A stretch of DNA of 47,956 bases from Klebsiella phage VLCpiS13a. The stretch lies in sequence record NC_071152.1; one strand, written 5' to 3'. Both the position numbers and the translations under genes were made by a program. Shown piece by piece: positions 1-47,956 of this stretch. How positions within the stretch are numbered: position 1 is the stretch's first letter; each line of letters opens with the position of its first letter. Below the pieces are notes generated by a model. That model searched no databases. It had not been told where the DNA came from and saw only the letters and a list, made by a program, of their open reading frames with translations.

Positions 1-175
1 GTACGAAAAAGAGTTGCTGAACAAGCTGGAAGAACTTGACCGCACTCGCGCATGGGTTGAAAGCGAATTGCGCGAAGTTCGCAACCGCATGCAGCGGCAG
101 GTTAACCGCGAAATTATCGAATGGCGCGAAGGGCGCCCGCATTTCAGCAATATTGGTGAATGGGTGGCGAAATGA
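1..175 (+). CDS. hypothetical coiled-coil protein, C-terminal fragment (gene appears to begin at ATG 47940 and wrap around the window ends)
   Basis: Open frame 2..175 ending TGA 173-175; same phase as ORF starting 47940 if sequence is circular. Confidence 0.4.
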   Translation, partial: YEKELLNKLEELDRTRAWVESELREVRNRMQRQVNREIIEWREGRPHFSNIGEWVAK

Positions 176-396
176 GCAAGGCCAGCACGCTGATTCAGTT
201 AATCATGGCCGACATCAGGGAAGACAATGCAAGGGCTGGGTGGCAGAGAAACAAGCCTGACCGCCGAACGTTGAAGCAGATGCTACGCGCCAGTTTCGGG
301 CGCCCTGGCATAAAACGCGATTATCGCAGGGATAGGGTGCTAAGAAAGCTATGCAACATTCAGGTTAAATATATGATGGGAAAGGTGGCGAAATGA
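172..396 (+). CDS. hypothetical basic small protein
   Basis: ATG 172 overlaps upstream stop (ATGA), GGTGG SD 8 nt upstream; Arg/Lys rich. Confidence 0.45.
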   Translation: MSKASTLIQLIMADIREDNARAGWQRNKPDRRTLKQMLRASFGRPGIKRDYRRDRVLRKLCNIQVKYMMGKVAK

Positions 397-635
397 AACC
401 AATGATGAATGATGATGGGCTGCTGGAGTGTCCGTTTTGCGGAGGAATTTCAGCATATAAAGACTACTGCCACCACAGAAGTATGCATAACGTGGTCTGC
501 GGCGATTGTGGTTGCGGCACCGATGAGTGGATTTATGAGGAAGGTGCTGTTAAATCATGGAATACCAGAAATGGCCACCTCTATACCGCTGACGACTACA
601 AACAAGATGCACTGGAGCGCGCAAATGGACTTTAA
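393..635 (+). CDS. Cys-rich zinc-finger small protein
   Basis: SD AAGGTGG before ATG 393; CPFCGG..CHH..CGDCGCG motif; start overlaps upstream stop. Confidence 0.5.
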   Translation: MKPMMNDDGLLECPFCGGISAYKDYCHHRSMHNVVCGDCGCGTDEWIYEEGAVKSWNTRNGHLYTADDYKQDALERANGL

Positions 636-1095
636 AACGCAAATACTCACGGTGATAGAGCGCTGCGGAGGCGCAACCAATGCCATGATTCGCAATCAGA
701 CCGGAATCGCTGACCGTGCACGGATAAATCTCTATCTTCTCGAAATGGAGAGTATGGGATTTATTATTAAAGAGGAAGCAATTAGTCATGGTCGTCGCTG
801 CTTCAAGTATTTCCTTAATCCCGATAACACTGCGCTAGATTTAGCAATTCAGACCTATCTTGAGGCGAACCCTGGGCGCAAGAGCAAGCAGATAGCGGAG
901 GCTGTCGACGTCAATTACACCATCCTCAAGGCACGCATGCGCTATCTGGCAAGCATTGGTCAGGTTGACCGTGAAATGCTTCCCGGCGGAGCGTGGAAGT
1001 ATTACTGGCAGGAGATCATCCCGTTTGGCATGAGCCGTAACAGGATGATGTTTGAAAAGCTGCTTGCCGGGGCGCGCAAGTCATGTGGGCGGTAA
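625..1095 (+). CDS. putative winged-helix DNA-binding protein
   Basis: Protein-like C-terminal 156 aa of ORF 409..1095; ATG 625 overlaps stop of 393..635; alternative starts 607 or 409. Confidence 0.4.
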   Translation: MDFKTQILTVIERCGGATNAMIRNQTGIADRARINLYLLEMESMGFIIKEEAISHGRRCFKYFLNPDNTALDLAIQTYLEANPGRKSKQIAEAVDVNYTILKARMRYLASIGQVDREMLPGGAWKYYWQEIIPFGMSRNRMMFEKLLAGARKSCGR

Positions 1096-1373
1096 AGCAT
1101 AAATCAGGAACCGTGCTGTTTGTCACCAACTGTGAACGCACGGCCAATAATCGCAGAGAGATGGGGTGGATAGTGGAGGAAGTGAATGTGAGCAAACCAA
1201 AAAGCGCATTAATTAAAATTACATGGCATGACGACACGGTTAGCCAGTGGCATGCAGATTCATTCAGAGAGGGTGAGCACTCCATTGAAATGAATATTGG
1301 TGGATGTATCGTTTGCATTCCCTGGAGGTTATACAAAGATGGCGAAGTTAAACATTTGGATGTGGAGTCGTAA
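1083..1373 (+). CDS. hypothetical protein
   Basis: ORF overlapping upstream stop by 13 nt (translational coupling). Confidence 0.4.
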   Translation: MWAVKHKSGTVLFVTNCERTANNRREMGWIVEEVNVSKPKSALIKITWHDDTVSQWHADSFREGEHSIEMNIGGCIVCIPWRLYKDGEVKHLDVES

Positions 1374-1700
1374 ATGAAACTACAACTTAACGAAATCATG
1401 GAAGCAACAATCAGCGAACTTGATGACATTGATATGACGCTTGCCTTTGAGATTGAGGCTATTGAGCGCCAGCTTGCCGGGAATCATGATGCAGGCAGAG
1501 TATGGAGAGAGAAGGCCATGAAAGCGCGTGACCATATGAAGCGCACCCGCGCACTTGTTCGCACTCGCCTTGATAAGCTCTACTACGGAGAAGAAAGGAT
1601 GTTACACGGCGCCATTCTGGCTGAAATCCGCAAAACGATGCCTGTCGGGAAATTCATGGATATGGTTTATAAAGCCAAACGTAATGCGGGGTTGTTATGA
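1374..1700 (+). CDS. hypothetical protein
   Basis: ATG immediately after upstream TAA; 108 aa. Confidence 0.45.
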   Translation: MKLQLNEIMEATISELDDIDMTLAFEIEAIERQLAGNHDAGRVWREKAMKARDHMKRTRALVRTRLDKLYYGEERMLHGAILAEIRKTMPVGKFMDMVYKAKRNAGLL

Positions 1701-1882
1701 TGCGCATGTATCAGTGCTACAGGTGTGGTGAATCAAAGGATTGGTACAGGTTTAACCCTGGTCAAAAATATTGGATTAGAAAGTGTATCCGTTGCGAGCG
1801 ATCTCCTGTTGGGTCAATGCCTATTAGACAGGATTCATCTCACGTGTTTCATAGTGGAAAGATAATGAAGGTGTGCAGATGA
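1697..1882 (+). CDS. zinc-ribbon small protein
   Basis: ATGA overlap with upstream gene; CYRCG..CIRCE pairs. Confidence 0.45.
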   Translation: MMRMYQCYRCGESKDWYRFNPGQKYWIRKCIRCERSPVGSMPIRQDSSHVFHSGKIMKVCR

Positions 1883-2081
1883 TTCCCGTGCTATGAATTA
1901 CCGGAGCAGACAAATTCTGCAAGATAATTAATGTCGGCTAACTTACTAACGTAGATGCATATGGAATTCCTTTTTCTGCACAGCTGACGCCATGCTCGTG
2001 CTCACAGGTAATGCAATCCCGGACTAATCTGTTACAGGAATTAACTCATGGCTGTTACCTTGCACTCAGGAGGTAGCAGCC

Positions 2082-2204
2082 ATGCCAATCATACTGATAT
2101 CATTCTTTGCTACTCTTTTCGCTTTTACCGCATCTCCGCTTTACCTTCTCGCGTCCGTTTCGTGGTGCATATTCATGGTGTGTTATAATCCGGGCATAAA
2201 GTAA
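2082..2204 (+). CDS. speculative 40-aa hydrophobic peptide
   Basis: AGGAGG SD 2068-2073 and ATG 2082 lie in/next to a 10-bp hairpin (2051-2060/2072-2081); peptide entirely hydrophobic. Confidence 0.2.
   Translation: MPIILISFFATLFAFTASPLYLLASVSWCIFMVCYNPGIK
2181..2189 (+). promoter_or_regulatory. extended -10 promoter candidate (TGTTATAAT) for head operon
   Basis: TGnTATAAT 30 nt upstream of head-gene ATG 2220. Confidence 0.35.
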
Positions 2205-2219
2205 GCGCGGAGAAAGGTC

Positions 2220-3620
2220 ATGATTGTCAAAATTGGCGACAAGTGGGTCGTTAAATCTAAGGATGGCTCGCACCAGTTTGGCGAGTACGACACCGAAGAG
2301 GCGGCGAAAAAGCGCCTTGCTGAGGTGGAGGCATTCAAGCATATGAATAATAAATTACAGGTTAACATCCTGTACACCATCAACTCAGCCAGCAACATCA
2401 GTGAAAAAATCATTGATGGCGACCCGCACTATGTCATCAAGAATGTTGTGCCGGTGGTGGATGATATTGTCATGAACGGCGGCCTGTACCCTGGCGATGA
2501 GATTAAAAAATCATTTCATGGCCTTGATGGTAAACCGGCGCCATATGACCACCCGAAGATTGACGGTAAATATGTGTCGGCCAACATGACGCGAGCCGCC
2601 AATCAGTTCAGTGTTGGTGCATGGATTGAGAACTCATCTCATGACGGCAGCAAGGCGCTGGTAGACCTTTATATTAACAAGGTGGTAGCTGAGCGATCTG
2701 ATAAAGGCAGGGAGTTGCTGTCGCGTATTGATGGACTCAAAGTTAATAGCGCTGATGCTGAACCTGTGCAAGTCTCCACGGGACTGTTGCTCAACCGCGA
2801 GCAGGCATCAGGAACTTCTAAGGGCAAAAAATATTCCTGGATTGCCAGGAATATGGAATGGGACCACCTTGCAATTCTTCCGCCCGGTATTCCTGGTGCT
2901 GGCGGCCCTGCTGATGGTGTCGGTATCTTCGCTGCTAACGGCGAAGACATTGAGCGTGTTGTAGTTAACCTTGAGGAATCGGCAATGACCGACGAAAGTG
3001 CAAACAAAATCAAATGGTGGCAGCGTGCTATCAATCGCCTGACTGGCAATCAGCTGTCATTCACCGATATTACTGAACAGCTCCGCAATATCATCAAGGC
3101 AGAGACTCAGGCTGATGTATGGCCCTATATCGTCGCCGTTTATGATAATTACTTCGGAGTTGAGATTGACGGCACCATTTATATGCAGTCCTACATCGTC
3201 CGCGAGGATATGGTAGAATTAGTCGGTGAACGGGTTAAGGCTGTTTATAAGACAGAGCTTGAACCGGTAAAAACAACTCAAGGGGAAATCTCAATGACTA
3301 ACGAGGAATTACAGGCTGCATTAGCCGATGCCCTCAAACCGGTTCATGATTCGTTGACCGCAGTCAACCAGAAACTGGCCGATGTGGAGGCGCAAAACAA
3401 AACTCTGCGCGACCAGCTGCAAGCCAATGCCGCACAGGAAGAAACCGCAATGCGCGCCGCCATTATGGCTGAGCTGAAGTTGCCGGAATCTGCTGTTAAT
3501 GCGCTGACTGGCGAAGCACTGCGTGAAACCTATGCGCTCACCAGTAAAGCGGCTCCGATTTCCGGCGGGTTCCAGCCGAACCGTGCCGAAGAAGATTTTG
3601 ATATGGAGGCACCTGAATAA
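2220..3620 (+). CDS. head maturation protein (prohead protease/scaffold-like fusion)
   Basis: 466 aa immediately upstream of capsid genes; C-terminal Ala/Gln/Glu coiled-coil typical of scaffolds; SD GGAGAAAGG. Confidence 0.5.
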
Positions 3621-4084
3621 TGGCTACTATCCGTTATGGCACCATCATCGGCGGCCCGGCCCGCAAAAATGACCCGCAGCTGCGCGAAGGCCTGATGAAC
3701 GTCTCGCTGCAACCGGGCGCGCTGGTCGATTTCAACTCCTCTGACAAAATCATCGCGCATGCGACTGCTGGCGGTCATGGTTTCCCTTACGTCCTGCAAC
3801 ACAACTATGTTGGCGGCGGCGACGTGAGCGAAGCTGTACCGGCAAATGCTACCGGCATGGCAGTACAATGCGAATTTGGCGTAACGTATCACGCTCTGGT
3901 TGCGGCATCCTCCGCGCTGGTAAAAGGTACTCCGCTGGCAAGCAATGGCTCCGGCGCGTTAAAAGTTGCAGAAGCAGGAGAAAATATCCTGTTTTATGCG
4001 TATGAAGCCTACACCGTAGCATCTGATGGCGCTGAACTCGTTGCAGTTCGTCGTGCTGGCAATGCTGCAATGCCTGCGGCGTAA
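3620..4084 (+). CDS. hypothetical head protein (possible decoration protein)
   Basis: ATGGCT start overlapping upstream TAA; between scaffold and major capsid. Confidence 0.35.
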
Positions 4085-4095
4085 GGAGCCGAACA

Positions 4096-5184
4096 ATGGA
4101 AAAGATTATCTTTACGAAAGGCCTGATCACCAACTCGCAGGTGGTTAAAGAGCAATGGCGTCACCTGACTGTTGACCGCAAGGTTTTCATCAATGGTGAA
4201 AATGCTCTGGCGAAAGAATACGGCGTGAACGCCACCGCGCTGGTAACGAAAGACTACTGGCGCGAAGTGGATGACGTGACCACCCGCGTATTCCGCAACG
4301 AGTCCGGCATGGACATGATGGCCGACCTGATGACGCTGGCGACCAACATCAATATCGGTAAGACCGTGGCAATTAGCCGCATGGCATCCGATGCTGGTAA
4401 GGTTGTGCGCACCATCTCCGGTCAGGAGCCTGAAGACCTCGATAAAACCCGCTATTCCTACAGCGGCGATGTAATCCCGATCTTCAAAACCGGCTATGGC
4501 CGTGAGTGGCGTGAGCTGATGGGCATGCAATCTGAAGGTTTCGACCCGCTGATTGATGACCAGGAGAGCACCACCTTCAACCTGCGCGCAGACATGGCGG
4601 ATTATCTGCTGGTCGGCGATGCAAGCCTGAACGTGAACGGCGTTTATACTGCTTACGGCATCACCAACCACCCGAACACCGTGCAGCTTAACCTGAGCGC
4701 TTCCGGCACTGGTGCGCTGAACATCGACCTGCAAACTGCAACCCCTGATGAAATCGTTGAGTTCTTCAACCAAGATTTCCAGGCGGTTCTGGATGCACAG
4801 AACGTGTTCGAGCCGGTTACTCTGTGGGTTTCTCCGTCTGTGCGTCGATCCTTCAGCCGTCCGTACTCCAACGCGGCAGGCTTCAAAGGCGGCACCATTG
4901 AGGATTACATCCTCGCATTCGGCAAGACCGGCAACGTTGGCCGCATCGCGTCTATCGGCACCAACTTCAAACTGACCGGGAACCATTTCGTCGGCTATGT
5001 GAAGAATGCGCTGTATATCCGCCCTCGCGTCGCTCAGCCGGTATCTACCTATGCAGAGCCGCGTACCACGCCTCACGCTAACTTTAACTTCCTGACCTGG
5101 GCTGCTATGGGCCTGCAAATCCGTAAGGATTTCAATGGTCGAAGCAAAGTTTTCAACGGCTACGGCACGCAAACCGCGCTGTAA
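4096..5184 (+). CDS. major capsid protein
   Basis: 362 aa, strong host-like codon bias, SD AAGGAG, followed by strong terminator; position after scaffold. Confidence 0.7.
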   Translation: MEKIIFTKGLITNSQVVKEQWRHLTVDRKVFINGENALAKEYGVNATALVTKDYWREVDDVTTRVFRNESGMDMMADLMTLATNINIGKTVAISRMASDAGKVVRTISGQEPEDLDKTRYSYSGDVIPIFKTGYGREWRELMGMQSEGFDPLIDDQESTTFNLRADMADYLLVGDASLNVNGVYTAYGITNHPNTVQLNLSASGTGALNIDLQTATPDEIVEFFNQDFQAVLDAQNVFEPVTLWVSPSVRRSFSRPYSNAAGFKGGTIEDYILAFGKTGNVGRIASIGTNFKLTGNHFVGYVKNALYIRPRVAQPVSTYAEPRTTPHANFNFLTWAAMGLQIRKDFNGRSKVFNGYGTQTAL

Positions 5185-5189
5185 AAATA

Positions 5190-5210
5190 AAGGGGCGAAA
5201 GCCCCTTTTA
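5190..5210 (+). terminator. rho-independent terminator
   Basis: AGGGGCGAAAGCCCCT hairpin + TTTT. Confidence 0.7.
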
Positions 5211-5226
5211 ACTATCAGAGGTTATC

Positions 5227-5421
5227 ATGGCTAAATATGAAGTAATCGCCAGCGGAATCTTCATCAAGGATAAAGACGGTCGCCTGCGTGAGCTTGCTAT
5301 TGGGGATGTCATTGACGAATCCACTCCGCACATTGAGTCAAAGCTTCGCCCGGTTAGTGAGAAAATTCTGGAAGTTGCAACTCCGCAAGAATCGCAGCCA
5401 AAGGCGAAGAAAACCAAGTAA
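5227..5421 (+). CDS. hypothetical small protein
   Basis: SD GAGG, 64 aa, flanked by two terminators. Confidence 0.45.
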   Translation: MAKYEVIASGIFIKDKDGRLRELAIGDVIDESTPHIESKLRPVSEKILEVATPQESQPKAKKTK

Positions 5422-5425
5422 AATA

Positions 5426-5450
5426 AACCCGCAAACAAGCGGGTTTTTTA
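5426..5450 (+). terminator. rho-independent terminator
   Basis: AACCCGC-loop-GCGGGTT + T6. Confidence 0.7.
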
Positions 5451-6281
5451 TTGGGGGTTATCATGGCTGTCAGGTACGAAATAAACACAACTCCGGCTGA
5501 CGGAGAGGTTTTGCTTAGCGAAACTATGTCAGCGGACTGGACTGCATTGCAGGTGCAGATTGTGCCGTTAAACTCTTCCGGAGGTCACGAACCATTAACA
5601 AGCGGATCTGTTTCCGTAATGGTATCGCCGTTTGCATCTGGTGACTTCTGGATTGACGTCAACAATAATAATTATTATGGCGTGGCATTGCGACTGAAGG
5701 TGATCAAGTCTCAGCTTCCTGCTGGCGTTGCATCCCTGAAAGTCCTAGTGTGGCGAGCTGATACCTCAGTGCCATCAAGTCAGGTTGTCGCTCAATCATA
5801 TGCCGAGCTTGCTAATAAGCAGGGTAAGTTATTCACTGCATCTCGTCGCGTGGCTGACGTCGCTGGCGGCGCCAACCTTGACAGCATCTTTATCACAGGC
5901 TCAAAACAGGTCGTATTTAACCAGCGAATCATCGGCTACACCGGAAAGGGCGTCATTGCGTCAATTTACCGTGGAGCTGTAGCCACTGGAGGCGCCGCTG
6001 CGGAGATTAACAACCCCAACGACATAGCGCCGCATACTGCAACGGCACAGCTTCTGACTGGCTCTACGGTGACAAGTATCGGTCAGCTGACGGTGGCTGC
6101 GACGTATAGTGAAGGGAACGCATCTAATCAGGGGCAGGGTAATTCGCAGGCAAAACTTGGTGAGCAGGCCATCATGGCGCCTAATACCACCTATCTGTTG
6201 CGCATTACGTCACTGGATACTGCGGCACAAAATATCAATGCTTACGTTTCGTGGTTTGAGGATGACGCTTATCTTCCGTGA
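5451..6281 (+). CDS. hypothetical head-region protein
   Basis: 276 aa; same RBS context GGTTATCATGGC as gene 5227; Ala/Gly/Ser/Thr rich. Confidence 0.5.
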   Translation: MGVIMAVRYEINTTPADGEVLLSETMSADWTALQVQIVPLNSSGGHEPLTSGSVSVMVSPFASGDFWIDVNNNNYYGVALRLKVIKSQLPAGVASLKVLVWRADTSVPSSQVVAQSYAELANKQGKLFTASRRVADVAGGANLDSIFITGSKQVVFNQRIIGYTGKGVIASIYRGAVATGGAAAEINNPNDIAPHTATAQLLTGSTVTSIGQLTVAATYSEGNASNQGQGNSQAKLGEQAIMAPNTTYLLRITSLDTAAQNINAYVSWFEDDAYLP

Positions 6282-6287
6282 TAAAAG

Positions 6288-6314
6288 AAAAGCCCCAGAA
6301 GGGGCTTTGTTTAC
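6288..6314. terminator. bidirectional rho-independent terminator
   Basis: AAAGCCCC-AGAA-GGGGCTTT with A-run upstream and T-run downstream. Confidence 0.7.
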
Positions 6315-6562
6315 TTATGGTCGCGAAGTTGAATGAGATTATCAATCAGCCTCTGAATTGAGGCGTTGTCTTTAAATGTGATGTAAATTTCAGACTCATC
6401 AGTATCATTAGTTTCATCACCTGGAATGCCGCGATTTATGGTATTCGCAAAGGCTATTAACTTTTCACCATTGCAATATCCAGCTTTAATGCCAACATAA
6501 CCACCTCCAAGGCGGGCAACTTTTGAGCCATCGCCCTGAGTAAAAACGCCATTCTTTTTCAT
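6311..6562 (-). CDS. hypothetical protein (cassette gene 5)
   Basis: ATG 6562 two nt after stop of clamp-like gene; 83 aa. Confidence 0.5.
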   Translation of the reverse strand: MKKNGVFTQGDGSKVARLGGGYVGIKAGYCNGEKLIAFANTINRGIPGDETNDTDESEIYITFKDNASIQRLIDNLIQLRDHK

Positions 6563-6564
6563 CA

Positions 6565-7101
6565 CTAAATCCTCATTGGCATAACGATAACTTTTGCAGT
6601 CTCGCCAGTAGGCGCACTGATGTTTGCGACGGCGGCGTTGATATAGCCGTTCAGTTCGAAGAGAACGCTTTCAAATTTCGGGTTAAACAACTTCGCCAGC
6701 TTCTCAACATCTGCCAGATATTTGGCATTAAAGCCAATCTGTTCTGCTGGCGAAGTCTTCTTCGGGATGACGCGATCAATATCGGGGTAATTGCCATCAA
6801 TTTCAGAACAAATGCCCGCACCAACCATCGCCTCATGTTCGTCATGGTAGGTGACAATGTTTGTTTCAGTGTCCAGTAACGCATAGGAATAACGCTTAGT
6901 TGGCGACTTGCTTACTGACACGATGACGTTACTTTTTATCTTGTTTTCGTGCTTACTGGCAATCATGGCGCGATGACCGTCAGTAGCGGCAACGCGACCA
7001 TCAGGCATAAAGCAGATACCGTTCAGGTAGTAACGTACATCCTGTTTGGCCTGGAACATCAAAGCGCCTTCGAGTAATAGCTTACTAATCTTCAATTTCA
7101 T
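6565..7101 (-). CDS. DnaN (beta sliding clamp)-like truncated protein: domain II plus C-terminal half of domain III
   Basis: Motifs shared with E. coli DnaN recalled from memory: QDVRYYLNG, ATDGHR, DGxxPDxxRV(I/L)PK, IGFNxxY(L/V)xDV, C-terminal VMPMR(I/L); MKLKIS start at 7101 with GGTGAAAAA SD (ORF extends to 7143). Confidence 0.7.
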   Translation of the reverse strand: MKLKISKLLLEGALMFQAKQDVRYYLNGICFMPDGRVAATDGHRAMIASKHENKIKSNVIVSVSKSPTKRYSYALLDTETNIVTYHDEHEAMVGAGICSEIDGNYPDIDRVIPKKTSPAEQIGFNAKYLADVEKLAKLFNPKFESVLFELNGYINAAVANISAPTGETAKVIVMPMRI

Positions 7102-7274
7102 TTTTTCACCTTCACCATGTGTTGTTTTGCAACCTTCAGGCATTCATCGAAAATCTTGCCTTTCTTTTCACTCTGGTTGCGCCTGTAGTGGATAATTGCA
7201 GCCTCTATGGCCGCGTTGTCGATGCCTGGCAGTTTTTCGCGCAGGTTTTTCTCTATGAATTTTTCTGGTGTCAT
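7098..7274 (-). CDS. hypothetical small protein (58 aa)
   Basis: ATGA overlaps at both ends couple it between the Cys4 gene and the clamp-like gene. Confidence 0.4.
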   Translation of the reverse strand: MTPEKFIEKNLREKLPGIDNAAIEAAIIHYRRNQSEKKGKIFDECLKVAKQHMVKVKK

Positions 7275-7621
7275 AAATCATTCTTATCCAGTAATCCAAG
7301 GTTATACATCTTTTTAGCATACTTGTGGTCGACCAACTCTCCACCGACCTTGTTTGCAGCATCGCTAACCTTACTTCCAGGCTCAAACCATCCGGTTTCC
7401 TTTTCCCTATCGGTTAACTCCCTTTTGTCAAGGTAGCTTATTTCAGATGCCTTGCATGATTCGCAATAATATGGCCCGCACTGGACAAGACCGACGCCAA
7501 CGTCGACAAAATCAGCAAAGCAGTGCTCATACCCGCAGTATGGGCATATTGCTTCGTCTGGCTCCCATATGCTTTTGTGATTAGTGCTAAATTCATGTCT
7601 ACCAATCCCAGTGCTCATCAC
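7271..7621 (-). CDS. Cys4 zinc-binding protein
   Basis: CPYCGYEHC ... CGPYYCESC; ATGA overlap with upstream gene. Confidence 0.5.
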   Translation of the reverse strand: MMSTGIGRHEFSTNHKSIWEPDEAICPYCGYEHCFADFVDVGVGLVQCGPYYCESCKASEISYLDKRELTDREKETGWFEPGSKVSDAANKVGGELVDHKYAKKMYNLGLLDKNDL

Positions 7622-7818
7622 AGCTTCTCCAGAATAGCCAGCACTTCACTCAACTCAGCAGATGGAAGGCGCAAAAACTCCTCGGTCTCCTGTGCCACAT
7701 GACCCTCAGCAACCACCATATGATCTGCTTCTTTCAGCAACTGAATAAGGCGGTCAATCGGCTTTGCCTTGTCTTCTGCTGGGTTATCGACATTAAACAT
7801 CTTCATCACCTCTAACAT
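7618..7818 (-). CDS. acidic small protein (first gene of cassette)
   Basis: SD GAGGTGA before ATG 7818; 66 aa, Glu/Asp rich. Confidence 0.5.
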   Translation of the reverse strand: MLEVMKMFNVDNPAEDKAKPIDRLIQLLKEADHMVVAEGHVAQETEEFLRLPSAELSEVLAILEKL

Positions 7819-7840
7819 TTATTATTGTTTCTACATCATC

Positions 7841-7869
7841 ACTATAGCGACACCCTCAATCTACGTCAA
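7841..7869 (-). promoter_or_regulatory. sigma70-type promoter TTGACG-N17-TATAGT with conserved TAGATTGAG spacer element
   Basis: Reverse complement of 7841-7869 reads TTGACGTAGATTGAGGGTGTCGCTATAGT; about 20 nt upstream of SD/ATG 7818. Confidence 0.5.
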
Positions 7870-7876
7870 CACTTTA

Positions 7877-7885
7877 TGATAAAAT
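7877..7885 (+). promoter_or_regulatory. extended -10 promoter candidate TGATAAAAT
   Basis: TGnTAAAAT; same element precedes genes at 44904 and 47641. Confidence 0.3.
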
Positions 7886-8030
7886 TAAACCAACAACACT
7901 CACCCCGCGCTGTTCCGTCCTGAAAAACGTAAGGCGGCGAAATTGGATATAGCAATCGGCGTTATCGTCATGGCGCTTTCGCTGGTTCAGGTGTACAGAT
8001 GCTGGAAGCTCATCATTCGGAGAATAATTA

Positions 8031-8318
8031 ATGAGAGACGCGCTTCAGCACGCCGCAAACCAGATAATTAGTGGCACCGCCGGTCAGGTAATCGATAAGG
8101 CCGGTTACACATCCATCGGCACGGGACTTGGTTTACAGGTGGTAGACCAAACGTCTATGGCGCAATCATACATTGCATCACTGATGCCCCATTCGATTAC
8201 TGAGTGGGCTGCGGTAGCCTCTATACTTGGCGCGCTGTCACTGGTGGCAAAGACGGCTTTTGAGATATGGTGGAAGATTCGGGAGAGCAAAAAGAATGGC
8301 AGCACCGACAGCAAGTGA
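8031..8318 (+). CDS. hypothetical protein with C-terminal hydrophobic helix
   Basis: 95 aa ORF, first rightward gene after divergent promoter region. Confidence 0.4.
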   Translation: MRDALQHAANQIISGTAGQVIDKAGYTSIGTGLGLQVVDQTSMAQSYIASLMPHSITEWAAVASILGALSLVAKTAFEIWWKIRESKKNGSTDSK

Positions 8319-8688
8319 ACTCGTCGCCGCCATGGCGTCAAGAGGCGTAACTATCACCACGGCAGACGCAACTGGCATCCTGTGTCTGGTGGCGAGCATC
8401 ACAGAGTGTCTTGAGCTTAATTACCCTGAAGACACATGTAGGCAGGATGCAATTCTGCTATGGGCATCTATCCTGATCGCCTCAAATACAGCCGGGAGAT
8501 ACATCACCAGCCACCGGGCGCCATCTGGTGCGTCGCAATCATTTGGCTATGGAAGCAAGCCGTGGATGGCCCTTTACAATCAGATGAAACTACTCGACAC
8601 GGCAGACTGCACAGGCGACCTTGTGGAAGAGCCTGATGGAAGTGCAAAGCCGTGGTTTCGGGTTGTCACCGGGAGCAAGTGCAGATGA
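8296..8688 (+). CDS. putative head-tail connector protein (gp6-like)
   Basis: ATG 8296 with AAAGAATGG context in frame of ORF 8227..8688; size and position consistent with connector. Confidence 0.35.
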   Translation: MAAPTASELVAAMASRGVTITTADATGILCLVASITECLELNYPEDTCRQDAILLWASILIASNTAGRYITSHRAPSGASQSFGYGSKPWMALYNQMKLLDTADCTGDLVEEPDGSAKPWFRVVTGSKCR

Positions 8689-8819
8689 AAACGTCAAGAT
8701 TAACTGTAAATATCGCAATCCGTAAGTGGTGCATGCCGCTGCTGGTTATTCTGGTATTGCTGCGCCTTCCTGTTCCGCGCTGGATTTATACTCTTGAGGC
8801 CGCACCATGTCAGCAATAG
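8685..8819 (+). CDS. speculative 44-aa hydrophobic protein
   Basis: ATGA overlap with upstream stop; membrane-like. Confidence 0.25.
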   Translation: MKTSRLTVNIAIRKWCMPLLVILVLLRLPVPRWIYTLEAAPCQQ

Positions 8820-9151
8820 CGAGATGGAGCTATACGCAGCCATGTACAATCTGGCGGCTTACTGGCAAGGATAAGTATGGCAAGCCAACATTTGCCGCGC
8901 CAGAATCCATCATGTGTGATTATGGCTTCGATAAGAATCTGACCACCGGCACGGCTGGCAATGAGATTGCACAGAAAAACACATTCTGGACGGAATATCA
9001 GAATGCGTCTGTTGGCGACTTCATCATGCTCGGCACTATCACCAGCGCTGACCCTTTGGCTGCCGGAGCTGACCAGATTAGAAACGTCGTGAATTACGGC
9101 AATACGCTGGACCGCAATGACCTGCCTGATTTTGCGCTGGTGACGGGGTAA
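8807..9151 (+). CDS. head-tail joining protein
   Basis: 114 aa, position in connector gene block. Confidence 0.4.
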   Translation: MSAIARWSYTQPCTIWRLTGKDKYGKPTFAAPESIMCDYGFDKNLTTGTAGNEIAQKNTFWTEYQNASVGDFIMLGTITSADPLAAGADQIRNVVNYGNTLDRNDLPDFALVTG

Positions 9152-9154
9152 TGT

Positions 9155-9622
9155 ATGGCCGCCAAAATGCGAGGCATCCAGCAGGCGATTAAGCGCACTC
9201 AGCAAATAGTCGGTGAGATCACTGGTGAAAAGGCTGTGCGGGCCATAAAGAGCGCCAACTTTATTATCCGTACTGAAGCAGCAAGCATGACGCCTGTTGA
9301 TACATCCAACCTCATAAACAGTCAATATGACACTGTTGAGGTGAATGGCACCCGCATAACCGGAAAGATAGGGTATACAGCAAAATACGCCCTGTACGTA
9401 CACAATGCGCCAGGTACGCTAAAGGGACAGCCTCGCGCCCACTTTGGTAAGACAAGTAACCGATCTGAATTCGGGCCGCAGCAGGTCAGGGAGTTTGGTG
9501 GTGGCTCATTACAGGGAAACTATTGGGACCCGAGCGGCGAACCTAAATTCCTTCTCAAGGCTGGCGAAAACACACGCGAACTTGTCGATCAGGTAATTAA
9601 AAAAGAGATGACGCTAAAATGA
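9155..9622 (+). CDS. HK97 gp10-like tail-component protein
   Basis: 155 aa, N-terminal region resembles gp10-family; ATG 3 nt after upstream stop. Confidence 0.45.
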   Translation: MAAKMRGIQQAIKRTQQIVGEITGEKAVRAIKSANFIIRTEAASMTPVDTSNLINSQYDTVEVNGTRITGKIGYTAKYALYVHNAPGTLKGQPRAHFGKTSNRSEFGPQQVREFGGGSLQGNYWDPSGEPKFLLKAGENTRELVDQVIKKEMTLK

Positions 9623-10002
9623 GAGATATGCTTGAGCTTGTTGACCAGTACCTTAGCGATGCCGGTCTTTATGATGGGTGGACTAATCAGCTTGAGTTCT
9701 GGAACGATACCGAAGTTGGCACCGAGCGGTTTATGGTGCTGCAATCCAATGGCGGCACGAACGTAAGCAAAGACCTCGGCAATGATTATTATTTTTCTCT
9801 CTATGTTGTCGGCCAGCAGGGTCAGTACAACATCGAGGAAACAAAAGCAAAAGCGCTTGATGTCATCTCATATATCAAAGAGTATCCAGTTGATAGTTGC
9901 ATTGGTATGATTCAGTTGCAGGCGCCGCTTGGTCGTCCAACACTCACTACAGAGCAGAGGCCGGTTTATGAATTGTTGCTGAGGGTTGTTTTTGGTGAGT
10001 GA
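9619..10002 (+). CDS. tail completion/terminator-like protein
   Basis: ATGA overlap; 127 aa; last gene before major tail protein. Confidence 0.4.
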   Translation: MRDMLELVDQYLSDAGLYDGWTNQLEFWNDTEVGTERFMVLQSNGGTNVSKDLGNDYYFSLYVVGQQGQYNIEETKAKALDVISYIKEYPVDSCIGMIQLQAPLGRPTLTTEQRPVYELLLRVVFGE

Positions 10003-10079
10003 TGGTTCCCGCGACAGGATTCGAACCTGTAATCATCAGATTATGAGTCGGGTGCTTTAACCAGTTAAGCTAAACGGGA
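10003..10079 (-). tRNA. tRNA-Met-like (anticodon CAT)
   Basis: Folds with 6-bp acceptor stem, perfect D-arm GCTT/AAGC, loop CTCATAA, T-arm ACAGG-TTCGAAT-CCTGT, encoded CCA; anticodon stem has 2 mismatches. Confidence 0.65.
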
Positions 10080-10082
10080 ATT

Positions 10083-10160
10083 TGGTGTACCATACTGGAT
10101 TCGAACCAGCGACCCACGGCTTGGAAGGCCGTTGCTACTATCCTGCTGAGATAATGGTGC
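10083..10160 (-). tRNA. tRNA-Gly-like (anticodon TCC), noncanonical D-arm
   Basis: Anticodon arm ACGGC-CTTCCAA-GCCGT, T-arm GCTGG-TTCGAAT-CCAGT, acceptor GCACCAT/ATGGTAC (1 mismatch), CCA encoded; D-stem poorly paired. Confidence 0.5.
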
Positions 10161-10538
10161 GTTGTGTTGTGGTGGCTGAAGTCGCGTTGTTGCCGTCCCC
10201 ATATAACCCGGCTCAAGGGTTTTGATGTCCCCGATTCATCAGCACTGTCATCTTGTACTTCACCACAACGGAAAGAGCACTGCTGCAACAATGTTGGATT
10301 TGGTATGCTAAGCCAGTCAACATTCAATGCTCTTACCTGTTGTGTGCCCATTATTAATCACACCGGGCCAGTGCGCCAGATTCTGTTACAGGGAACTGGA
10401 ATACCCCGCTGATTTTAGGCTATTACGCCGCCATCAGGAAACGATCTTCGTTTGCGTTTATCTTTGTGGTCAGTTTCTAAAAACCCGCAAAGTCGCCACG
10501 AAAACTATCTGACATTTAATCTACACCACCAATCAAAA

Positions 10539-10547
10539 CCTGTCAAC
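10539..10547 (+). promoter_or_regulatory. extended -10 promoter TGATATAAT (late, tail operon)
   Basis: TGnTATAAT 45 nt upstream of ATG 10592; shares CCTGTCAA upstream element with 12372-12393. Confidence 0.45.
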
Positions 10548-10591
10548 ATGATATAATGCGATTGTTTAGCTAAACACAGAGGATTCTAAAC

Positions 10592-11347
10592 ATGGCTATT
10601 TGTGCAAATGATAACGGCATCATCACAGGTCGCCAGTCGCTCATTGAGCTGGCTGATGGCTGCTGGGATGCTGTGCCAGCAGAAGAAGACTGGAAGTTTT
10701 TTGCTCCCATGACCTTAAAAGGCGTCGACTTCAGCCCAAGCACCACCACCTCAGAGGCTGATGATGGCGATGGCTTTGTCGCAACGCTGGTCACTACGGC
10801 AGACCTCACCATTTCCGGTGATTTTGAAGTTCGCAAGGCTGACAAGGCTGATGAGTATGGCGTGCACAACCTCATCAAATACTTTGTCACCGAAGTAAAA
10901 GCTCGTCGCCAGCCGTCGCTGTGGGTTCGTCAAACGACTGGTGACACCGTCGTGGTAGCTTACTGCAACATCACCGCGCTGAGCTACGATGGCGGCACTA
11001 ACGATATCATCACTGGTTCGGTCGAGTTCAAGCCGTATGATGGCTCTACCGTTGGCGTGTCCAGCATCGAAGATTTGACGCTGACCACTGATATCAGTGC
11101 AACCAAAAGCGTTGCTTCCGGTTCCGCGCTGACACTCGGCCCGGTAGTAGCGGCTGGCGGTGTCGAACCTTATACCTACCAATGGTATAAAGACAACACG
11201 GCAATCAGTGGTGCGACTTCGGCAACCTTCACCGCCGCCGCTGCTGACGAAGATGATGCTGGCACGTACTTCTGCCGCGTCACTGACTCGGCTACCAGCC
11301 CTGATTATGTTGACTCAACCAAGTGTGTTGTTGCCGTTACGGCATAA
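10592..11347 (+). CDS. major tail protein with C-terminal Ig-like domain
   Basis: 251 aa; SD AGAGGA; C-terminus YTYQWYKDN...AGTYFCRVTD resembles Ig (I-set) fold; strong terminator follows. Confidence 0.8.
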   Translation: MAICANDNGIITGRQSLIELADGCWDAVPAEEDWKFFAPMTLKGVDFSPSTTTSEADDGDGFVATLVTTADLTISGDFEVRKADKADEYGVHNLIKYFVTEVKARRQPSLWVRQTTGDTVVVAYCNITALSYDGGTNDIITGSVEFKPYDGSTVGVSSIEDLTLTTDISATKSVASGSALTLGPVVAAGGVEPYTYQWYKDNTAISGATSATFTAAAADEDDAGTYFCRVTDSATSPDYVDSTKCVVAVTA

Positions 11348-11348
11348 A

Positions 11349-11378
11349 GAAAACCCCCGAAAGGGGGTTTATTTTTTC
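11349..11378. terminator. bidirectional rho-independent terminator
   Basis: AAACCCCC-GAAA-GGGGGTTT + T-run. Confidence 0.7.
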
Positions 11379-11752
11379 AGCAATGAAGATACGCGGATAC
11401 TTGAAATGGCATCAATGGTCATCATCATCCTCCTCGCTAATCGCAGTATCGAGTTGTCGGCGCAACATACACAGCGCGCCAGCGGCATAAACTGTGAAAC
11501 CATTCCGTCGAATATCTGGCGGTTTAATTTATTATCAATGCGCGGCCTGATTGCAGACCAGCACGCGCGGATTGATTTGTTAACCTGACGACCTTCAATC
11601 ATCGCCAGTTTTGCAGCCAACTCTACAGTAACAAGCGCATCGAGATATTGCTCGCAGGCGTAGCGGCTATCATCGCCAGATGATGTTTTCACGCCTGTAA
11701 ATTCGCCATAAGAATGAGCGCCATCATCTTCACCTACAGATTCAATATCCAT
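11369..11752 (-). CDS. hypothetical protein (cassette gene 4)
   Basis: 127 aa; ATG overlaps upstream TAA. Confidence 0.45.
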   Translation of the reverse strand: MDIESVGEDDGAHSYGEFTGVKTSSGDDSRYACEQYLDALVTVELAAKLAMIEGRQVNKSIRACWSAIRPRIDNKLNRQIFDGMVSQFMPLARCVCCADNSILRLARRMMMTIDAISSIRVSSLLKK

Positions 11753-11904
11753 TAAGCTCTCCTGGTTTTATTCTTTATACCCCACAAAATCAGATTGGCG
11801 ATAAACTCAGCGCGTCGCAGGTGAATTGCTATCGCATAGTTTATGTCGATGCGCTGACCTGCATATGCAGATATCACATCTTCATCGTCTTTGTTAACTG
11901 GCAT
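11752..11904 (-). CDS. hypothetical 50-aa protein
   Basis: Small ORF coupled between 99-aa and 127-aa genes. Confidence 0.3.
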   Translation of the reverse strand: MPVNKDDEDVISAYAGQRIDINYAIAIHLRRAEFIANLILWGIKNKTRRA

Positions 11905-12193
11905 TTTTGGACTCCTGCATCATAAGGAAGGCAATCATGGCAGCGCGGAGTGGGTTTTCATCGCATGAAGAAACATCCTCAAGATAATCTTCTGCCATCC
12001 ATTTAGTGTATAGGATGGGATTGATACGAATCCTATTTTCCACAATAATCGGCCATGCATCTGCGGGGTTTTGGCATGGATTCCACTTACCAGAATGTAT
12101 TTCATGCACAAATGATTTGGAAGTCCAATTGTTAGCCTTTGCTACTTTGCAGCTAATCTCAAAATCACTCATCTTAGTGTAATCAGTGCTCAT
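11894..12193 (-). CDS. hypothetical Trp-rich protein
   Basis: 99 aa; motif KWNPCQNPADAWPII. Confidence 0.5.
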   Translation of the reverse strand: MSTDYTKMSDFEISCKVAKANNWTSKSFVHEIHSGKWNPCQNPADAWPIIVENRIRINPILYTKWMAEDYLEDVSSCDENPLRAAMIAFLMMQESKNAS

Positions 12194-12195
12194 CT

Positions 12196-12324
12196 CTATT
12201 CCTCCACCACTACGCCAATCTTAGCCAGCAACAAAATCGCCTTTACGCGAGCCTCTTCATAGGTGTAACCCTGATCGATGTAAAGGTCGATGTAAAATCT
12301 CAAATCAGCATCAGTCTCGTTCAT
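12196..12324 (-). CDS. hypothetical 42-aa protein
   Basis: SD GAGGG before ATG 12324; ends 2 nt before ATG 12193. Confidence 0.3.
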   Translation of the reverse strand: MNETDADLRFYIDLYIDQGYTYEEARVKAILLLAKIGVVVEE

Positions 12325-12353
12325 ATGTCAAACCCTCAATCACCTTATGCTTT

Positions 12354-12367
12354 CAATCTACGTCAGT
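12354..12367 (-). promoter_or_regulatory. conserved TGACGTAGATTGA promoter element (leftward)
   Basis: Reverse complement CTGACGTAGATTGA upstream of leftward cassette 12324-11369. Confidence 0.4.
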
Positions 12368-12384
12368 TTTGCGCCACCTGTCAA

Positions 12385-12393
12385 TGGTATAAT
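12385..12393 (+). promoter_or_regulatory. extended -10 promoter TGGTATAAT (late, tail chaperone/TMP)
   Basis: TGnTATAAT 29 nt upstream of ATG 12422. Confidence 0.45.
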
Positions 12394-12421
12394 TACGTCA
12401 TTATGAAAACAGGATTTAGAC

Positions 12422-13135
12422 ATGAGACAACGCACACCGCTAACAGAAATCGGAGAGATGCGCATCTACCTGGATGACAAGTCTTTTTTCTTCAAGCCAT
12501 CATTTGCGGCGATGAATGAGCTTGGCTCACCGAAAGAGATTGTCGAGCTGTACGCCACGCTTAATGGCTATGAATATGCGGCCATGCTCGGCGCCATTCA
12601 GTCTATGCCGTATGGCGCGCAGATTCAGGTTGCAAAAATCCTGTCACGTCCTGTCTATGGCAAGAAAGTGCTCAGCGCCGCCTGCCTCATCATGCAGTCC
12701 TGTTGCGATGATGATATCTCGGTGCTCATTGGGTCATGGAAGCCAACTCCGCGCGGTGTAAAGTACGTCACCGGAAGAATGCCAGTAAATGACATTATTA
12801 TTATTGCTCGCAACCTGATGGAGCATGGCATCATCGGCAAGTCTCCGCTCAAGGTTCCTCAGCGCTCGGAAAACCAAAAGCGCACAACCAGTGAACTGAG
12901 AATGTCTGATTACATCATTTCAGCTCGCACCCATTTCGGAATCACCCGCGAGGAAGCCGAAGACCTGACCATGACCGAGTATCAGCAGATGATAAAATCA
13001 AAATACCCGGAACCGGAAGGCATGACGCGCGAACAGTATGATGCATCCTATGAACGCGCCAGACTGAATAAACAGAAACTTAAAGAGAAAGCCGCCAGAA
13101 AGGCCGCTAAAGAAAAGGAGCGAAATAATGGCTGA
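12422..13135 (+). CDS. tail assembly chaperone
   Basis: 237 aa between major tail and tape measure genes; stop overlaps TMP start. Confidence 0.5.
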   Translation: MRQRTPLTEIGEMRIYLDDKSFFFKPSFAAMNELGSPKEIVELYATLNGYEYAAMLGAIQSMPYGAQIQVAKILSRPVYGKKVLSAACLIMQSCCDDDISVLIGSWKPTPRGVKYVTGRMPVNDIIIIARNLMEHGIIGKSPLKVPQRSENQKRTTSELRMSDYIISARTHFGITREEAEDLTMTEYQQMIKSKYPEPEGMTREQYDASYERARLNKQKLKEKAARKAAKEKERNNG

Positions 13136-16100
13136 AGAAGTTGGCGGCATCGTCTATGAGGTTGGCATTGACACATCTCAGTTAGCGGCTGGTAGTCGTG
13201 AAATAGAGTCAATGCTAAATGACCTTAGTGGGAACATGGGGCGGCTCGAGGCAAGTGTAAACAGGACGGAGCGCTCTATAAGCTCAATGGAAGGAACCAT
13301 GTCGAGCCTCACTGGTGTCGCAAAGGGATTGCTTGCAGCGCTTTCCGTGCAACAGGTCGGGGCCTATGCTCAGGCGTGGCAGGATATGAGTAACAAACTC
13401 TCTAACGCCGTGAGAGACTCTGTTCCGCCGTTCGAAACCCTTGCCGATGTAACTAATCGTGTTTTTGATATCGCGCAGAAAACACGCTCAGGACTGGACG
13501 CAACGGCCACCTTGTACGCCAGACTTGAGAGGTCTACCAGAAGCTATGGTGTAAGCGTGGAAGACCTGACAAGGCTGACAACAATAATCAATCAGGGTTT
13601 TGTTGTGTCCGGCGCGTCAGCTGAGGAGGCGAGCAACGCAATTATCCAGCTTGCACAAGGCATGGCATCTGGCGCCCTTCGGGGAGATGAATTCAACTCA
13701 GTAAACGAGCAGGGCAACCGGCTCATGATAGCTCTTGCCGACTCTCTTGGTGTTGGCATCGGCGAACTTAGGAATATGGCTGCGCAAGGGAAACTGACAA
13801 CTGATGTTATAGTTAATGGCCTTCTTTCGCAGGGAGACAGTATTGGGAGAGAGTTCGCCAAAACAACTTCTACCATCAGCCAGTCTCTGGAGATAGCCGG
13901 AAATAACGTTGCAAGATTCTTTGGGGAAAACGCAACGGTAAAAACAGGCGTAAAAATCTTTAGCGACTCAGTGATACTGGCCAGTGAAAACATTCAGGCT
14001 CTCGGTACAGCGCTAACCATTGTAGCTGGCGTAATGGGGAGCCGTTATGTTGGCGCGCTGGCAATGTCCACTGCCGCGAAAATATCAGATATAGCAGCAT
14101 CAAGACAGCAATTAATAGCTGAGAACCAGCAGGCACAATCAGCACTTGTGGCTGCAAATTCCGCGCAGAGGAAGGCTTTAGCTGATAAAGAGGCGGCGCT
14201 ATCATCTCTGGCGCTTGCTCAGGCTGAATATAACGTAGCAAAAGGCAGTGCAGCCGAGATGCTGGCGCTTGATGCTCTGGTTGCAGCAAAATCAAGAGCT
14301 AGTGCCGCGTCACTATCCCTTGCTCAGGCTGAAAACGCACAGGCTACGGCATCAGCGAGAGCAGCATCCGCGGCAAGCGCTGCATCGGTAGGAATTGGCC
14401 TTGCCAGAGGTGCGCTTTCATTGATAGGCGGGCCAGCAGGCGCGGCGATGTTAGCAGCGGGGGCAATATTTTACTTTTGGCAGAAAGCACAGCAAGCCAG
14501 AGAAGAAGCAATCCGCTTTGCCGATAGTCTGGACAAAGTAAACGCCTCAATGAAGGCGATGAATAATACCCAACTCAGGGGGGCGATAGCTGACGCCAAT
14601 ATTTCAATTTCGGCGCAAAAGGATGCTGTGAGAAATCTGCAAAGTGAAGTTGATGCACTTCGTGAGAGGTATCTTAGCTTCACTCCTGCCGCGCAAGAGG
14701 TGGCTGAGTCACTTGGTCAAGGGTCGCAATTTGCTTCTGATCAGGAAAGGGTGCTCAATGAATTAAATAAAAAATCAAGAGATTTAGCTGATGCTCAGGA
14801 AAAACTAGCAAGAACTCAGGACACGGCAGCAGAAGCAAGCAGAACCCTAACAAACAATATGCTCACGTCAATGGGCGTGCATGATGGCCTGATTGAGAAA
14901 GGCTCGACTCTTGAGAGAGTGCAAGGGGCCGTGGCAAGAGCATTTGGCTTGACTGCTGATGAGATAAATCGAGCTAACCAAGCCGGGCAAAACTTCAACC
15001 CCAAATCCTTGCAAGTGTCGCCCCCAACAGAAGAAGCTGACAAGATAATCCTCAATCTTGAGGAGCAAAATCAACTTTTAAAAATACAGGATGAAAGACA
15101 AAGGGCAGTAACAAAGGCGAGAATGGAGGCAGCTAAGGTAACTGATAACCCCAATCAGATAGCCAGAGCTGGTGAGCTTGCAGGGAAATTATATGATTTG
15201 CAGGAGGCTGAGAAAGCAAGGGAAAAGGCGCTAAATGATTCTCAGTCAGCGGCCAACAAGGCAGCCACAGAGCAGGAGAATATCGCCAATAAGCTTGAGC
15301 AGCTGCGCCAGAAATCACTTCTTTCAGCCGACTCCACCAGAGAGCTAAGCCGGGAGCAGTCAATCCTTGCGGCTCAGCAATCACTAGGTAAGGGCGCGAC
15401 AGAGGAACAAATAAATCTGGCCGGGCAATATGCCGCAAAAGCATGGGATAATGCCAATGCGCTGAAGGCGCAGGCTGAAGCTGAGAAGAAGAGAGTTGAA
15501 GCGGTGAAGGGTTTTGCCGCCCTTAAATCTCAGACATCACCTACTTTTGCTGTTGAGTCAAATTATCAGAAAGACCTTCAGGCGCTAAATGCCTATGCGG
15601 TGGCCTACCCGCAAAAAATAGCCGAGGTACAACAGGCCAGAGCAGCCATTGAAGAGCAGTATCGCCAGCAGCGAGTTGAAGCTATGTGGCAGGAATGGAG
15701 CCAGCAGAATGCCGCCACTCAGGCAGCCGCAGCAGCATTCGAGGCTTTTGGTCAGTCCGCCAGTAACGCGCTGACGGGAGTCATAACTGGCTCGATGTCG
15801 CTCAGTGATGCCCTGCGGTCTATTGGCTCCAATATCCTTAACAGCGTCATTAACTCATTTGTACAGATGGGTGTTGAGTGGGCTAAATCCGCTATCATGG
15901 GTCAGGTTGGCATGACTGCCGCAACAGCAGCTACTGCCGTACAGGCGGCTGGTATCGCCGCTGCAATGGCTCCTGCTGCTGCAATGACATCTCTTGCAAC
16001 TGGTGGCGCTAACGCCATTCCAGCACAGGCTGGCATCACTGCAACCGTCGGTGTTGCTAAAGCAATGTCGGTTGCTGGAGCGTTGAAGAATGGTGGCCCG

Positions 16101-16427
16101 ACACATGCCGGTTCAATGTATCAGGTGGGTGAGGGAAATGCCCCGGAAATCTTCCAGGCTAGCACAGGCAAGCAGTATATGATTCCTGGAGATTCAGGAA
16201 GGGTTATCAGCAACAAAGACCTTACCGGCGGCTCTTCTGGTGGTGGCTTGATTATAAACAATAATGTTTATAATAGTTCAAGCGGAGCAACAGCAACTAC
16301 CAGCGCGAGAGATAATGGAGATGGATCGGTTACAATTGAAACAATTGTCGCAGATATCGAGGCTGGCGGGCCGATATCAAACGCTATTACCAGCCACACC
16401 ACTGCGACAAGAAGGGCTACAGAGTGA
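13128..16427 (+). CDS. tail tape measure protein
   Basis: 1099 aa, Ala/Gln-rich coiled-coil, hydrophobic C-terminal third, canonical position. Confidence 0.9.
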   Translation: MAEEVGGIVYEVGIDTSQLAAGSREIESMLNDLSGNMGRLEASVNRTERSISSMEGTMSSLTGVAKGLLAALSVQQVGAYAQAWQDMSNKLSNAVRDSVPPFETLADVTNRVFDIAQKTRSGLDATATLYARLERSTRSYGVSVEDLTRLTTIINQGFVVSGASAEEASNAIIQLAQGMASGALRGDEFNSVNEQGNRLMIALADSLGVGIGELRNMAAQGKLTTDVIVNGLLSQGDSIGREFAKTTSTISQSLEIAGNNVARFFGENATVKTGVKIFSDSVILASENIQALGTALTIVAGVMGSRYVGALAMSTAAKISDIAASRQQLIAENQQAQSALVAANSAQRKALADKEAALSSLALAQAEYNVAKGSAAEMLALDALVAAKSRASAASLSLAQAENAQATASARAASAASAASVGIGLARGALSLIGGPAGAAMLAAGAIFYFWQKAQQAREEAIRFADSLDKVNASMKAMNNTQLRGAIADANISISAQKDAVRNLQSEVDALRERYLSFTPAAQEVAESLGQGSQFASDQERVLNELNKKSRDLADAQEKLARTQDTAAEASRTLTNNMLTSMGVHDGLIEKGSTLERVQGAVARAFGLTADEINRANQAGQNFNPKSLQVSPPTEEADKIILNLEEQNQLLKIQDERQRAVTKARMEAAKVTDNPNQIARAGELAGKLYDLQEAEKAREKALNDSQSAANKAATEQENIANKLEQLRQKSLLSADSTRELSREQSILAAQQSLGKGATEEQINLAGQYAAKAWDNANALKAQAEAEKKRVEAVKGFAALKSQTSPTFAVESNYQKDLQALNAYAVAYPQKIAEVQQARAAIEEQYRQQRVEAMWQEWSQQNAATQAAAAAFEAFGQSASNALTGVITGSMSLSDALRSIGSNILNSVINSFVQMGVEWAKSAIMGQVGMTAATAATAVQAAGIAAAMAPAAAMTSLATGGANAIPAQAGITATVGVAKAMSVAGALKNGGPTHAGSMYQVGEGNAPEIFQASTGKQYMIPGDSGRVISNKDLTGGSSGGGLIINNNVYNSSSGATATTSARDNGDGSVTIETIVADIEAGGPISNAITSHTTATRRATE

Positions 16428-16434
16428 AATATTA

Positions 16435-16460
16435 AACCCCGCTATTGCGGGGTTATCTTT
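16435..16460. terminator. rho-independent terminator
   Basis: AACCCCGC-TATT-GCGGGGTT + TATCTTT. Confidence 0.6.
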
Positions 16461-16813
16461 CCTATCTCCATCATTAGATCAGGAGTCCTAACCACCCACT
16501 CTATGCACCCATCAAAACCAGAAAGACCAGCCTTTTTAAATTTTCTGTGAAAATGTGACTCTATTTCAGCAGCATTAAATCCAGTTGTTTTTATAATCTT
16601 AATGACATCAAATTGAAATGGGGTATTTCTTGTTAATCTCTTTATTCTTTCAATTTTGTTATGCGTGATACCAATTTTTACCACGCCAAGAGATACAGAC
16701 TCAAGGAAGTAAACATATGCTTTTTTTTGTTGTTCTTTTGAATCCGTATTCGGCGCAATCATGACAACCCTTTCCAAGCATGTGATCTGATGTGAATTGC
16801 AAAAATTCACCAT
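16442..16813 (-). CDS. homing-endonuclease C-terminal part: T5orf172 (GIY-YIG superfamily)-like domain
   Basis: AYVYFLESVSLGVVKIGITHNKIERIKRL motif; overlaps upstream ORF in +1 frame. Confidence 0.55.
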   Translation of the reverse strand: MVNFCNSHQITCLERVVMIAPNTDSKEQQKKAYVYFLESVSLGVVKIGITHNKIERIKRLTRNTPFQFDVIKIIKTTGFNAAEIESHFHRKFKKAGLSGFDGCIEWVVRTPDLMMEIGKITPQ

Positions 16814-17321
16814 GTATGCTGCATAATATTTTAGCCTTCACAGAAGAATTAACAAATGATGATTCATCATACTGATAAAGAAACGAATGAACCTCATTTG
16901 ATTTTTTGACAAAGATGTCAAATGTCAGCCTTCTGTTCTTACTGCATGATGGGCATCCTACTCCTGACATATGATGACTCCTCCTTTGCATGAAGACGCC
17001 ATGCTCCCTGCATATTATTTTAATATATTCTGAAGACACCTCATCATTAACAAGGGAGTAATCATATTTGTATTTATGAATCTTGTTAAACTTATCAATT
17101 AATGAGGATAATGGTGTTTTCTTAGACTCTCTGGCGCACAACCTGCACCCTCCAACCAAGTGGGCGTCAGGCCTTTGCTTGAATTCTCCGTGCTTTTTGC
17201 AGGTTATTGTTATTTTATATTTGGATAGCACATAAACAGTCTTTGAGTAATCATACTTGTCGCCATGAACTTTTTTAGCCCTGGCGATAAACTCTGCCGT
17301 AGTAAGTGGCTTGCGCATCAT
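16701..17321 (-). CDS. homing-endonuclease N-terminal part: three tandem Cys/His zinc-finger-like repeats
   Basis: Repeats CKKHGEFKQRPDAHLVGGCRLCA / CREHGVFMQRRSHHMSGVGCPSCS / CSIHGEFLQFTSDHMLGKGCHDCA. Confidence 0.55.
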   Translation of the reverse strand: MMRKPLTTAEFIARAKKVHGDKYDYSKTVYVLSKYKITITCKKHGEFKQRPDAHLVGGCRLCARESKKTPLSSLIDKFNKIHKYKYDYSLVNDEVSSEYIKIICREHGVFMQRRSHHMSGVGCPSCSKNRRLTFDIFVKKSNEVHSFLYQYDESSFVNSSVKAKILCSIHGEFLQFTSDHMLGKGCHDCAEYGFKRTTKKSICLLP

Positions 17322-17420
17322 TGAATCCTCGGTTAAAGGTGGTTTGAAGTGATGCAGCAGGCGATAACCAATCGCTTTTCATCTGGCCGGACTAGCTGCA
17401 CTGTGATTGTACCATCAACG

Positions 17421-17429
17421 TGCTAAAAT
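17421..17429 (+). promoter_or_regulatory. extended -10 promoter TGCTAAAAT
   Basis: TGnTAAAAT about 26 nt upstream of GGAG-ATG 17455. Confidence 0.35.
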
Positions 17430-17454
17430 ACAACAATACAAAATGGAGACTGCC

Positions 17455-17925
17455 ATGCCTATACCTTACCCTAGCTGGTTGCCTTTAGCGCAAAGAGCCA
17501 GTAAAAACCTAACGTTTCAGACTCCTTTCAGAAAGGATACGCCAGCTGTTGGCGCACCAATATTCCAGAAGCTAACAACCGATGTCTGTGCATCATGGAG
17601 CCTTACGTGGGTCCTTACACTCAGGCAGGAAAGAGCTTTTATTCAGTGGTTAAGAAGCAGCAAATACCTAAACCACTGTAATGAATGGTTTACGATGGAT
17701 ATAGACCTTGGTGGCAGCGGATTACAAAATCAGACTTTGCACTTTACTGATTATCCCGTGCAGACAAGCATCAATGGCGGCATCGTCACATGGACTGGAA
17801 ATGTCATCTGTAAAACTCTCAATAACTCCATGGATGAGTTTGATGATGTGCTTGTTGAGCTTGATGAGCGATGGTATTCATGGCTTGATGAAGTCGTTAA
17901 CAGGGATTTGCCGGAGTATCCATAA
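17455..17925 (+). CDS. minor tail protein (gpM-like)
   Basis: GGAG SD 6 nt before ATG 17455 (ORF open from 17407); follows TMP region. Confidence 0.5.
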
Positions 17926-18395
17926 TGCCAACATTGCGTGAATACCAGTCAAAAAGACCAAACTGGAAGCTGTACGACACCATAACCTTTTATCACTCTT
18001 CATTTGGTTATGTCAGGCTAGTTGGCAATGAGTTTTCTGATATTGTACTTGGCGGCCAGACTTACCAGCCAGTGCGCATGGATGTAACCAGAAGCCAGCA
18101 ATCAAACACGCCAGTAATCAATGCCACGCTGAAGTTTGCGAGACTGGCTAATGACTTTAAGCAATATTTAAAGTTATGGTCAGGTTCTGGACGCATTGAG
18201 CCTATCACTGCGCTATATCAACGATTTGATGAGACTGACAAAGACACTCCTTTAAAGCCATACACGCTTTATGTGAACGATGTGACGCTTGATCAGTCAG
18301 ATGTAACTGTCTCCATCTCCATAAAAAACCCAATCAATGGAAACGTGGCAAAACTTTATGACATCACAGAATTCCCCGGACTGCGTACCGTTTGA
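17925..18395 (+). CDS. minor tail protein (gpL-like)
   Basis: ATGCCA start overlapping upstream TAA; 156 aa. Confidence 0.5.
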
Positions 18396-18408
18396 CGATT
18401 TTGAAAGG

Positions 18409-18816
18409 ATGATGACCGGCAAGCCATACGTTGACAGATGCTGTCACGTTGATGCAGTGGACTGCTGGGGTCTGGTGGTGCTGTTCTATCGCCTGTGCAT
18501 GAATGTCAATGTTCATCACGATGATTCATATTCAAGTGGTGGCGATTTTGTTACGTGCTTCAATGGAGAAGTTTCATTCTGGAAAGACACCGATCATCCA
18601 AAAATTGGCGATGTGGTGGTTGCCTATCGCGGGAGTCATCCGGTACATGTCGCGCTATGGTGGGGTCGTGATAAAATACTGCATGCGCGAGAGAAAACGG
18701 CAGTCAAGACAGACCGCCTTAAAACACTCGAAAAATTATCAACAAAATTAAGGTTCCTGACTTATGCCAGTTATTCACATTCAGAAGATGCCAGGAGTTC
18801 CAAAAGAGACGGGTAA
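18409..18816 (+). CDS. tail assembly protein K-like, NlpC/P60 domain
   Basis: Cys-His-His triad CWGLV ... HVALW ... LHAR; GAAAGGATG start 18409 (ORF open from 18337). Confidence 0.65.
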
Positions 18817-21244
18817 TGTTCCTGCTGGCACTAATCTGTGGAGATGGCTGGAGAATTCCGGCCTTCCATCTGATATCAGGATTGCGCTGAATGGCCGCAT
18901 TTTTGGCCCCGATGATGAATTGTCGATATCGTTAAAGCAAAACGATATTGTTAACATTTACTGTCAGCCTCGCGGCGCCATTGGCGACCTTATCAGCACG
19001 ATACTCAGTCCTGTAACTAAGGTTCTTTCTTTTTTGTTGCCGAAAGCATCAACACCATCAACCAGCAGCGGAACTACCGTTGAATCACCAAATAACAGCC
19101 TGAAATCGCAGACCAATATCGCGCGAAACGGAGAGGCAAGGCCTGATAACTTCGGGCAGATAAGGGCATTTCCTGACCTAATTCAGGAATCTCTTTTTGA
19201 ATACATTGACGATTTGAAGTACGTAACTGAGTTCATGAATTTTGGCCTTGGGAAATACACCATTTCATCGGTTCGCTATGCGGAAACTAATCTTGGTTCT
19301 CTGCCCGGAGCCACTCATGTCATCTACAATCCAGGTGATGTGATCGGGCAAATCATTGAACCTTACCAGTTCGACGGGCTTGATGGTCAGGAGGTTCCAG
19401 GTCTTAACGAATCAGAAGACACCCCGATAGAGACGGCAACCACAACATCTGTTACCAGTGGAAATTATGCTGGTGGCCAGCTGTTGATAGTCATACCAAA
19501 AAACACCGATTTCGATTACTTCATGGGGCTGTCTTTGCCTCACTCCGTGTCATTAACAATAAATATCACCTACAACTCTACATCAGGGCCAGTTACTGAA
19601 AACATTCAGCTTAGTGGCAACATCATTTCAGCTGAGGAAACTGAGACAGGCGTCATTCCTGATATTCAGTATTTCTATAATTTCACTTTTAATAACCTGA
19701 CTGGCGCAAATCTTGGCAACCTGACAGGCGCAACCATCAACAATACTTATTTCCAGGTTGTGGATAATGAGGCGCTTGTTGTTGGCCCTTATGTTGGGGC
19801 TGTGGAATCAACGCAGGTTTGGGTTCACGTTCAGTCTGAGCTTGGGCCAACCAGTGGCACGGCAGATTATCTGATCAAGGTATGGGCGGTTGATGATAAT
19901 GGGGATGCCATTCCAGGGACTGAGGAGCAGCTCGCAGACAGTATTGACAACCCATTTAATCAGACAACAAAAACCTATTATCGCACGTATAAATTAACTC
20001 CTACTTATGGACTGGCTAAGTATGCCATCAGCATTGAAAGGACAAACAACTCAAACTCTGGCAACCGCGTAACGTTGCAGGCGGCGCACGCTATCAACAT
20101 CCGCGAGAATGTGGTTTATCCTGATGACACCCTTGTTAAAGTGACGGTGAAGGCTACGCTTCAGCCCACATCAGTATCTGAGCGCAAATATAATGCGCTG
20201 ATCACCCGCTGGACTATTGGATACAACAGAACAGCCGGGACAGTCGACTATACGTTAACTCCATCAAGAAGTTTTGCAGATTCAGTGCTGCATAACTGGC
20301 TTATTACCGCTGGTCAGCCTGAAAGCACCATTGACATAGGCAGACTCTATGAAATAGCTGATGCGCTTCCTGATGAGCGCCTTGGGTATTTTGACTATAC
20401 ATTTGACGATGAGGATAAATCAATCGGTGAGCGAATTCAGACCATCTGTGATGCAGCTCGCGTAACGGTATTTTGGGATGATGGTGTTTTGTCGTTTTCA
20501 AGAGATGAGCAAAAATCAACACCTGAAACTGTGTTCAATACCAGAAACACGCAGGCCGATGGCTACAAAATGTCTTATGACATGACTTTGCCGGGGTCAT
20601 ATGATGGCGTAAGCGTTCAGTACCGAGACCCAAACACCAACAAACAGGATTACGTTTATTATAAAGTTGGCACTTCTGGTATAGAGCCGGGAGAGCCGAC
20701 TAAGCCGAAAAAATTCGACATGTTATATGTTCGGAATCTGTATCAGGCAACAGACCGGGCCATGCTTGAGTGCAATCGCCTGATGTACTCACGTCGCGGA
20801 ATGGAGATAAAAGCGCTTGCTGATGGCGAGTGGGTGAATGTTGGCGATATGATTTCTGTTGTCGACATTTATGATTCCGTACAGCAGACTGGTGTTATCC
20901 GCTCAAGGTCTGGAAACGTATTTACCACCAGTGAACAGCTCACGGCTGGAAGTGGCATATTTGTGGTTATCACCGGCGCCAACGGGAATGTGTCAGAGCG
21001 CCTGACTTGCACTGTTACAGGATTGAATACATTCGAGTGTGCATTACCATCTGACTTTGAGTTAAACATTTTTGATGGTGTTAATGTTCAGTCAGAATCA
21101 AGATATGCCATCTCAACAGAGGTTGAGCTTGACTCAACATTATGGACAGTCAGCCAAAAAACTCCAGGTACAGATGGCACAGTTTCTCTCACAGTAACTG
21201 AATACAATGACGCCATGTACGCCTACACCAACCCTGTTGCATGA
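18764..21244 (+). CDS. tail tip / central fibre protein (gpI-like N-terminus fused to J-like body)
   Basis: 826 aa following M/L/K-like genes; N-terminal 100 aa gpI-like. Confidence 0.55.
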
Positions 21245-21282
21245 TACAATAGGGCAATCAATGATTACGGAGATTGCAGCCA

Positions 21283-24200
21283 ATGGCTACTAACCCAACT
21301 AATAACCCAATCCCTTCTGAAGACCCGCGCGACCTGAAATTTAACGCCGGGAAAATTGATGAAGAAGTTAATGGCAGTGCTGATTACTACACCGACCGTT
21401 TCGGAGTACAGCGCCTGACCAATGCCGGGCGCAACCATCAGTTTCAGGATGCTCAGACTGAAAGATCTTCCATTTTCACAGAGCAGCTCACCAGCCAGGA
21501 AGAAGAATTCACAACGCAGCTTTCAGGGCAGGAAGACCAATTCAATCAACAAATATCTGAACAACATAGCGAGTTTACGGCACAAATCACAGAGCAGCGT
21601 AACGAATTCAACGACATGCTCGCGGCCTCGGGCTATTCATGGCTGGCTGATTATGTTGATGGCCCCGTAACGTTCACTAATCGTAGCCAGGTCACAGTTT
21701 ATAATGGCGTGGCATATCGGCTATCCGCGGCGACCGACATCCCATTCACGACAACAGGGAATAATGCTACTTCCTGGGCGAATGACTCAACGCATCTTGT
21801 AGCTATCGGCGATAATGACATCCGGCAACAAGTGCAATATCAATTCGGTCAGTGGCTCCCGTCAGTGGTCGCCATGCTCATCTCCAATGACACCTACTCT
21901 TCTATCCGCACCCGAGGCTTCTACGCTCCAAATGATGGCGGAGATGGGGTATGGATCGCCACTGGTAACACCGTCCCTTCTAAGGCGGGTACCCATGACC
22001 CCGCAAAGGCCAGGATCTACAATGCCAATGGTGTGGAGTACCAACTTAACGTACAGTCAGGTTTTGAGATTAATGCTAAAGCCAACGGGGTTAAGGCAGT
22101 TGATGATGTTGATGCCGAAACTGAGGACTTTGTTTGTCTCGGTGAGGCTATAAACGGTATCACCTCACGTGTCAAAACTATGGTCAACGATGAAGACCTG
22201 AAGACGTACTTAAAAGTTATTATACCATCCGAGTACCCATTACGTATTGGTAAAACCAGTATCAAGGCGTACTCCCGCTTGAAGCTAGATTTTCAGCAGG
22301 CTTCAATCTACGACCGGCCAAGCCCGTCAAATCGTCAGGAAGTCACCGGCGTTTATATGAACGCCATTGAGCGTGGCATTGAAGATGTCAGGGCTATCTC
22401 TGCAAGGTTTGGTGGCGCGACGTCTTACTCGAATATGACTCTCTCCGATTTTCATATCGAAGGGGGTAAGTTCTATGGAGACCATACCACTGATAAGGGG
22501 GTTGCAGATTGCAGCACTGGTACAGGCCTGTTTACGTATAACATGGAAAACTCCAGCATTCGTAATACGTGGTTCCAGGGATTTGCTTGTGGTCGTCAGT
22601 ACAACCGTACTGGTCCTGGGTATTACTTCGATAACTTAGGTAATAAAGTAGTTGGTACCCTGGTTCCAGAAGCTACCACATCTGGTGCTGGTTCCTACGA
22701 AGGCGTTAAGGAATGGTCTGTCACTGCGTATGGCTGCCGCTATTTGTACCTGCGCGTTCTCAGTAACTGGGCACGGTTCGATAACTGCAAATTCGGTACC
22801 TACGCTGACTGGTCATCAAGCCCTGACGGCAACCAGTGTGAATACTTCATCGAGAACCGGGGCGCCGGTGTAGTGTTCAGCGGTGGCGTAATTGAGGCGA
22901 ACACGGCGGCTGCCAACCCTACTAAGGGTTATGTGAGGGACTTCGCGCGCGGGTGTACGTTCGAAGGCGTTTACTATGAAAACTGCCTGTCGGCTGGGTG
23001 GGTCGTAGCCATCCCTGAAAAGAGCCAGTACAACCGAGCTAATGGCCTGTTCCTTACGGCTATCGGCAGTCAGTTTACCTTATCGTCGAAGGGTGCCCCC
23101 CTGATTAAGTTTGAAGAGGGGTATTTTGGATCATACAACCCTGCTACAGGCTTGTATGAAACAGGCGGTTGGGAAACCAATTACCAGTACGCGGGTGGGG
23201 TTAATACCTGGTCTGTGGGTCAGCCTGTGGTAGATTCTGGGGCTTTCCCTCACGGTGGGTATGACTTTAAATATGGTACTTATGGTATTCACTATTCTGG
23301 AAGTGTACCGGATGTGGATTCCCTACGGGACACTCCAGAGGGCAATGAGTTTCTGTCGCAGTATGGCTTACCGGTTAACTCGGGCATTCTGTTATTCACC
23401 ACCTTATCCCCGGCGTATCAGTCTAATATCGTAGTTTGGTATAAGGACCTGACGGGGAACTTTGACCCGAGGAATATTGTTGTTGGTGACTTCGACAATA
23501 ACAACGTGTCTGATGGCACCAGCAACGCACTCTACCGTACTAACGGGTTTCACTACTATGATTATGGTAATGGCTACAAAGCGGCTATTGTCCCTTACGT
23601 TAACCCTCGTGCATTAGATAACAGGATGACTACATCTGCTGGGCGGAAGTTAAAAATCACCGTAACCAGCGATGCCCCTATTATCCTGAAAAACATCCAG
23701 GCATTCGTGGGGGGTACTCCATTATTCCCGCCAGCTCTTAAGGAATACGTACCGCGATCTCAACGGGACCGCGTCTGGGGTACTATGTCTGCTGGTTCTA
23801 CGGATTCTGGTGCATACTATGGCCCACTTGTTGGCGGGGGTATCTTCCGACCTGGTGATGTGGTGCTACCTTTTGTGCCGTTCAGTAATGCTGCCTTGAT
23901 GAATCCGGCGTCATATACTGATATTTCCGCTGGGTACGGGTCAAATACAGACACTGCTGTTATTACTGGTGGGGCGGCGTGGGGTGCGGGGTTAGCCGGA
24001 GCAACCTTCACGCTTACTGTAGAAGCTCAGGACACGACTAATAACTGGACAACTGTTTCTGTGCCGTCCGCTTATTTGCCGTATGTATTCACAGGTATGC
24101 CGGTTAACGTGACAGCAAACTCCTCTGGTGGTGCTACAGGGTTAATAAACACTGTGCGCAGGATTATTAACTCTGACGGGACCATGAGCAATAAGTACGT

Positions 24201-25005
24201 GCTGTCTGGTGCCCTTGGGGCCGCTGGAACAACCTTAACGGCTTCCACAAACGGTAGCTATACAGTACGCTCCGGAGTGTCTTCAACACTCACAGGGGTT
24301 TCTGGCTCGTTCTCTGTTAGCTCATGGTTGGGTACGGCATCTGGGGATTTGCGCGTAGGATTCGGGGCGTCAGGTTCTGGCACACGCCAAACTCGTTACT
24401 ACTACAATGGTACGGATGTATCTGCTGTAGTCGGCTCCAGTGCCGCTAATGCGTTGCACTTAACAGGCACTGGCGGCATCACCCTTAACGGGTCTTTGCT
24501 GACAAGCACCTCCTATTCATTTGGTAGTGCATCGGCATACCCGGCAAACATCTACTCTCAAAATGCTGTGACCGTAGTCTCTGATGTGCACTACAAAATG
24601 GACATAGTAGAGTTAAACGATGCAGAGATTGAGTGTGCTAAAGCCTGTGCTAAGTTGTATCGTCGCTATAAGTTGAAAACAGCTGTAGCTATAAAAGGTG
24701 AAGATGGTGCCAGATACCACGTGGGAACCATTGCTCAACTTGTGATGCAGGCATTTACTGATGCTGGTTTAGATTGGACTAAGTACGGAATCATTACTTA
24801 TGAGTCCTGGGAAGCTTCCGATGCAGTCGTTGAAACTGTAGGTGCTGTCTATGATGAAGAAGGTAATGAGTTAGCTCCTGAAACCACCATAGAAATTACC
24901 CCTGCTAAAGAGGCTGGGGAAATCTACATGGTTCGCTACGACGAATTTAATAGCTTCGTCATGGCTGGGCAGGAAGCCAGACTTCAGGCTTTAGAGGAGA
25001 AGTAA
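21283..25005 (+). CDS. long tail fibre with C-terminal intramolecular chaperone (peptidase S74-like) domain
   Basis: ~1240 aa; N-terminal 11-residue repeats (TEQLTSQEEEF ...); C-terminus HYKMDIVELNDAEIECAKACAKLYRRYKLKTAVAIKGEDGARYHVGTIAQLVMQAF matches auto-cleaving chaperone of endosialidase/T5 pb1-type fibres; ATG 21283 (ORF open from TTG 21274). Confidence 0.8.
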   Translation: MATNPTNNPIPSEDPRDLKFNAGKIDEEVNGSADYYTDRFGVQRLTNAGRNHQFQDAQTERSSIFTEQLTSQEEEFTTQLSGQEDQFNQQISEQHSEFTAQITEQRNEFNDMLAASGYSWLADYVDGPVTFTNRSQVTVYNGVAYRLSAATDIPFTTTGNNATSWANDSTHLVAIGDNDIRQQVQYQFGQWLPSVVAMLISNDTYSSIRTRGFYAPNDGGDGVWIATGNTVPSKAGTHDPAKARIYNANGVEYQLNVQSGFEINAKANGVKAVDDVDAETEDFVCLGEAINGITSRVKTMVNDEDLKTYLKVIIPSEYPLRIGKTSIKAYSRLKLDFQQASIYDRPSPSNRQEVTGVYMNAIERGIEDVRAISARFGGATSYSNMTLSDFHIEGGKFYGDHTTDKGVADCSTGTGLFTYNMENSSIRNTWFQGFACGRQYNRTGPGYYFDNLGNKVVGTLVPEATTSGAGSYEGVKEWSVTAYGCRYLYLRVLSNWARFDNCKFGTYADWSSSPDGNQCEYFIENRGAGVVFSGGVIEANTAAANPTKGYVRDFARGCTFEGVYYENCLSAGWVVAIPEKSQYNRANGLFLTAIGSQFTLSSKGAPLIKFEEGYFGSYNPATGLYETGGWETNYQYAGGVNTWSVGQPVVDSGAFPHGGYDFKYGTYGIHYSGSVPDVDSLRDTPEGNEFLSQYGLPVNSGILLFTTLSPAYQSNIVVWYKDLTGNFDPRNIVVGDFDNNNVSDGTSNALYRTNGFHYYDYGNGYKAAIVPYVNPRALDNRMTTSAGRKLKITVTSDAPIILKNIQAFVGGTPLFPPALKEYVPRSQRDRVWGTMSAGSTDSGAYYGPLVGGGIFRPGDVVLPFVPFSNAALMNPASYTDISAGYGSNTDTAVITGGAAWGAGLAGATFTLTVEAQDTTNNWTTVSVPSAYLPYVFTGMPVNVTANSSGGATGLINTVRRIINSDGTMSNKYVLSGALGAAGTTLTASTNGSYTVRSGVSSTLTGVSGSFSVSSWLGTASGDLRVGFGASGSGTRQTRYYYNGTDVSAVVGSSAANALHLTGTGGITLNGSLLTSTSYSFGSASAYPANIYSQNAVTVVSDVHYKMDIVELNDAEIECAKACAKLYRRYKLKTAVAIKGEDGARYHVGTIAQLVMQAFTDAGLDWTKYGIITYESWEASDAVVETVGAVYDEEGNELAPETTIEITPAKEAGEIYMVRYDEFNSFVMAGQEARLQALEEK

Positions 25006-25020
25006 ACATTGCCCAGTTGA

Positions 25021-25045
25021 AAAAGCCCCATCGGGGGCTTTTTCA
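25021..25045. terminator. bidirectional rho-independent terminator
   Basis: AAAAGCCCC-ATC-GGGGGCTTTTT. Confidence 0.7.
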
Positions 25046-25049
25046 CTTA

Positions 25050-25547
25050 TCAAAACGGAATATCATCATCCATCGGCGGCTCGTTTGCTGGTGGTTTTTG
25101 TATGTTTGATGGTTGCTGAGGTTTACCCCATCCCGTTTGCTGATTGCTTCCTGACTGTTGCCGCTGCTGTGATTGTTGGTTTCCATTATCACTTGATTTA
25201 CCACCAATCATTTGCATAACACCGTTCATCGGCTGCAAGACAATTTCAGTGGTGTACTTTTCAACGCCGCTCTGGTCTGTCCATTTACGGGTGCGCAATT
25301 TACCTTCAACGTACACCTGAGAGCCTTTGCGCAGATATTCGCCAGCTACCTCTGCCAGCTTTCCGAAGATAACCACGCGATGCCATTCAGTTTGCTCTTT
25401 CTTTTCCCCTGTCGCTTTATCGTTCCACTGCTCTGATGTTGCCAAAGACAGATTGCACACGGCGCCACCAGATGGCATATATTTAACTTCAGGGTCTTGC
25501 CCAAGAGTGCCGAGAATGATGACTTTATTGATTCCACGAGATGCCAT
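25050..25547 (-). CDS. ssb: single-stranded DNA-binding protein
   Basis: OB-fold SSB motifs, Gly/Gln-rich linker and C-terminal DDDIPF tail. Confidence 0.95.
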
Positions 25548-25556
25548 AATTTACCC

Positions 25557-26597
25557 TTAAAAGTTTTCGATGTTTTGCTGAGATGTTGATGGCTTCTCTT
25601 CGGTTGCAGATGGCGAAGGCGCATCTGCTTTCTGGAGTTTGGCCGGGTTGAAATCGTCCTGCGGTGTGATAGTTACCGCTGCTGGCGATTCGTCATTAAT
25701 GAATGATTCAATGCGCTCATACTCCTCTGCTGATGCCTTGAGTGTTGACCATATTTCCCTGATTTTCTTTTTAACTGAATCTGGAATATTTGCAGCCTCA
25801 GCATTCAGTGCCGCAACTCCGCGTGAAGCGGTCATTTGCAACTTTGAGCGCCAATGATCAAACTCTTCATCAATCTTAACGCCAGACTCAACCCATTTAA
25901 TTAAACCTCGCCCATGCGCTTCACCAATATACCCATGATGCTGGCTGTCGCGACCTGATTCAAAAAATATCGGGCGCAGTTCTTCTGGTAGCTTGGTAAA
26001 ATCCTGAATCTTGCCATTGTCATACATCATCATGCTGACGGTCATTTCAAACATGAAATCCTTCTCACATACCGGGTGCAGACCAAGTGGCATAGGGTCT
26101 TTTGGGTTGCTGAAGTCGGTTTTATTGCGCGCACGCAGGCAGACGATGATATGCATATTGCTTTGTAATAATGCACTCATGAACTTCTTATGCTCAGCCT
26201 TGGCGCGCTTCCAGTCTGCCATTTTTTTTCCTTGTAGCAGCGGCTGATCGGCTATATCTGAGCAGCCGCCTTCCCCTTCCCATTCATGCGAACCGGAATC
26301 GATAACCAGCACTTTAACGCCTGCTTTTTGAAACTCTTCGATTGCCTGGCGATAACGGGCAGGACTAAATGGCGCATACAAATCAGCATGCAGGAATTTT
26401 CCATCAAGTATATTTGAATAAAGACGTCCGCGACCGTTTTCCGTGTCCAGAAAACCGATTTCAGACGGTGAGTCAACCATGCCGCGCGCAAGTTTGAGTG
26501 CGCTGTATGTCTTACCACTACCAGACTGGCCGGAGATGCCAATAACTACGCGAGAACCTGAACGTTCAGCAGGCTTGATATCAAGAATTCCCATCAC
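25557..26597 (-). CDS. Sak4-like recombination ATPase (AAA_24 family) with C-terminal extension
   Basis: Walker A GISGQSGSGKT then FLDTENG; adjacent to SSB and exonuclease. Confidence 0.7.
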   Translation of the reverse strand: MMGILDIKPAERSGSRVVIGISGQSGSGKTYSALKLARGMVDSPSEIGFLDTENGRGRLYSNILDGKFLHADLYAPFSPARYRQAIEEFQKAGVKVLVIDSGSHEWEGEGGCSDIADQPLLQGKKMADWKRAKAEHKKFMSALLQSNMHIIVCLRARNKTDFSNPKDPMPLGLHPVCEKDFMFEMTVSMMMYDNGKIQDFTKLPEELRPIFFESGRDSQHHGYIGEAHGRGLIKWVESGVKIDEEFDHWRSKLQMTASRGVAALNAEAANIPDSVKKKIREIWSTLKASAEEYERIESFINDESPAAVTITPQDDFNPAKLQKADAPSPSATEEKPSTSQQNIENF

Positions 26598-26617
26598 TTC
26601 GCCTCATTTACTATAAA

Positions 26618-27574
26618 TTACAGGTTAAATTGCTTTTTGAACCATTCCGGCGTTTCCATTTCGATTACCGGGTTTCCCATTGAATAGCCAGGCCATGAAT
26701 TGGCTTTTTTGCACGCCTTATAGATTTCCATTGCGCTTTGCAGCTGAATTCTTCCAATGCGAAGTTGCTCATCAGTAAGGCGAATAAGCGCAGGGATGAA
26801 TGGCGATTTTTTCTCCTGCACCAGAAGGTTAACCGAGCGCGGAGCATGACCGTAAGCCTCGACAAACATATCGTGTTGCATCGCCATCTTCATAAAGTAT
26901 CCCAGCCGCGCAGCATGGCGGAAAAACTCATCAGGCTTGGCGCTCACCGCCGTTTTGTAGTCGATAATGTCGCCGCCGCGCGTAAGGCAGTCAAATCGCA
27001 CCTTGGATGGCTCGCCAAGCAAATCACCGAGAATAGACACCTCAGAGTAAGCACCAGCCAGCAAACTGCCGTAATAGCTGTTTGCGTGGATTACAGCTCG
27101 CATCTGCATGATGGCGTCATAGTCATTTCCTTCAAGCATATGCTTGCCAGTGGCGGTCTTCTCTGCTTCTTCACGAATAACATCATAAATCAGCACTGCC
27201 TCTCCAGTGGACTGAATAATTTTAATCACTTCGGCTTTAGTCTTACCTGAAAGACCTTTGATGCCGCGCTCTTTCGCCCATGAGTTCATGTCGGAAGCAG
27301 TTACCAGCACCGTGCAATTACCATCTTTGTCTCTTGGAAAATCTTCGACAACTGGCATACGGGCATATTCTGCTTCGAATCGCTCAGGCTCAAGCAGTGC
27401 GGTATGGCTACCAGTACCAAATATTAGAGCCTTTGACTGCTCATCTTCTTCGTCTTTGTAGCGCCACGCTGCGGGGCATCTGTCATACAGATTCCATAAT
27501 CCAGAGCCGTTGATGTGCTCTGTGTCAGCGTGATACTGGTTATTGCTGAGTTCGTTGTTTAAATAAACTTTCAT
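26618..27574 (-). CDS. PD-(D/E)XK recombination exonuclease (RecE/Cas4-like)
   Basis: 318 aa; RFDCL ... DIIDYKT catalytic motif; position in recombination module. Confidence 0.7.
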   Translation of the reverse strand: MKVYLNNELSNNQYHADTEHINGSGLWNLYDRCPAAWRYKDEEDEQSKALIFGTGSHTALLEPERFEAEYARMPVVEDFPRDKDGNCTVLVTASDMNSWAKERGIKGLSGKTKAEVIKIIQSTGEAVLIYDVIREEAEKTATGKHMLEGNDYDAIMQMRAVIHANSYYGSLLAGAYSEVSILGDLLGEPSKVRFDCLTRGGDIIDYKTAVSAKPDEFFRHAARLGYFMKMAMQHDMFVEAYGHAPRSVNLLVQEKKSPFIPALIRLTDEQLRIGRIQLQSAMEIYKACKKANSWPGYSMGNPVIEMETPEWFKKQFNL

Positions 27575-27598
27575 CCATCACCTCTTTTTATTGTTAAA

Positions 27599-27613
27599 TC
27601 AATCTACATCAAG
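27599..27613 (-). promoter_or_regulatory. variant conserved promoter element (TTGATGTAGATTGA) for leftward recombination operon
   Basis: Reverse complement TTGATG-N16/17-TAAAAA then GAGGTGA SD and ATG 27574. Confidence 0.35.
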
Positions 27614-27618
27614 CCACG

Positions 27619-28035
27619 TCATTCATCAAGCCCAAAATAGAATAACGTCGCTCTTTTTAACTCCTCAATACCATAAGCAATGGCTCCAAAGTGACCCTCT
27701 GCGATGGCGCACTCAAGAACCTCAATCTGTGATGGCGATACATTTGATTTTGTCTTGTCACGGCGCTTCAGTTCAATTAGGCCGCATTTATGATTAACAC
27801 CGTTGGTGAGTATCAAATTATCGCTTACGCCGCTCCTTACACCCATTTTGCGGCGTTTCTCGACGAATTGAGGACCGCTCTTTGTGCCTGTCTCATTAGG
27901 AACATGGAACCACAGAACATCAGGAAATCGGTATTGCATCCAAAGGCCATAGGCCATCTGGTCGGTCTCTTCTTTAGGGCATTCTCCACGATAACCGCTG
28001 TCAAATACCCATATCCCGCTGTCAAGCTGCTTCAA
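27619..28035 (-). CDS. VRR-NUC domain nuclease
   Basis: 138 aa; GVSDNLIL ... GLIELKR PD-(D/E)XK-type motif. Confidence 0.75.
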   Translation of the reverse strand: MKQLDSGIWVFDSGYRGECPKEETDQMAYGLWMQYRFPDVLWFHVPNETGTKSGPQFVEKRRKMGVRSGVSDNLILTNGVNHKCGLIELKRRDKTKSNVSPSQIEVLECAIAEGHFGAIAYGIEELKRATLFYFGLDE

Positions 28036-29959
28036 TTTGTTCTCCTATGAAATCCTTGCGGTGGATGATATCGCGGCCTTTATCGTTAAAACGATGCGTG
28101 ATGCGTTTAGGTGCGCGGATTAAACCGGCGTAATGCATGAAAGTCTTAGCATCATGGCAGTCCATCATTTTCTTCAGCATGGACTTGTCTTCAAGATGCG
28201 GAAGCAGAGCCTTCATTTTAAACATGTCGCGCAGGTGCTTTGGCTTGCCTCCGAACGGATAAAACACCTCATTTGCCCAGCCGGTCTTTCCATCAGCTTT
28301 TACCACCAGGTAACGATAAAGAACCCCCTCAGCGTCTTTGGTCAACTCGACTTTAAAATCTTGTACATCTGTCCATTCTTTATCGGTATAAGCACGCTCA
28401 TTAAGCGCCGCGTTAGGGTCGCGTAAAACGTGATCGCATTGACGGCAATAACGAGCTGTTGGGTCATTTTTTGTGCCGCAACCATCATCAAAAATACGGA
28501 TACCATGCTTGTCGAAACCACAGCGAATGAAGCTGAAAAACTCTTCGCAACGACCATCCTGCGACGTTGAATCTTTACCGATGCAACGCCGTGCATATGG
28601 GCTGTTCATCGTCTGGCATTTAGGGCATGGAACCTGCTCTCCGCTGCGTTTTGCGCGCTGTGCTTCTGCTTCTTCCAGAATTGGGTCTTCATACAGCTGA
28701 CCAAGTTCAAACATCGTACCAGAGAAATCAAGGACCAGATGGTCTTCTTTATGATACCCGGCGTCAATGTGCTCTTTTTTAAGGAGCCGCATACCGCGAC
28801 CTAATAGCTGCACAAGAAGGGTAAGTGACATTATTTTCCTTAGCACGACTGAGCAATCCCAAAGAGGGATGTTAACGCCAGTAGTTAATGCAGCAACCTG
28901 AAGTGTGTATTTTATTTTTCCTGTATATGCGTCTTTAAGCGCCTTTCTCCTGGCTTTCATGCCCATATCTTCTGTCACTATGGCATAACTTCCCTCAGGA
29001 AGACGTTTGGCCACATCTCTGCAATGTCTCTTTCCGGCACATGTAATTAGAACCCCGTTTCGATTAGAAGTAAGCGCGATAACTTTTGCCATGATTTTAT
29101 CGAGCTTGTCATCTTGTTTGAGAATGCTATTTTCCATTTGTTTCAGCTGCTCAGCTGTAAAGTCTTGAGTACCGTCAACATCAGAACCATGAAAATCTGA
29201 CAGGTCGTATTGCAAATCATCCGTATCATTTAGACCAAAGATTGTTGGAACAACGAATCCGCGATCAACCATGTACTTAGTATCAATGTTAATTATCTCG
29301 TGCTTCCAGTAAGCGCCCTTCATTGATTCAGTCCCGCGGAATGGACTTCCAGTGAAAGCGATTGTGATCATGTCGTGTCCATACTTCGCCTTGCACCGTC
29401 GATTTAGCTCAGTGAGTATCACACCATATTGTGTTGTTGGATTATCACTAACAACATCCTGCCACGGAACTTGGTGACCTTCATCGCACAGGCAGAATCT
29501 AGGAGTGAAATCTGACAGGTCTGATTTTTTGATTACTTCACCTGATTCATCTTTTTTGTCAAAAAGAGAATTTATAATTGTTCCTTCTGTGGCGCAAATT
29601 ATTGGATATGCAGTACTCTTTCGCCCTAGAGACGCGCTATACAGAGAATTTTTAACACCAAAGTTCCAGAGCTCACTTGCATCCTGGTCAATAATTTCAG
29701 ACTGTCTGGCAATGACAAGACCATCCCATCCCATATCTTGAAATCTGCTGCACAGCATTGAAATCATCACGGTTTTACCGCTAGAAACAGAAGCAGTAAC
29801 ATAGCTTGGTTTAGGGTCTTTACCAAAGTTGCGGATTACTTCTGCGCACTTGGCATACACCAGCCACTGGTAATCATATGGCTCTATGAGCCCCGGCTTG
29901 ATAGATTGCTTTAACTTTTCAATGTCAAGCTCTGCAATCATTTTGTCTATTTTATGCAT
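28022..29959 (-). CDS. SF2 ATP-dependent DNA helicase with C-terminal zinc-ribbon region
   Basis: Motif I SVSSGKT, motif II DEGH, later helicase motifs; CPKCQT..C and CRQCDHV zinc ribbons. Confidence 0.85.
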   Translation of the reverse strand: MHKIDKMIAELDIEKLKQSIKPGLIEPYDYQWLVYAKCAEVIRNFGKDPKPSYVTASVSSGKTVMISMLCSRFQDMGWDGLVIARQSEIIDQDASELWNFGVKNSLYSASLGRKSTAYPIICATEGTIINSLFDKKDESGEVIKKSDLSDFTPRFCLCDEGHQVPWQDVVSDNPTTQYGVILTELNRRCKAKYGHDMITIAFTGSPFRGTESMKGAYWKHEIINIDTKYMVDRGFVVPTIFGLNDTDDLQYDLSDFHGSDVDGTQDFTAEQLKQMENSILKQDDKLDKIMAKVIALTSNRNGVLITCAGKRHCRDVAKRLPEGSYAIVTEDMGMKARRKALKDAYTGKIKYTLQVAALTTGVNIPLWDCSVVLRKIMSLTLLVQLLGRGMRLLKKEHIDAGYHKEDHLVLDFSGTMFELGQLYEDPILEEAEAQRAKRSGEQVPCPKCQTMNSPYARRCIGKDSTSQDGRCEEFFSFIRCGFDKHGIRIFDDGCGTKNDPTARYCRQCDHVLRDPNAALNERAYTDKEWTDVQDFKVELTKDAEGVLYRYLVVKADGKTGWANEVFYPFGGKPKHLRDMFKMKALLPHLEDKSMLKKMMDCHDAKTFMHYAGLIRAPKRITHRFNDKGRDIIHRKDFIGEQIEAA

Positions 29960-29962
29960 AGC

Positions 29963-30529
29963 TCACCCTAAATTAACAAACTCTTTATGATTAACCACCA
30001 TGAATTCACGAATCGCCTTTTCTGCTGATTCTATGGTATTAAACAAGCCAAGATGAATCCTCTTCTTGTTTATTGATGTCTGCGCTCTCCATTTGTTGCA
30101 TCTTTTATCGAAATGCACACCTTTTACACCAGATTTATTTGTTGATTTCTTTTTCATGTTGAACATGTTTTGTTGATGACTGGAAATTCTAAGGTTACAA
30201 ATTCGATTGTCTGACTTATCACCATTTATATGGTCTATTTCATGCCCATCTATGTCTTCTCCATAAACATAAATCCATGCCAATCTATGCGCGAAAAACA
30301 GCCTTGATCCAACCCTTATTTTTATGTACCCACGTGAGTTTTTATATCCAGCAATATCTCCTGGCTTGACATTTCTTGAGTTGCCATTAATCCACTTAAA
30401 AACCCCAGTGTCAGGGTTGTAATCAAGAGCCTCCATAAGCCTTTCCTGTGAAACCTTTAGCTTTTCTTTCTTCCCTGAAGTTTTTAAGTCTGCATCCTGA
30501 GCAGCAGAACTCAGCTCTTGATGTTCCAT
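29963..30529 (-). CDS. HNH homing endonuclease with AP2 DNA-binding domain
   Basis: HNH_3 motif YIKIRVGSRLFFAHRLAWIYVYGED..EIDHINGDKSDNRICNLR and AP2-like GVHFDKRCNKWRAQTSINKKRIHLG. Confidence 0.85.
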   Translation of the reverse strand: MEHQELSSAAQDADLKTSGKKEKLKVSQERLMEALDYNPDTGVFKWINGNSRNVKPGDIAGYKNSRGYIKIRVGSRLFFAHRLAWIYVYGEDIDGHEIDHINGDKSDNRICNLRISSHQQNMFNMKKKSTNKSGVKGVHFDKRCNKWRAQTSINKKRIHLGLFNTIESAEKAIREFMVVNHKEFVNLG

Positions 30530-30587
30530 GAAATTCTCTCCCGCATTGTTTGCACTTCTTCAATGTGATAGCCATTTGTTACCCTCA

Positions 30588-30616
30588 ATATTAAACCCAG
30601 TTGCGTTTCATGTCAA
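30588..30616 (-). promoter_or_regulatory. consensus sigma70 promoter TTGACA-N17-TAATAT (leftward, helicase operon)
   Basis: Reverse complement of 30588-30616. Confidence 0.5.
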
Positions 30617-30641
30617 GAACGCTTGCGCGTTTCATGCTAGT

Positions 30642-30670
30642 AAATTACAATGAATCTACATCATAGTCAA
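30642..30670 (-). promoter_or_regulatory. promoter TTGACT-N17-TAATTT carrying TGATGTAGATTC element
   Basis: Reverse complement of 30642-30670; tandem with promoter at 30588. Confidence 0.45.
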
Positions 30671-30682
30671 CTGGAAGAAATT

Positions 30683-31552
30683 ATGCGATACGACTGGAAG
30701 GATATAGAGCCTTTAATGGTTGGCAACTGGCAGGCCGCTATCATGTCGATAGTCAATGTCGATATGCGAATTTTTAATGGCAAGCATCAGCCATGCCCGA
30801 GCTGCGCTGGCACGGACAGGTTCCGCTTTGATGACCATTTAGACTACAAAGGTGACGGCGGCGCCATCTGCAACCAGTGCGGAAACGGCAGCGGAATCAC
30901 CTGGTTAATGAAGCTGTCAGGAATGACGTTTCCAGAGTCAATAGAGGCACTGGCCGGATTTCTGAACATGCATCCACGAGAAAAACTTGAGGCGATTAGA
31001 AAACAACTACCTAAGGTCAACCATGCTTCTGACTATCTGACAGCGGCAGAAGTTGAGGCAATCATGAAAAAAGCAGGCGACGACACCATAACCGGTAAAA
31101 CTGGTGAACTGGTAGCGATACCGCTCTATATGGCAGGCACCATGACGCCATGCAATGTGGCTTTTCTGGCAGATGATGAAAGCGTGTTATTTCGCGCGGG
31201 TTTCAGCTATGAGTACACTCGCGGAAGACTTACGCGAGGCGCTGTTACACCGATTGGTGAAAAAACAGAGTGGACATACCTTGTATCCAATTACTTTGAC
31301 GCATGGCGAGCGCATCGGCTTACTGGCGCTCATGTCTGGTGTTGCTGGTCGCCTGAAAACATGTGGGAAGTTGTTCGCAACGTGAGCGATGAGCAGCGCA
31401 CTAAACTGCGTTGCATCATTAATAATAATTTTGATGAGGTATGTGCCGCCGAGAATGCAGACCTGCCGATACTGATCACTGATGATGGTCAGGATATCCG
31501 CTATAGCAGCGCCATCAGAAAGAGGCTGTATAAACCAGAAGAACTATTTTAG
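30683..31552 (+). CDS. DNA primase (zinc-binding N-terminus)
   Basis: CPSCAGTDRFRFDD ... CNQCG zinc motif; position in replication module; ATG 30683 preferred over upstream ATG 30650 that overlaps promoter motif. Confidence 0.55.
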   Translation: MRYDWKDIEPLMVGNWQAAIMSIVNVDMRIFNGKHQPCPSCAGTDRFRFDDHLDYKGDGGAICNQCGNGSGITWLMKLSGMTFPESIEALAGFLNMHPREKLEAIRKQLPKVNHASDYLTAAEVEAIMKKAGDDTITGKTGELVAIPLYMAGTMTPCNVAFLADDESVLFRAGFSYEYTRGRLTRGAVTPIGEKTEWTYLVSNYFDAWRAHRLTGAHVWCCWSPENMWEVVRNVSDEQRTKLRCIINNNFDEVCAAENADLPILITDDGQDIRYSSAIRKRLYKPEELF

Positions 31553-31556
31553 GCGC

Positions 31557-31594
31557 TAAAAAAACAAACCCTCCATCAGGAGGGTTTGTTTTTA
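31557..31594. terminator. bidirectional rho-independent terminator
   Basis: AAAAAAACAAACCCTCC-ATCA-GGAGGGTTTGTTTTT. Confidence 0.75.
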
Positions 31595-31822
31595 TTCTAT
31601 ACTAATTAAAACGTAACCAGGAAGATATGAGCTTACATCAGCGATATGAACAATTAATTTATCAACCCTCTCTCCTGTGTAATCACCATCCCATTCATAA
31701 AGCGCAAGGATGTCTCCAACCTTAAAATTACGATCGTTATTCCTTAGTTCAGCCCTCTTTAAACCATCAACAACAGGCCAAAAGTATTCAGGTAATATTT
31801 TAAGTTCATGTACTTTGCTCAT
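31592..31822 (-). CDS. ASCH/PUA-like small protein
   Basis: 76 aa, ATGA overlap with upstream gene. Confidence 0.5.
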   Translation of the reverse strand: MSKVHELKILPEYFWPVVDGLKRAELRNNDRNFKVGDILALYEWDGDYTGERVDKLIVHIADVSSYLPGYVLISIE

Positions 31823-33378
31823 TATTTCAGTCTCGGATTCAGGTAAACGGTGTTATTAAGGAATACGCAATATCCATCCTCTTCAAGAGACGGCAAAACG
31901 TTTGACTTGAGTCTGTCATAAATATGCGGTATGCCTTTGAATGGTCTTACATTTTTCAGTGAATCGTACAGCCATTTTACCGTGACATTCGTTTTTCCTT
32001 TTTGCGCAGCTGTGCGCAATTTTTCGGCAACAACGTCAATTTCCGATTTCTCGCCAGCGTATCCATTTGACTCAACGGCATCGGTAAATGTTTTTGTCAA
32101 TGCATCATAAACGCTTATGGCGCGGCTTATATGTTCCTCACCAATAATTTTTGAGCGACGCCCGCCATCGCACCAGTTTTCAGCGGCATGGAATATTGCC
32201 GAAAGCCTGATTATCTGCTTGTCAGCCTTACCCATGGCGCCACGAAGCAAAACGTGATCCCATTTTCCACCTGGCAGGAAATTCTTTTCCCACTGGTTTC
32301 GTAAAAGTCCAATCATACGCTGCGATTCTTTAGCGAGGGAGAAAACAACCTTCTCAGAAGCCACAAGGTTATGCACAAATCTGGCATATTCTGCCTTTAG
32401 TTCTTTAGGCATTGGCTTACTTACCGGGCAATCATTTTCAACATCCCAATGCTCACGATAACCCAACATCGACTGTTCACGAAGCATCAGGAATCGCTCT
32501 GACAACCCGTTACCCCTGTCGCCAGCCGACAGAATGGCATCAATACTTTCATCCTGTGCAATGACGCTGATGTTACCAAGAACATAGCCAGATGAAACAC
32601 CACGACCAACGCGAGCTGAACCAACAAACCCACCGTCCCAGCCTTTCAGGATGACCTCTGCGTTAGACTTTCCGCCATCCTTGCCATATGAAAGGCCAAG
32701 ACAGGTATTTAAAACGCTTGCCTCATCACTTATCAGGTTGAAAAAACCACCCTCATGAATTGCCTGGTGCTGCACCGCTTCTGGCGTCGCATCGGTTAAC
32801 GGGTAGGTAATGGTGTAAAGACTTTCCAGTTTTTCCTTCTCTTTCGCAATATCGTCCCCGATGATGGCTTTCGCGTTATGATTCGTCGCTTCCTTGTAAG
32901 CCTTCATCAGGTCTTCAATGCGAATGTTTATTTTTACAATTTCCTTCTCCATCTTTTTTGACAGGTTGTCATACTCAATTTTTATCGGGTTCATGTGCAT
33001 TGAGTTGATAGCTGTCTTGCCAGCTGATGGCGGCTGCGACGTCACCACATACAAGGAAACGGGTAACTCAGAGCCATAGTATTCAACGCTAAAGTTTCTG
33101 GTCATGGCACTTGCTACGCAGCCAAGCAGATGCATGAATGACGTGCTAACAGGGAATTGCACAGCCCTTGCCGCTGCCACTGAGTAGCGAGTTATCAGGT
33201 CTTTCCTGTTGTCACTGGTAAGCTCTATCTCTGAGTATGTTACATCATTCTCCTGACCTTCCTTGATTTCTGGCCACATGTTATGGCTTGGTGTCATGCC
33301 ATGATGAATGGCTACGCGCGCCGCAGAGGTGTGCGCTTCTCTTGCCTGATTGAAGATTTCCTGTGCTGTAATCATCAT
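31822..33378 (-). CDS. replication-module protein (DUF3987-like, P-loop-like PSAGKT motif)
   Basis: 518 aa, in replication module next to primase. Confidence 0.45.
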   Translation of the reverse strand: MMITAQEIFNQAREAHTSAARVAIHHGMTPSHNMWPEIKEGQENDVTYSEIELTSDNRKDLITRYSVAAARAVQFPVSTSFMHLLGCVASAMTRNFSVEYYGSELPVSLYVVTSQPPSAGKTAINSMHMNPIKIEYDNLSKKMEKEIVKINIRIEDLMKAYKEATNHNAKAIIGDDIAKEKEKLESLYTITYPLTDATPEAVQHQAIHEGGFFNLISDEASVLNTCLGLSYGKDGGKSNAEVILKGWDGGFVGSARVGRGVSSGYVLGNISVIAQDESIDAILSAGDRGNGLSERFLMLREQSMLGYREHWDVENDCPVSKPMPKELKAEYARFVHNLVASEKVVFSLAKESQRMIGLLRNQWEKNFLPGGKWDHVLLRGAMGKADKQIIRLSAIFHAAENWCDGGRRSKIIGEEHISRAISVYDALTKTFTDAVESNGYAGEKSEIDVVAEKLRTAAQKGKTNVTVKWLYDSLKNVRPFKGIPHIYDRLKSNVLPSLEEDGYCVFLNNTVYLNPRLK

Positions 33379-33611
33379 GAAATCCTTTTCACGTAAATGG
33401 TCTCTTTGTCAGGATATCCGGATTTAGTGGAAAATTTTAAATCAGGGTTCCTGCGCATGAAGTAGTTTATGGCGTTCCTTAAACTCACAACGCCGCCAAA
33501 CTTTCTTGCATCATAAGTTACCATCTCCCCAACAGCGATAGCAGCAAGCGAAGACAGCGCTGCATTCTTCTTTCCGTACTTATCAAGATACACATCAACC
33601 CCCTTCATCAA
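33375..33611 (-). CDS. hypothetical protein
   Basis: 78 aa, SD GAAGGGGG, first gene of leftward operon; ATGA overlap with next gene. Confidence 0.4.
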   Translation of the reverse strand: MMKGVDVYLDKYGKKNAALSSLAAIAVGEMVTYDARKFGGVVSLRNAINYFMRRNPDLKFSTKSGYPDKETIYVKRIS

Positions 33612-33671
33612 ACAAATCTATGTTTAATCATATCATAAACATTGAATCATGCAATCACAAACCTTCATTGT

Positions 33672-33700
33672 GGGGCATATGGGGCATCCTTGGGGAAGGG
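33672..33700 (+). repeat. G-tract cluster GGGGcatatGGGGcatccttGGGGaaGGG (G-quadruplex-capable)
   Basis: Four G-runs with loops of 5, 7 and 2 nt. Confidence 0.5.
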
Positions 33701-33734
33701 TATCTTCCCCAAAATTTATCACTCTAAGTATATG

Positions 33735-33840
33735 TAATATAATAATAATAGTAGTAGTTGGGTTAATGGGTAATATTATTATTCATATTATAGGTATTAT
33801 TTTAACAATAAATTAACAAATTGGCGGCGTTTTTATATAT
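33735..33840. other. AT-rich tract (candidate DNA unwinding element / origin)
   Basis: >85 percent A+T over ~100 bp with AATAATAATAGTAGTAG reiterations, flanked by G/C-tract repeats. Confidence 0.35.
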
Positions 33841-33947
33841 ACAAGGGGATGGGTATCAAAATTGCCCCACTTCCCCAAAGATGTTAAATCCCTTTAGTGA
33901 CAAGGCTTGCGCGTGGGGAAGCACTATGCCCCAGCACCTTACCCACA

Positions 33948-33964
33948 GGGGTAAAATTTACCCC
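33948..33964. repeat. inverted repeat GGGGTAAA-A-TTTACCCC
   Basis: Perfect 8-bp arms, 25 bp upstream of promoter at 33990. Confidence 0.5.
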
Positions 33965-33989
33965 AGGCGGATTTATTTTCACCATCATA

Positions 33990-34018
33990 TTGACGTAGAT
34001 TGAGCGCCATCGTATAGT
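33990..34018 (+). promoter_or_regulatory. early promoter TTGACG-N17-TATAGT (near-duplicate of 7841-7869 module)
   Basis: TTGACGTAGATTGAGCGCCATCGTATAGT; SD GAGAGGTGA and ATG 34050 downstream. Confidence 0.55.
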
Positions 34019-34049
34019 TACCACATCAACAACAGAGAGGTGATGGAGA

Positions 34050-34265
34050 ATGAAGAAAGGTGATGTGGTGAAGTGTGTTGATGCAAAGAAACACAAATAC
34101 CTCACAAATGGTAAAAACTATGAAGTTAGCGCAGGAGACGGTGATAATGGGAAATTTGGCCACATTTGCGGCGACATCGGTTTTGAAATCATAAACGATG
34201 AAGGTGAAGCAATCTTTCAGTGCAGACTTGATGGTCTTCATGGATTATTCGAGGTACAAAAATGA
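34050..34265 (+). CDS. early small protein
   Basis: 71 aa; first gene of coupled operon. Confidence 0.5.
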   Translation: MKKGDVVKCVDAKKHKYLTNGKNYEVSAGDGDNGKFGHICGDIGFEIINDEGEAIFQCRLDGLHGLFEVQK

Positions 34266-34447
34266 CCAAAGCAATCTACACACGAACTCAACTGGAGCCT
34301 GAAATTGGCGCAGTGAAAGCGCAAAACTTTATGATGGCGCAGGCGATGCATGCATACAGCAACGGTAAGCGCGTCTGTCGAGTTTTTAGTGGCGAAGGCA
34401 AGCAGAGAGTGCTTGAACAGGTTATCGTGTCATCTGGTGGAAACTAA
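34262..34447 (+). CDS. early small protein
   Basis: ATGA overlap. Confidence 0.45.
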   Translation: MTKAIYTRTQLEPEIGAVKAQNFMMAQAMHAYSNGKRVCRVFSGEGKQRVLEQVIVSSGGN

Positions 34448-34462
34448 ACCGGTTTAGCAACG

Positions 34463-34741
34463 ATGAATAAATTACTTGCAGTGGTTTTACTGGTTATCGC
34501 TAACGCAGCAAGCGCAGAGACAATATGGGTTACGAAGTATGCACTGACCCGTGGCATTCAGAAGTACGAAAGCGCACAGTTGTTTGCCGATGGTCAGGTT
34601 GCCGTAGTTGGCGATGTTTACTTTAAACGTGGTGAATACTGGCTTGATGAACAACAGGCAAAAGAGCATGCAGAGACTTTGCGGCAACGCCGTGTATCTG
34701 CACTGATGCGTGAGCTTGAGCGTTTACAGGCGGTTAAGTGA
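34463..34741 (+). CDS. secreted small protein (signal peptide)
   Basis: MNKLLAVVLLVIANAASA-ETIW signal peptide. Confidence 0.5.
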   Translation: MNKLLAVVLLVIANAASAETIWVTKYALTRGIQKYESAQLFADGQVAVVGDVYFKRGEYWLDEQQAKEHAETLRQRRVSALMRELERLQAVK

Positions 34742-34747
34742 GGATTT

Positions 34748-34909
34748 ATGTTGGCGATGACATTGGCTTTTGTGTGCGCATTCTTTATTGCTTTACTCAC
34801 AGCACCAAAGCAGGCATCTTTTACTGAAAGATTTGCATTGGGAATGATTGCGGCATGCTTATCAGCAGTATGCGTCTTTTGTTTTTATGTCGACATGGGT
34901 AAATGGTGA
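34748..34909 (+). CDS. small membrane protein (53 aa)
   Basis: Two hydrophobic segments. Confidence 0.35.
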   Translation: MLAMTLAFVCAFFIALLTAPKQASFTERFALGMIAACLSAVCVFCFYVDMGKW

Positions 34910-34915
34910 GGGTTT

Positions 34916-35353
34916 ATGGATATCGAAATTAAAGAAGTTCAGGAAATTATTAAAAACCTTGAGAGAAGTGGTGAACTTTCAATCAAAGAGGGAAAATACC
35001 TCAATGTTGCAAAGCTGTGCGTGCAGCTGGCGGCGGAGAATTTAACGATGAATCGCTTGCTGACCGACATCAGCGACAACCACGTTGAATATTTCTCTGA
35101 AGGCGAAGGCTACATGTTCGCTGGTGTGCCGCTGGATTATGTTTCAGAAATTAACATGTACGTTTCCCGCGATGTTAATGCTGAAAACCCGTTCCCCGCC
35201 ACCGACCGCATCGTAGCCGGGATTAAGGCTGATGGGGTGGATATGGTGCTTGATCTTATTAGTCATACAAATGGAATGCTTTACGCAGATAGCGTAAAGG
35301 AGATGCTTTCTGACGTTTCCTCCAAGCTGCGCGAGGGGGCCGACAAATGCTGA
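34916..35353 (+). CDS. early hypothetical protein
   Basis: 145 aa, SD GGTGAGGG. Confidence 0.5.
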   Translation: MDIEIKEVQEIIKNLERSGELSIKEGKYLNVAKLCVQLAAENLTMNRLLTDISDNHVEYFSEGEGYMFAGVPLDYVSEINMYVSRDVNAENPFPATDRIVAGIKADGVDMVLDLISHTNGMLYADSVKEMLSDVSSKLREGADKC

Positions 35354-35553
35354 AGCCTAATCACGTCTATATCGAGGTATCTCATAACCAGAGCGGCGGC
35401 CTGTCTCTCTGCGTCAGCAATGACGACTATGGCTATCGTATTTCGGGTGACAAAGTTGGCGGGTGCAAAACGCTGGCGCGCTTTGAGGTCGACGCCAGCG
35501 AGCTTATCGAACAAATCCGCGAGCATGCAAATACAGAGGGGGCAGACAAATGA
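35347..35553 (+). CDS. early small protein
   Basis: overlaps neighbours by 7/4 nt. Confidence 0.45.
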   Translation: MLKPNHVYIEVSHNQSGGLSLCVSNDDYGYRISGDKVGGCKTLARFEVDASELIEQIREHANTEGADK

Positions 35554-35834
35554 GCATCATCGACGATTCACATCTGACCGATGAGGTTGTTAAAAGCGCC
35601 TTTGAAGGCACAAACTTCGGGCGGGATGATTTCCGTACCATTCTGGCTGAGACCGTTATGAAACGTGCCGCCGGTTATCACTCTGGCTGGACGGCGACGA
35701 CCATTTGCACACGCCTCAAACTGCTGGGTAAACAGGAGCGGCCAACAAAACTCGGCCTGACGTTTGCCTTTCACCACTACTACCGCCAGAGCGTCCGCGA
35801 TGCGCTGATGCCAAAACAGGAGCGTGCAGCATGA
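35550..35834 (+). CDS. early hypothetical protein
   Basis: ATGA overlap. Confidence 0.45.
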   Translation: MSIIDDSHLTDEVVKSAFEGTNFGRDDFRTILAETVMKRAAGYHSGWTATTICTRLKLLGKQERPTKLGLTFAFHHYYRQSVRDALMPKQERAA

Positions 35835-36235
35835 GCAACTTTGATACTTCATCGCAAGTTAAGGCTCGCAAGTTACATCGTTGCTGTGAATGTTACGGCG
35901 CTATCAATCCAGGCGATACCTACGAGAAAGTTTTTGTCGTCCAGGATGGCAATGCCAGCAACTTCAAGACATGCCAGAAATGCACAGAAGCACGTGACTG
36001 GCTGCTTAGCAAAACTGATTGGCCTGACGATATCGACGGCGAAGGGCATTCGTATTTCTTCACGATGCTGCGTGACCACCTCCTAGAGCAAGGCCGGGAA
36101 GGCGACCGCAAATACGCATTTCGATCGTATCGGCTTGCCGTCCTGATGGATAAGCGCCGCATGGCTTATGCCAACGCATACAACGCGGAGACCGTGAAAA
36201 TCCGCGATTCTCTTGCTCAAGGAGTCTCAGCATGA
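35831..36235 (+). CDS. zinc-binding early protein
   Basis: CCECYG ... CQKCTE pairs; 134 aa. Confidence 0.5.
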   Translation: MSNFDTSSQVKARKLHRCCECYGAINPGDTYEKVFVVQDGNASNFKTCQKCTEARDWLLSKTDWPDDIDGEGHSYFFTMLRDHLLEQGREGDRKYAFRSYRLAVLMDKRRMAYANAYNAETVKIRDSLAQGVSA

Positions 36236-36393
36236 CTGATATCACCAAACTGGCGCATGGCAATTCGCTGCGCAAAAAGCTTAATCGCCGCATCACTGCT
36301 GGCATTCTGGATTGCTTTTGCACTGGCCGTCTACTTTATCGTGAGGTGAATCATGTTATGGAGCGACATTCAGGCAGCATGCGAAGAGGCTGA
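36232..36393 (+). CDS. early small protein (53 aa)
   Basis: ATGA overlap. Confidence 0.3.
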   Translation: MTDITKLAHGNSLRKKLNRRITAGILDCFCTGRLLYREVNHVMERHSGSMRRG

Positions 36394-36511
36394 CTTTCTG
36401 TATGAGGAGACTGGTAAGCATCATGCCGTCATTCAGGTTGGCAGCATGATGATGGTGGTTGAACATAACAGCATGCTTCGGCATATGTACTCAACGACGA
36501 GGTATCAGTGA
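36353..36511 (+). CDS. early small protein (52 aa)
   Basis: ends TGATG overlapping next start. Confidence 0.3.
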   Translation: MLWSDIQAACEEADFLYEETGKHHAVIQVGSMMMVVEHNSMLRHMYSTTRYQ

Positions 36512-36705
36512 TGCCGCAAAAATCAAAGCAGGAGGTGTGGAAGGCTGCGCAGATTGAAGGAGTCGACCGCTTCATAGCAGCAATCGCAAAAGCCTTCCCT
36601 GATGCGATTGAGGTGGTGCACGTTCAAAGCAATAACTGTAATGTTTGGTGTTATGCGAAAACTGATGTACAATCATCTCATCAATCATCACCCACCACCC
36701 TTTAA
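36511..36705 (+). CDS. early small protein
   Basis: last gene before terminator. Confidence 0.4.
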   Translation: MPQKSKQEVWKAAQIEGVDRFIAAIAKAFPDAIEVVHVQSNNCNVWCYAKTDVQSSHQSSPTTL

Positions 36706-36730
36706 CCCGCTTCGGCGGGTTCTTTTTTTG
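36704..36730 (+). terminator. rho-independent terminator
   Basis: AACCCGC-TTCG-GCGGGTT + T7. Confidence 0.75.
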
Positions 36731-36769
36731 CCTCATGCGACATGGTGTAGAATCTGATACAATATCAAA

Positions 36770-36836
36770 TAGCGGAAAAATAGCGGAATATTGATGGGTT
36801 TTATCTATGGCTAAAAAACTATTCAGTAGCGAAAAT
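36770..36836 (+). repeat. three direct repeats TAGCG(G)AA(A)A spanning small terminase start (candidate pac/terS site)
   Basis: TAGCGGAAAAA 36770-36780, TAGCGGAATA 36781-36790, TAGCGAAAAT 36827-36836. Confidence 0.4.
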
Positions 36837-37226
36837 CAACCACAGAATAAGCGCGGGAAAGACAAGCGAAAGCTGCTTGTGGAGGCTCTTGAGCGCAAAG
36901 GATTCAGCGAGGAAAAGCTGTACGATACCATTATTGAGATGGCAATGATTGAGCGCGATACCGCAATGATGAAGGAGCTTATTGTGCGATTCAGCCCACT
37001 GCCAAAGCCTGTTGCACCTGTGTTCGAGGTTGACTTCCCTGACGATGGTACTCCGGTAGAAAAGATTGACGCGGTTATCCGTGGCATTGCATCTGGCATT
37101 ATCCCTGCTGACATTGGAAAGATGTTTGCAGAGGTAATCAAAACCGGGCTCGATGTAGCGGAAGTCACCGAGCTTGCAGCGCGCCTTGAGCGACTGGAGA
37201 AGCTGCTGGAGACGCAGAATGTTTAA
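36807..37226 (+). CDS. terminase small subunit
   Basis: 139 aa, basic N-terminus, C-terminal coiled-coil, immediately upstream of large terminase. Confidence 0.55.
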   Translation: MAKKLFSSENQPQNKRGKDKRKLLVEALERKGFSEEKLYDTIIEMAMIERDTAMMKELIVRFSPLPKPVAPVFEVDFPDDGTPVEKIDAVIRGIASGIIPADIGKMFAEVIKTGLDVAEVTELAARLERLEKLLETQNV

Positions 37227-37374
37227 GCTATCAATGACATTAATGGCCTTAGCCATGCTCATGTTTGCTATGGGTGATAAGTCAAACGAGATTGCATTTG
37301 CGATATGGGGCATTATGTTCATGATGTCAGCGACAATAATTACTATTGTTGGAACTTCGCGCCATGGCTCGTAA
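37219..37374 (+). CDS. small membrane protein between terminase genes (speculative)
   Basis: MFKLSMTLMALAMLMFAMG hydrophobic; overlaps terS stop and terL start. Confidence 0.3.
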   Translation: MFKLSMTLMALAMLMFAMGDKSNEIAFAIWGIMFMMSATIITIVGTSRHGS

Positions 37375-38794
37375 GCGCCTTTCCGCACTGGCAATCGAAA
37401 AGCTGGAGGCTCAGGTGGATGATGCGATGACCGAGGTCGCAGAATCTGCCATCTTCGGCATTTGCGATATGCAGAAGAACGTCATTAAGCGCCTAAGGAT
37501 GACCGCTAACGGCGTTGAAGATGTAACCCATGCAACCACGCAGGCCGACCATTTAATCCCAGCAAAACTCGAACGATTGCTTTATCCGAAGCGTAACAAG
37601 ATAGCCTTCGGGGGTAGGGGATCATCTAAGACCAGAACAGTAACCACCATACTGACTGAGAGAGCGAGATTTAAGCCTGAGCGCATAGCCTGCTTCCGCG
37701 AAATTCAGCAGTCGATTGAGGACAGCTCATATCAGGAACTAAAAGACGAAATTGACCGGAAGGGCGAGACAAAAGAGTTTCGCATAATCAATAACGAGAT
37801 AACCCACAAAGCAACAAAGGCAAAGTTCCGATTTAAGGGATTGTATCGTAACCAAACAACCGTTAAGGGATTTGCGGGTATTACCGTGGCATGGGTGGAG
37901 GAAGCCGAAAACGTCAGCCAGACGAGCTGGGAAATCCTGACACCAACCGTTCGCGCCGAAGGCTCTGAGATATGGGTGACGTTCAACCCCAATAAGGAGC
38001 ATGACCCGACATGGAAAATCTGGGTGGAGCCTTTTTATAATAAATTGCGCGAGAATGGCGGTATTTACGAGGACGAAGAAAACCTGATTATTGAGTGTAA
38101 CTATTCAGATAATCCATGGTTCTGGGATACGCCACTTCCAAGCCAAATGCAACGCATGAAAGAGACAGACTTCGACCGCTATCAATGGGTGTGGGGTGGC
38201 CGCTTTAACAAGCGTAATGACGAGCAGGTCTTTGGCGGGAAATGGCGCGTTGCTGATTTTGAGGTTAAACCGGAATGGCATGGGCCTTACTTCGGCATGG
38301 ACTTTGGCTTTTCTGTCGATCCTACTGCAATGGTTGAAGTTTATATCGAGGAATTACATGGTGGCAGGCGCAACGTTTATATTAATCGGGAATATGGAAG
38401 GGTAGGGCTTGAGGTGACGGATACGCCAACCGCGATGGAACAAGCCTTTCCACTGGCCAGACGCAGCAGATGGTATGCAGATTGCGCGAGGCCGGAAATA
38501 ATAAGCCACATTAAACGCGCTGGCTTTGATATCCATCCGTGTAATAAGTGGCCTGGATGCGTGGAGGAAAGGATTATGTGGCTTCGCGGATGCGACTCAA
38601 TCATCATTCACGAAAGGTGTAAGGAAATGCAGAATGAAGCCATGATGTACAGTTATAAAGTGGATAAACTAACTGGCAACGTCCTTACCGATGTTGTCGA
38701 TGCCCACAACCATTTCTGGGATGCGACCGCTTATGCTCTAAATGACCACATCGTGCAGCGCGGCTCCGGATGGATTAGGCGGAGCAGGAGATAA
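37364..38794 (+). CDS. terminase large subunit
   Basis: Walker A GGRGSSKT; 476 aa from ATG 37364 (ORF open from TTG 37346); C-terminal nuclease-like region. Confidence 0.85.
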   Translation: MARKRLSALAIEKLEAQVDDAMTEVAESAIFGICDMQKNVIKRLRMTANGVEDVTHATTQADHLIPAKLERLLYPKRNKIAFGGRGSSKTRTVTTILTERARFKPERIACFREIQQSIEDSSYQELKDEIDRKGETKEFRIINNEITHKATKAKFRFKGLYRNQTTVKGFAGITVAWVEEAENVSQTSWEILTPTVRAEGSEIWVTFNPNKEHDPTWKIWVEPFYNKLRENGGIYEDEENLIIECNYSDNPWFWDTPLPSQMQRMKETDFDRYQWVWGGRFNKRNDEQVFGGKWRVADFEVKPEWHGPYFGMDFGFSVDPTAMVEVYIEELHGGRRNVYINREYGRVGLEVTDTPTAMEQAFPLARRSRWYADCARPEIISHIKRAGFDIHPCNKWPGCVEERIMWLRGCDSIIIHERCKEMQNEAMMYSYKVDKLTGNVLTDVVDAHNHFWDATAYALNDHIVQRGSGWIRRSRR

Positions 38795-38815
38795 GAAAAG
38801 ACCCCCATCAGGTGT

Positions 38816-39106
38816 CTATTTGTAAAGCCAGCAATGAATCCCCGCATTGCACATAGCGGCATAAATCACGTCATCGCATACGACCGCTATTGCCACCCTG
38901 TCAGCGTCAATCTGCTGGTGCGAAGCCATGATGTCATCATAGAAAACATCGTTAGCATGCAGCAACTCATACGCATGCTTTGCCCTCATAACAAGCACGT
39001 CGTGACCGGCAGAGTAGAGCGACTTAGCCAGCGCGACGTTGCCAGCGATAGCATTCCCTTCCACATCACGCAGCACACCATCAAGCTCGAAAATGACACA
39101 TTTCAT
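38816..39106 (-). CDS. mini HAD-like hydrolase (DxDGVL motif)
   Basis: MKCVIFELDGVL motif I and VVCDDVIYAAMCNAGI motif IV in only 96 aa. Confidence 0.5.
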   Translation of the reverse strand: MKCVIFELDGVLRDVEGNAIAGNVALAKSLYSAGHDVLVMRAKHAYELLHANDVFYDDIMASHQQIDADRVAIAVVCDDVIYAAMCNAGIHCWLYK

Positions 39107-39132
39107 AAGATTTCTCCGAGAGGTTTCATTTT

Positions 39133-39161
39133 AATCTACGCCATGCTAGAATCTACGTCAA
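39133..39161 (-). promoter_or_regulatory. promoter TTGACG-N17-TAGATT with conserved element
   Basis: Reverse complement TTGACGTAGATTCTAGCATGGCGTAGATT then GGAG and ATG 39106. Confidence 0.45.
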
Positions 39162-39194
39162 GGCGCATTGACATAACTACATCACCGGGGCATC

Positions 39195-39434
39195 ATGAAG
39201 GCTTACTCATCTTTTTCGTGGGAGCAGAAGGAGAAAATATACTCACTCGCAAGGGCTGGTGTGTCGGATGAGGCACTATGTGAAAGATACGATGTTGATG
39301 AGGCTATCCTGCTACGCATGTATGATGAGGTGCTGTGTGAATTGCAGCGGCGGCGTGGTTACAGTGGGCTGAAGACAGTTAACGATTTCTTTCGGAATGT
39401 TGATTTAAATAATAGTGAGGAAGGTGATTTATGA
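39195..39434 (+). CDS. hypothetical protein
   Basis: 79 aa. Confidence 0.4.
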   Translation: MKAYSSFSWEQKEKIYSLARAGVSDEALCERYDVDEAILLRMYDEVLCELQRRRGYSGLKTVNDFFRNVDLNNSEEGDL

Positions 39435-39465
39435 ATGGTGCCGTATTTGTGATTGAGGTGTTGAA

Positions 39466-39954
39466 ATGACAACAATTGCATGGGATGGGATTACGATTGC
39501 GCACGATAGTCAGGCCACTGCCGGGAGCCTGATTATGGCCAACCAGCAGAAGTCTTTTTTGCTTGATGCCAATGATAAGTTTTTTATTTGCGGTGAACTG
39601 GCTGTATTGATTGTTGGCAGTGGTTCAGCTGGTGATGGGCGATATGCGAAGCAGTTCATGCGACGGTCTGTTGATGACATTATGGAGATGCCAGAAGAGC
39701 TGGACTTTACTCAGTGGGTATTCACAGATAAAGGTAACTGTTTTGCCATCCAGAAAATACCTGACAATAAATATCCTGCAGTTTACGCGGTCATTCCTCC
39801 GCTTGCCGCTGGCTGTGGGCGAGACTTTGCCATGACCGCGATGTATTTGGGGCAGACTGCTGAACAGGCGGTAATTACAGCATCAGTTCTGGATGCCTTC
39901 ACTGACTCGAATGTTAAGACATATAAATTTAAGTATGGCGAGGGGATGAAATGA
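39466..39954 (+). CDS. HslV/proteasome beta-subunit-like Ntn-hydrolase peptidase
   Basis: N-terminal MTTIAWDGITIAHDSQATAGSLIM (Thr1 nucleophile context like HslV TTIV..GDGQATLG) and AAGCGRDFAMTA resembling GSGG segment. Confidence 0.65.
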   Translation: MTTIAWDGITIAHDSQATAGSLIMANQQKSFLLDANDKFFICGELAVLIVGSGSAGDGRYAKQFMRRSVDDIMEMPEELDFTQWVFTDKGNCFAIQKIPDNKYPAVYAVIPPLAAGCGRDFAMTAMYLGQTAEQAVITASVLDAFTDSNVKTYKFKYGEGMK

Positions 39955-40121
39955 TTATTGAAGATGAAACCAAAACGCCAATGTGCGAAATAGCTATTCG
40001 GTTTGACTCTGAATCAGTGATTACTCAGAGTCATGACACTATTATCATCGACAAACAACAGGCCGCGCAGCTTATCGAAGTGCTGCAACGCTGTATTGAT
40101 GGCGAGGAGATTGAGTGGTGA
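39951..40121 (+). CDS. hypothetical 56-aa protein
   Basis: ATGA overlap with peptidase gene. Confidence 0.3.
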   Translation: MIIEDETKTPMCEIAIRFDSESVITQSHDTIIIDKQQAAQLIEVLQRCIDGEEIEW

Positions 40122-40306
40122 GCGTTTATTTTATTCATGCGGAAGCCATTCTCAAAAATGGTTGCGTTGCCGAGAAGGTCGGGAAAGTGGTGGTTGCTAG
40201 TGGTGCGGTTGTTGCGCTTGATGGTTTTTGGAAAGAAGATGACGTGTCAAAGTTAACTGGCCAAGGAATCAAAGTCGTAATTGACAAATTCGAAAAGGTG
40301 GAGTGA
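40115..40306 (+). CDS. hypothetical small protein
   Basis: GTG start overlapping upstream stop. Confidence 0.35.
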   Translation: MVSVYFIHAEAILKNGCVAEKVGKVVVASGAVVALDGFWKEDDVSKLTGQGIKVVIDKFEKVE

Positions 40307-40518
40307 TGAATCCAGATAAACAGGTTGTTAATGATGCATTATCATGGCTTGATTATATGTTAAGCCGAAGGGATGCATGGTATAAATGCGCCGCAGCAAA
40401 GAAAAACAAAAAGGTGATTGGCAGAGCAAAGAGATTCGGCCTTGTCTGTCACGCCAAGGGATTGGTGCATCATGACAGGATGCTCAATAACTTAAAATAT
40501 GACCCTATGAGCGATTAG
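40303..40518 (+). CDS. hypothetical small protein
   Basis: coupled. Confidence 0.35.
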   Translation: MMNPDKQVVNDALSWLDYMLSRRDAWYKCAAAKKNKKVIGRAKRFGLVCHAKGLVHHDRMLNNLKYDPMSD

Positions 40519-40530
40519 TGGCGAGGTGGA

Positions 40531-40734
40531 ATGATGAAGAGATTCCTTTTCGCGTGGTGTTGGCTATTTGCAGTGTACATGGTATGCCTCGCCCTGGCAT
40601 TCCCTGTGTGCTGGTTCATCAAGTGGGAGCCACCAATGCTGAGCGATATCATGAATATCGGTGTGCTGCGCATTGCGGTGTTCATGCTGGTTGCGTCTAT
40701 GGTTGGCGCGCTGTTTCTTAGTAGAGCTGAGTGA
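40531..40734 (+). CDS. small membrane protein (2 TM)
   Basis: hydrophobic segments; SD GGAGGTGG-like context. Confidence 0.4.
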   Translation: MMKRFLFAWCWLFAVYMVCLALAFPVCWFIKWEPPMLSDIMNIGVLRIAVFMLVASMVGALFLSRAE

Positions 40735-40740
40735 GGTGAA

Positions 40741-40989
40741 GTGATGGATATCATTCTTTTTCTTTTGTTAATGGCTTTGGCATTCTGTTTCTACATGCTC
40801 ATCAGAAATGAAATGGTTTATAAAACAAGACGTGATTTTATCGAGTTCTTCTATCACTGCGACCCCAATGGGTATGATTCCGGGAACGAATTTCATGAAT
40901 GCGTGCCATCATATAATGAGATGTGGCTTAAATTCTGGGTCTTCCCGCTAAGTAGCTTCTACCCCGCATACCATAATCGCAACAAGTAG
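40741..40989 (+). CDS. small membrane protein (N-terminal TM)
   Basis: MMDIILFLLLMALAFCFYML. Confidence 0.4.
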   Translation: MMDIILFLLLMALAFCFYMLIRNEMVYKTRRDFIEFFYHCDPNGYDSGNEFHECVPSYNEMWLKFWVFPLSSFYPAYHNRNK

Positions 40990-40998
40990 TCATGCTAT

Positions 40999-41027
40999 AA
41001 TCCCATCCATGCGATGGGATTTTTTAT
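40999..41027 (+). terminator. rho-independent terminator
   Basis: AATCCCATC-CATGC-GATGGGATT + T6. Confidence 0.6.
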
Positions 41028-41036
41028 GGTGACGAA

Positions 41037-42485
41037 ATGTCAAAGTTAGAGGCGGTAAACGCCTATATTCAGCAGCGAGTAGCGAACAATAACAGGCTCA
41101 TCGAGCGGCAGCGCCGGGAGTTTGGTGGAAAGAACATCGACCACAAACACGACAGGCTGTGGCTAGAATGTGGCTATCCTGAAGAAATCACCGCTGAGAT
41201 GTTCCGCTATGCCTACGAGCGCTATGCACCGGCAACAGCCGGCGTCAATCGCGTACTCGATAAGTGCTGGCAAACTCCGCCGCAAATCCTTGAGGAAGGC
41301 GCTGATGACAAGGCAAGCTCCCCGTGGGAGAAGGCCGCCAATAAGCTATTTAAGCGTGCCGTGCCGTTCATCAAGGACGCAGACCGCCGCAACCTCATCA
41401 ACCGATACTCTGGCCTTATCCTGCAAATCCGTGATGGAAAGCAGTGGAATGAGCCAGTAGACACCACGAAAACAAAACGCATCAAGGATGCTGCGATTGT
41501 CCGTTATATTCCGGCATGGGAAGAGCAGTTAACCGTCAGCGACTGGAATAATGATGAGACCAGTGAGGACTATGGTCAGCCGAAGATGTATCTGTATCAG
41601 GAATCGGTAATCGGTGCCTGCAACAATGACGGCAAGCCCACACGCTCCCTGAGTATCCACCCTGACCGCGTCATCGTATTCGCCGAGGGCGCAATGGATG
41701 GCTCTATTTATTCTGGCGTTCCGCTCCTGCGTGCCGGGTATAACCACCTCATCGACATGGCGAAAGTCACCGGCTCAAGCGCAGAAGGCTTCCTGAAGAA
41801 TGCAAGCCGACAGCTCAACGTTAATTATAATAAAGACAACGTTTCCGCCCAGTCTCTGGCGCAGCAAATGGGTGTTCCGCTGGAAGAACTGGCAGATGTG
41901 CTCAATGAGGATGTGGCGCGACTTAATGAGGCTATTGACGCGGCGATGTTCACGATGGGCGCTGATGTCAAAGTGCTCTCGGTAACGCCAGCCGACCCAA
42001 GCCCAACATGGACTATTGCGGCCAACCAGTTTGCAGCATCCATCAAGAAGCCATTCACTATCCTGTTTGGGCAGCAGACTGGCCGCCTTGCATCCGATGA
42101 GGATAAAACCGACGATGCCATGAGCGCCAAGCAGCGCCGTGAGGACTGGCTGGATTACATCATTTCGGTGTTCATCGACCGGATGATTTCCTTTGGCATT
42201 CTGGATAAGGCGCCAGAGAGCGGTTATTACTGCAAATGGGACGACCTGCTTGCACCTTCCGAGCTGAACAAGGCTGACCTGCTGGTTAAACTTGCCGCTG
42301 CAAACAAATCCGTATTCGACGCAGGCCAGATGGCCCTAATGACTGCCGACGAGATGCGCGGAATTGTCGGCATGGAACCTCTTGAAGAGCAGCTTCCTGA
42401 CGGATTACAGGAAGGTCAGCAGCAAGACCGGCAATCGCAGCAGGACCAACAGCAGGGCCAGACCGATGCGCCTCCTCAAAATTAA
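41037..42485 (+). CDS. portal protein
   Basis: 482 aa, acidic Gln-rich C-terminal tail, followed by head morphogenesis gene. Confidence 0.65.
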
Positions 42486-43410
42486 CGCCCGGCTTCCGCA
42501 GCCAAAATTAAGCATGAGCCTGACAGACCCACTCGGCGCAGCGGGTCGTGTCAATAAGATGGTGCGCGATGTTGACGCCAGATATGTAACGCTAAAGTCT
42601 CAGGTTACCGAGCTGTTTCGCACCATCCCGGTGGCGACTGGTAACGCCGAGGCTGGAAATTATTATTATGATTTCTCCGCCTATCGCGCATCGACATTCC
42701 TTGATGAACTTCAGCGCATTCTTGATGGTCAGTTGCTGGAAGGTGATGACTTCACGCACGGAAGGATGTGGGCCTCATCTTATGTCAGCGATGCCATGTA
42801 TGCCGGGACGCAGAAGGCTAATTCCGACCTTGGAGACCTGTCATCAGCATACAAAGACAGCAGGCCGCTTGCTGAAATTCTCTACTCTCAGCCGTATCTC
42901 GACAGGCTTCAGCTTGCGTACACGCGCACATATAACGATTGGGGTGGGCTTTCAGATTACACGCGGCAGCAGGTGGCAGAAGTTATCACCGCTGGAATTG
43001 CAAATGGCGATGCGCCTGGAGTGGTTGAGCAAAACATCGTTGATCGCATGGACGTATCAAGGAGCTATGCGCGGTCGATTGCTCAGACTGAAATCACCAA
43101 TACCCTGCGCGAGGCTAACAGGAGAGAGGTGAAAGAAGCTCAGGTCACATTGGGTATGGATACCATCATGCTCTGGCAGTCGGCGCTGATGAAGACAACT
43201 CGCGTTACTCATGCTGCGCGTCACGGGAAATACTACACACCAGAAGAGATTGACGAATTCTACAGCGAAGGTGCAAACCGCAGGAATTGTCATTGCGCAC
43301 AGACTCCTGCACTGGTGATGGATGGTAAGCCTGTGATACTTGAGAAAACGCAGGAAAGGCTCGATAAGCAGCGGGAAGCATGGCAGGGCGCACATAAGAA
43401 AGCCGCCTGA
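42466..43410 (+). CDS. head morphogenesis (minor head, Mu F/SPP1 gp7-like) protein
   Basis: ATG 42466 overlapping portal stop in frame of ORF 42364..43410. Confidence 0.5.
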
Positions 43411-43425
43411 TGGCGGCTTCTGTTA
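43398..43425. terminator. bidirectional rho-independent terminator
   Basis: GAAAGCCGCC-TGAT-GGCGGCTTC + T-run. Confidence 0.65.
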
Positions 43426-43545
43426 GCGTTTTTTAATGAACCCACCGCAACCACACTTTGGGCACATCATGTAATTCACACCTTTCCTTTCAACCCGGTC
43501 AAGATGGTGATGTAAATGACCGCACCCTACGCACTTATACATCAT
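43426..43545 (-). CDS. C4 zinc-ribbon mini-protein (40 aa)
   Basis: CVGCGH ... CPKCGCGG; ATGA overlap with upstream 282-aa gene. Confidence 0.3.
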
Positions 43546-44390
43546 TTCCGATACCCCGCATCGTAAACACGCGCAGCATACATAGCTGCGGTCGCCATTC
43601 CTATATCTGGGATTTCACCACAAATCACCGATGTTAATTCTTTAATCGCGGCCTCACGCTTCTTGTCTTCTTCGGTGCGGATGGGGCGGAATATGACGTC
43701 GCCAATGTTGTAGGCATCCTCTCTGCCGCTTTCTTTCAACTTAACGACAACGAGTTGATTACTTGTAAAAAGTATTTTGCATCGTTGCCATTCATCGCCA
43801 GCCCATGAGCGCTCGCATACGCAGCCAACCTGCGGCAAGCCCTCTCCATTCCATAACGGCCCCGGCGCTTGACCGATGCACTCATTCAGGTAGGCTTCAT
43901 CAGCAACAGGGCCAAAATCCTGCGGCAGCATATAATCGTTCGCGCGGGTGGTGGCGTCATGCGGCTGGTGCAGGCGGTAGGCGATGATGTTTGAGCCTTG
44001 CCAAGCGTGCTCCCATGAATACTCGCCGGCAGGATATCCTGACTGTACATATCCTTTTTCAAGTTTGACATCCACAACTGTGTTTGTGCTAACAGGTGGA
44101 TGCTTGCTGCCACCCCACTCAATCCAGCCGTCATTTTTCGCGGCCAGCGCGGCTTCGTACTGTTCGCGGGTGATGGATGATGTATCATGGTCACTTGCTT
44201 CTGGTAATTTGCCAACTTTATTGTGATAACCACTACTCGATTCATCCATCCATTCATCATCGCAATCTTTCTGCGGCTTAGCGGTAAAGCTCCATAGCCA
44301 ACCGCCTTCTTCTTGTGCGACAAATGCAGCACCTCCCGGCCAGCCACCACGCTTCGGAAGTTCCTCAACCAAAATATCAATCAGCTTCAT
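43542..44390 (-). CDS. Trp-rich repeat protein (three ~70-aa DUF551-like repeats)
   Basis: Repeated pattern GW..W.G ... V.V.L..G ... W ... I.AYR/FRPI. Confidence 0.55.
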   Translation of the reverse strand: MKLIDILVEELPKRGGWPGGAAFVAQEEGGWLWSFTAKPQKDCDDEWMDESSSGYHNKVGKLPEASDHDTSSITREQYEAALAAKNDGWIEWGGSKHPPVSTNTVVDVKLEKGYVQSGYPAGEYSWEHAWQGSNIIAYRLHQPHDATTRANDYMLPQDFGPVADEAYLNECIGQAPGPLWNGEGLPQVGCVCERSWAGDEWQRCKILFTSNQLVVVKLKESGREDAYNIGDVIFRPIRTEEDKKREAAIKELTSVICGEIPDIGMATAAMYAARVYDAGYRK

Positions 44391-44518
44391 TTCTTCTCTC
44401 CTTTATAAATGCCTTTCAGTTCACCCATCACGACAGACCATGCTTCATGCTCATCCATGCCGCGCATCACTAATTTAACGTAGCGATTGCGGACCTTAAA
44501 CATCAGGAGCGGGCACAT
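44387..44518 (-). CDS. hypothetical 43-aa protein
   Basis: TAATG and ATGA overlaps couple it to neighbours. Confidence 0.25.
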   Translation of the reverse strand: MCPLLMFKVRNRYVKLVMRGMDEHEAWSVVMGELKGIYKGEKK

Positions 44519-44808
44519 TACAAGTCACCCATACTTGATACGCAAAGCGCAATTGTGATTGCCTTGATTTCTTTCGGTGTCTTGTTCGGCATTGAGTAGG
44601 CCATATTCACTGTTGCGCCAAGCACCTTGTTTGCATCAACGCCGTACTCAGGACTTTGCGCTACTGCCATTGCTACGCTCTGAGGTACGCCGGAATCGCG
44701 AGCATCTGCCGCTGCGAATCCAACCTCACCAACTTTGTTGCACACTTCGCCAGCGAATGCGCCAAAGGAAGACATTGCGATAATTGCTACTGCGATAAAT
44801 TTTTTCAT
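44518..44808 (-). CDS. secreted/periplasmic small protein
   Basis: Signal peptide MKKFIAVAIIAMSSFGAFA-GE; SD CAGGAGAG. Confidence 0.55.
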   Translation of the reverse strand: MKKFIAVAIIAMSSFGAFAGEVCNKVGEVGFAAADARDSGVPQSVAMAVAQSPEYGVDANKVLGATVNMAYSMPNKTPKEIKAITIALCVSSMGDL

Positions 44809-44829
44809 TTATACTCTCCTGTGCTTGTG

Positions 44830-44869
44830 TATCTACATCATCGCCTACGATTCAATCTACGTCAATAGG
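44830..44869 (-). promoter_or_regulatory. leftward promoter region with TTGACGTAGATTGA element plus second TGATGTAGATA copy
   Basis: Reverse complement upstream of ATG 44808. Confidence 0.4.
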
Positions 44870-44873
44870 ATTA

Positions 44874-44882
44874 TGATAAAAT
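44874..44882 (+). promoter_or_regulatory. extended -10 promoter TGATAAAAT for lysis cassette
   Basis: TGnTAAAAT 22 nt upstream of ATG 44904; same element as 7877 and 47622. Confidence 0.4.
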
Positions 44883-44903
44883 AATCCGCATCGGAGGTGA
44901 CAA

Positions 44904-45353
44904 ATGAAACTATCAACGCGCGGCATTGATTTAATTAAACAATTCGAGGGCTACAGCTCGAAGGCATATCCAGACCCTGCTACCGGCGGAGCACCGTGGA
45001 CTATCGGTCATGGTACAACCGTATACCCCTCTGGAGAAAAGGTTGCAAAAGGCGACACGGTAACTCCAAATCATGCTGAGTATTGTCTTCGCAATGACGT
45101 AGCGAAATTTGAAAGCGGTGTCTCGTCGCTCATCACCGCGCCTACAACTCAGGGCCAGTTTGATGCAATGGTATCGCTTGCCTACAACATCGGGCTTGGC
45201 AACTTTGGCAAGTCAACTCTGCTGAAAAAGCATAACGCCCGCTGCTACACCTGCGCCGCTGACCAGTTCAGGGTATGGAATCGCGCTAATGGCAAGGTAA
45301 TGAATGGACTCACCAAGCGCCGCGCGGCAGAACGTGAGCTTTACATGTCATGA
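44904..45353 (+). CDS. endolysin (T4-lysozyme-like muramidase, GH24)
   Basis: IDLIKQFEGYSSKAYPDP ... GHGTT motifs; SD GGAGGTGA. Confidence 0.85.
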   Translation: MKLSTRGIDLIKQFEGYSSKAYPDPATGGAPWTIGHGTTVYPSGEKVAKGDTVTPNHAEYCLRNDVAKFESGVSSLITAPTTQGQFDAMVSLAYNIGLGNFGKSTLLKKHNARCYTCAADQFRVWNRANGKVMNGLTKRRAAERELYMS

Positions 45354-45595
45354 GGCGGCTAACTAACTGGTTCATCGGTGCGTGGATATCATTCTGCTCA
45401 CTTATTCAGTTCTGGCCTGATGCGATGGTTCATGTGTGGGCCTTCATGCCGGAAGACCTCAAGTCTGCCATCCCACCGGTTGCAGTGAAGGCAATCAGCT
45501 ACAGTATCCTCGTGGCCTCCATGCTTGGCAAGATGCACGGCATGAGGAAAGAAAACAAGGCGCTGAAAAATGATTCTTCAAATCCTCAGGACTAA
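45350..45595 (+). CDS. holin-like membrane protein
   Basis: 81 aa, two hydrophobic helices, between endolysin and spanins. Confidence 0.4.
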   Translation: MRRLTNWFIGAWISFCSLIQFWPDAMVHVWAFMPEDLKSAIPPVAVKAISYSILVASMLGKMHGMRKENKALKNDSSNPQD

Positions 45596-46064
45596 CTGGA
45601 AAATCATTGCATCCATTATCGGCGCCGCACTTCTGGCGCTGATTATCTATGGAAAGTGGGTAAATTATGGCAAGGAGCAATATAATTCCGGTTATCTGGC
45701 CGCCACAGAGGCGCAGAAGGTAAAAGACAAAGAGGCAAGCGAACAACATGAGCAAGACAAAAAGACAATCGAGCAGGAAGCGCAGAGTCGCATTGATGCT
45801 GCGCGTGCTGACGCTTCCGCTGCTGCTGTTAAGTCTGGCAGGTTGCAGCAACAGCTCGCCACAATCAGAAAGCAGCTCGTCGATTATTCCCGCACTGAGT
45901 CCATTGGCAATCCAACCTCAAACACCGGAGTTTTGCTTGCCGACGTGCTCAGCAAATCTGTCGAAAGAAACAGACAATTGGCAGAATATGCTGACTCAGC
46001 AAGAGAAGCAGGATTGACTTGTCAGGCGCAATATAACTCTCTGAGGTCAGTTAATGCTAAATAA
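45570..46064 (+). CDS. i-spanin (Rz-like)
   Basis: N-terminal TM then coiled-coil; o-spanin embedded in +1 frame. Confidence 0.65.
   Translation: MILQILRTNWKIIASIIGAALLALIIYGKWVNYGKEQYNSGYLAATEAQKVKDKEASEQHEQDKKTIEQEAQSRIDAARADASAAAVKSGRLQQQLATIRKQLVDYSRTESIGNPTSNTGVLLADVLSKSVERNRQLAEYADSAREAGLTCQAQYNSLRSVNAK
45748..46017 (+). CDS. o-spanin (Rz1-like lipoprotein) embedded in i-spanin gene
   Basis: Lipobox LLLLSLAGCS, Pro/Ser-rich mature part. Confidence 0.65.
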   Translation: MSKTKRQSSRKRRVALMLRVLTLPLLLLSLAGCSNSSPQSESSSSIIPALSPLAIQPQTPEFCLPTCSANLSKETDNWQNMLTQQEKQD

Positions 46065-46201
46065 AGAGAAGCGCGAGGAGTATGACAGACTGGCGGCCAA
46101 TGTGGCGCTAGGCAGGGCTGGTTATCAACCAGCACGCAAAAGCCGGTATAGCAAATCAGCGAAAGATAAATGGGGTGTGGCGCCAGAATTTCTGTAGCAA
46201 T

Positions 46202-46232
46202 AAAAAAAGCCCCGTAAAGGGGCTTTGTTTTA
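46202..46232. terminator. bidirectional rho-independent terminator
   Basis: AAAAAAAGCCCC-GTAAA-GGGGCTTTGTTTT. Confidence 0.75.
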
Positions 46233-46379
46233 CAGGTCATTAAGCCTGTCGACAATCTTGCTTCCTGCGCTCTCAAGGTCTTTATCTTCAAAGCCATCAG
46301 CCCACGCCTGCTTGATACACTCCATTACCTGATTAAGCCCACCCTCAGTGAACTCAACAACATACTTTTTCTCTTCCAT
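46230..46379 (-). CDS. hypothetical 49-aa acidic protein
   Basis: last gene of leftward cassette, ends in terminator. Confidence 0.3.
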   Translation of the reverse strand: MEEKKYVVEFTEGGLNQVMECIKQAWADGFEDKDLESAGSKIVDRLNDL

Positions 46380-46386
46380 TTTTCAC

Positions 46387-46602
46387 TCACTCATACAGTG
46401 GTTTAATTTTATATCCAAACATTACTGCGTTCTGATGCTCAACACTACCAGCAAAAGCCAGATAGCGGCGCCCACGATTACTGGTGATGATGTAGGCTGC
46501 TGGCTCCGCAAGCCTCGGGACATGATAATCTCGCCGGGCAGGTTCCTGTAACTCTACCATGTCAATTTCAATGCGTAGCGCGGGGTCTTGCGTTGCCATC
46601 AC
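46387..46602 (-). CDS. hypothetical protein
   Basis: ATGA overlap with upstream gene. Confidence 0.45.
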   Translation of the reverse strand: MMATQDPALRIEIDMVELQEPARRDYHVPRLAEPAAYIITSNRGRRYLAFAGSVEHQNAVMFGYKIKPLYE

Positions 46603-47153
46603 TTTACTTCCCCATTCAGTTCATTAACAATTAATGTTGCATAGCCAGCGATGTCTTTCCAGCTATCGTCGTATGTCGGGTCGCCATTCAGGATGCGGCC
46701 GATTTTATGCTGAATCATGTCGAGCGCTTCCTTCTGGCTTGCCGTCAGGTTGTTCCAGCCGTCAACGTCGCGCATAGTGTCTTTCAGTGACTGCATGATA
46801 TCCGCACCGTCTTTGAATTTGCCATAGCGATTGCCGCGCTCGGTGATGAGGGCTTCTGTTCCGTTGCTGTTGCCAAGGTTGACCTCATACCACTTGCCGT
46901 CGATTGTCAATTCACCAGCCTTCAGGCGGCATTCTGATGAGCCAATACGTCCATTCAAATCATCCTCATCAGCTATTGGCTCACGATGGGCAATAACAAT
47001 ATCGCCAGACCTTTCGATATCCTTATCCCGGCCTGCGTAATCCAAACCGAGATGGTATACCATGCCAGTGGATTCTGATTTCACAACAAAACAAGCGCCG
47101 CCATAGCCGTCAAAATCAGCTTCATTTCCTTTATAGTATTTGTATTTCATCAC
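46599..47153 (-). CDS. hypothetical 184-aa protein
   Basis: Conserved-looking C-terminal helix pair QKEALDMIQHKIGRIL ... DSWKDIAGYATL; family not recognised. Confidence 0.55.
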   Translation of the reverse strand: MMKYKYYKGNEADFDGYGGACFVVKSESTGMVYHLGLDYAGRDKDIERSGDIVIAHREPIADEDDLNGRIGSSECRLKAGELTIDGKWYEVNLGNSNGTEALITERGNRYGKFKDGADIMQSLKDTMRDVDGWNNLTASQKEALDMIQHKIGRILNGDPTYDDSWKDIAGYATLIVNELNGEVK

Positions 47154-47347
47154 TCATTCACCCCACTCTCTTCAATTATTTTAATTTCAATCTGCGCAAC
47201 GCGAGCATCCGGCCCATTGTCGTGCTCAATCAGATGCGCCCATGCATCGATGCGATTGTTGAATACCCGGAAGCTGACGCCGTGCTTTTCATTTTCAGTC
47301 ATCGCACTCCCGCCACTGTTATCAAGAACGATAAACTTCATCATCAC
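47150..47347 (-). CDS. hypothetical small protein
   Basis: ATGA overlaps both sides. Confidence 0.45.
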   Translation of the reverse strand: MMMKFIVLDNSGGSAMTENEKHGVSFRVFNNRIDAWAHLIEHDNGPDARVAQIEIKIIEESGVNE

Positions 47348-47544
47348 TCCACCCTCAACGTAACTTTGTTTTTCTCATCTACGCTGAAGTGCTCACGCAC
47401 AAACGCATACATTTCTTCAGCGCTCCATTCCCGCATTGCTACATAGCAGTGCGCGTAATATCTGACATCTCGCAGGCTTAACGGCTGGCGCTTAGCGATA
47501 ATCTCAGTCAGTACTTCCAGTGGTTCTTTGCGTTGTCTCGCCAT
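47344..47544 (-). CDS. hypothetical small protein (first gene of cassette)
   Basis: SD AGGAGA before ATG 47544. Confidence 0.5.
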   Translation of the reverse strand: MARQRKEPLEVLTEIIAKRQPLSLRDVRYYAHCYVAMREWSAEEMYAFVREHFSVDEKNKVTLRVE

Positions 47545-47568
47545 TGTCGTTCTCCTGTGAAAATCATC

Positions 47569-47588
47569 TTGACGAATCTACGTCAATT
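47569..47588. promoter_or_regulatory. palindromic -35 pair TTGACG-aatcta-CGTCAA (divergent promoter core)
   Basis: Same TTGACGTAGATTC element as other leftward promoters, here with a mirrored TTGACG on the plus strand. Confidence 0.45.
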
Positions 47589-47621
47589 AGTCAATACTCT
47601 GTGTTGTAGATTGTACCATAA

Positions 47622-47630
47622 TGATAAAAG
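47622..47630 (+). promoter_or_regulatory. extended -10 promoter TGATAAAAG
   Basis: 13 nt upstream of SD/ATG 47641. Confidence 0.3.
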
Positions 47631-47640
47631 GTGGTGTGGA

Positions 47641-47856
47641 ATGAAGAAGTGGCAGGAGGTGACAGAGATTCATAAGCGAGATTGCCGGGAGACTCTGCAA
47701 ATGCTTAATGTACCAGAGTCAATCATTAAATCTATCGAGCAGCGCATTGACCTGGCTGCTATGGAGGCAGCCCATGAAGCCGAGGAAGCGCAAATGTTGT
47801 CATGGATGGACAGAACTCTACCGGGAGTTTTACATCGTGGTAAGACTTCCGATTGA
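47641..47856 (+). CDS. hypothetical small protein
   Basis: SD AAGGTGGTG; 72 aa. Confidence 0.5.
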   Translation: MKKWQEVTEIHKRDCRETLQMLNVPESIIKSIEQRIDLAAMEAAHEAEEAQMLSWMDRTLPGVLHRGKTSD

Positions 47857-47939
47857 AGATGATGACGGGTATCTGCACAACCATAGTCAGGTACTCAAAT
47901 ATTATGGCGTTCACTACAAAGCGCTGATGGAGAGAAAAA

Positions 47940-47956
47940 ATGACTACTGATCAGGT
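47940..47956 (+). CDS. N-terminal fragment of gene continuing past window end (joins 1..175 if circular)
   Basis: ATGACTACTGATCAGG in same phase as first partial ORF. Confidence 0.35.

Follow-up and report, generated by a model that had tools for sequence, protein, structure and literature searches.

The pocket of the bacterial β clamp (DnaN) is a hub that organizes DNA polymerases, the clamp loader, Hda and the mismatch-repair proteins, and it is also an antibiotic target. In E. coli, an internal start within dnaN yields β*, an N-terminally truncated product that begins near the start of domain II. β* keeps two complete domains and reportedly works as a ring. Phages are able to inhibit, borrow or upregulate DnaN, as described for Twort gp168 (PDB 7EVP), Mu MuC and the lambda PreS sRNA (PMC12867686; bioRxiv 10.1101/2024.10.31.621285). 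Here we analyzed a window of 47,956 nucleotides from Klebsiella phage VLCpiS13a (NC_071152.1), which encodes a 178-aa protein, hereafter the mini-clamp, that corresponds to only part of DnaN.

An earlier note, made from the DNA alone, had proposed that this protein is a truncated β-clamp homolog, and both sequence and fold searches bear this out. The DnaN motifs that it had listed are real, as HMMER pairs QDVRYYLNG, ATDGHR, DGxFPDxxRVxPK, IGFNxxY and V(V/I)MPMR(L/I) with E. coli β at E-values of 4.8e-12 to 8e-12, far beyond chance. Clamps are returned by phmmer (4.8e-12 against enterobacterial DnaN), by hhalign (probability of 99.5% and E 3e-22 for a family profile built from 88 sequences and aligned to E. 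coli DnaN) and by Foldseek, where β clamps make up 50 of the 50 top matches in the PDB. The hhalign path runs along E. coli DnaN residues 125–252 and then jumps to 315–366. Domain I and the first half of domain III are absent, as had been noted, and helix α2 of domain II, whose loss had escaped the note, is absent too. In our AF2 monomer model (pLDDT 96.9, pTM 0.90), only two long helices are found, compared with six in DnaN, and α2 is replaced by a 9-residue, proline-containing loop. The proposed start at the β* position is approximate only, with M1 aligning near DnaN residue 125–130. We favor this MKLKIS start over an alternative upstream ATG at 7143 because diverse homologs begin at the equivalent position and an AAGGTG ribosome-binding site lies 6–7 nt upstream. 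The match to TIGR00663 (E 6.2e-11) scores 41.9, far below the cut-off of 137.65, PF02767 (19.7) and PF02768 (12.7) score below their thresholds of 27, and the scan with PF00712, PF02767 and PF02768 gives no match to the N-terminal DnaN domain; the mini-clamp does not contain the three complete domains that define a DnaN of about 366 aa. Together, these results confirm that the 178-aa protein is a genuine DnaN derivative comprising domain II plus the C-terminal half of domain III.

The nearly invariant columns among 88 homologs of 27–50% identity are R23, L26, T40, G42, H43, P106, R/K110, N125, Y128, M174, P175 and R177, which correspond in order to DnaN R152, L155, T172, G174, H175, P242, R246, N320, Y323, M362, P363 and R365. 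These columns match the subsite I and II pocket residues listed for DnaN (PMC11139829). The equivalents of the pocket residues are kept in 69–87 of the 88 homologs and are the most conserved columns of this diverse set, in agreement with the earlier proposal that the protein-binding cleft is kept. The conservation indicates that the pocket for clamp-binding motifs is retained and, together with the monomer model, suggests that it is functional. In addition, the mini-clamp has a dN/dS of 0.08–0.12 and is therefore under strong purifying selection. The family also carries basic residues of its own (K19, K134, K137 and K142), which lie on the two retained helices or close to them, and has a median pI of 8.4, compared with 5.25 for DnaN. 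These features hint at contact with DNA.

As an entity, the mini-clamp gene was known before, and its family is widespread and long annotated. Homologs occur in 245 phage records and in 2182 representative clusters at E<=1e-3; among the top 150 clusters, almost every one is 170–220 aa in length. Homologs of 169–219 aa align with the mini-clamp from end to end, and BFVD holds many phage proteins of 178–215 aa with TMq values of 0.83–0.89. A 1004-aa protein with ten matched stretches (P0267) is a WD40 repeat false positive. The identity to Skatevirus/Roufvirus-like proteins reaches 70–94%, and the phrog_3007 match (E 2.3e-59) spans residues 1–178 of a 190-position profile. In the record of Bcep781 gp15, the product is already described as a "DNA Pol III b subunit fragment". 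In RefSeq, the family frequently appears as "RusA-like resolvase", PHROG 3007 itself being named 'RusA-like Holliday junction resolvase', and this label is a widespread misannotation that hides the family in RefSeq. The suggestion that such a clamp is not a described phage function is thus only half right: the entity is annotated in hundreds of phage genomes, and we found no functional work on the family in the literature searched (truncated or DnaN-like phage clamps, Bcep781, clamp decoys, Nmad5, β* and defense-escape mutants).

The mini-clamp gene is the fourth of five close-packed minus-strand ORFs (Table 1), all present as the note had described and linked through ATGA, GTGA or one-base overlaps. 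The flanking structural genes lie on the plus strand and include the major capsid protein (4096–5184) and an ORF at 5451–6281, so that the cassette indeed reads against its surroundings. Scans also recovered the promoter-like site and the bidirectional terminator proposed for it, the terminator hairpin being followed by a T-run (TCTTTTAT on the minus strand, after the stem). Both promoter hexamers are unchanged in ZC2, Skate, seszw and Vi II-E1, despite diverging flanks. The −35 hexamer is overlapped by the 9-mer TGACGTAGA, of which the relatives have a second copy just downstream of the −10. In the annotations of Skate and Schulenburg, the mini-clamp gene is likewise followed by a bidirectional terminator. 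These observations support a cassette that is self-contained and runs opposite to the structural module in which it lies, with a sigma-70-type promoter and a terminator of its own. The kinship with T1-like phages assumed earlier was not borne out, as the BLAST neighbors place VLCpiS13a in a Skatevirus/Roufvirus-like cluster and not in the T1 family.

Table 1. Features of the mini-clamp cassette in the VLCpiS13a window.
Feature	Coordinates	Strand	Description
Terminator, G+C-rich hairpin	6289..6308	.	Common to converging transcripts; stem AAAGCCCC/GGGGCTTT found on both strands
84-aa ORF	6311..6565	-	Last cassette gene
178-aa mini-clamp (MKLKIS start)	6565..7101	-	DnaN domain II without helix α2 plus C-terminal half of domain III; clamp-binding-motif pocket predicted intact
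58-aa basic protein	7098..7274	-	phrog_4439, E 5.6e-22; pI 9.7; ATGA-coupled to mini-clamp gene
116-aa Cys-rich (zinc-ribbon-like) protein	7271..7621	-	phrog_6115, E 2.8e-26; family of unknown function
66-aa acidic ORF	7618..7818	-	Deletion chimera; remnant of ParB-HTH/KorB-like gene
Sigma-70-type promoter, TTGACG-N17-TATAGT	7841..7869	-	Predicted to drive cassette; 10/12 matches in scan

The acidic 66-aa ORF exists as the note had it, yet it is not an intact gene: its first 7 aa are the start of ZC2 gp45, its last 50 aa match the C-terminal end of the ZC2 ParB-HTH/KorB-like protein at 98% identity, and ~1.09 kb of ZC2 is missing from VLCpiS13a at this point. The chimera has no match in Pfam, PHROG or NCBIfam. 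The gene for the 116-aa Cys-rich protein, which gives only sub-threshold matches to Pfam zinc ribbons and no PDB sequence match, is found in ZC2 and not in the Skate or seszw cassettes. The 84-aa ORF has no significant family match in Pfam, PHROG or NCBIfam and no PDB match, and its place in ZC2 is taken by another gene, of 60 aa. In each of ZC2, Skate and seszw, the mini-clamp gene is immediately preceded by a gene for an ortholog of the 58-aa protein, and this 58-aa gene is separately deletable in many seszw mutants. The ParB/KorB-like neighbor was considered as a requirement for the mini-clamp and rejected, being confined to the Skatevirus/Roufvirus-like group and absent from the window; Dhillonvirus has Nmad5 in its place.

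The distribution of the mini-clamp gene among relatives and the deposited genomes of engineered Skatevirus seszw mutants, from which we reconstructed its dispensability, bear directly on its role. The gene is present in ZC2, Skate and seszw and is naturally absent from Vi II-E1. In the seszw mutants, it is still found in clone 160S and is gone from transfer 170 onward (clones 170S, 180S, 230S and 290L), with growth retained; clones 160S and 170S are not isogenic. Given that these mutants are viable, the mini-clamp is accessory and not essential, which rules out an essential replisome role and contradicts an indispensable part in the takeover proposed earlier. Since the loss is tolerated even in a large-plaque clone, any benefit is conditional or modest in the laboratory.

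A retained pocket raises the matter of its partners. A strict scan of the window for clamp-binding motifs gave one match, in an ORF overlapping real genes on the opposite strand, and a relaxed scan of phage protein termini found about as many motifs as expected by chance, as did a scan of 26 neighbor proteins from eight unrelated homolog contexts. Matches in ParB-like proteins lie inside the HTH. With no motif enrichment in phage or neighbor proteins, any ligand of the mini-clamp would have to be a host protein. The window encodes SSB, an annealing protein, exonuclease VIII, two helicases and a primase, and no DNA polymerase gene is found in its 47,956 nt. Interplay with the host Pol III is plausible for a phage without its own polymerase.

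We consider it about an even bet (roughly 0.5) that the mini-clamp is a non-ring, pocket-only docking module on which host proteins with clamp-binding motifs are captured, and that it serves as an accessory fitness factor. The setting of some homologs in replication modules (see below) speaks for this reading. Host RNA polymerase would transcribe the cassette from the conserved sigma-70 promoter, without dependence on the late structural genes on either side. The retained unit is centered on the domain II/III boundary and bears the hydrophobic pocket for QLxLF-type motifs. The loss of domain I, of helix α2 in domain II and of the first domain III half, including every known ring-closing residue, would leave a protein that neither forms a canonical β2 ring nor pairs with host β. 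The mini-clamp may be free or associated with DNA, probably the latter, and its candidate partners are Pol III α/ε, the clamp-loader δ subunit, Hda, MutL/MutS and Pol II/IV/V. Their capture could turn host replication and repair to the advantage of the polymerase-less phage. One objection to this proposal is that sequestered Pol III or clamp loader would also harm a phage dependent on them.

The genomic context of the family allows a different use of the same pocket. In many phages, the mini-clamp gene sits among accessory or anti-defense-like genes of the head module and not in the replication module, a placement that suits an anti-defense function no less than one in replication. The mini-clamp may accordingly be a decoy, a spare β pocket that soaks up host or competitor effectors docking on the β clamp and thereby protects phage DNA replication. 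This would make sense of the conserved pocket, of the accessory nature of the gene and its natural presence and absence among relatives, and of its frequent location in oppositely oriented 'moron' slots of head modules. Adjoining genes linked to defense or counter-defense include a Tad2-like gene, Dam/Dcm methyltransferases and Nmad5, in which a single substitution allows phage escape from Tmn defense, and loss of the gene is cheap in a defense-poor laboratory host. However, the decoy explains neither the conserved basic helix residues nor the placement of other homologs in replication modules, where one adjoins Phage_rep_O and another overlaps a DEAD/ResIII helicase, with a PDDEXK gene and DNA_pol_A nearby. 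No defense system is known to act through the β pocket in these hosts, and we regard the decoy as unlikely.

We give a similarly low standing to the broader idea that the ~180-aa phage mini-clamps are a distinct, loader-free class of polymerase or repair-factor tethers, either non-encircling in the manner of UL42 or assembled into four-protomer rings of 1.5 domains each, which would hold the host Pol III core or other clamp-binding-motif proteins on phage DNA. More doubtful still is an unconventional sliding clamp that would lend processivity to host Pol III on phage DNA, built as a ring or arc from four protomers of 1.5 domains each (4 x 1.5 = 6 domains) or as some other oligomer. The basic residues conserved on the two helices that remain might just as well mean ring-like encirclement of DNA by such an oligomer. 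Against this, the canonical interface residues are all deleted and the gene is dispensable, and with α2 replaced by a loop in the AF2 model and a half-domain absent, a four-protomer ring would be lined by 8 helices and not 12.

The deleted interface also weighs against the capping or poisoning of host β monomers that the earlier note had put forward, in which the fragment pairs with β through a retained C-terminal dimer-interface strand. The residues of the β dimer interface are I78, F106, I272, L273, R103, E298 and E304 (PMC11139829), and all seven positions fall in segments that the mini-clamp lacks: I78, F106 and R103 in domain I, and I272, L273, E298 and E304 in the first half of domain III. 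The strand that is retained builds the ligand pocket and is not part of the dimer interface. Pairing with or capping of host β via the canonical interface is therefore very unlikely. Least credible of all, and refuted by what is known of fold and selection, are a RusA-like Holliday junction resolvase, for which the PHROG 3007 name propagated by RefSeq speaks, and a decaying, non-functional fragment: Pfam and NCBIfam scans give no RusA family, the fold is unambiguously that of a clamp with sliding clamps as all top matches, and the low dN/dS and thousands of clusters of conserved length exclude decay.

Phages of many families keep, under strong purifying selection, a minimal protein that preserves the clamp pocket and discards the ring. 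If the pocket is functional, the mini-clamp would be a natural, soluble clamp-pocket domain, useful to dissect or inhibit the interactions of the clamp with its partners. It would also represent a new route by which polymerase-less phages manipulate host replication or repair.

The mini-clamp can be compared with several known systems. It resembles bacterial DnaN (E. coli 1MMI/2POL) over domain II and the C-terminal half of domain III, in the pocket and in the C-terminal MPMR motif, but it is 178 rather than 366 aa long, is basic where DnaN is acidic, and is without domain I, α2 of domain II, the first half of domain III and the dimer-interface residues. Compared with β*, it lacks half of domain III and one domain II helix, and it is an independent, diverged gene. 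Within PHROG 3007, the 'DNA Pol III beta subunit fragment' family that includes Bcep781 gp15, Sodalis phage SO-1 gp7, Skate gp41 and seszw_16, it is a full-length member. These proteins share its length and, in many cases, its reverse-oriented position in the head module, and there is no substantive difference among the copies, although the VLCpiS13a cassette has lost the ParB/KorB-like gene. The herpesvirus non-ring processivity factors (HSV UL42, HCMV UL44 and KSHV PF-8) have two full domains and use the clamp fold as a monomer or open dimer that contacts DNA directly and takes a polymerase tail into its pocket. They bind their own viral polymerase and show no detectable sequence relationship to the mini-clamp, for which DNA binding is a prediction only. 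Finally, Twort gp168, MuC and PreS address the same host node as the mini-clamp, but whereas they bind the clamp or regulate its synthesis, the mini-clamp is a phage-borne copy of the clamp pocket itself.

Our sequence and structural comparisons indicate that the 178-aa protein of the leftward cassette, hereafter the mini-clamp, is a cut-down homologue of the beta sliding clamp, DnaN. A phmmer search of all PDB sequences returned beta sliding clamps only, with Enterobacter and E. coli DnaN as the best matches (E 4.8e-12), and aligned mini-clamp residues 7-150 to DnaN 136-285; a second, weaker alignment, VMPMR(L/I) included, paired residues 120-178 with DnaN 315-366. Pfam PF02767 and PF02768 and TIGR00663 also matched, all below their curated cut-offs. 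A family profile of the window protein and 87 diverse homologues (27-50% identity) gave a probability of 99.5% and an E of 3e-22 in hhalign against E. coli DnaN (366 aa, agreeing with the fragments printed by HMMER), covering DnaN 125-252 and then jumping to 315-366. With this 88-sequence alignment, AlphaFold2 modelled the monomer at a pLDDT of 96.9 and a pTM of 0.90, and beta clamps made up all 50 of the top 50 PDB matches in Foldseek. By DSSP, the only long helices of the model are 7-16 and 126-139. A nine-residue loop with a conserved proline lies between strands 59-63 and 73-77, and, in the element numbering of the 2POL structure, it takes the place of the second channel-lining helix of DnaN domain II. 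The truncated architecture described in the earlier note is thus right, with this helix as one further deletion. The MKLKIS start (178 aa) is favoured over an upstream ATG at 7143 (192 aa), because the equivalent residue is the start of diverse homologues, and because this start overlaps the preceding stop codon and has an AAGGTG ribosome-binding site 6-7 nt ahead of it.

The pattern of conservation points to what the truncated protein has retained. In DnaN, subsite I of the ligand pocket comprises R152, L155, T172, G174, H175, R176, L177, P242, R246, V247, V360 and M362, subsite II comprises H175, N320, Y323, V344, M362, P363, M364 and R365, and the dimer interface is formed by I78, F106, I272 and L273 with R103, E298 and E304 (PMC11139829). 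The best-conserved columns of the 88-sequence alignment are exactly the pocket equivalents, namely R23 (85/88), L26 (79/88), T40 (80/88), G42 (87/88), H43 (83/88), P106 (87/88), R/K110 (78/88), N125 (69/88), Y128 (80/88), M174 (86/88), P175 (84/88) and R177 (77/88). The interface residues all lie in domain I or DnaN 253-314, both of which are missing from the mini-clamp. The DnaN-derived fold has kept the II/III boundary and the pocket and has lost every ring-closing element, and the mini-clamp can best be regarded as the structural unit around this boundary, made up of the pocket with the sheet and helices that support it. The gene is under strong purifying selection, with a dN/dS of 0.08 between the window and Klebsiella phage ZC2 and 0.12 between ZC2 and Skatevirus seszw.

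The mini-clamp gene belongs to a compact operon whose five ORFs follow one another with ATGA, GTGA or single-base overlaps, and the genes on both sides run in the opposite direction. Both promoter hexamers are unchanged in ZC2 and in Salmonella phages Skate, seszw and Vi II-E1 while their surroundings diverge. The cassette promoter is conserved, of host type and separate from the late operon. A 9-mer, TGACGTAGA, shares bases with the -35 hexamer (window 7830-7872, minus strand), and ZC2, Skate and seszw (loci L001, L006 and L010) have a second copy shortly after the -10; in the window, which has no KorB/ParB-like protein, the second copy reads TGATGTAGA. This 9-mer may be an operator for a KorB/ParB-like HTH protein. 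The first cassette gene is an in-frame deletion chimera and a remnant of a ParB gene. Its residues 1-7 are the beginning of ZC2 gp45, the first cassette gene of relatives, its C-terminal 50 aa match the C-terminus of the ZC2 ParB-HTH/KorB-like protein at 98% identity, and about 1.09 kb of ZC2 sequence is missing from the window at this ORF. The last cassette gene has no relatives in Pfam, PHROG, NCBIfam or PDB.

Features of the window in and around the mini-clamp cassette, and elsewhere
Feature	Coordinates	Strand	Remark
Capsid decoration gene			flanking, opposite to cassette
Major capsid gene	4096-5184		flanking, opposite to cassette
ORF	5451-6281		flanking, opposite to cassette
Operon: promoter-like site, five ORFs, hairpin	7869-6289	-	
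G+C-rich hairpin, then T-run	6289-6308		scan
84-aa ORF	6565-6311	-	last cassette gene
178-aa ORF, mini-clamp	7101-6565	-	DnaN homologue
58-aa ORF, basic	7274-7098	-	phrog_4439, function unknown
116-aa ORF, Cys-rich	7621-7271	-	phrog_6115, function unknown
66-aa ORF, acidic	7818-7618	-	first cassette gene
Promoter-like site TTGACG-N17-TATAGT	7869-7841	-	scan, 10/12 matches
Following genes	8031 on		flanking, opposite to cassette
Replication/recombination module	25050-33378		
ORF with QLSLVF	36819-37394	-	probably not a real gene

In Skate, seszw and ZC2, the same reverse-oriented cassette follows the major capsid gene, with a small basic gene and a ParB-HTH/KorB-like DNA-binding gene upstream of the mini-clamp. 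The mini-clamp is a lone reverse-oriented insert among head genes in Kagunavirus Schulenburg, where it has its own terminators, and in Naesvirus Bcep781, and on one metagenomic contig (P0171) it is flanked by portal and Mu-F genes, with a Tad2-like gene close by. It stands beside Dam/Dcm methyltransferases in Skarpretter and Vibrio R19R, directly after an Nmad5 gene in Dhillonvirus WF5505 (L008 2176-2940, Pfam E 6.8e-55) and, on two further contigs, beside Phage_rep_O (P0151) or overlapping a DEAD/ResIII helicase gene and divergent from PDDEXK and DNA_pol_A genes (P0209). The surroundings of the mini-clamp gene thus fall into two kinds, replication modules and accessory "moron" slots. In locus L013, from a metagenomic phage contig, a gene of the Tad2-like (anti-Thoeris) family (6919-7164) lies between terminase and portal genes, near a reverse-oriented mini-clamp cassette. 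When cloned, Dhillonvirus Nmad5 is toxic, and one substitution in the protein is enough for phage escape from Tmn defence (PMC11846954); a functional link between it and the adjacent mini-clamp is possible. The replication/recombination module of the window encodes SSB, a Sak4-like annealing protein, exonuclease VIII, two helicases and a primase, with an HNH endonuclease gene between a helicase and the primase, and no DNA polymerase gene was found anywhere in the window.

Deposited mutants of a relative bear on whether the gene is needed. The CiPGr genome-reduction study of seszw yielded dozens of mutant genomes (PMC9825161), and 72 records carry the seszw coat gene at 99% identity or more, and 47 carry the mini-clamp gene. 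Clone 160S still carries seszw_16, the mini-clamp gene, and clones 170S, 180S, 230S and the large-plaque 290L are without it and the small upstream gene seszw_17, with the ParB-like gene seszw_18 and seszw_19 kept even at transfer 290. Many earlier clones lack seszw_17 alone, and the cassette genes therefore differ in ease of loss. By transfer 32, seszw had lost about 92% of its removable genes (PMC9825161), and the mini-clamp disappeared only at about transfer 160-170, a delay compatible with a modest fitness contribution and equally with inefficient editing. Vi II-E1 has a natural cassette without the gene. The mini-clamp is thus dispensable in a relative and is no essential replisome component in laboratory conditions.

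The earlier note took a clamp of this kind to be an undescribed phage function, which needs qualifying. VLCpiS13a is a member of the Skatevirus/Roufvirus-like small siphoviruses (described in PMC11990801), and its mini-clamp shares 92-94% identity with Klebsiella phage proteins, for example from vB_Kpn_ZC2. By tblastn, the mini-clamp occurs in 245 of 50,697 phage records, and a search of 1.84 billion representative proteins gave 2182 clusters at E<=1e-3, with lengths of 170-220 aa in nearly all of the best 150. BFVD holds many phage proteins of 178-215 aa (Pantoea, Serratia and other phages; TMq 0.83-0.89) and larger clamp-like proteins of about 238-266 aa (e.g. Seurat, Horus and REQ2). An intermediate-length relative (P0264, 289 aa; L017 160-1029) has about 85 extra N-terminal aa and an apparently fuller domain III, and, taken with the BFVD matches of about 240-266 aa, this relative suggests that phage clamps are truncated to graded extents. 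Bcep781 gp15 is annotated with the note "DNA Pol III b subunit fragment", and the Skate and seszw records use the name "DNA polymerase III beta clamp subunit". The window gene is therefore a member of a large, long-annotated family that is functionally uncharacterised, as we found no functional study of phage mini-clamps in the literature searched.

We propose that the mini-clamp would serve as a non-ring docking module for clamp-binding motifs. Such motifs were not above chance in the cassette proteins, other window proteins or neighbours of distant homologues. The sole strict match in the window, QLSLVF, falls in an ORF that overlaps plus-strand genes including the terminase gene and is therefore probably no real gene. 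Since the phage itself shows no evident partner motif, host proteins are the likeliest ligands, with Pol III alpha/epsilon, delta, Hda, MutL/S or translesion polymerases as candidates, and these would be either recruited to phage DNA or drawn off host clamps. Alternatively, the mini-clamp could be an anti-defence decoy offered to effectors that target the beta pocket, which would fit its accessory status and moron-slot context. An unconventional oligomeric ring of mini-clamps has attractive arithmetic (4 x 1.5 domains) and an attractive precedent in beta-star, but one helix and all known interfaces are missing. Capping of host beta through the dimer interface, as the earlier note proposed from its otherwise accurate observation, is disfavoured and unsupported, since every interface residue falls in segments absent from the mini-clamp. 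The RusA or pseudogene reading is refuted by the fold and the dN/dS values, and the clamp fold contradicts the PHROG 3007 label "RusA-like Holliday junction resolvase", which is frequent in RefSeq (e.g. NC_071151.1, L002 21338-21916) and, with neither RusA signature (Pfam, NCBIfam) nor RusA fold in the mini-clamp, is a propagated misannotation.

Our analysis adds four points: selection has kept precisely the ligand pocket, the ring-forming parts have been lost along with a second helix, a sequenced mutant series shows the gene to be dispensable, and the cassette begins with a ParB-gene remnant. A docking module of this kind could be a new way for phages to interfere with the clamp hub. Conserved family-specific basic residues (K19, K134, K137 and K142) lie on or beside the two retained helices, and the median pI is 8.4 in the family versus 5.25 for DnaN. 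These lysines and the basic pI suggest that the mini-clamp may act on DNA much like herpesvirus UL42. The node on which it is proposed to act, DnaN, is also that of known phage factors: in lambda, the PreS sRNA raises DnaN synthesis (bioRxiv 10.1101/2024.10.31.621285), in Mu, MuC makes use of the clamp in late transcription (PMC12867686), and in Twort, gp168 binds the clamp (PDB 7EVP).

Follow-up and report, generated by a model that had tools for sequence, protein, structure and literature searches.

The sequence analyzed here (the window; 47,956 nt, NC_071152.1) corresponds to the near-complete genome, approximately 48 kb in length, of a Roufvirus-like Klebsiella siphophage, as determined by BLAST against phage records. 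Piecewise identities of 85-95% were obtained by BLAST with the phages vB_KpS_GP-1 (GP-1), VLCpiS13c and KP591P1 and with Aeromonas phage pIS4-A, which is the type member of the genus Roufvirus. The capsid genes are approximately 76% identical to those of phages of Salmonella and E. coli from the sister genus Skatevirus. According to a gene map based on the list of open reading frames (ORFs) and on the annotation of relatives, long rightward virion and lysis operons are broken up by short leftward cassettes, and the map further contains a leftward replication/recombination block (25050-33611) and a set of rightward small early genes (34050-36705). Non-coding DNA accounts for 7% of the window. 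An Rfam search of the window yielded two tRNAs only, and an integrase is absent from the annotation of the relatives.

Strong and often bidirectional intrinsic terminators are located at positions 5189-5208, 5425-5446, 6289-6308, 11351-11370, 16435-16454 and 31553-31591. They end the leftward cassettes and divide them from the rightward operons. With a putative promoter, genes and a terminator of its own, each cassette is thus self-contained.

A non-coding gap of 438 bp (33612-34049) divides the leftward helicase unit from the early genes on its right. It contains G-rich repeats (GGGGAAGGGTATC / GGGGATGGGTATC, two copies of CTTCCCCAAA, and TGGGGCATA in inverted form) with a very A+T-rich core between them, and it looks like a replication origin. 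A pair of overlapping leftward ORFs (16442-17321, minus strand) separates the tape-measure gene from the tail gene that follows. They are not preceded by the motif described below, are missing at this spot in GP-1, and resemble an ORF that is sited elsewhere in phage Skate, beside the portal gene; this pair is probably a mobile insertion.

Motif sequence, enrichment and sites

The core of the motif is the 11-mer TGAYGTAGATT and its fullest form is the 14-mer TTGACGTAGATTGA; it is asymmetric and not palindromic. No other 10- to 12-mer is found at least five times in the window. Allowing up to two mismatches, the 14-mer gave seven matches as compared to 0.31 expected, a number reached by none of 100 shuffled sequences. 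Three of these matches are exact (7856-7869 and 44852-44865 on the minus strand, 33990-34003 on the plus strand), two contain one mismatch (12353-12366 and 27599-27612, both minus strand) and two contain two mismatches (39148-39161 and 47573-47586, both minus strand). Weaker copies are located at 10516-10529, 30651-30664, 39131-39144 and 44828-44841 on the minus strand and at 47601-47614 on the plus strand. The general core TGNNGTAGAWW yielded 15 matches in the window (1.33 expected), the strict form TGAYGTAGATT eight (0.04 expected). These counts bear out the initial annotation, which had described a conserved promoter element at eight or more intergenic sites. Its coordinates agree with the motif search to within 1-2 nt, except for a partial copy given as 10511-10520, which is approximately 7 nt off and actually occupies 10518-10528.

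The copies are not randomly placed. Thirteen of the 15 core copies fall into the non-coding 7% of the window, and a TG located 3-4 nt 5' of GTAGAww is present in 13 of 13 intergenic versus 2 of 10 coding occurrences (Fisher p = 9e-5). All but one of the 15 copies (the exception, at 23226 on the plus strand, lies within the tail-fibre gene) are located upstream of, and co-oriented with, a gene or tRNA unit, and 11 of the 15 are on the minus strand, heading leftward units. Both the predominance of leftward units and the reuse of the element as a promoter-linked feature had been proposed from the initial reading of the sequence, and both stand; almost all leftward or early units begin with a copy. 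Intergenic copies are all found at the heads of units and none inside units or at their ends. Accessory cassettes, replication/recombination genes and the tRNAs are headed by the motif, and so are the block of small early genes and the unit with the terminase gene. TAGATT is near-invariant among the copies. When the copies were aligned on the motif, no flanking column was conserved throughout, so that the motif unit itself is the common denominator. The individual sites are as follows (-35 and -10 denote putative hexamers).

P1a, 7856-7869, minus strand: TTGACGTAGATTGA as -35 (TTGACG 7864-7869), 17-nt spacer, TATAGT 7841-7846; heads leftward cassette 6311-7818
P1b, 7828-7838, minus strand: second copy, TGATGTAGAAA, directly 3' of TATAGT; 27 nt to the likely ATG at 7800
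P2, 10518-10528, minus strand: TGGTGTAGATT as -10; -35 TTGACA 10541-10546, 17-nt spacer
P3, 12353-12366, minus strand: CTGACGTAGATTGA as -10; -35 TTGACA 12379-12384, 18-nt spacer; heads cassette 11369-12193
P4, 27599-27612, minus strand: TTGATGTAGATTGA as -10; -35 TTGATG 27624-27629, 17-nt spacer
P5, 30653-30663, minus strand: TGATGTAGATT in the first codons of the plus-strand primase gene; upstream of leftward unit 27619-30529
P6, 33990-34003, plus strand: TTGACGTAGATTGA as -35, 17-nt spacer, TATAGT 34013-34018; heads rightward early block 34050-36705
Pter, 36743-36753, plus strand: TGGTGTAGAAT, directly after a terminator; 53 nt to 36807 (unit with the large terminase gene)
P7a and P7b, 39133-39161, minus strand: two copies 17 nt apart; TTGACG of P7a as -35 for TAGATT of P7b (TTGACGTAGATTctagcaTGGCGTAGATT)
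P8a, 44852-44865, minus strand: TTGACGTAGATTGA; TTGACG-17-GATGAT, a weak pair
P8b, 44830-44840, minus strand: TGATGTAGATA; 21 nt to ATG 44808
P9, 47575-47586, minus strand: TTGACGTAGATT; without -35; 30 nt to ATG 47544
P9r, 47602-47612, plus strand: TGTTGTAGATT; 28 nt to ATG 47641

Several sites have recognizable counterparts in other phages. At P1a, TATAGT and the motif are kept across the two genera and the intervening spacer varies; P1b reads TGAYGTAGAAA or TGSCGTAGAAA in every relative examined. P2 heads a leftward tRNA-Gly/tRNA-Met unit (10003-10160), and the Skatevirus arrangement is identical. In pIS4-A and KP591P1 the orthologue of P3 has a distance of 26 nt from TAGATT to ATG, and GenBank record PP454752 carries a 'host promoter' annotation at the spot orthologous to P3. 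TAGATT is likewise 26 nt from the ATG of the exonuclease gene (27574) at P4 and from ATG 39106 at P7b. A separate canonical promoter sequence (TTGACA-17-TAATAT, 30616-30588) is found near P5. P6 is preceded by an A+T-rich, UP-like tract, and its Skatevirus orthologue reads TTGACGTAGATA-N-TGATGTAGATT, i.e., TTGACG-17-TAGATT. Pter is identical in Skate, and the Skatevirus counterpart of P8b is inverted and faces the lysis genes. P9 and P9r are arranged back to back in a divergent region of 83 bp that would drive two units and holds no other plausible -10.

This last region (47569-47612) also contains a palindrome, TTGACG-N6-CGTCAA, and a block, TTAGTCAATACT, that is conserved across genera. On its plus strand a TTGACG-18-AATACT pair is present, the spacer of which holds the minus-strand motif; opposing promoters in this arrangement would therefore exclude each other.

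Putative promoter geometry and a proposed second promoter class

Putative core promoter elements were located by a scan that was independent of the motif. A -35-like hexamer, a spacer of 16-18 nt and a -10 of the form TAnnnT were found at eight of 14 intergenic copies. In four of these the motif takes the place of the -35 (P1a and P6, TTGACG-17-TATAGT; P7a, TTGACG-17-TAGATT; P8a, weak), and in four others that of the -10, with a -35 located 17-18 nt upstream (P2, P3, P4, and P7b, which borrows TTGACG from P7a). Neither a -35 nor a -10 partner was found at the remaining six copies (P1b, P5, Pter, P8b, P9 and P9r). The initial claim of an invariable 17-nt distance between TTGACG and a -10-like hexamer thus holds for the copies at 7856, 33990 and 39148 and weakly for that at 44852, but not for those at 12353, 27599, 30651 and 47573. 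Copies are accordingly located at -35, at -10, or just past the -10 (+1 to +12), and paired copies are 17, 24 or 30 nt apart. At six sites, the copy nearest to the gene is 21-30 nt from the start codon, which is the distance expected of a -10 followed by a short leader. Counted from TAGATT, every copy of the motif has its TG at -17/-16 and not at -15/-14, the position of TG in an extended -10. A UP- or discriminator-like element, as initially considered, does not fit, since the motif occupies neither of these positions.

Other readings of the element were tried and rejected. The opposite strand offers no usable hexamers. A lambda CII-type site (direct tetramer repeat with a 10-bp period) is not matched, as TTGA-N6-TTGA is present in five of 15 copies and positions 13-14 are weakly conserved. 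FNR box, MetJ boxes, DnaA box, IHF site and marbox do not fit in spacing or sequence.

A different sequence, TGnTAwAAT, occurs 12 times in the genome (3.7 expected). The intergenic extended -10 sites, of this or a related sequence, are as follows.

2181-2189, 10549-10557, 12385-12393, 40993-41001 and 44874-44882, plus strand: extended -10 TGnTAwAAT, before virion/lysis operons
7877-7885, plus strand: extended -10 TGnTAwAAT (TGATAAAAT), divergent from P1a and directed toward the head-tail genes; forms the A/T block within 7841-7885, the span first singled out
39144-39152, plus strand: extended -10 TGCTAGAAT, before a virion/lysis operon

An extended -10 element of this kind, without a clear -35, precedes every virion or lysis operon, and several are arranged back to back with leftward motif promoters. 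Upstream of P1a and P8a, a conserved A/T block can be explained in this way, as the extended -10 of a late promoter that points in the opposite direction. The intergenic DNA of Bas81 has TGnTAtAAT at orthologous sites. On sequence criteria, the virion and lysis operons thus have a class of putative promoters that differs from the motif class and is conserved in Skatevirus.

Conservation across the clade and candidate readers

Eight genomes were compared: the window, four Roufvirus relatives and three Skatevirus genomes, i.e., Bas81 (E. coli), Skate (Salmonella) and the mutant seszw_300S (MZ375354). The 11-mer is present at corresponding promoter positions in the four Roufvirus relatives and the three Skatevirus genomes, whereas spacers and downstream genes differ. 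Each of the eight genomes holds 12-16 core copies (about 1.1 expected) and 6-9 strict copies (at most 0.08 expected). In alignments between the genera the spacers vary, in contrast to the 11-mer, the -35 and, at P1, the -10 TATAGT, all of which are kept. The conservation exceeds what a -35 hexamer needs, as had been pointed out initially. The genes downstream of the motif sites are mostly not common to Roufvirus and Skatevirus, and the motif is unchanged among phages of Klebsiella, Salmonella and E. coli. At P3, P9r, P5 and P6, homology with close relatives (L001-L004) is interrupted precisely where the motif lies; in one example, identity drops from 0.96-0.99 upstream to 0.60 downstream. The motif therefore delimits exchangeable cassettes.

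IMG/VR was scanned for the exact 14-mer, and 15 loci with multiple or unexplained copies were checked by BLAST. Five of these 15 match the Roufvirus/Skatevirus clade. The additional copies in non-matching loci (seven inspected) look like chance occurrences, with the exception of two contigs of approximately 21-24 kb and 38% GC (L008, 6958-6990; L067, 470-502), in which AATCTACATCAA-N7-TTGACGTAGATT forms an inverted pair of 12-mers about 220 bp downstream of a serine recombinase gene, in an element unrelated to the phage clade. This pair is probably a palindromic protein site that matches the motif by coincidence. Searches of the full-text literature for the motif strings returned unrelated primers only, and no promoter, transcription start site or RNA-seq analysis was found in the Roufvirus/Skatevirus literature; the motif is not described in the literature searched.

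Twenty-seven small proteins of the window were scanned against Pfam and PHROG. No sigma-like, AsiA/MotA or polymerase-like protein was found among them. The only recognizable DNA-binding candidate is the product of 625-1095 (plus strand), annotated as 'MarR-like'. Its AlphaFold model (mean pLDDT 84.6) shows two winged-helix domains in tandem and a C-terminal helix, and the best fold matches are the tandem winged-helix proteins RPC62, TFIIIC, SelB and ScpB, not MarR dimers. Homologs are confined to the Roufvirus/Skatevirus clade (149 phage records). The Skatevirus homolog is 33% identical at an unchanged motif; the recognition helix of the second domain is fairly conserved between the genera and that of the first domain is not. 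The viable, genome-reduced seszw_300S (PMC9825161) is devoid of the winged-helix gene and has kept 14 motif copies. Motif promoters include those of essential replication genes. The protein, which the initial annotation had named as a regulator to be assayed, can therefore not be a required activator of the motif promoters; as a dispensable repressor it is a formally possible candidate, and as modeled it could in principle read an asymmetric site.

In the first ORF of the P1 cassette (7618-7818, minus strand), about 50 residues match a ParB/KorB-like 'DNA binding protein' of Skatevirus relatives, and the rest of this 0.8-kb gene is gone from the window phage. A ParB/KorB-like global repressor was rejected as the reader, because only this remnant of the gene is present in the window and the motif is not palindromic. 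The T1 'transcriptional regulator' ST23 was rejected as a homolog of the tandem winged-helix protein, since the two show no similarity.

Interpretation and comparison with known systems

Among the closest precedents for the motif are the asymmetric 22-bp intergenic repeats of the T1/Stevie group (Roberts et al. 2004; Shaw et al. 2015, PMC4319613). As in the window, these are virulent enterobacterial siphophages with approximately 16-20 lineage-specific asymmetric copies, mostly intergenic and oriented with transcription. The T1 repeat ATAGCAYKWWTTGYTAAAA has 22 matches in T1 (L128; e.g., 1450-1468, 4344-4362 and 36444-36462) and none in the window at up to three mismatches; conversely, the window motif has no match in T1. 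The T1 repeat is located at a fixed distance of approximately 19 nt upstream of -10-like hexamers, often preceded by TGn, and is thus promoter-linked, too. However, the T1 element is upstream of the -10, with TTGYTA 22 nt away, whereas the window element itself contains the -10 or the -35.

By analogy, the motif also belongs with the stoperators of mycobacteriophage L5, the other close precedent. Brown and colleagues reportedly described in 1997 the L5 repressor sites as a Pleft operator plus stoperators. In L5/Bxb1 an asymmetric 13-bp site occurs in many copies oriented to transcription, one of them over the -35 of an early promoter, and is read by a monomer with two DNA-binding domains (PMC9283540). 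The window motif likewise is asymmetric, occurs in multiple copies oriented with transcription and overlaps an early promoter. In contrast, L5 and Bxb1 are temperate, have an identified immunity repressor, and carry most of their sites within or between genes, where they halt elongation; the relatives of the window phage lack an annotated integrase, and its sites are at unit heads only.

Like an extended -10 (TGnTATAAT), the motif joins a -10 hexamer to a short conserved upstream extension and might work without a -35, but its TG is at -17/-16 and its G at -13, as compared to TG at -15/-14 in the extended -10. True TGn extended -10 sequences precede the late operons of the window phage. Promoter classes recognized by the host polymerase are also known from T4 middle promoters (MotA box plus -10) and from Thermus phage P23-45 (-35/-10 versus extended -10), and two sequence classes would permit temporal switching in the window phage as they do there. 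T4 middle promoters differ in that the MotA box is at -30 and requires MotA/AsiA, whereas the window motif is at -35 or -10.

Taking these observations together, we somewhat favor the reading that the 11-mer is the signature of the non-late promoters of the clade, with the sigma-70 RNA polymerase of the host as its most likely reader. Sequence anatomy, enrichment, placement, orientation and conservation across genera all point to it. TAGATT would serve as the -10 hexamer (TAnnnT) and TGAYG as a conserved 5-bp extension directly 5' of it, and a T in front of TGACG would provide a -35 hexamer (TTGACG) from the same bases. One unit could thus act as -10, whether or not TTGACA or TTGACG precedes it, or provide the -35 for another -10 that follows after 17 nt, giving rise to stacked promoters. 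Transcription would start at the motif sites, and the motif class and the TGnTAwAAT class would allow temporal discrimination and are presumably separated in time. Since the motif is the same in phages that infect three host genera, its reader is presumably conserved as well, and the host sigma-70 polymerase is the obvious candidate; the largely unshared downstream genes and the 33% identity of the only DNA-binding candidate point the same way.

The conserved G-13, the TG at -17/-16 and the inner bases of the -10 exceed the needs of sigma-70, which makes it likely that an additional class-specific factor or contact reads the motif. Ordinary -10 boxes drift at positions 3-5, and we know of no established sigma-70 (region 3.0) contact that explains TG at -17/-16 and G at -13. 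The T1 repeat is wholly different, although T1 shares its host species with Bas81; the extra information in the motif is thus not set by the polymerase alone.

A serious minority possibility is that the 11- to 14-mer is a shared operator, i.e., an asymmetric site of a phage or host regulator that is superimposed on core promoter elements and turns the non-late class on or off in unison. The motif carries far more information than a -10 or -35 box does, and against a pure promoter reading its copies occupy three positions relative to the core elements and are often paired, as is typical of operators. An inverted motif pair at the junction of the Skatevirus lysis cassette and the T1-like precedent of lineage-specific promoter-linked repeats point in the same direction, as does the predicted tandem winged-helix fold of 625-1095, a type able to read an asymmetric site as a monomer, with its fairly conserved second recognition helix. 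However, seszw_300S is viable without that gene, the recognition helix of the first domain differs between the genera, and the ParB/KorB-like gene is a remnant. Moreover, unlike stoperators, the copies are found only at unit heads and always point with transcription, and at P4 and P9 the motif is the only plausible -10 for essential units. An operator overlapping the -35 and the spacer had been the initial proposal; its link to promoters and the excess conservation are retained here, whereas its uniform geometry is not, since TAGATT is placed as a -10 in at least four putative promoters.

It is improbable that another form of polymerase (an alternative host sigma factor, or sigma-70 remodeled as by AsiA/MotA of T4) reads TGAYGTAGATT as a single element independent of a -35. 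Such a reader would account for P9, P9r, P5, P8b and Pter, which lack a usable -35 yet head units that need a promoter, and the unit is compact and directional. In contrast, P2, P3, P4, P7 and P1a/P6 show textbook -35/-10 geometry, no sigma, AsiA or MotA family match was obtained with the 27 window proteins, and Roufvirus and Skatevirus differ in their early genes. RpoN (-24/-12), RpoE, RpoS, RpoH and FliA promoters differ from the motif in spacing or sequence. Very improbable is a role of the repeats chiefly as recombination joints for cassette swaps, or as paralogous copies without a common reader: the homology breaks at P3, P9r, P5 and P6 suit it, but a cassette begins at its promoter, so that junctions would fall there in any case, 11 bp is too short for efficient homologous exchange, and the per-position conservation across genera, strict orientation and fixed -35/-10/ATG geometry indicate selection for promoters.

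A bolder reading, which is tentative and rather unlikely, would make TGAYG-TAGATT a self-sufficient, -35-independent module in which T-17, G-16, G-13 and G-10 are read by a novel polymerase contact or a small factor, forming with TGnTAwAAT a two-class temporal program throughout the clade.

Phages of the Roufvirus/Skatevirus type are under development against Klebsiella, Salmonella and E. coli, and their gene regulation is unannotated. In this clade of approximately 200 genomes (eight examined), one 11-bp word predicts the start of nearly every non-structural unit and also delimits swappable accessory cassettes. It offers a handle on early versus late expression in a small virulent siphophage without a polymerase of its own. 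Should the unit function independently of a -35, it would represent a new type of -10 extension in the promoter grammar of enterobacteria and would provide compact, portable promoters for phage engineering.

Follow-up and report, generated by a model that had tools for sequence, protein, structure and literature searches.

In Klebsiella phage VLCpiS13a, the tape measure gene and the tail gene that follows it are separated by two open reading frames, which overlap in different frames and meet at a run of eight A residues. This raises the question of whether they are one endonuclease gene expressed through a programmed frameshift, one gene broken by a recent mutation, one gene misread during sequencing, or two genes that work separately. 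A sequence-only reading of the locus had taken them for the halves of a homing-endonuclease-like gene joined by a +1 shift, and had proposed programmed slippage or frameshifting as a means of regulation, with an inactivating mutation or a homopolymer error as fallback readings. Here, we compared the locus with its counterparts in related phages and metagenomic contigs, using as reference the window, that is, the whole analysed stretch of 47,956 nt (sequence record NC_071152.1). Our results indicate that the A8 tract is probably a real, recent and non-programmed mutation that inactivates or weakens the gene.

The whole gene, with its frame broken by one surplus A, spans 16442 to 17321 on the minus strand and would encode three Zn-ribbon DNA-binding repeats followed by a T5orf172/MUG113 nuclease domain. 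The upstream ORF (17321 to 16701, minus strand, 206 aa) carries three DUF723/CapR-like C-x2-H...C-x2-C repeats—the three Cys/His repeats of the sequence-only reading are plainly visible—and has the C-terminus ...EYGFKRTTKKSICLLP*, which consists of six out-of-frame codons (SICLLP) and then a stop. Save for a later start codon, GenBank protein YP_010685762.1 (P0123; 205 aa; 'hypothetical protein PRB89_gp70') is the product of this ORF. The downstream ORF (16813 to 16442, minus strand, 123 aa), which reads ...KEQQKKAYVYFLESVSLGVVKIG..., overlaps the upstream ORF in another frame. The part coding for the T5orf172/MUG113 (GIY-YIG clan) domain (16442 to 16720, minus strand) stands in the +1 frame relative to the upstream ORF and contains no further stops or indels. 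The one-base insertion lies in the A8 tract (16721 to 16728; plus strand, T8), which codes, on the minus strand, for the linker (T-T-K-K) between the DNA-binding and nuclease modules; the coding strand around it reads AACAACAAAAAAAAGCAT, with A8 at 16728-16721. The overlap of the two frames at this run, as first described, is thus confirmed from the sequence. Because the span of 16442-17321 is 880 nt, or 3x293+1 (3n+1), joining the upstream to the downstream frame takes a +1 shift, equal to the loss of one A. Removal of one A yields a fused protein of 292 aa (...GFKRTTKK-AYVYFLES...), whose junction peptide is ...TTKKAYVYFLESVSLGVVK.

In the fused protein, the Pfam profiles MUG113 (42.2 bits, cut-off 22.3) and T5orf172 (25.1 bits, cut-off 20) both match residues 202-276, and its N-terminal two thirds give weak Pfam matches to DUF723 and DUF4379 (Zn ribbon), the former with 18.5 bits, slightly below the cut-off of 20.9 in the Pfam scan; among precomputed Pfam hits, PF05265 is listed for all close orthologues. 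In an alignment of 14 sequences (A2), the three C-x2-H...C-x2-C repeats, each of ∼60 aa, show invariant C/H/G columns, and the nuclease domain shows the invariant residues Y202-V-Y-F-L206, K215-I-G217-x-T219, R225, E254, F257-H258, and E274-W275. By analogy with GIY-YIG enzymes, these conserved GIY-YIG-like residues would have catalytic roles. Assignment to the T5orf172/MUG113 family hence has both a profile score above threshold and the GIY-YIG-like motif residues behind it. PHROG 681 ('endonuclease') matches residues 6-280 in a single stretch that spans the junction, and the alignment of the fused protein to single-ORF proteins (E = 3e-176, 100% coverage) is far beyond chance. The two-domain reconstruction offered by the sequence-only reading, by a +1 shift or a one-nucleotide deletion, therefore stands, on the Pfam and PHROG 681 matches to the 292-aa protein as well as on the existence of single-ORF orthologues. 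A sequence search of the PDB detected no solved structure for the endonuclease, and NCBIfam gave no usable match. On these profile and motif matches, the gene product is a predicted site-specific nuclease.

The nature of the frame break is best judged from the same site in other copies of the gene. Seventeen other sequenced copies read across the A-run site, two of which (L005 and L009) do so at the junction only. They comprise the copies of BS5, Bas80, VLCpiS13b, and RCIP0103; the IMG/VR and ENA contigs L004, L005, and L009; the Logan contigs L010-L013, L016, and L024-L027; and also L022/L023. All 17 are in frame at the site, and the copies read end to end are single ORFs of 290-296 aa (291 aa in Skatevirus BS5 and E. 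coli phage Bas80, 295 aa in VLCpiS13b and RCIP0103, 296 aa in L004), with the exception of L022/L023, where a lesion lies elsewhere in the gene. Several of these orthologues are named 'endonuclease' in the databases (YP_010053889.1 of BS5, XPK40585.1 of Bas80, and YP_010686023.1 of VLCpiS13b), and their locus is constant: the gene is convergent with the tape measure gene and is followed by the ∼156-aa tail gene where the contig reaches that far. The site itself reads A7 in L004, L005, L009, L010, L013, L016, RCIP0103, L022, L024, and L025, GA6 in VLCpiS13b, AAAAAGAAA in L011 and L012, and AAACAAAAC in BS5 and Bas80; A8 is found only in the VLCpiS13a window and in its twin contig L015. The closest copy, L016 (protein P0126, assembled in six sequencing runs), is intact over its 876 nt and 94% identical in DNA over the whole gene; apart from a different start codon, the A at gene position 594 is the sole indel within the gene. 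The VLCpiS13a gene is thus A7 plus one A in what is normally a single-ORF gene.

According to the sequence-only reading, intact single-frame orthologues free of an A run would speak against its proposal. Intact single-frame orthologues do exist, which largely refutes the proposal on its own terms, although the nearest of them keep an A7 run, in frame. Both of the fallback readings, a recent inactivating mutation or a homopolymer error, fit the data. One apparent second truncated allele, P0125 (178 aa, 13 contigs), was considered and rejected: contigs L024-L027 translate to an intact 295-aa ORF, so that P0125 is simply a short gene call.

These comparisons bear most directly on programmed recoding, under which the A8 tract would be a selected slippage or +1 site that sets a fixed low ratio of nuclease to truncated DNA-binding protein. 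Several features speak for this: tRNA-Lys can re-pair in the +1 frame on A8 (AAA AAA A -> AA AAA AA), runs of 8-9 A permit productive RNA-polymerase slippage in some bacteria (PMC1088944), the run is placed precisely at the domain linker, and the truncated product would be a whole DNA-binding module. However, the arrangement is absent from all 17 other copies, even at 94% identity, the A run is interrupted by G or C in several orthologues, frame repair in the mRNA takes a 1-nt deletion or a 2-nt insertion, and frameshifted homing-endonuclease genes are common as decay products (PMC10448857). The slippery motif is not kept among orthologues, which have A7, GA6, AAAAAGAAA or AAACAAAAC in its place. 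Further, inspection of the sequence upstream of A8 found no Shine-Dalgarno-like motif, the run is followed by AGC, with neither a stop nor a rare codon at the site, and downstream no RNA structure was apparent, as the 106 nt that begin at the run are no more stably folded than shuffled sequence (z = -0.89). From a programmed shift, one would expect conservation and, as a rule, stimulators; neither is the case here, which points to a non-programmed one-base insertion.

The comparison with well-studied recoding systems leads in the same direction. As in prfB/RF2 +1 frameshifting and in dnaX or IS slippage, the overlapping frames meet at a homopolymeric or slippery site, but the sites in prfB, dnaX, and IS elements are conserved across homologues and accompanied by stimulators, none of which were found in the VLCpiS13a gene. 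In prfB, these are a Shine-Dalgarno-like element and an in-frame stop, and IS elements have preserved A runs. With the two-frame layout present in 0 of 17 other copies and with no stimulators at the run, the original proposal of programmed slippage or +1 frameshifting as regulation is not upheld, and we regard programmed recoding as extremely unlikely. Had the shift been programmed, this would be the first recoding-controlled homing endonuclease of the T5orf172 family; the comparative data argue against it.

A non-programmed insertion need not silence the gene completely. The run length prone to slippage in bacterial genomes is typically 9 and sometimes 8, and slippage can by accident restore mutated ORFs (Baranov et al. 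2005, PMC1088944). The VLCpiS13a gene resembles such adventitious rescue in that its frameshift lies within an A run, on which RNA polymerase can occasionally gain or lose a base, and differs from the typical bacterial case in that its run is 8 rather than 9 (PMC1088944); rescue would take the loss of 1 nt or the gain of 2 nt. As A8 is at the lower edge of these lengths, a low level of rescue can be imagined, so that some full-length protein may arise from an allele that is leaky and not null. There is no sign that such rescue is under selection.

More elaborate roles for the run receive little credence. The linker A tract, which is A7 in most close copies, might act as a reversible on/off or attenuation switch—a contingency locus in a virulent phage—an idea that we consider very improbable. 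Under such a switch, the A8 allele would make mainly the nuclease-less DNA-binding protein plus a trickle of full-length nuclease by slippage of RNA polymerase or the ribosome, and the nuclease-less protein could occupy or protect the target site or repress the neighbouring tail genes. Taken as a class, functional designs with two products appear quite improbable. The least probable of the explanations weighed here is that the two frames are separately working genes, one for a 206-aa Zn-ribbon regulator similar to the satellite repressor CapR and the other for a nuclease started from an internal ATG at 16813 or 16762. Both ORFs are indeed open, and there are domesticated DNA-binding proteins of the T5orf172 family, such as CapR (PMC10448857; bioRxiv 10.1101/2020.11.28.402263). 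Against this, inspection found no Shine-Dalgarno sequence before ATG 16813 or ATG 16762, the split is unique to VLCpiS13a, and the 94% identity to an intact gene leaves no time for specialisation of the split products.

If the run is a plain one-base insertion, it may still have arisen either in the phage or in the sequence record. In the latter case, the phage would truly carry A7 and an intact 292-aa gene, the surplus A being a base-calling or polishing artefact, and the observations that speak for this are that the difference from the nearest orthologues is exactly one homopolymer base, the classic type of error, and that the downstream domain is otherwise intact. However, the Logan assembly of run ERR7847549 contains a 2474-nt contig (L015) that is 100% identical to window positions 15263-17736, including A8. 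An exact look-up of the 826-aa tail protein, intended to show if this run contains the complete phage, gave no record. ERR7847549 may be the depositors' own read set, and hence the very reads behind the deposited genome, which would weaken this agreement; L015 nonetheless comes from a different, k-mer-based assembler and gives the same consensus. Its 2.5 kb free of errors suggest accurate short reads, which would rarely miscall an 8-mer in a consensus. Moreover, the window encodes counterparts of ∼60 GP-1 proteins without a break in frame, and the only other 8-mer run, A8 at 26222-26229, lies inside an intact ORF of 346 aa, so that the assembly is without a general signature of homopolymer error. 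On this basis, A8 is probably real in the phage DNA; a base-calling error is less likely than a real mutation and is, as an explanation, rather unlikely.

We thus favour a mutational origin, in which the A7 tract coding for the inter-domain linker (Thr-Lys-Lys) would have gained one A to become A8, presumably by replication slippage; after fixation, selfish endonuclease genes are disabled by such mutations again and again. With A8, translation stops six codons on, leaving a 206-aa protein with DNA-binding repeats and no nuclease; at most, chance slips of RNA polymerase or the ribosome on A8 might restore a little full-length enzyme. The lesion appears to be recent, because the nuclease domain has no extra stops or indels. 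Among the nearly invariant positions of its nuclease domain in alignment A2, the window shows a replacement of its own at only one, T273I, beside the invariant E274, and a single replacement of this kind gives little independent sign of relaxed selection. A lesion of different origin is seen in L022 (1149-2028; Logan ERR9715039) and in L023, where the same gene is frameshifted at another homopolymer near codon 58: the sequence reads GTTGGGGGGGTG (G7) instead of GTT-GGAGGGTG and leaves a 59-aa fragment, and the downstream A7 of L022 is in frame with the remainder of the gene. This second, different lesion in the L022/L023 lineage fits a pattern of scattered decay.

The surroundings of the gene speak for its identity as a mobile element. 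VLCpiS13a is one of a group of siphophages that infect Klebsiella, Salmonella, and E. coli and have genomes of ∼46-48 kb; in the phage collection, vB_KpS_GP-1 matches the VLCpiS13a genome best, with 93% identity across 79% of the first 25 kb. Comparison of the junction between the tape measure and minor tail genes with relatives that lack the insert, which the sequence-only reading had suggested as a check, could be made in vB_KpS_GP-1 and KP591P3: here, the stop codon of the tape measure gene and the start codon of the gene after it overlap (TAATG), with nothing in between. Relative to these empty sites, VLCpiS13a carries an inserted cassette of 1027 nt (16428 to 17454) that starts directly after the tape measure stop codon and finishes directly before the ATG at 17455. 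The site is likewise occupied in VLCpiS13b, RCIP0103, BS5, Bas80, and several metagenomic contigs, which makes it a presence/absence polymorphism at one precise site among collinear relatives. The left flank is the tape measure protein gene (13128 to 16427, plus strand, 1099 aa) and the right flank the next tail gene (17455 to 17925, plus strand, 156 aa from MPIPYP...), whose orthologues are annotated as baseplate or minor tail protein, so the position between these two genes was correctly recognised from the start. Also correct was the description of the gene as AT-rich relative to its neighbours, with a GC content of 37% compared to 51% in the tape measure gene, 45% in the downstream tail genes, and 47.8% in the whole window. 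The combination of exact-site presence or absence, foreign base composition, and essential-gene neighbours is, as far as genome comparison can tell, the signature of a free-standing homing endonuclease gene. The homing-endonuclease-like identity proposed earlier is supported by the T5orf172/MUG113 domain together with the empty and occupied sites, and we describe the feature as a putative free-standing homing-endonuclease-like gene on a 1-kb AT-rich cassette, with predicted nuclease and homing activity.

Both ends of the cassette contain possible signals for transcription. In a consensus scan, 16435 to 16454 stood out as a GC-rich hairpin (AACCCCGC-nnnn-GCGGGGTT), followed on either strand by a T-rich tail. 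The hairpin overlaps the endonuclease stop codon and may terminate transcription in both directions, from the tape measure gene and from the endonuclease gene convergent with it. If it ends transcription of the plus strand, expression of the tail genes behind it would depend on read-through or on a new promoter in 17322-17454; in relatives without the insert, the same tail genes are translationally coupled (TAATG). The intergenic leader of the cassette, delimited by inspection, covers 133 nt (17322 to 17454). On its minus strand, a possible extended −10 promoter can be discerned by eye (TTGTAT at 17433-17428, a 16-nt spacer, and TGgTACAAT at 17414-17406), a site that the promoter scan did not call because its −35 hexamer fits in only 3 of 6 positions; on the plus strand of the leader, GGAG precedes the start codon of the next tail gene (ATG, 17455). 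The flank itself is also variable: the tape measure protein has 1099 aa compared to 973 aa in GP-1, and only the C-terminal ∼470 residues align, with 78% identity. Beside the cassette, divergence is thus much higher than in the genome as a whole (∼93% identity on average), as would be expected if nuclease genes mark recombination boundaries (PMC10448857).

Within the gene, the two modules have different histories. The copies fall into a type A (the window, L016, L010, and BS5) and a type B (VLCpiS13b, RCIP0103, L004, and L013), which share ∼35-50% DNA identity in the Zn-ribbon region and 86-100% in the nuclease region, with up to 100% in 60-nt windows against L013. VLCpiS13b and RCIP0103, for instance, have another set of Zn-ribbon repeats (∼40% nucleotide identity) and a nearly identical nuclease module. 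The switch in identity between types lies just upstream of the A run (window compared to L003, L004, L007, and L013), which suggests that the DNA-binding module was swapped with a breakpoint at this position and agrees with the modular DNA-binding domains described by Barth, Dunham and Seed (PMC10448857). As the first ∼560 nt of the VLCpiS13a gene have BS5-type identity and the last ∼310 nt have VLCpiS13b-type identity, we considered the frameshift as the recombination joint of a recent chimera and rejected this idea, since L016 (P0126) is 94% identical along the whole gene. Given this uniform identity, the modules were exchanged before the frameshift arose, and the two events are not connected.

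The VLCpiS13a gene thus extends a picture known from other phages. T5orf172 homing-endonuclease genes usually bear one or more CapR/DUF723/DUF4379 Zn-finger repeats; they are present in some isolates of related phages and absent from others, often with frameshifts (Barth, Dunham and Seed 2023, PMC10448857). Like the T5orf172 genes of Vibrio phage ICP1 and other phages in that work, the present gene (i) combines N-terminal Zn-finger repeats with a C-terminal T5orf172/MUG113 domain; (ii) is free-standing beside essential structural genes, variably present, and disabled by frameshifts in some alleles; and (iii) shows swapped DNA-binding modules with the nuclease module kept. It differs from them in its lineage, that is, siphophages of Klebsiella, Salmonella, and E. 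coli, and in its locus between the tape measure gene and the tail gene that comes next. For the ICP1 genes, homing had not been shown experimentally as of PMC10448857. The orthologues of BS5, Bas80, and VLCpiS13b have the same locus, orientation, and two-domain protein (291-295 aa) but are single ORFs, whereas the VLCpiS13a copy has one surplus A. In practice, the annotation of both 'hypothetical protein' ORFs should be merged into a single T5orf172-type endonuclease gene with a frameshift, flagged as a pseudogene or for a sequence check. More generally, the locus adds one further example of nuclease genes at the boundaries of essential genes, with swaps of DNA-binding modules and decay by small indels.

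Two further observations were made elsewhere in the genome. A second free-standing endonuclease-like gene (29963-30529, minus strand, 188 aa), with an HNH motif (HEIDHINGDKSDNRICNL) and an AP2-like C-terminal region, is flanked by a helicase-like gene (28022-29959) and a primase-like gene (30650-31552). GP-1 protein 0014 resembles the product of this gene in its C-terminal part (35% identity) and the first Zn-ribbon repeat of the gene at 16442-17321 in its N-terminus, a double match that indicates a shuffling of domains among the nuclease genes of this phage group. The other observation concerns the ORF at 11369-11752 (minus strand), where, at ∼11483, the window is one base shorter than vB_KpS_GP-1 (GCCGC-TGG compared to GCCGCATGG), outside any homopolymer. 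Through this one-base difference, the last ∼22 codons of a small hypothetical protein are read in the other frame, giving an ORF of 127 aa compared to 102 aa, which runs on into the following small ORF; relatives are 83-87% identical there.
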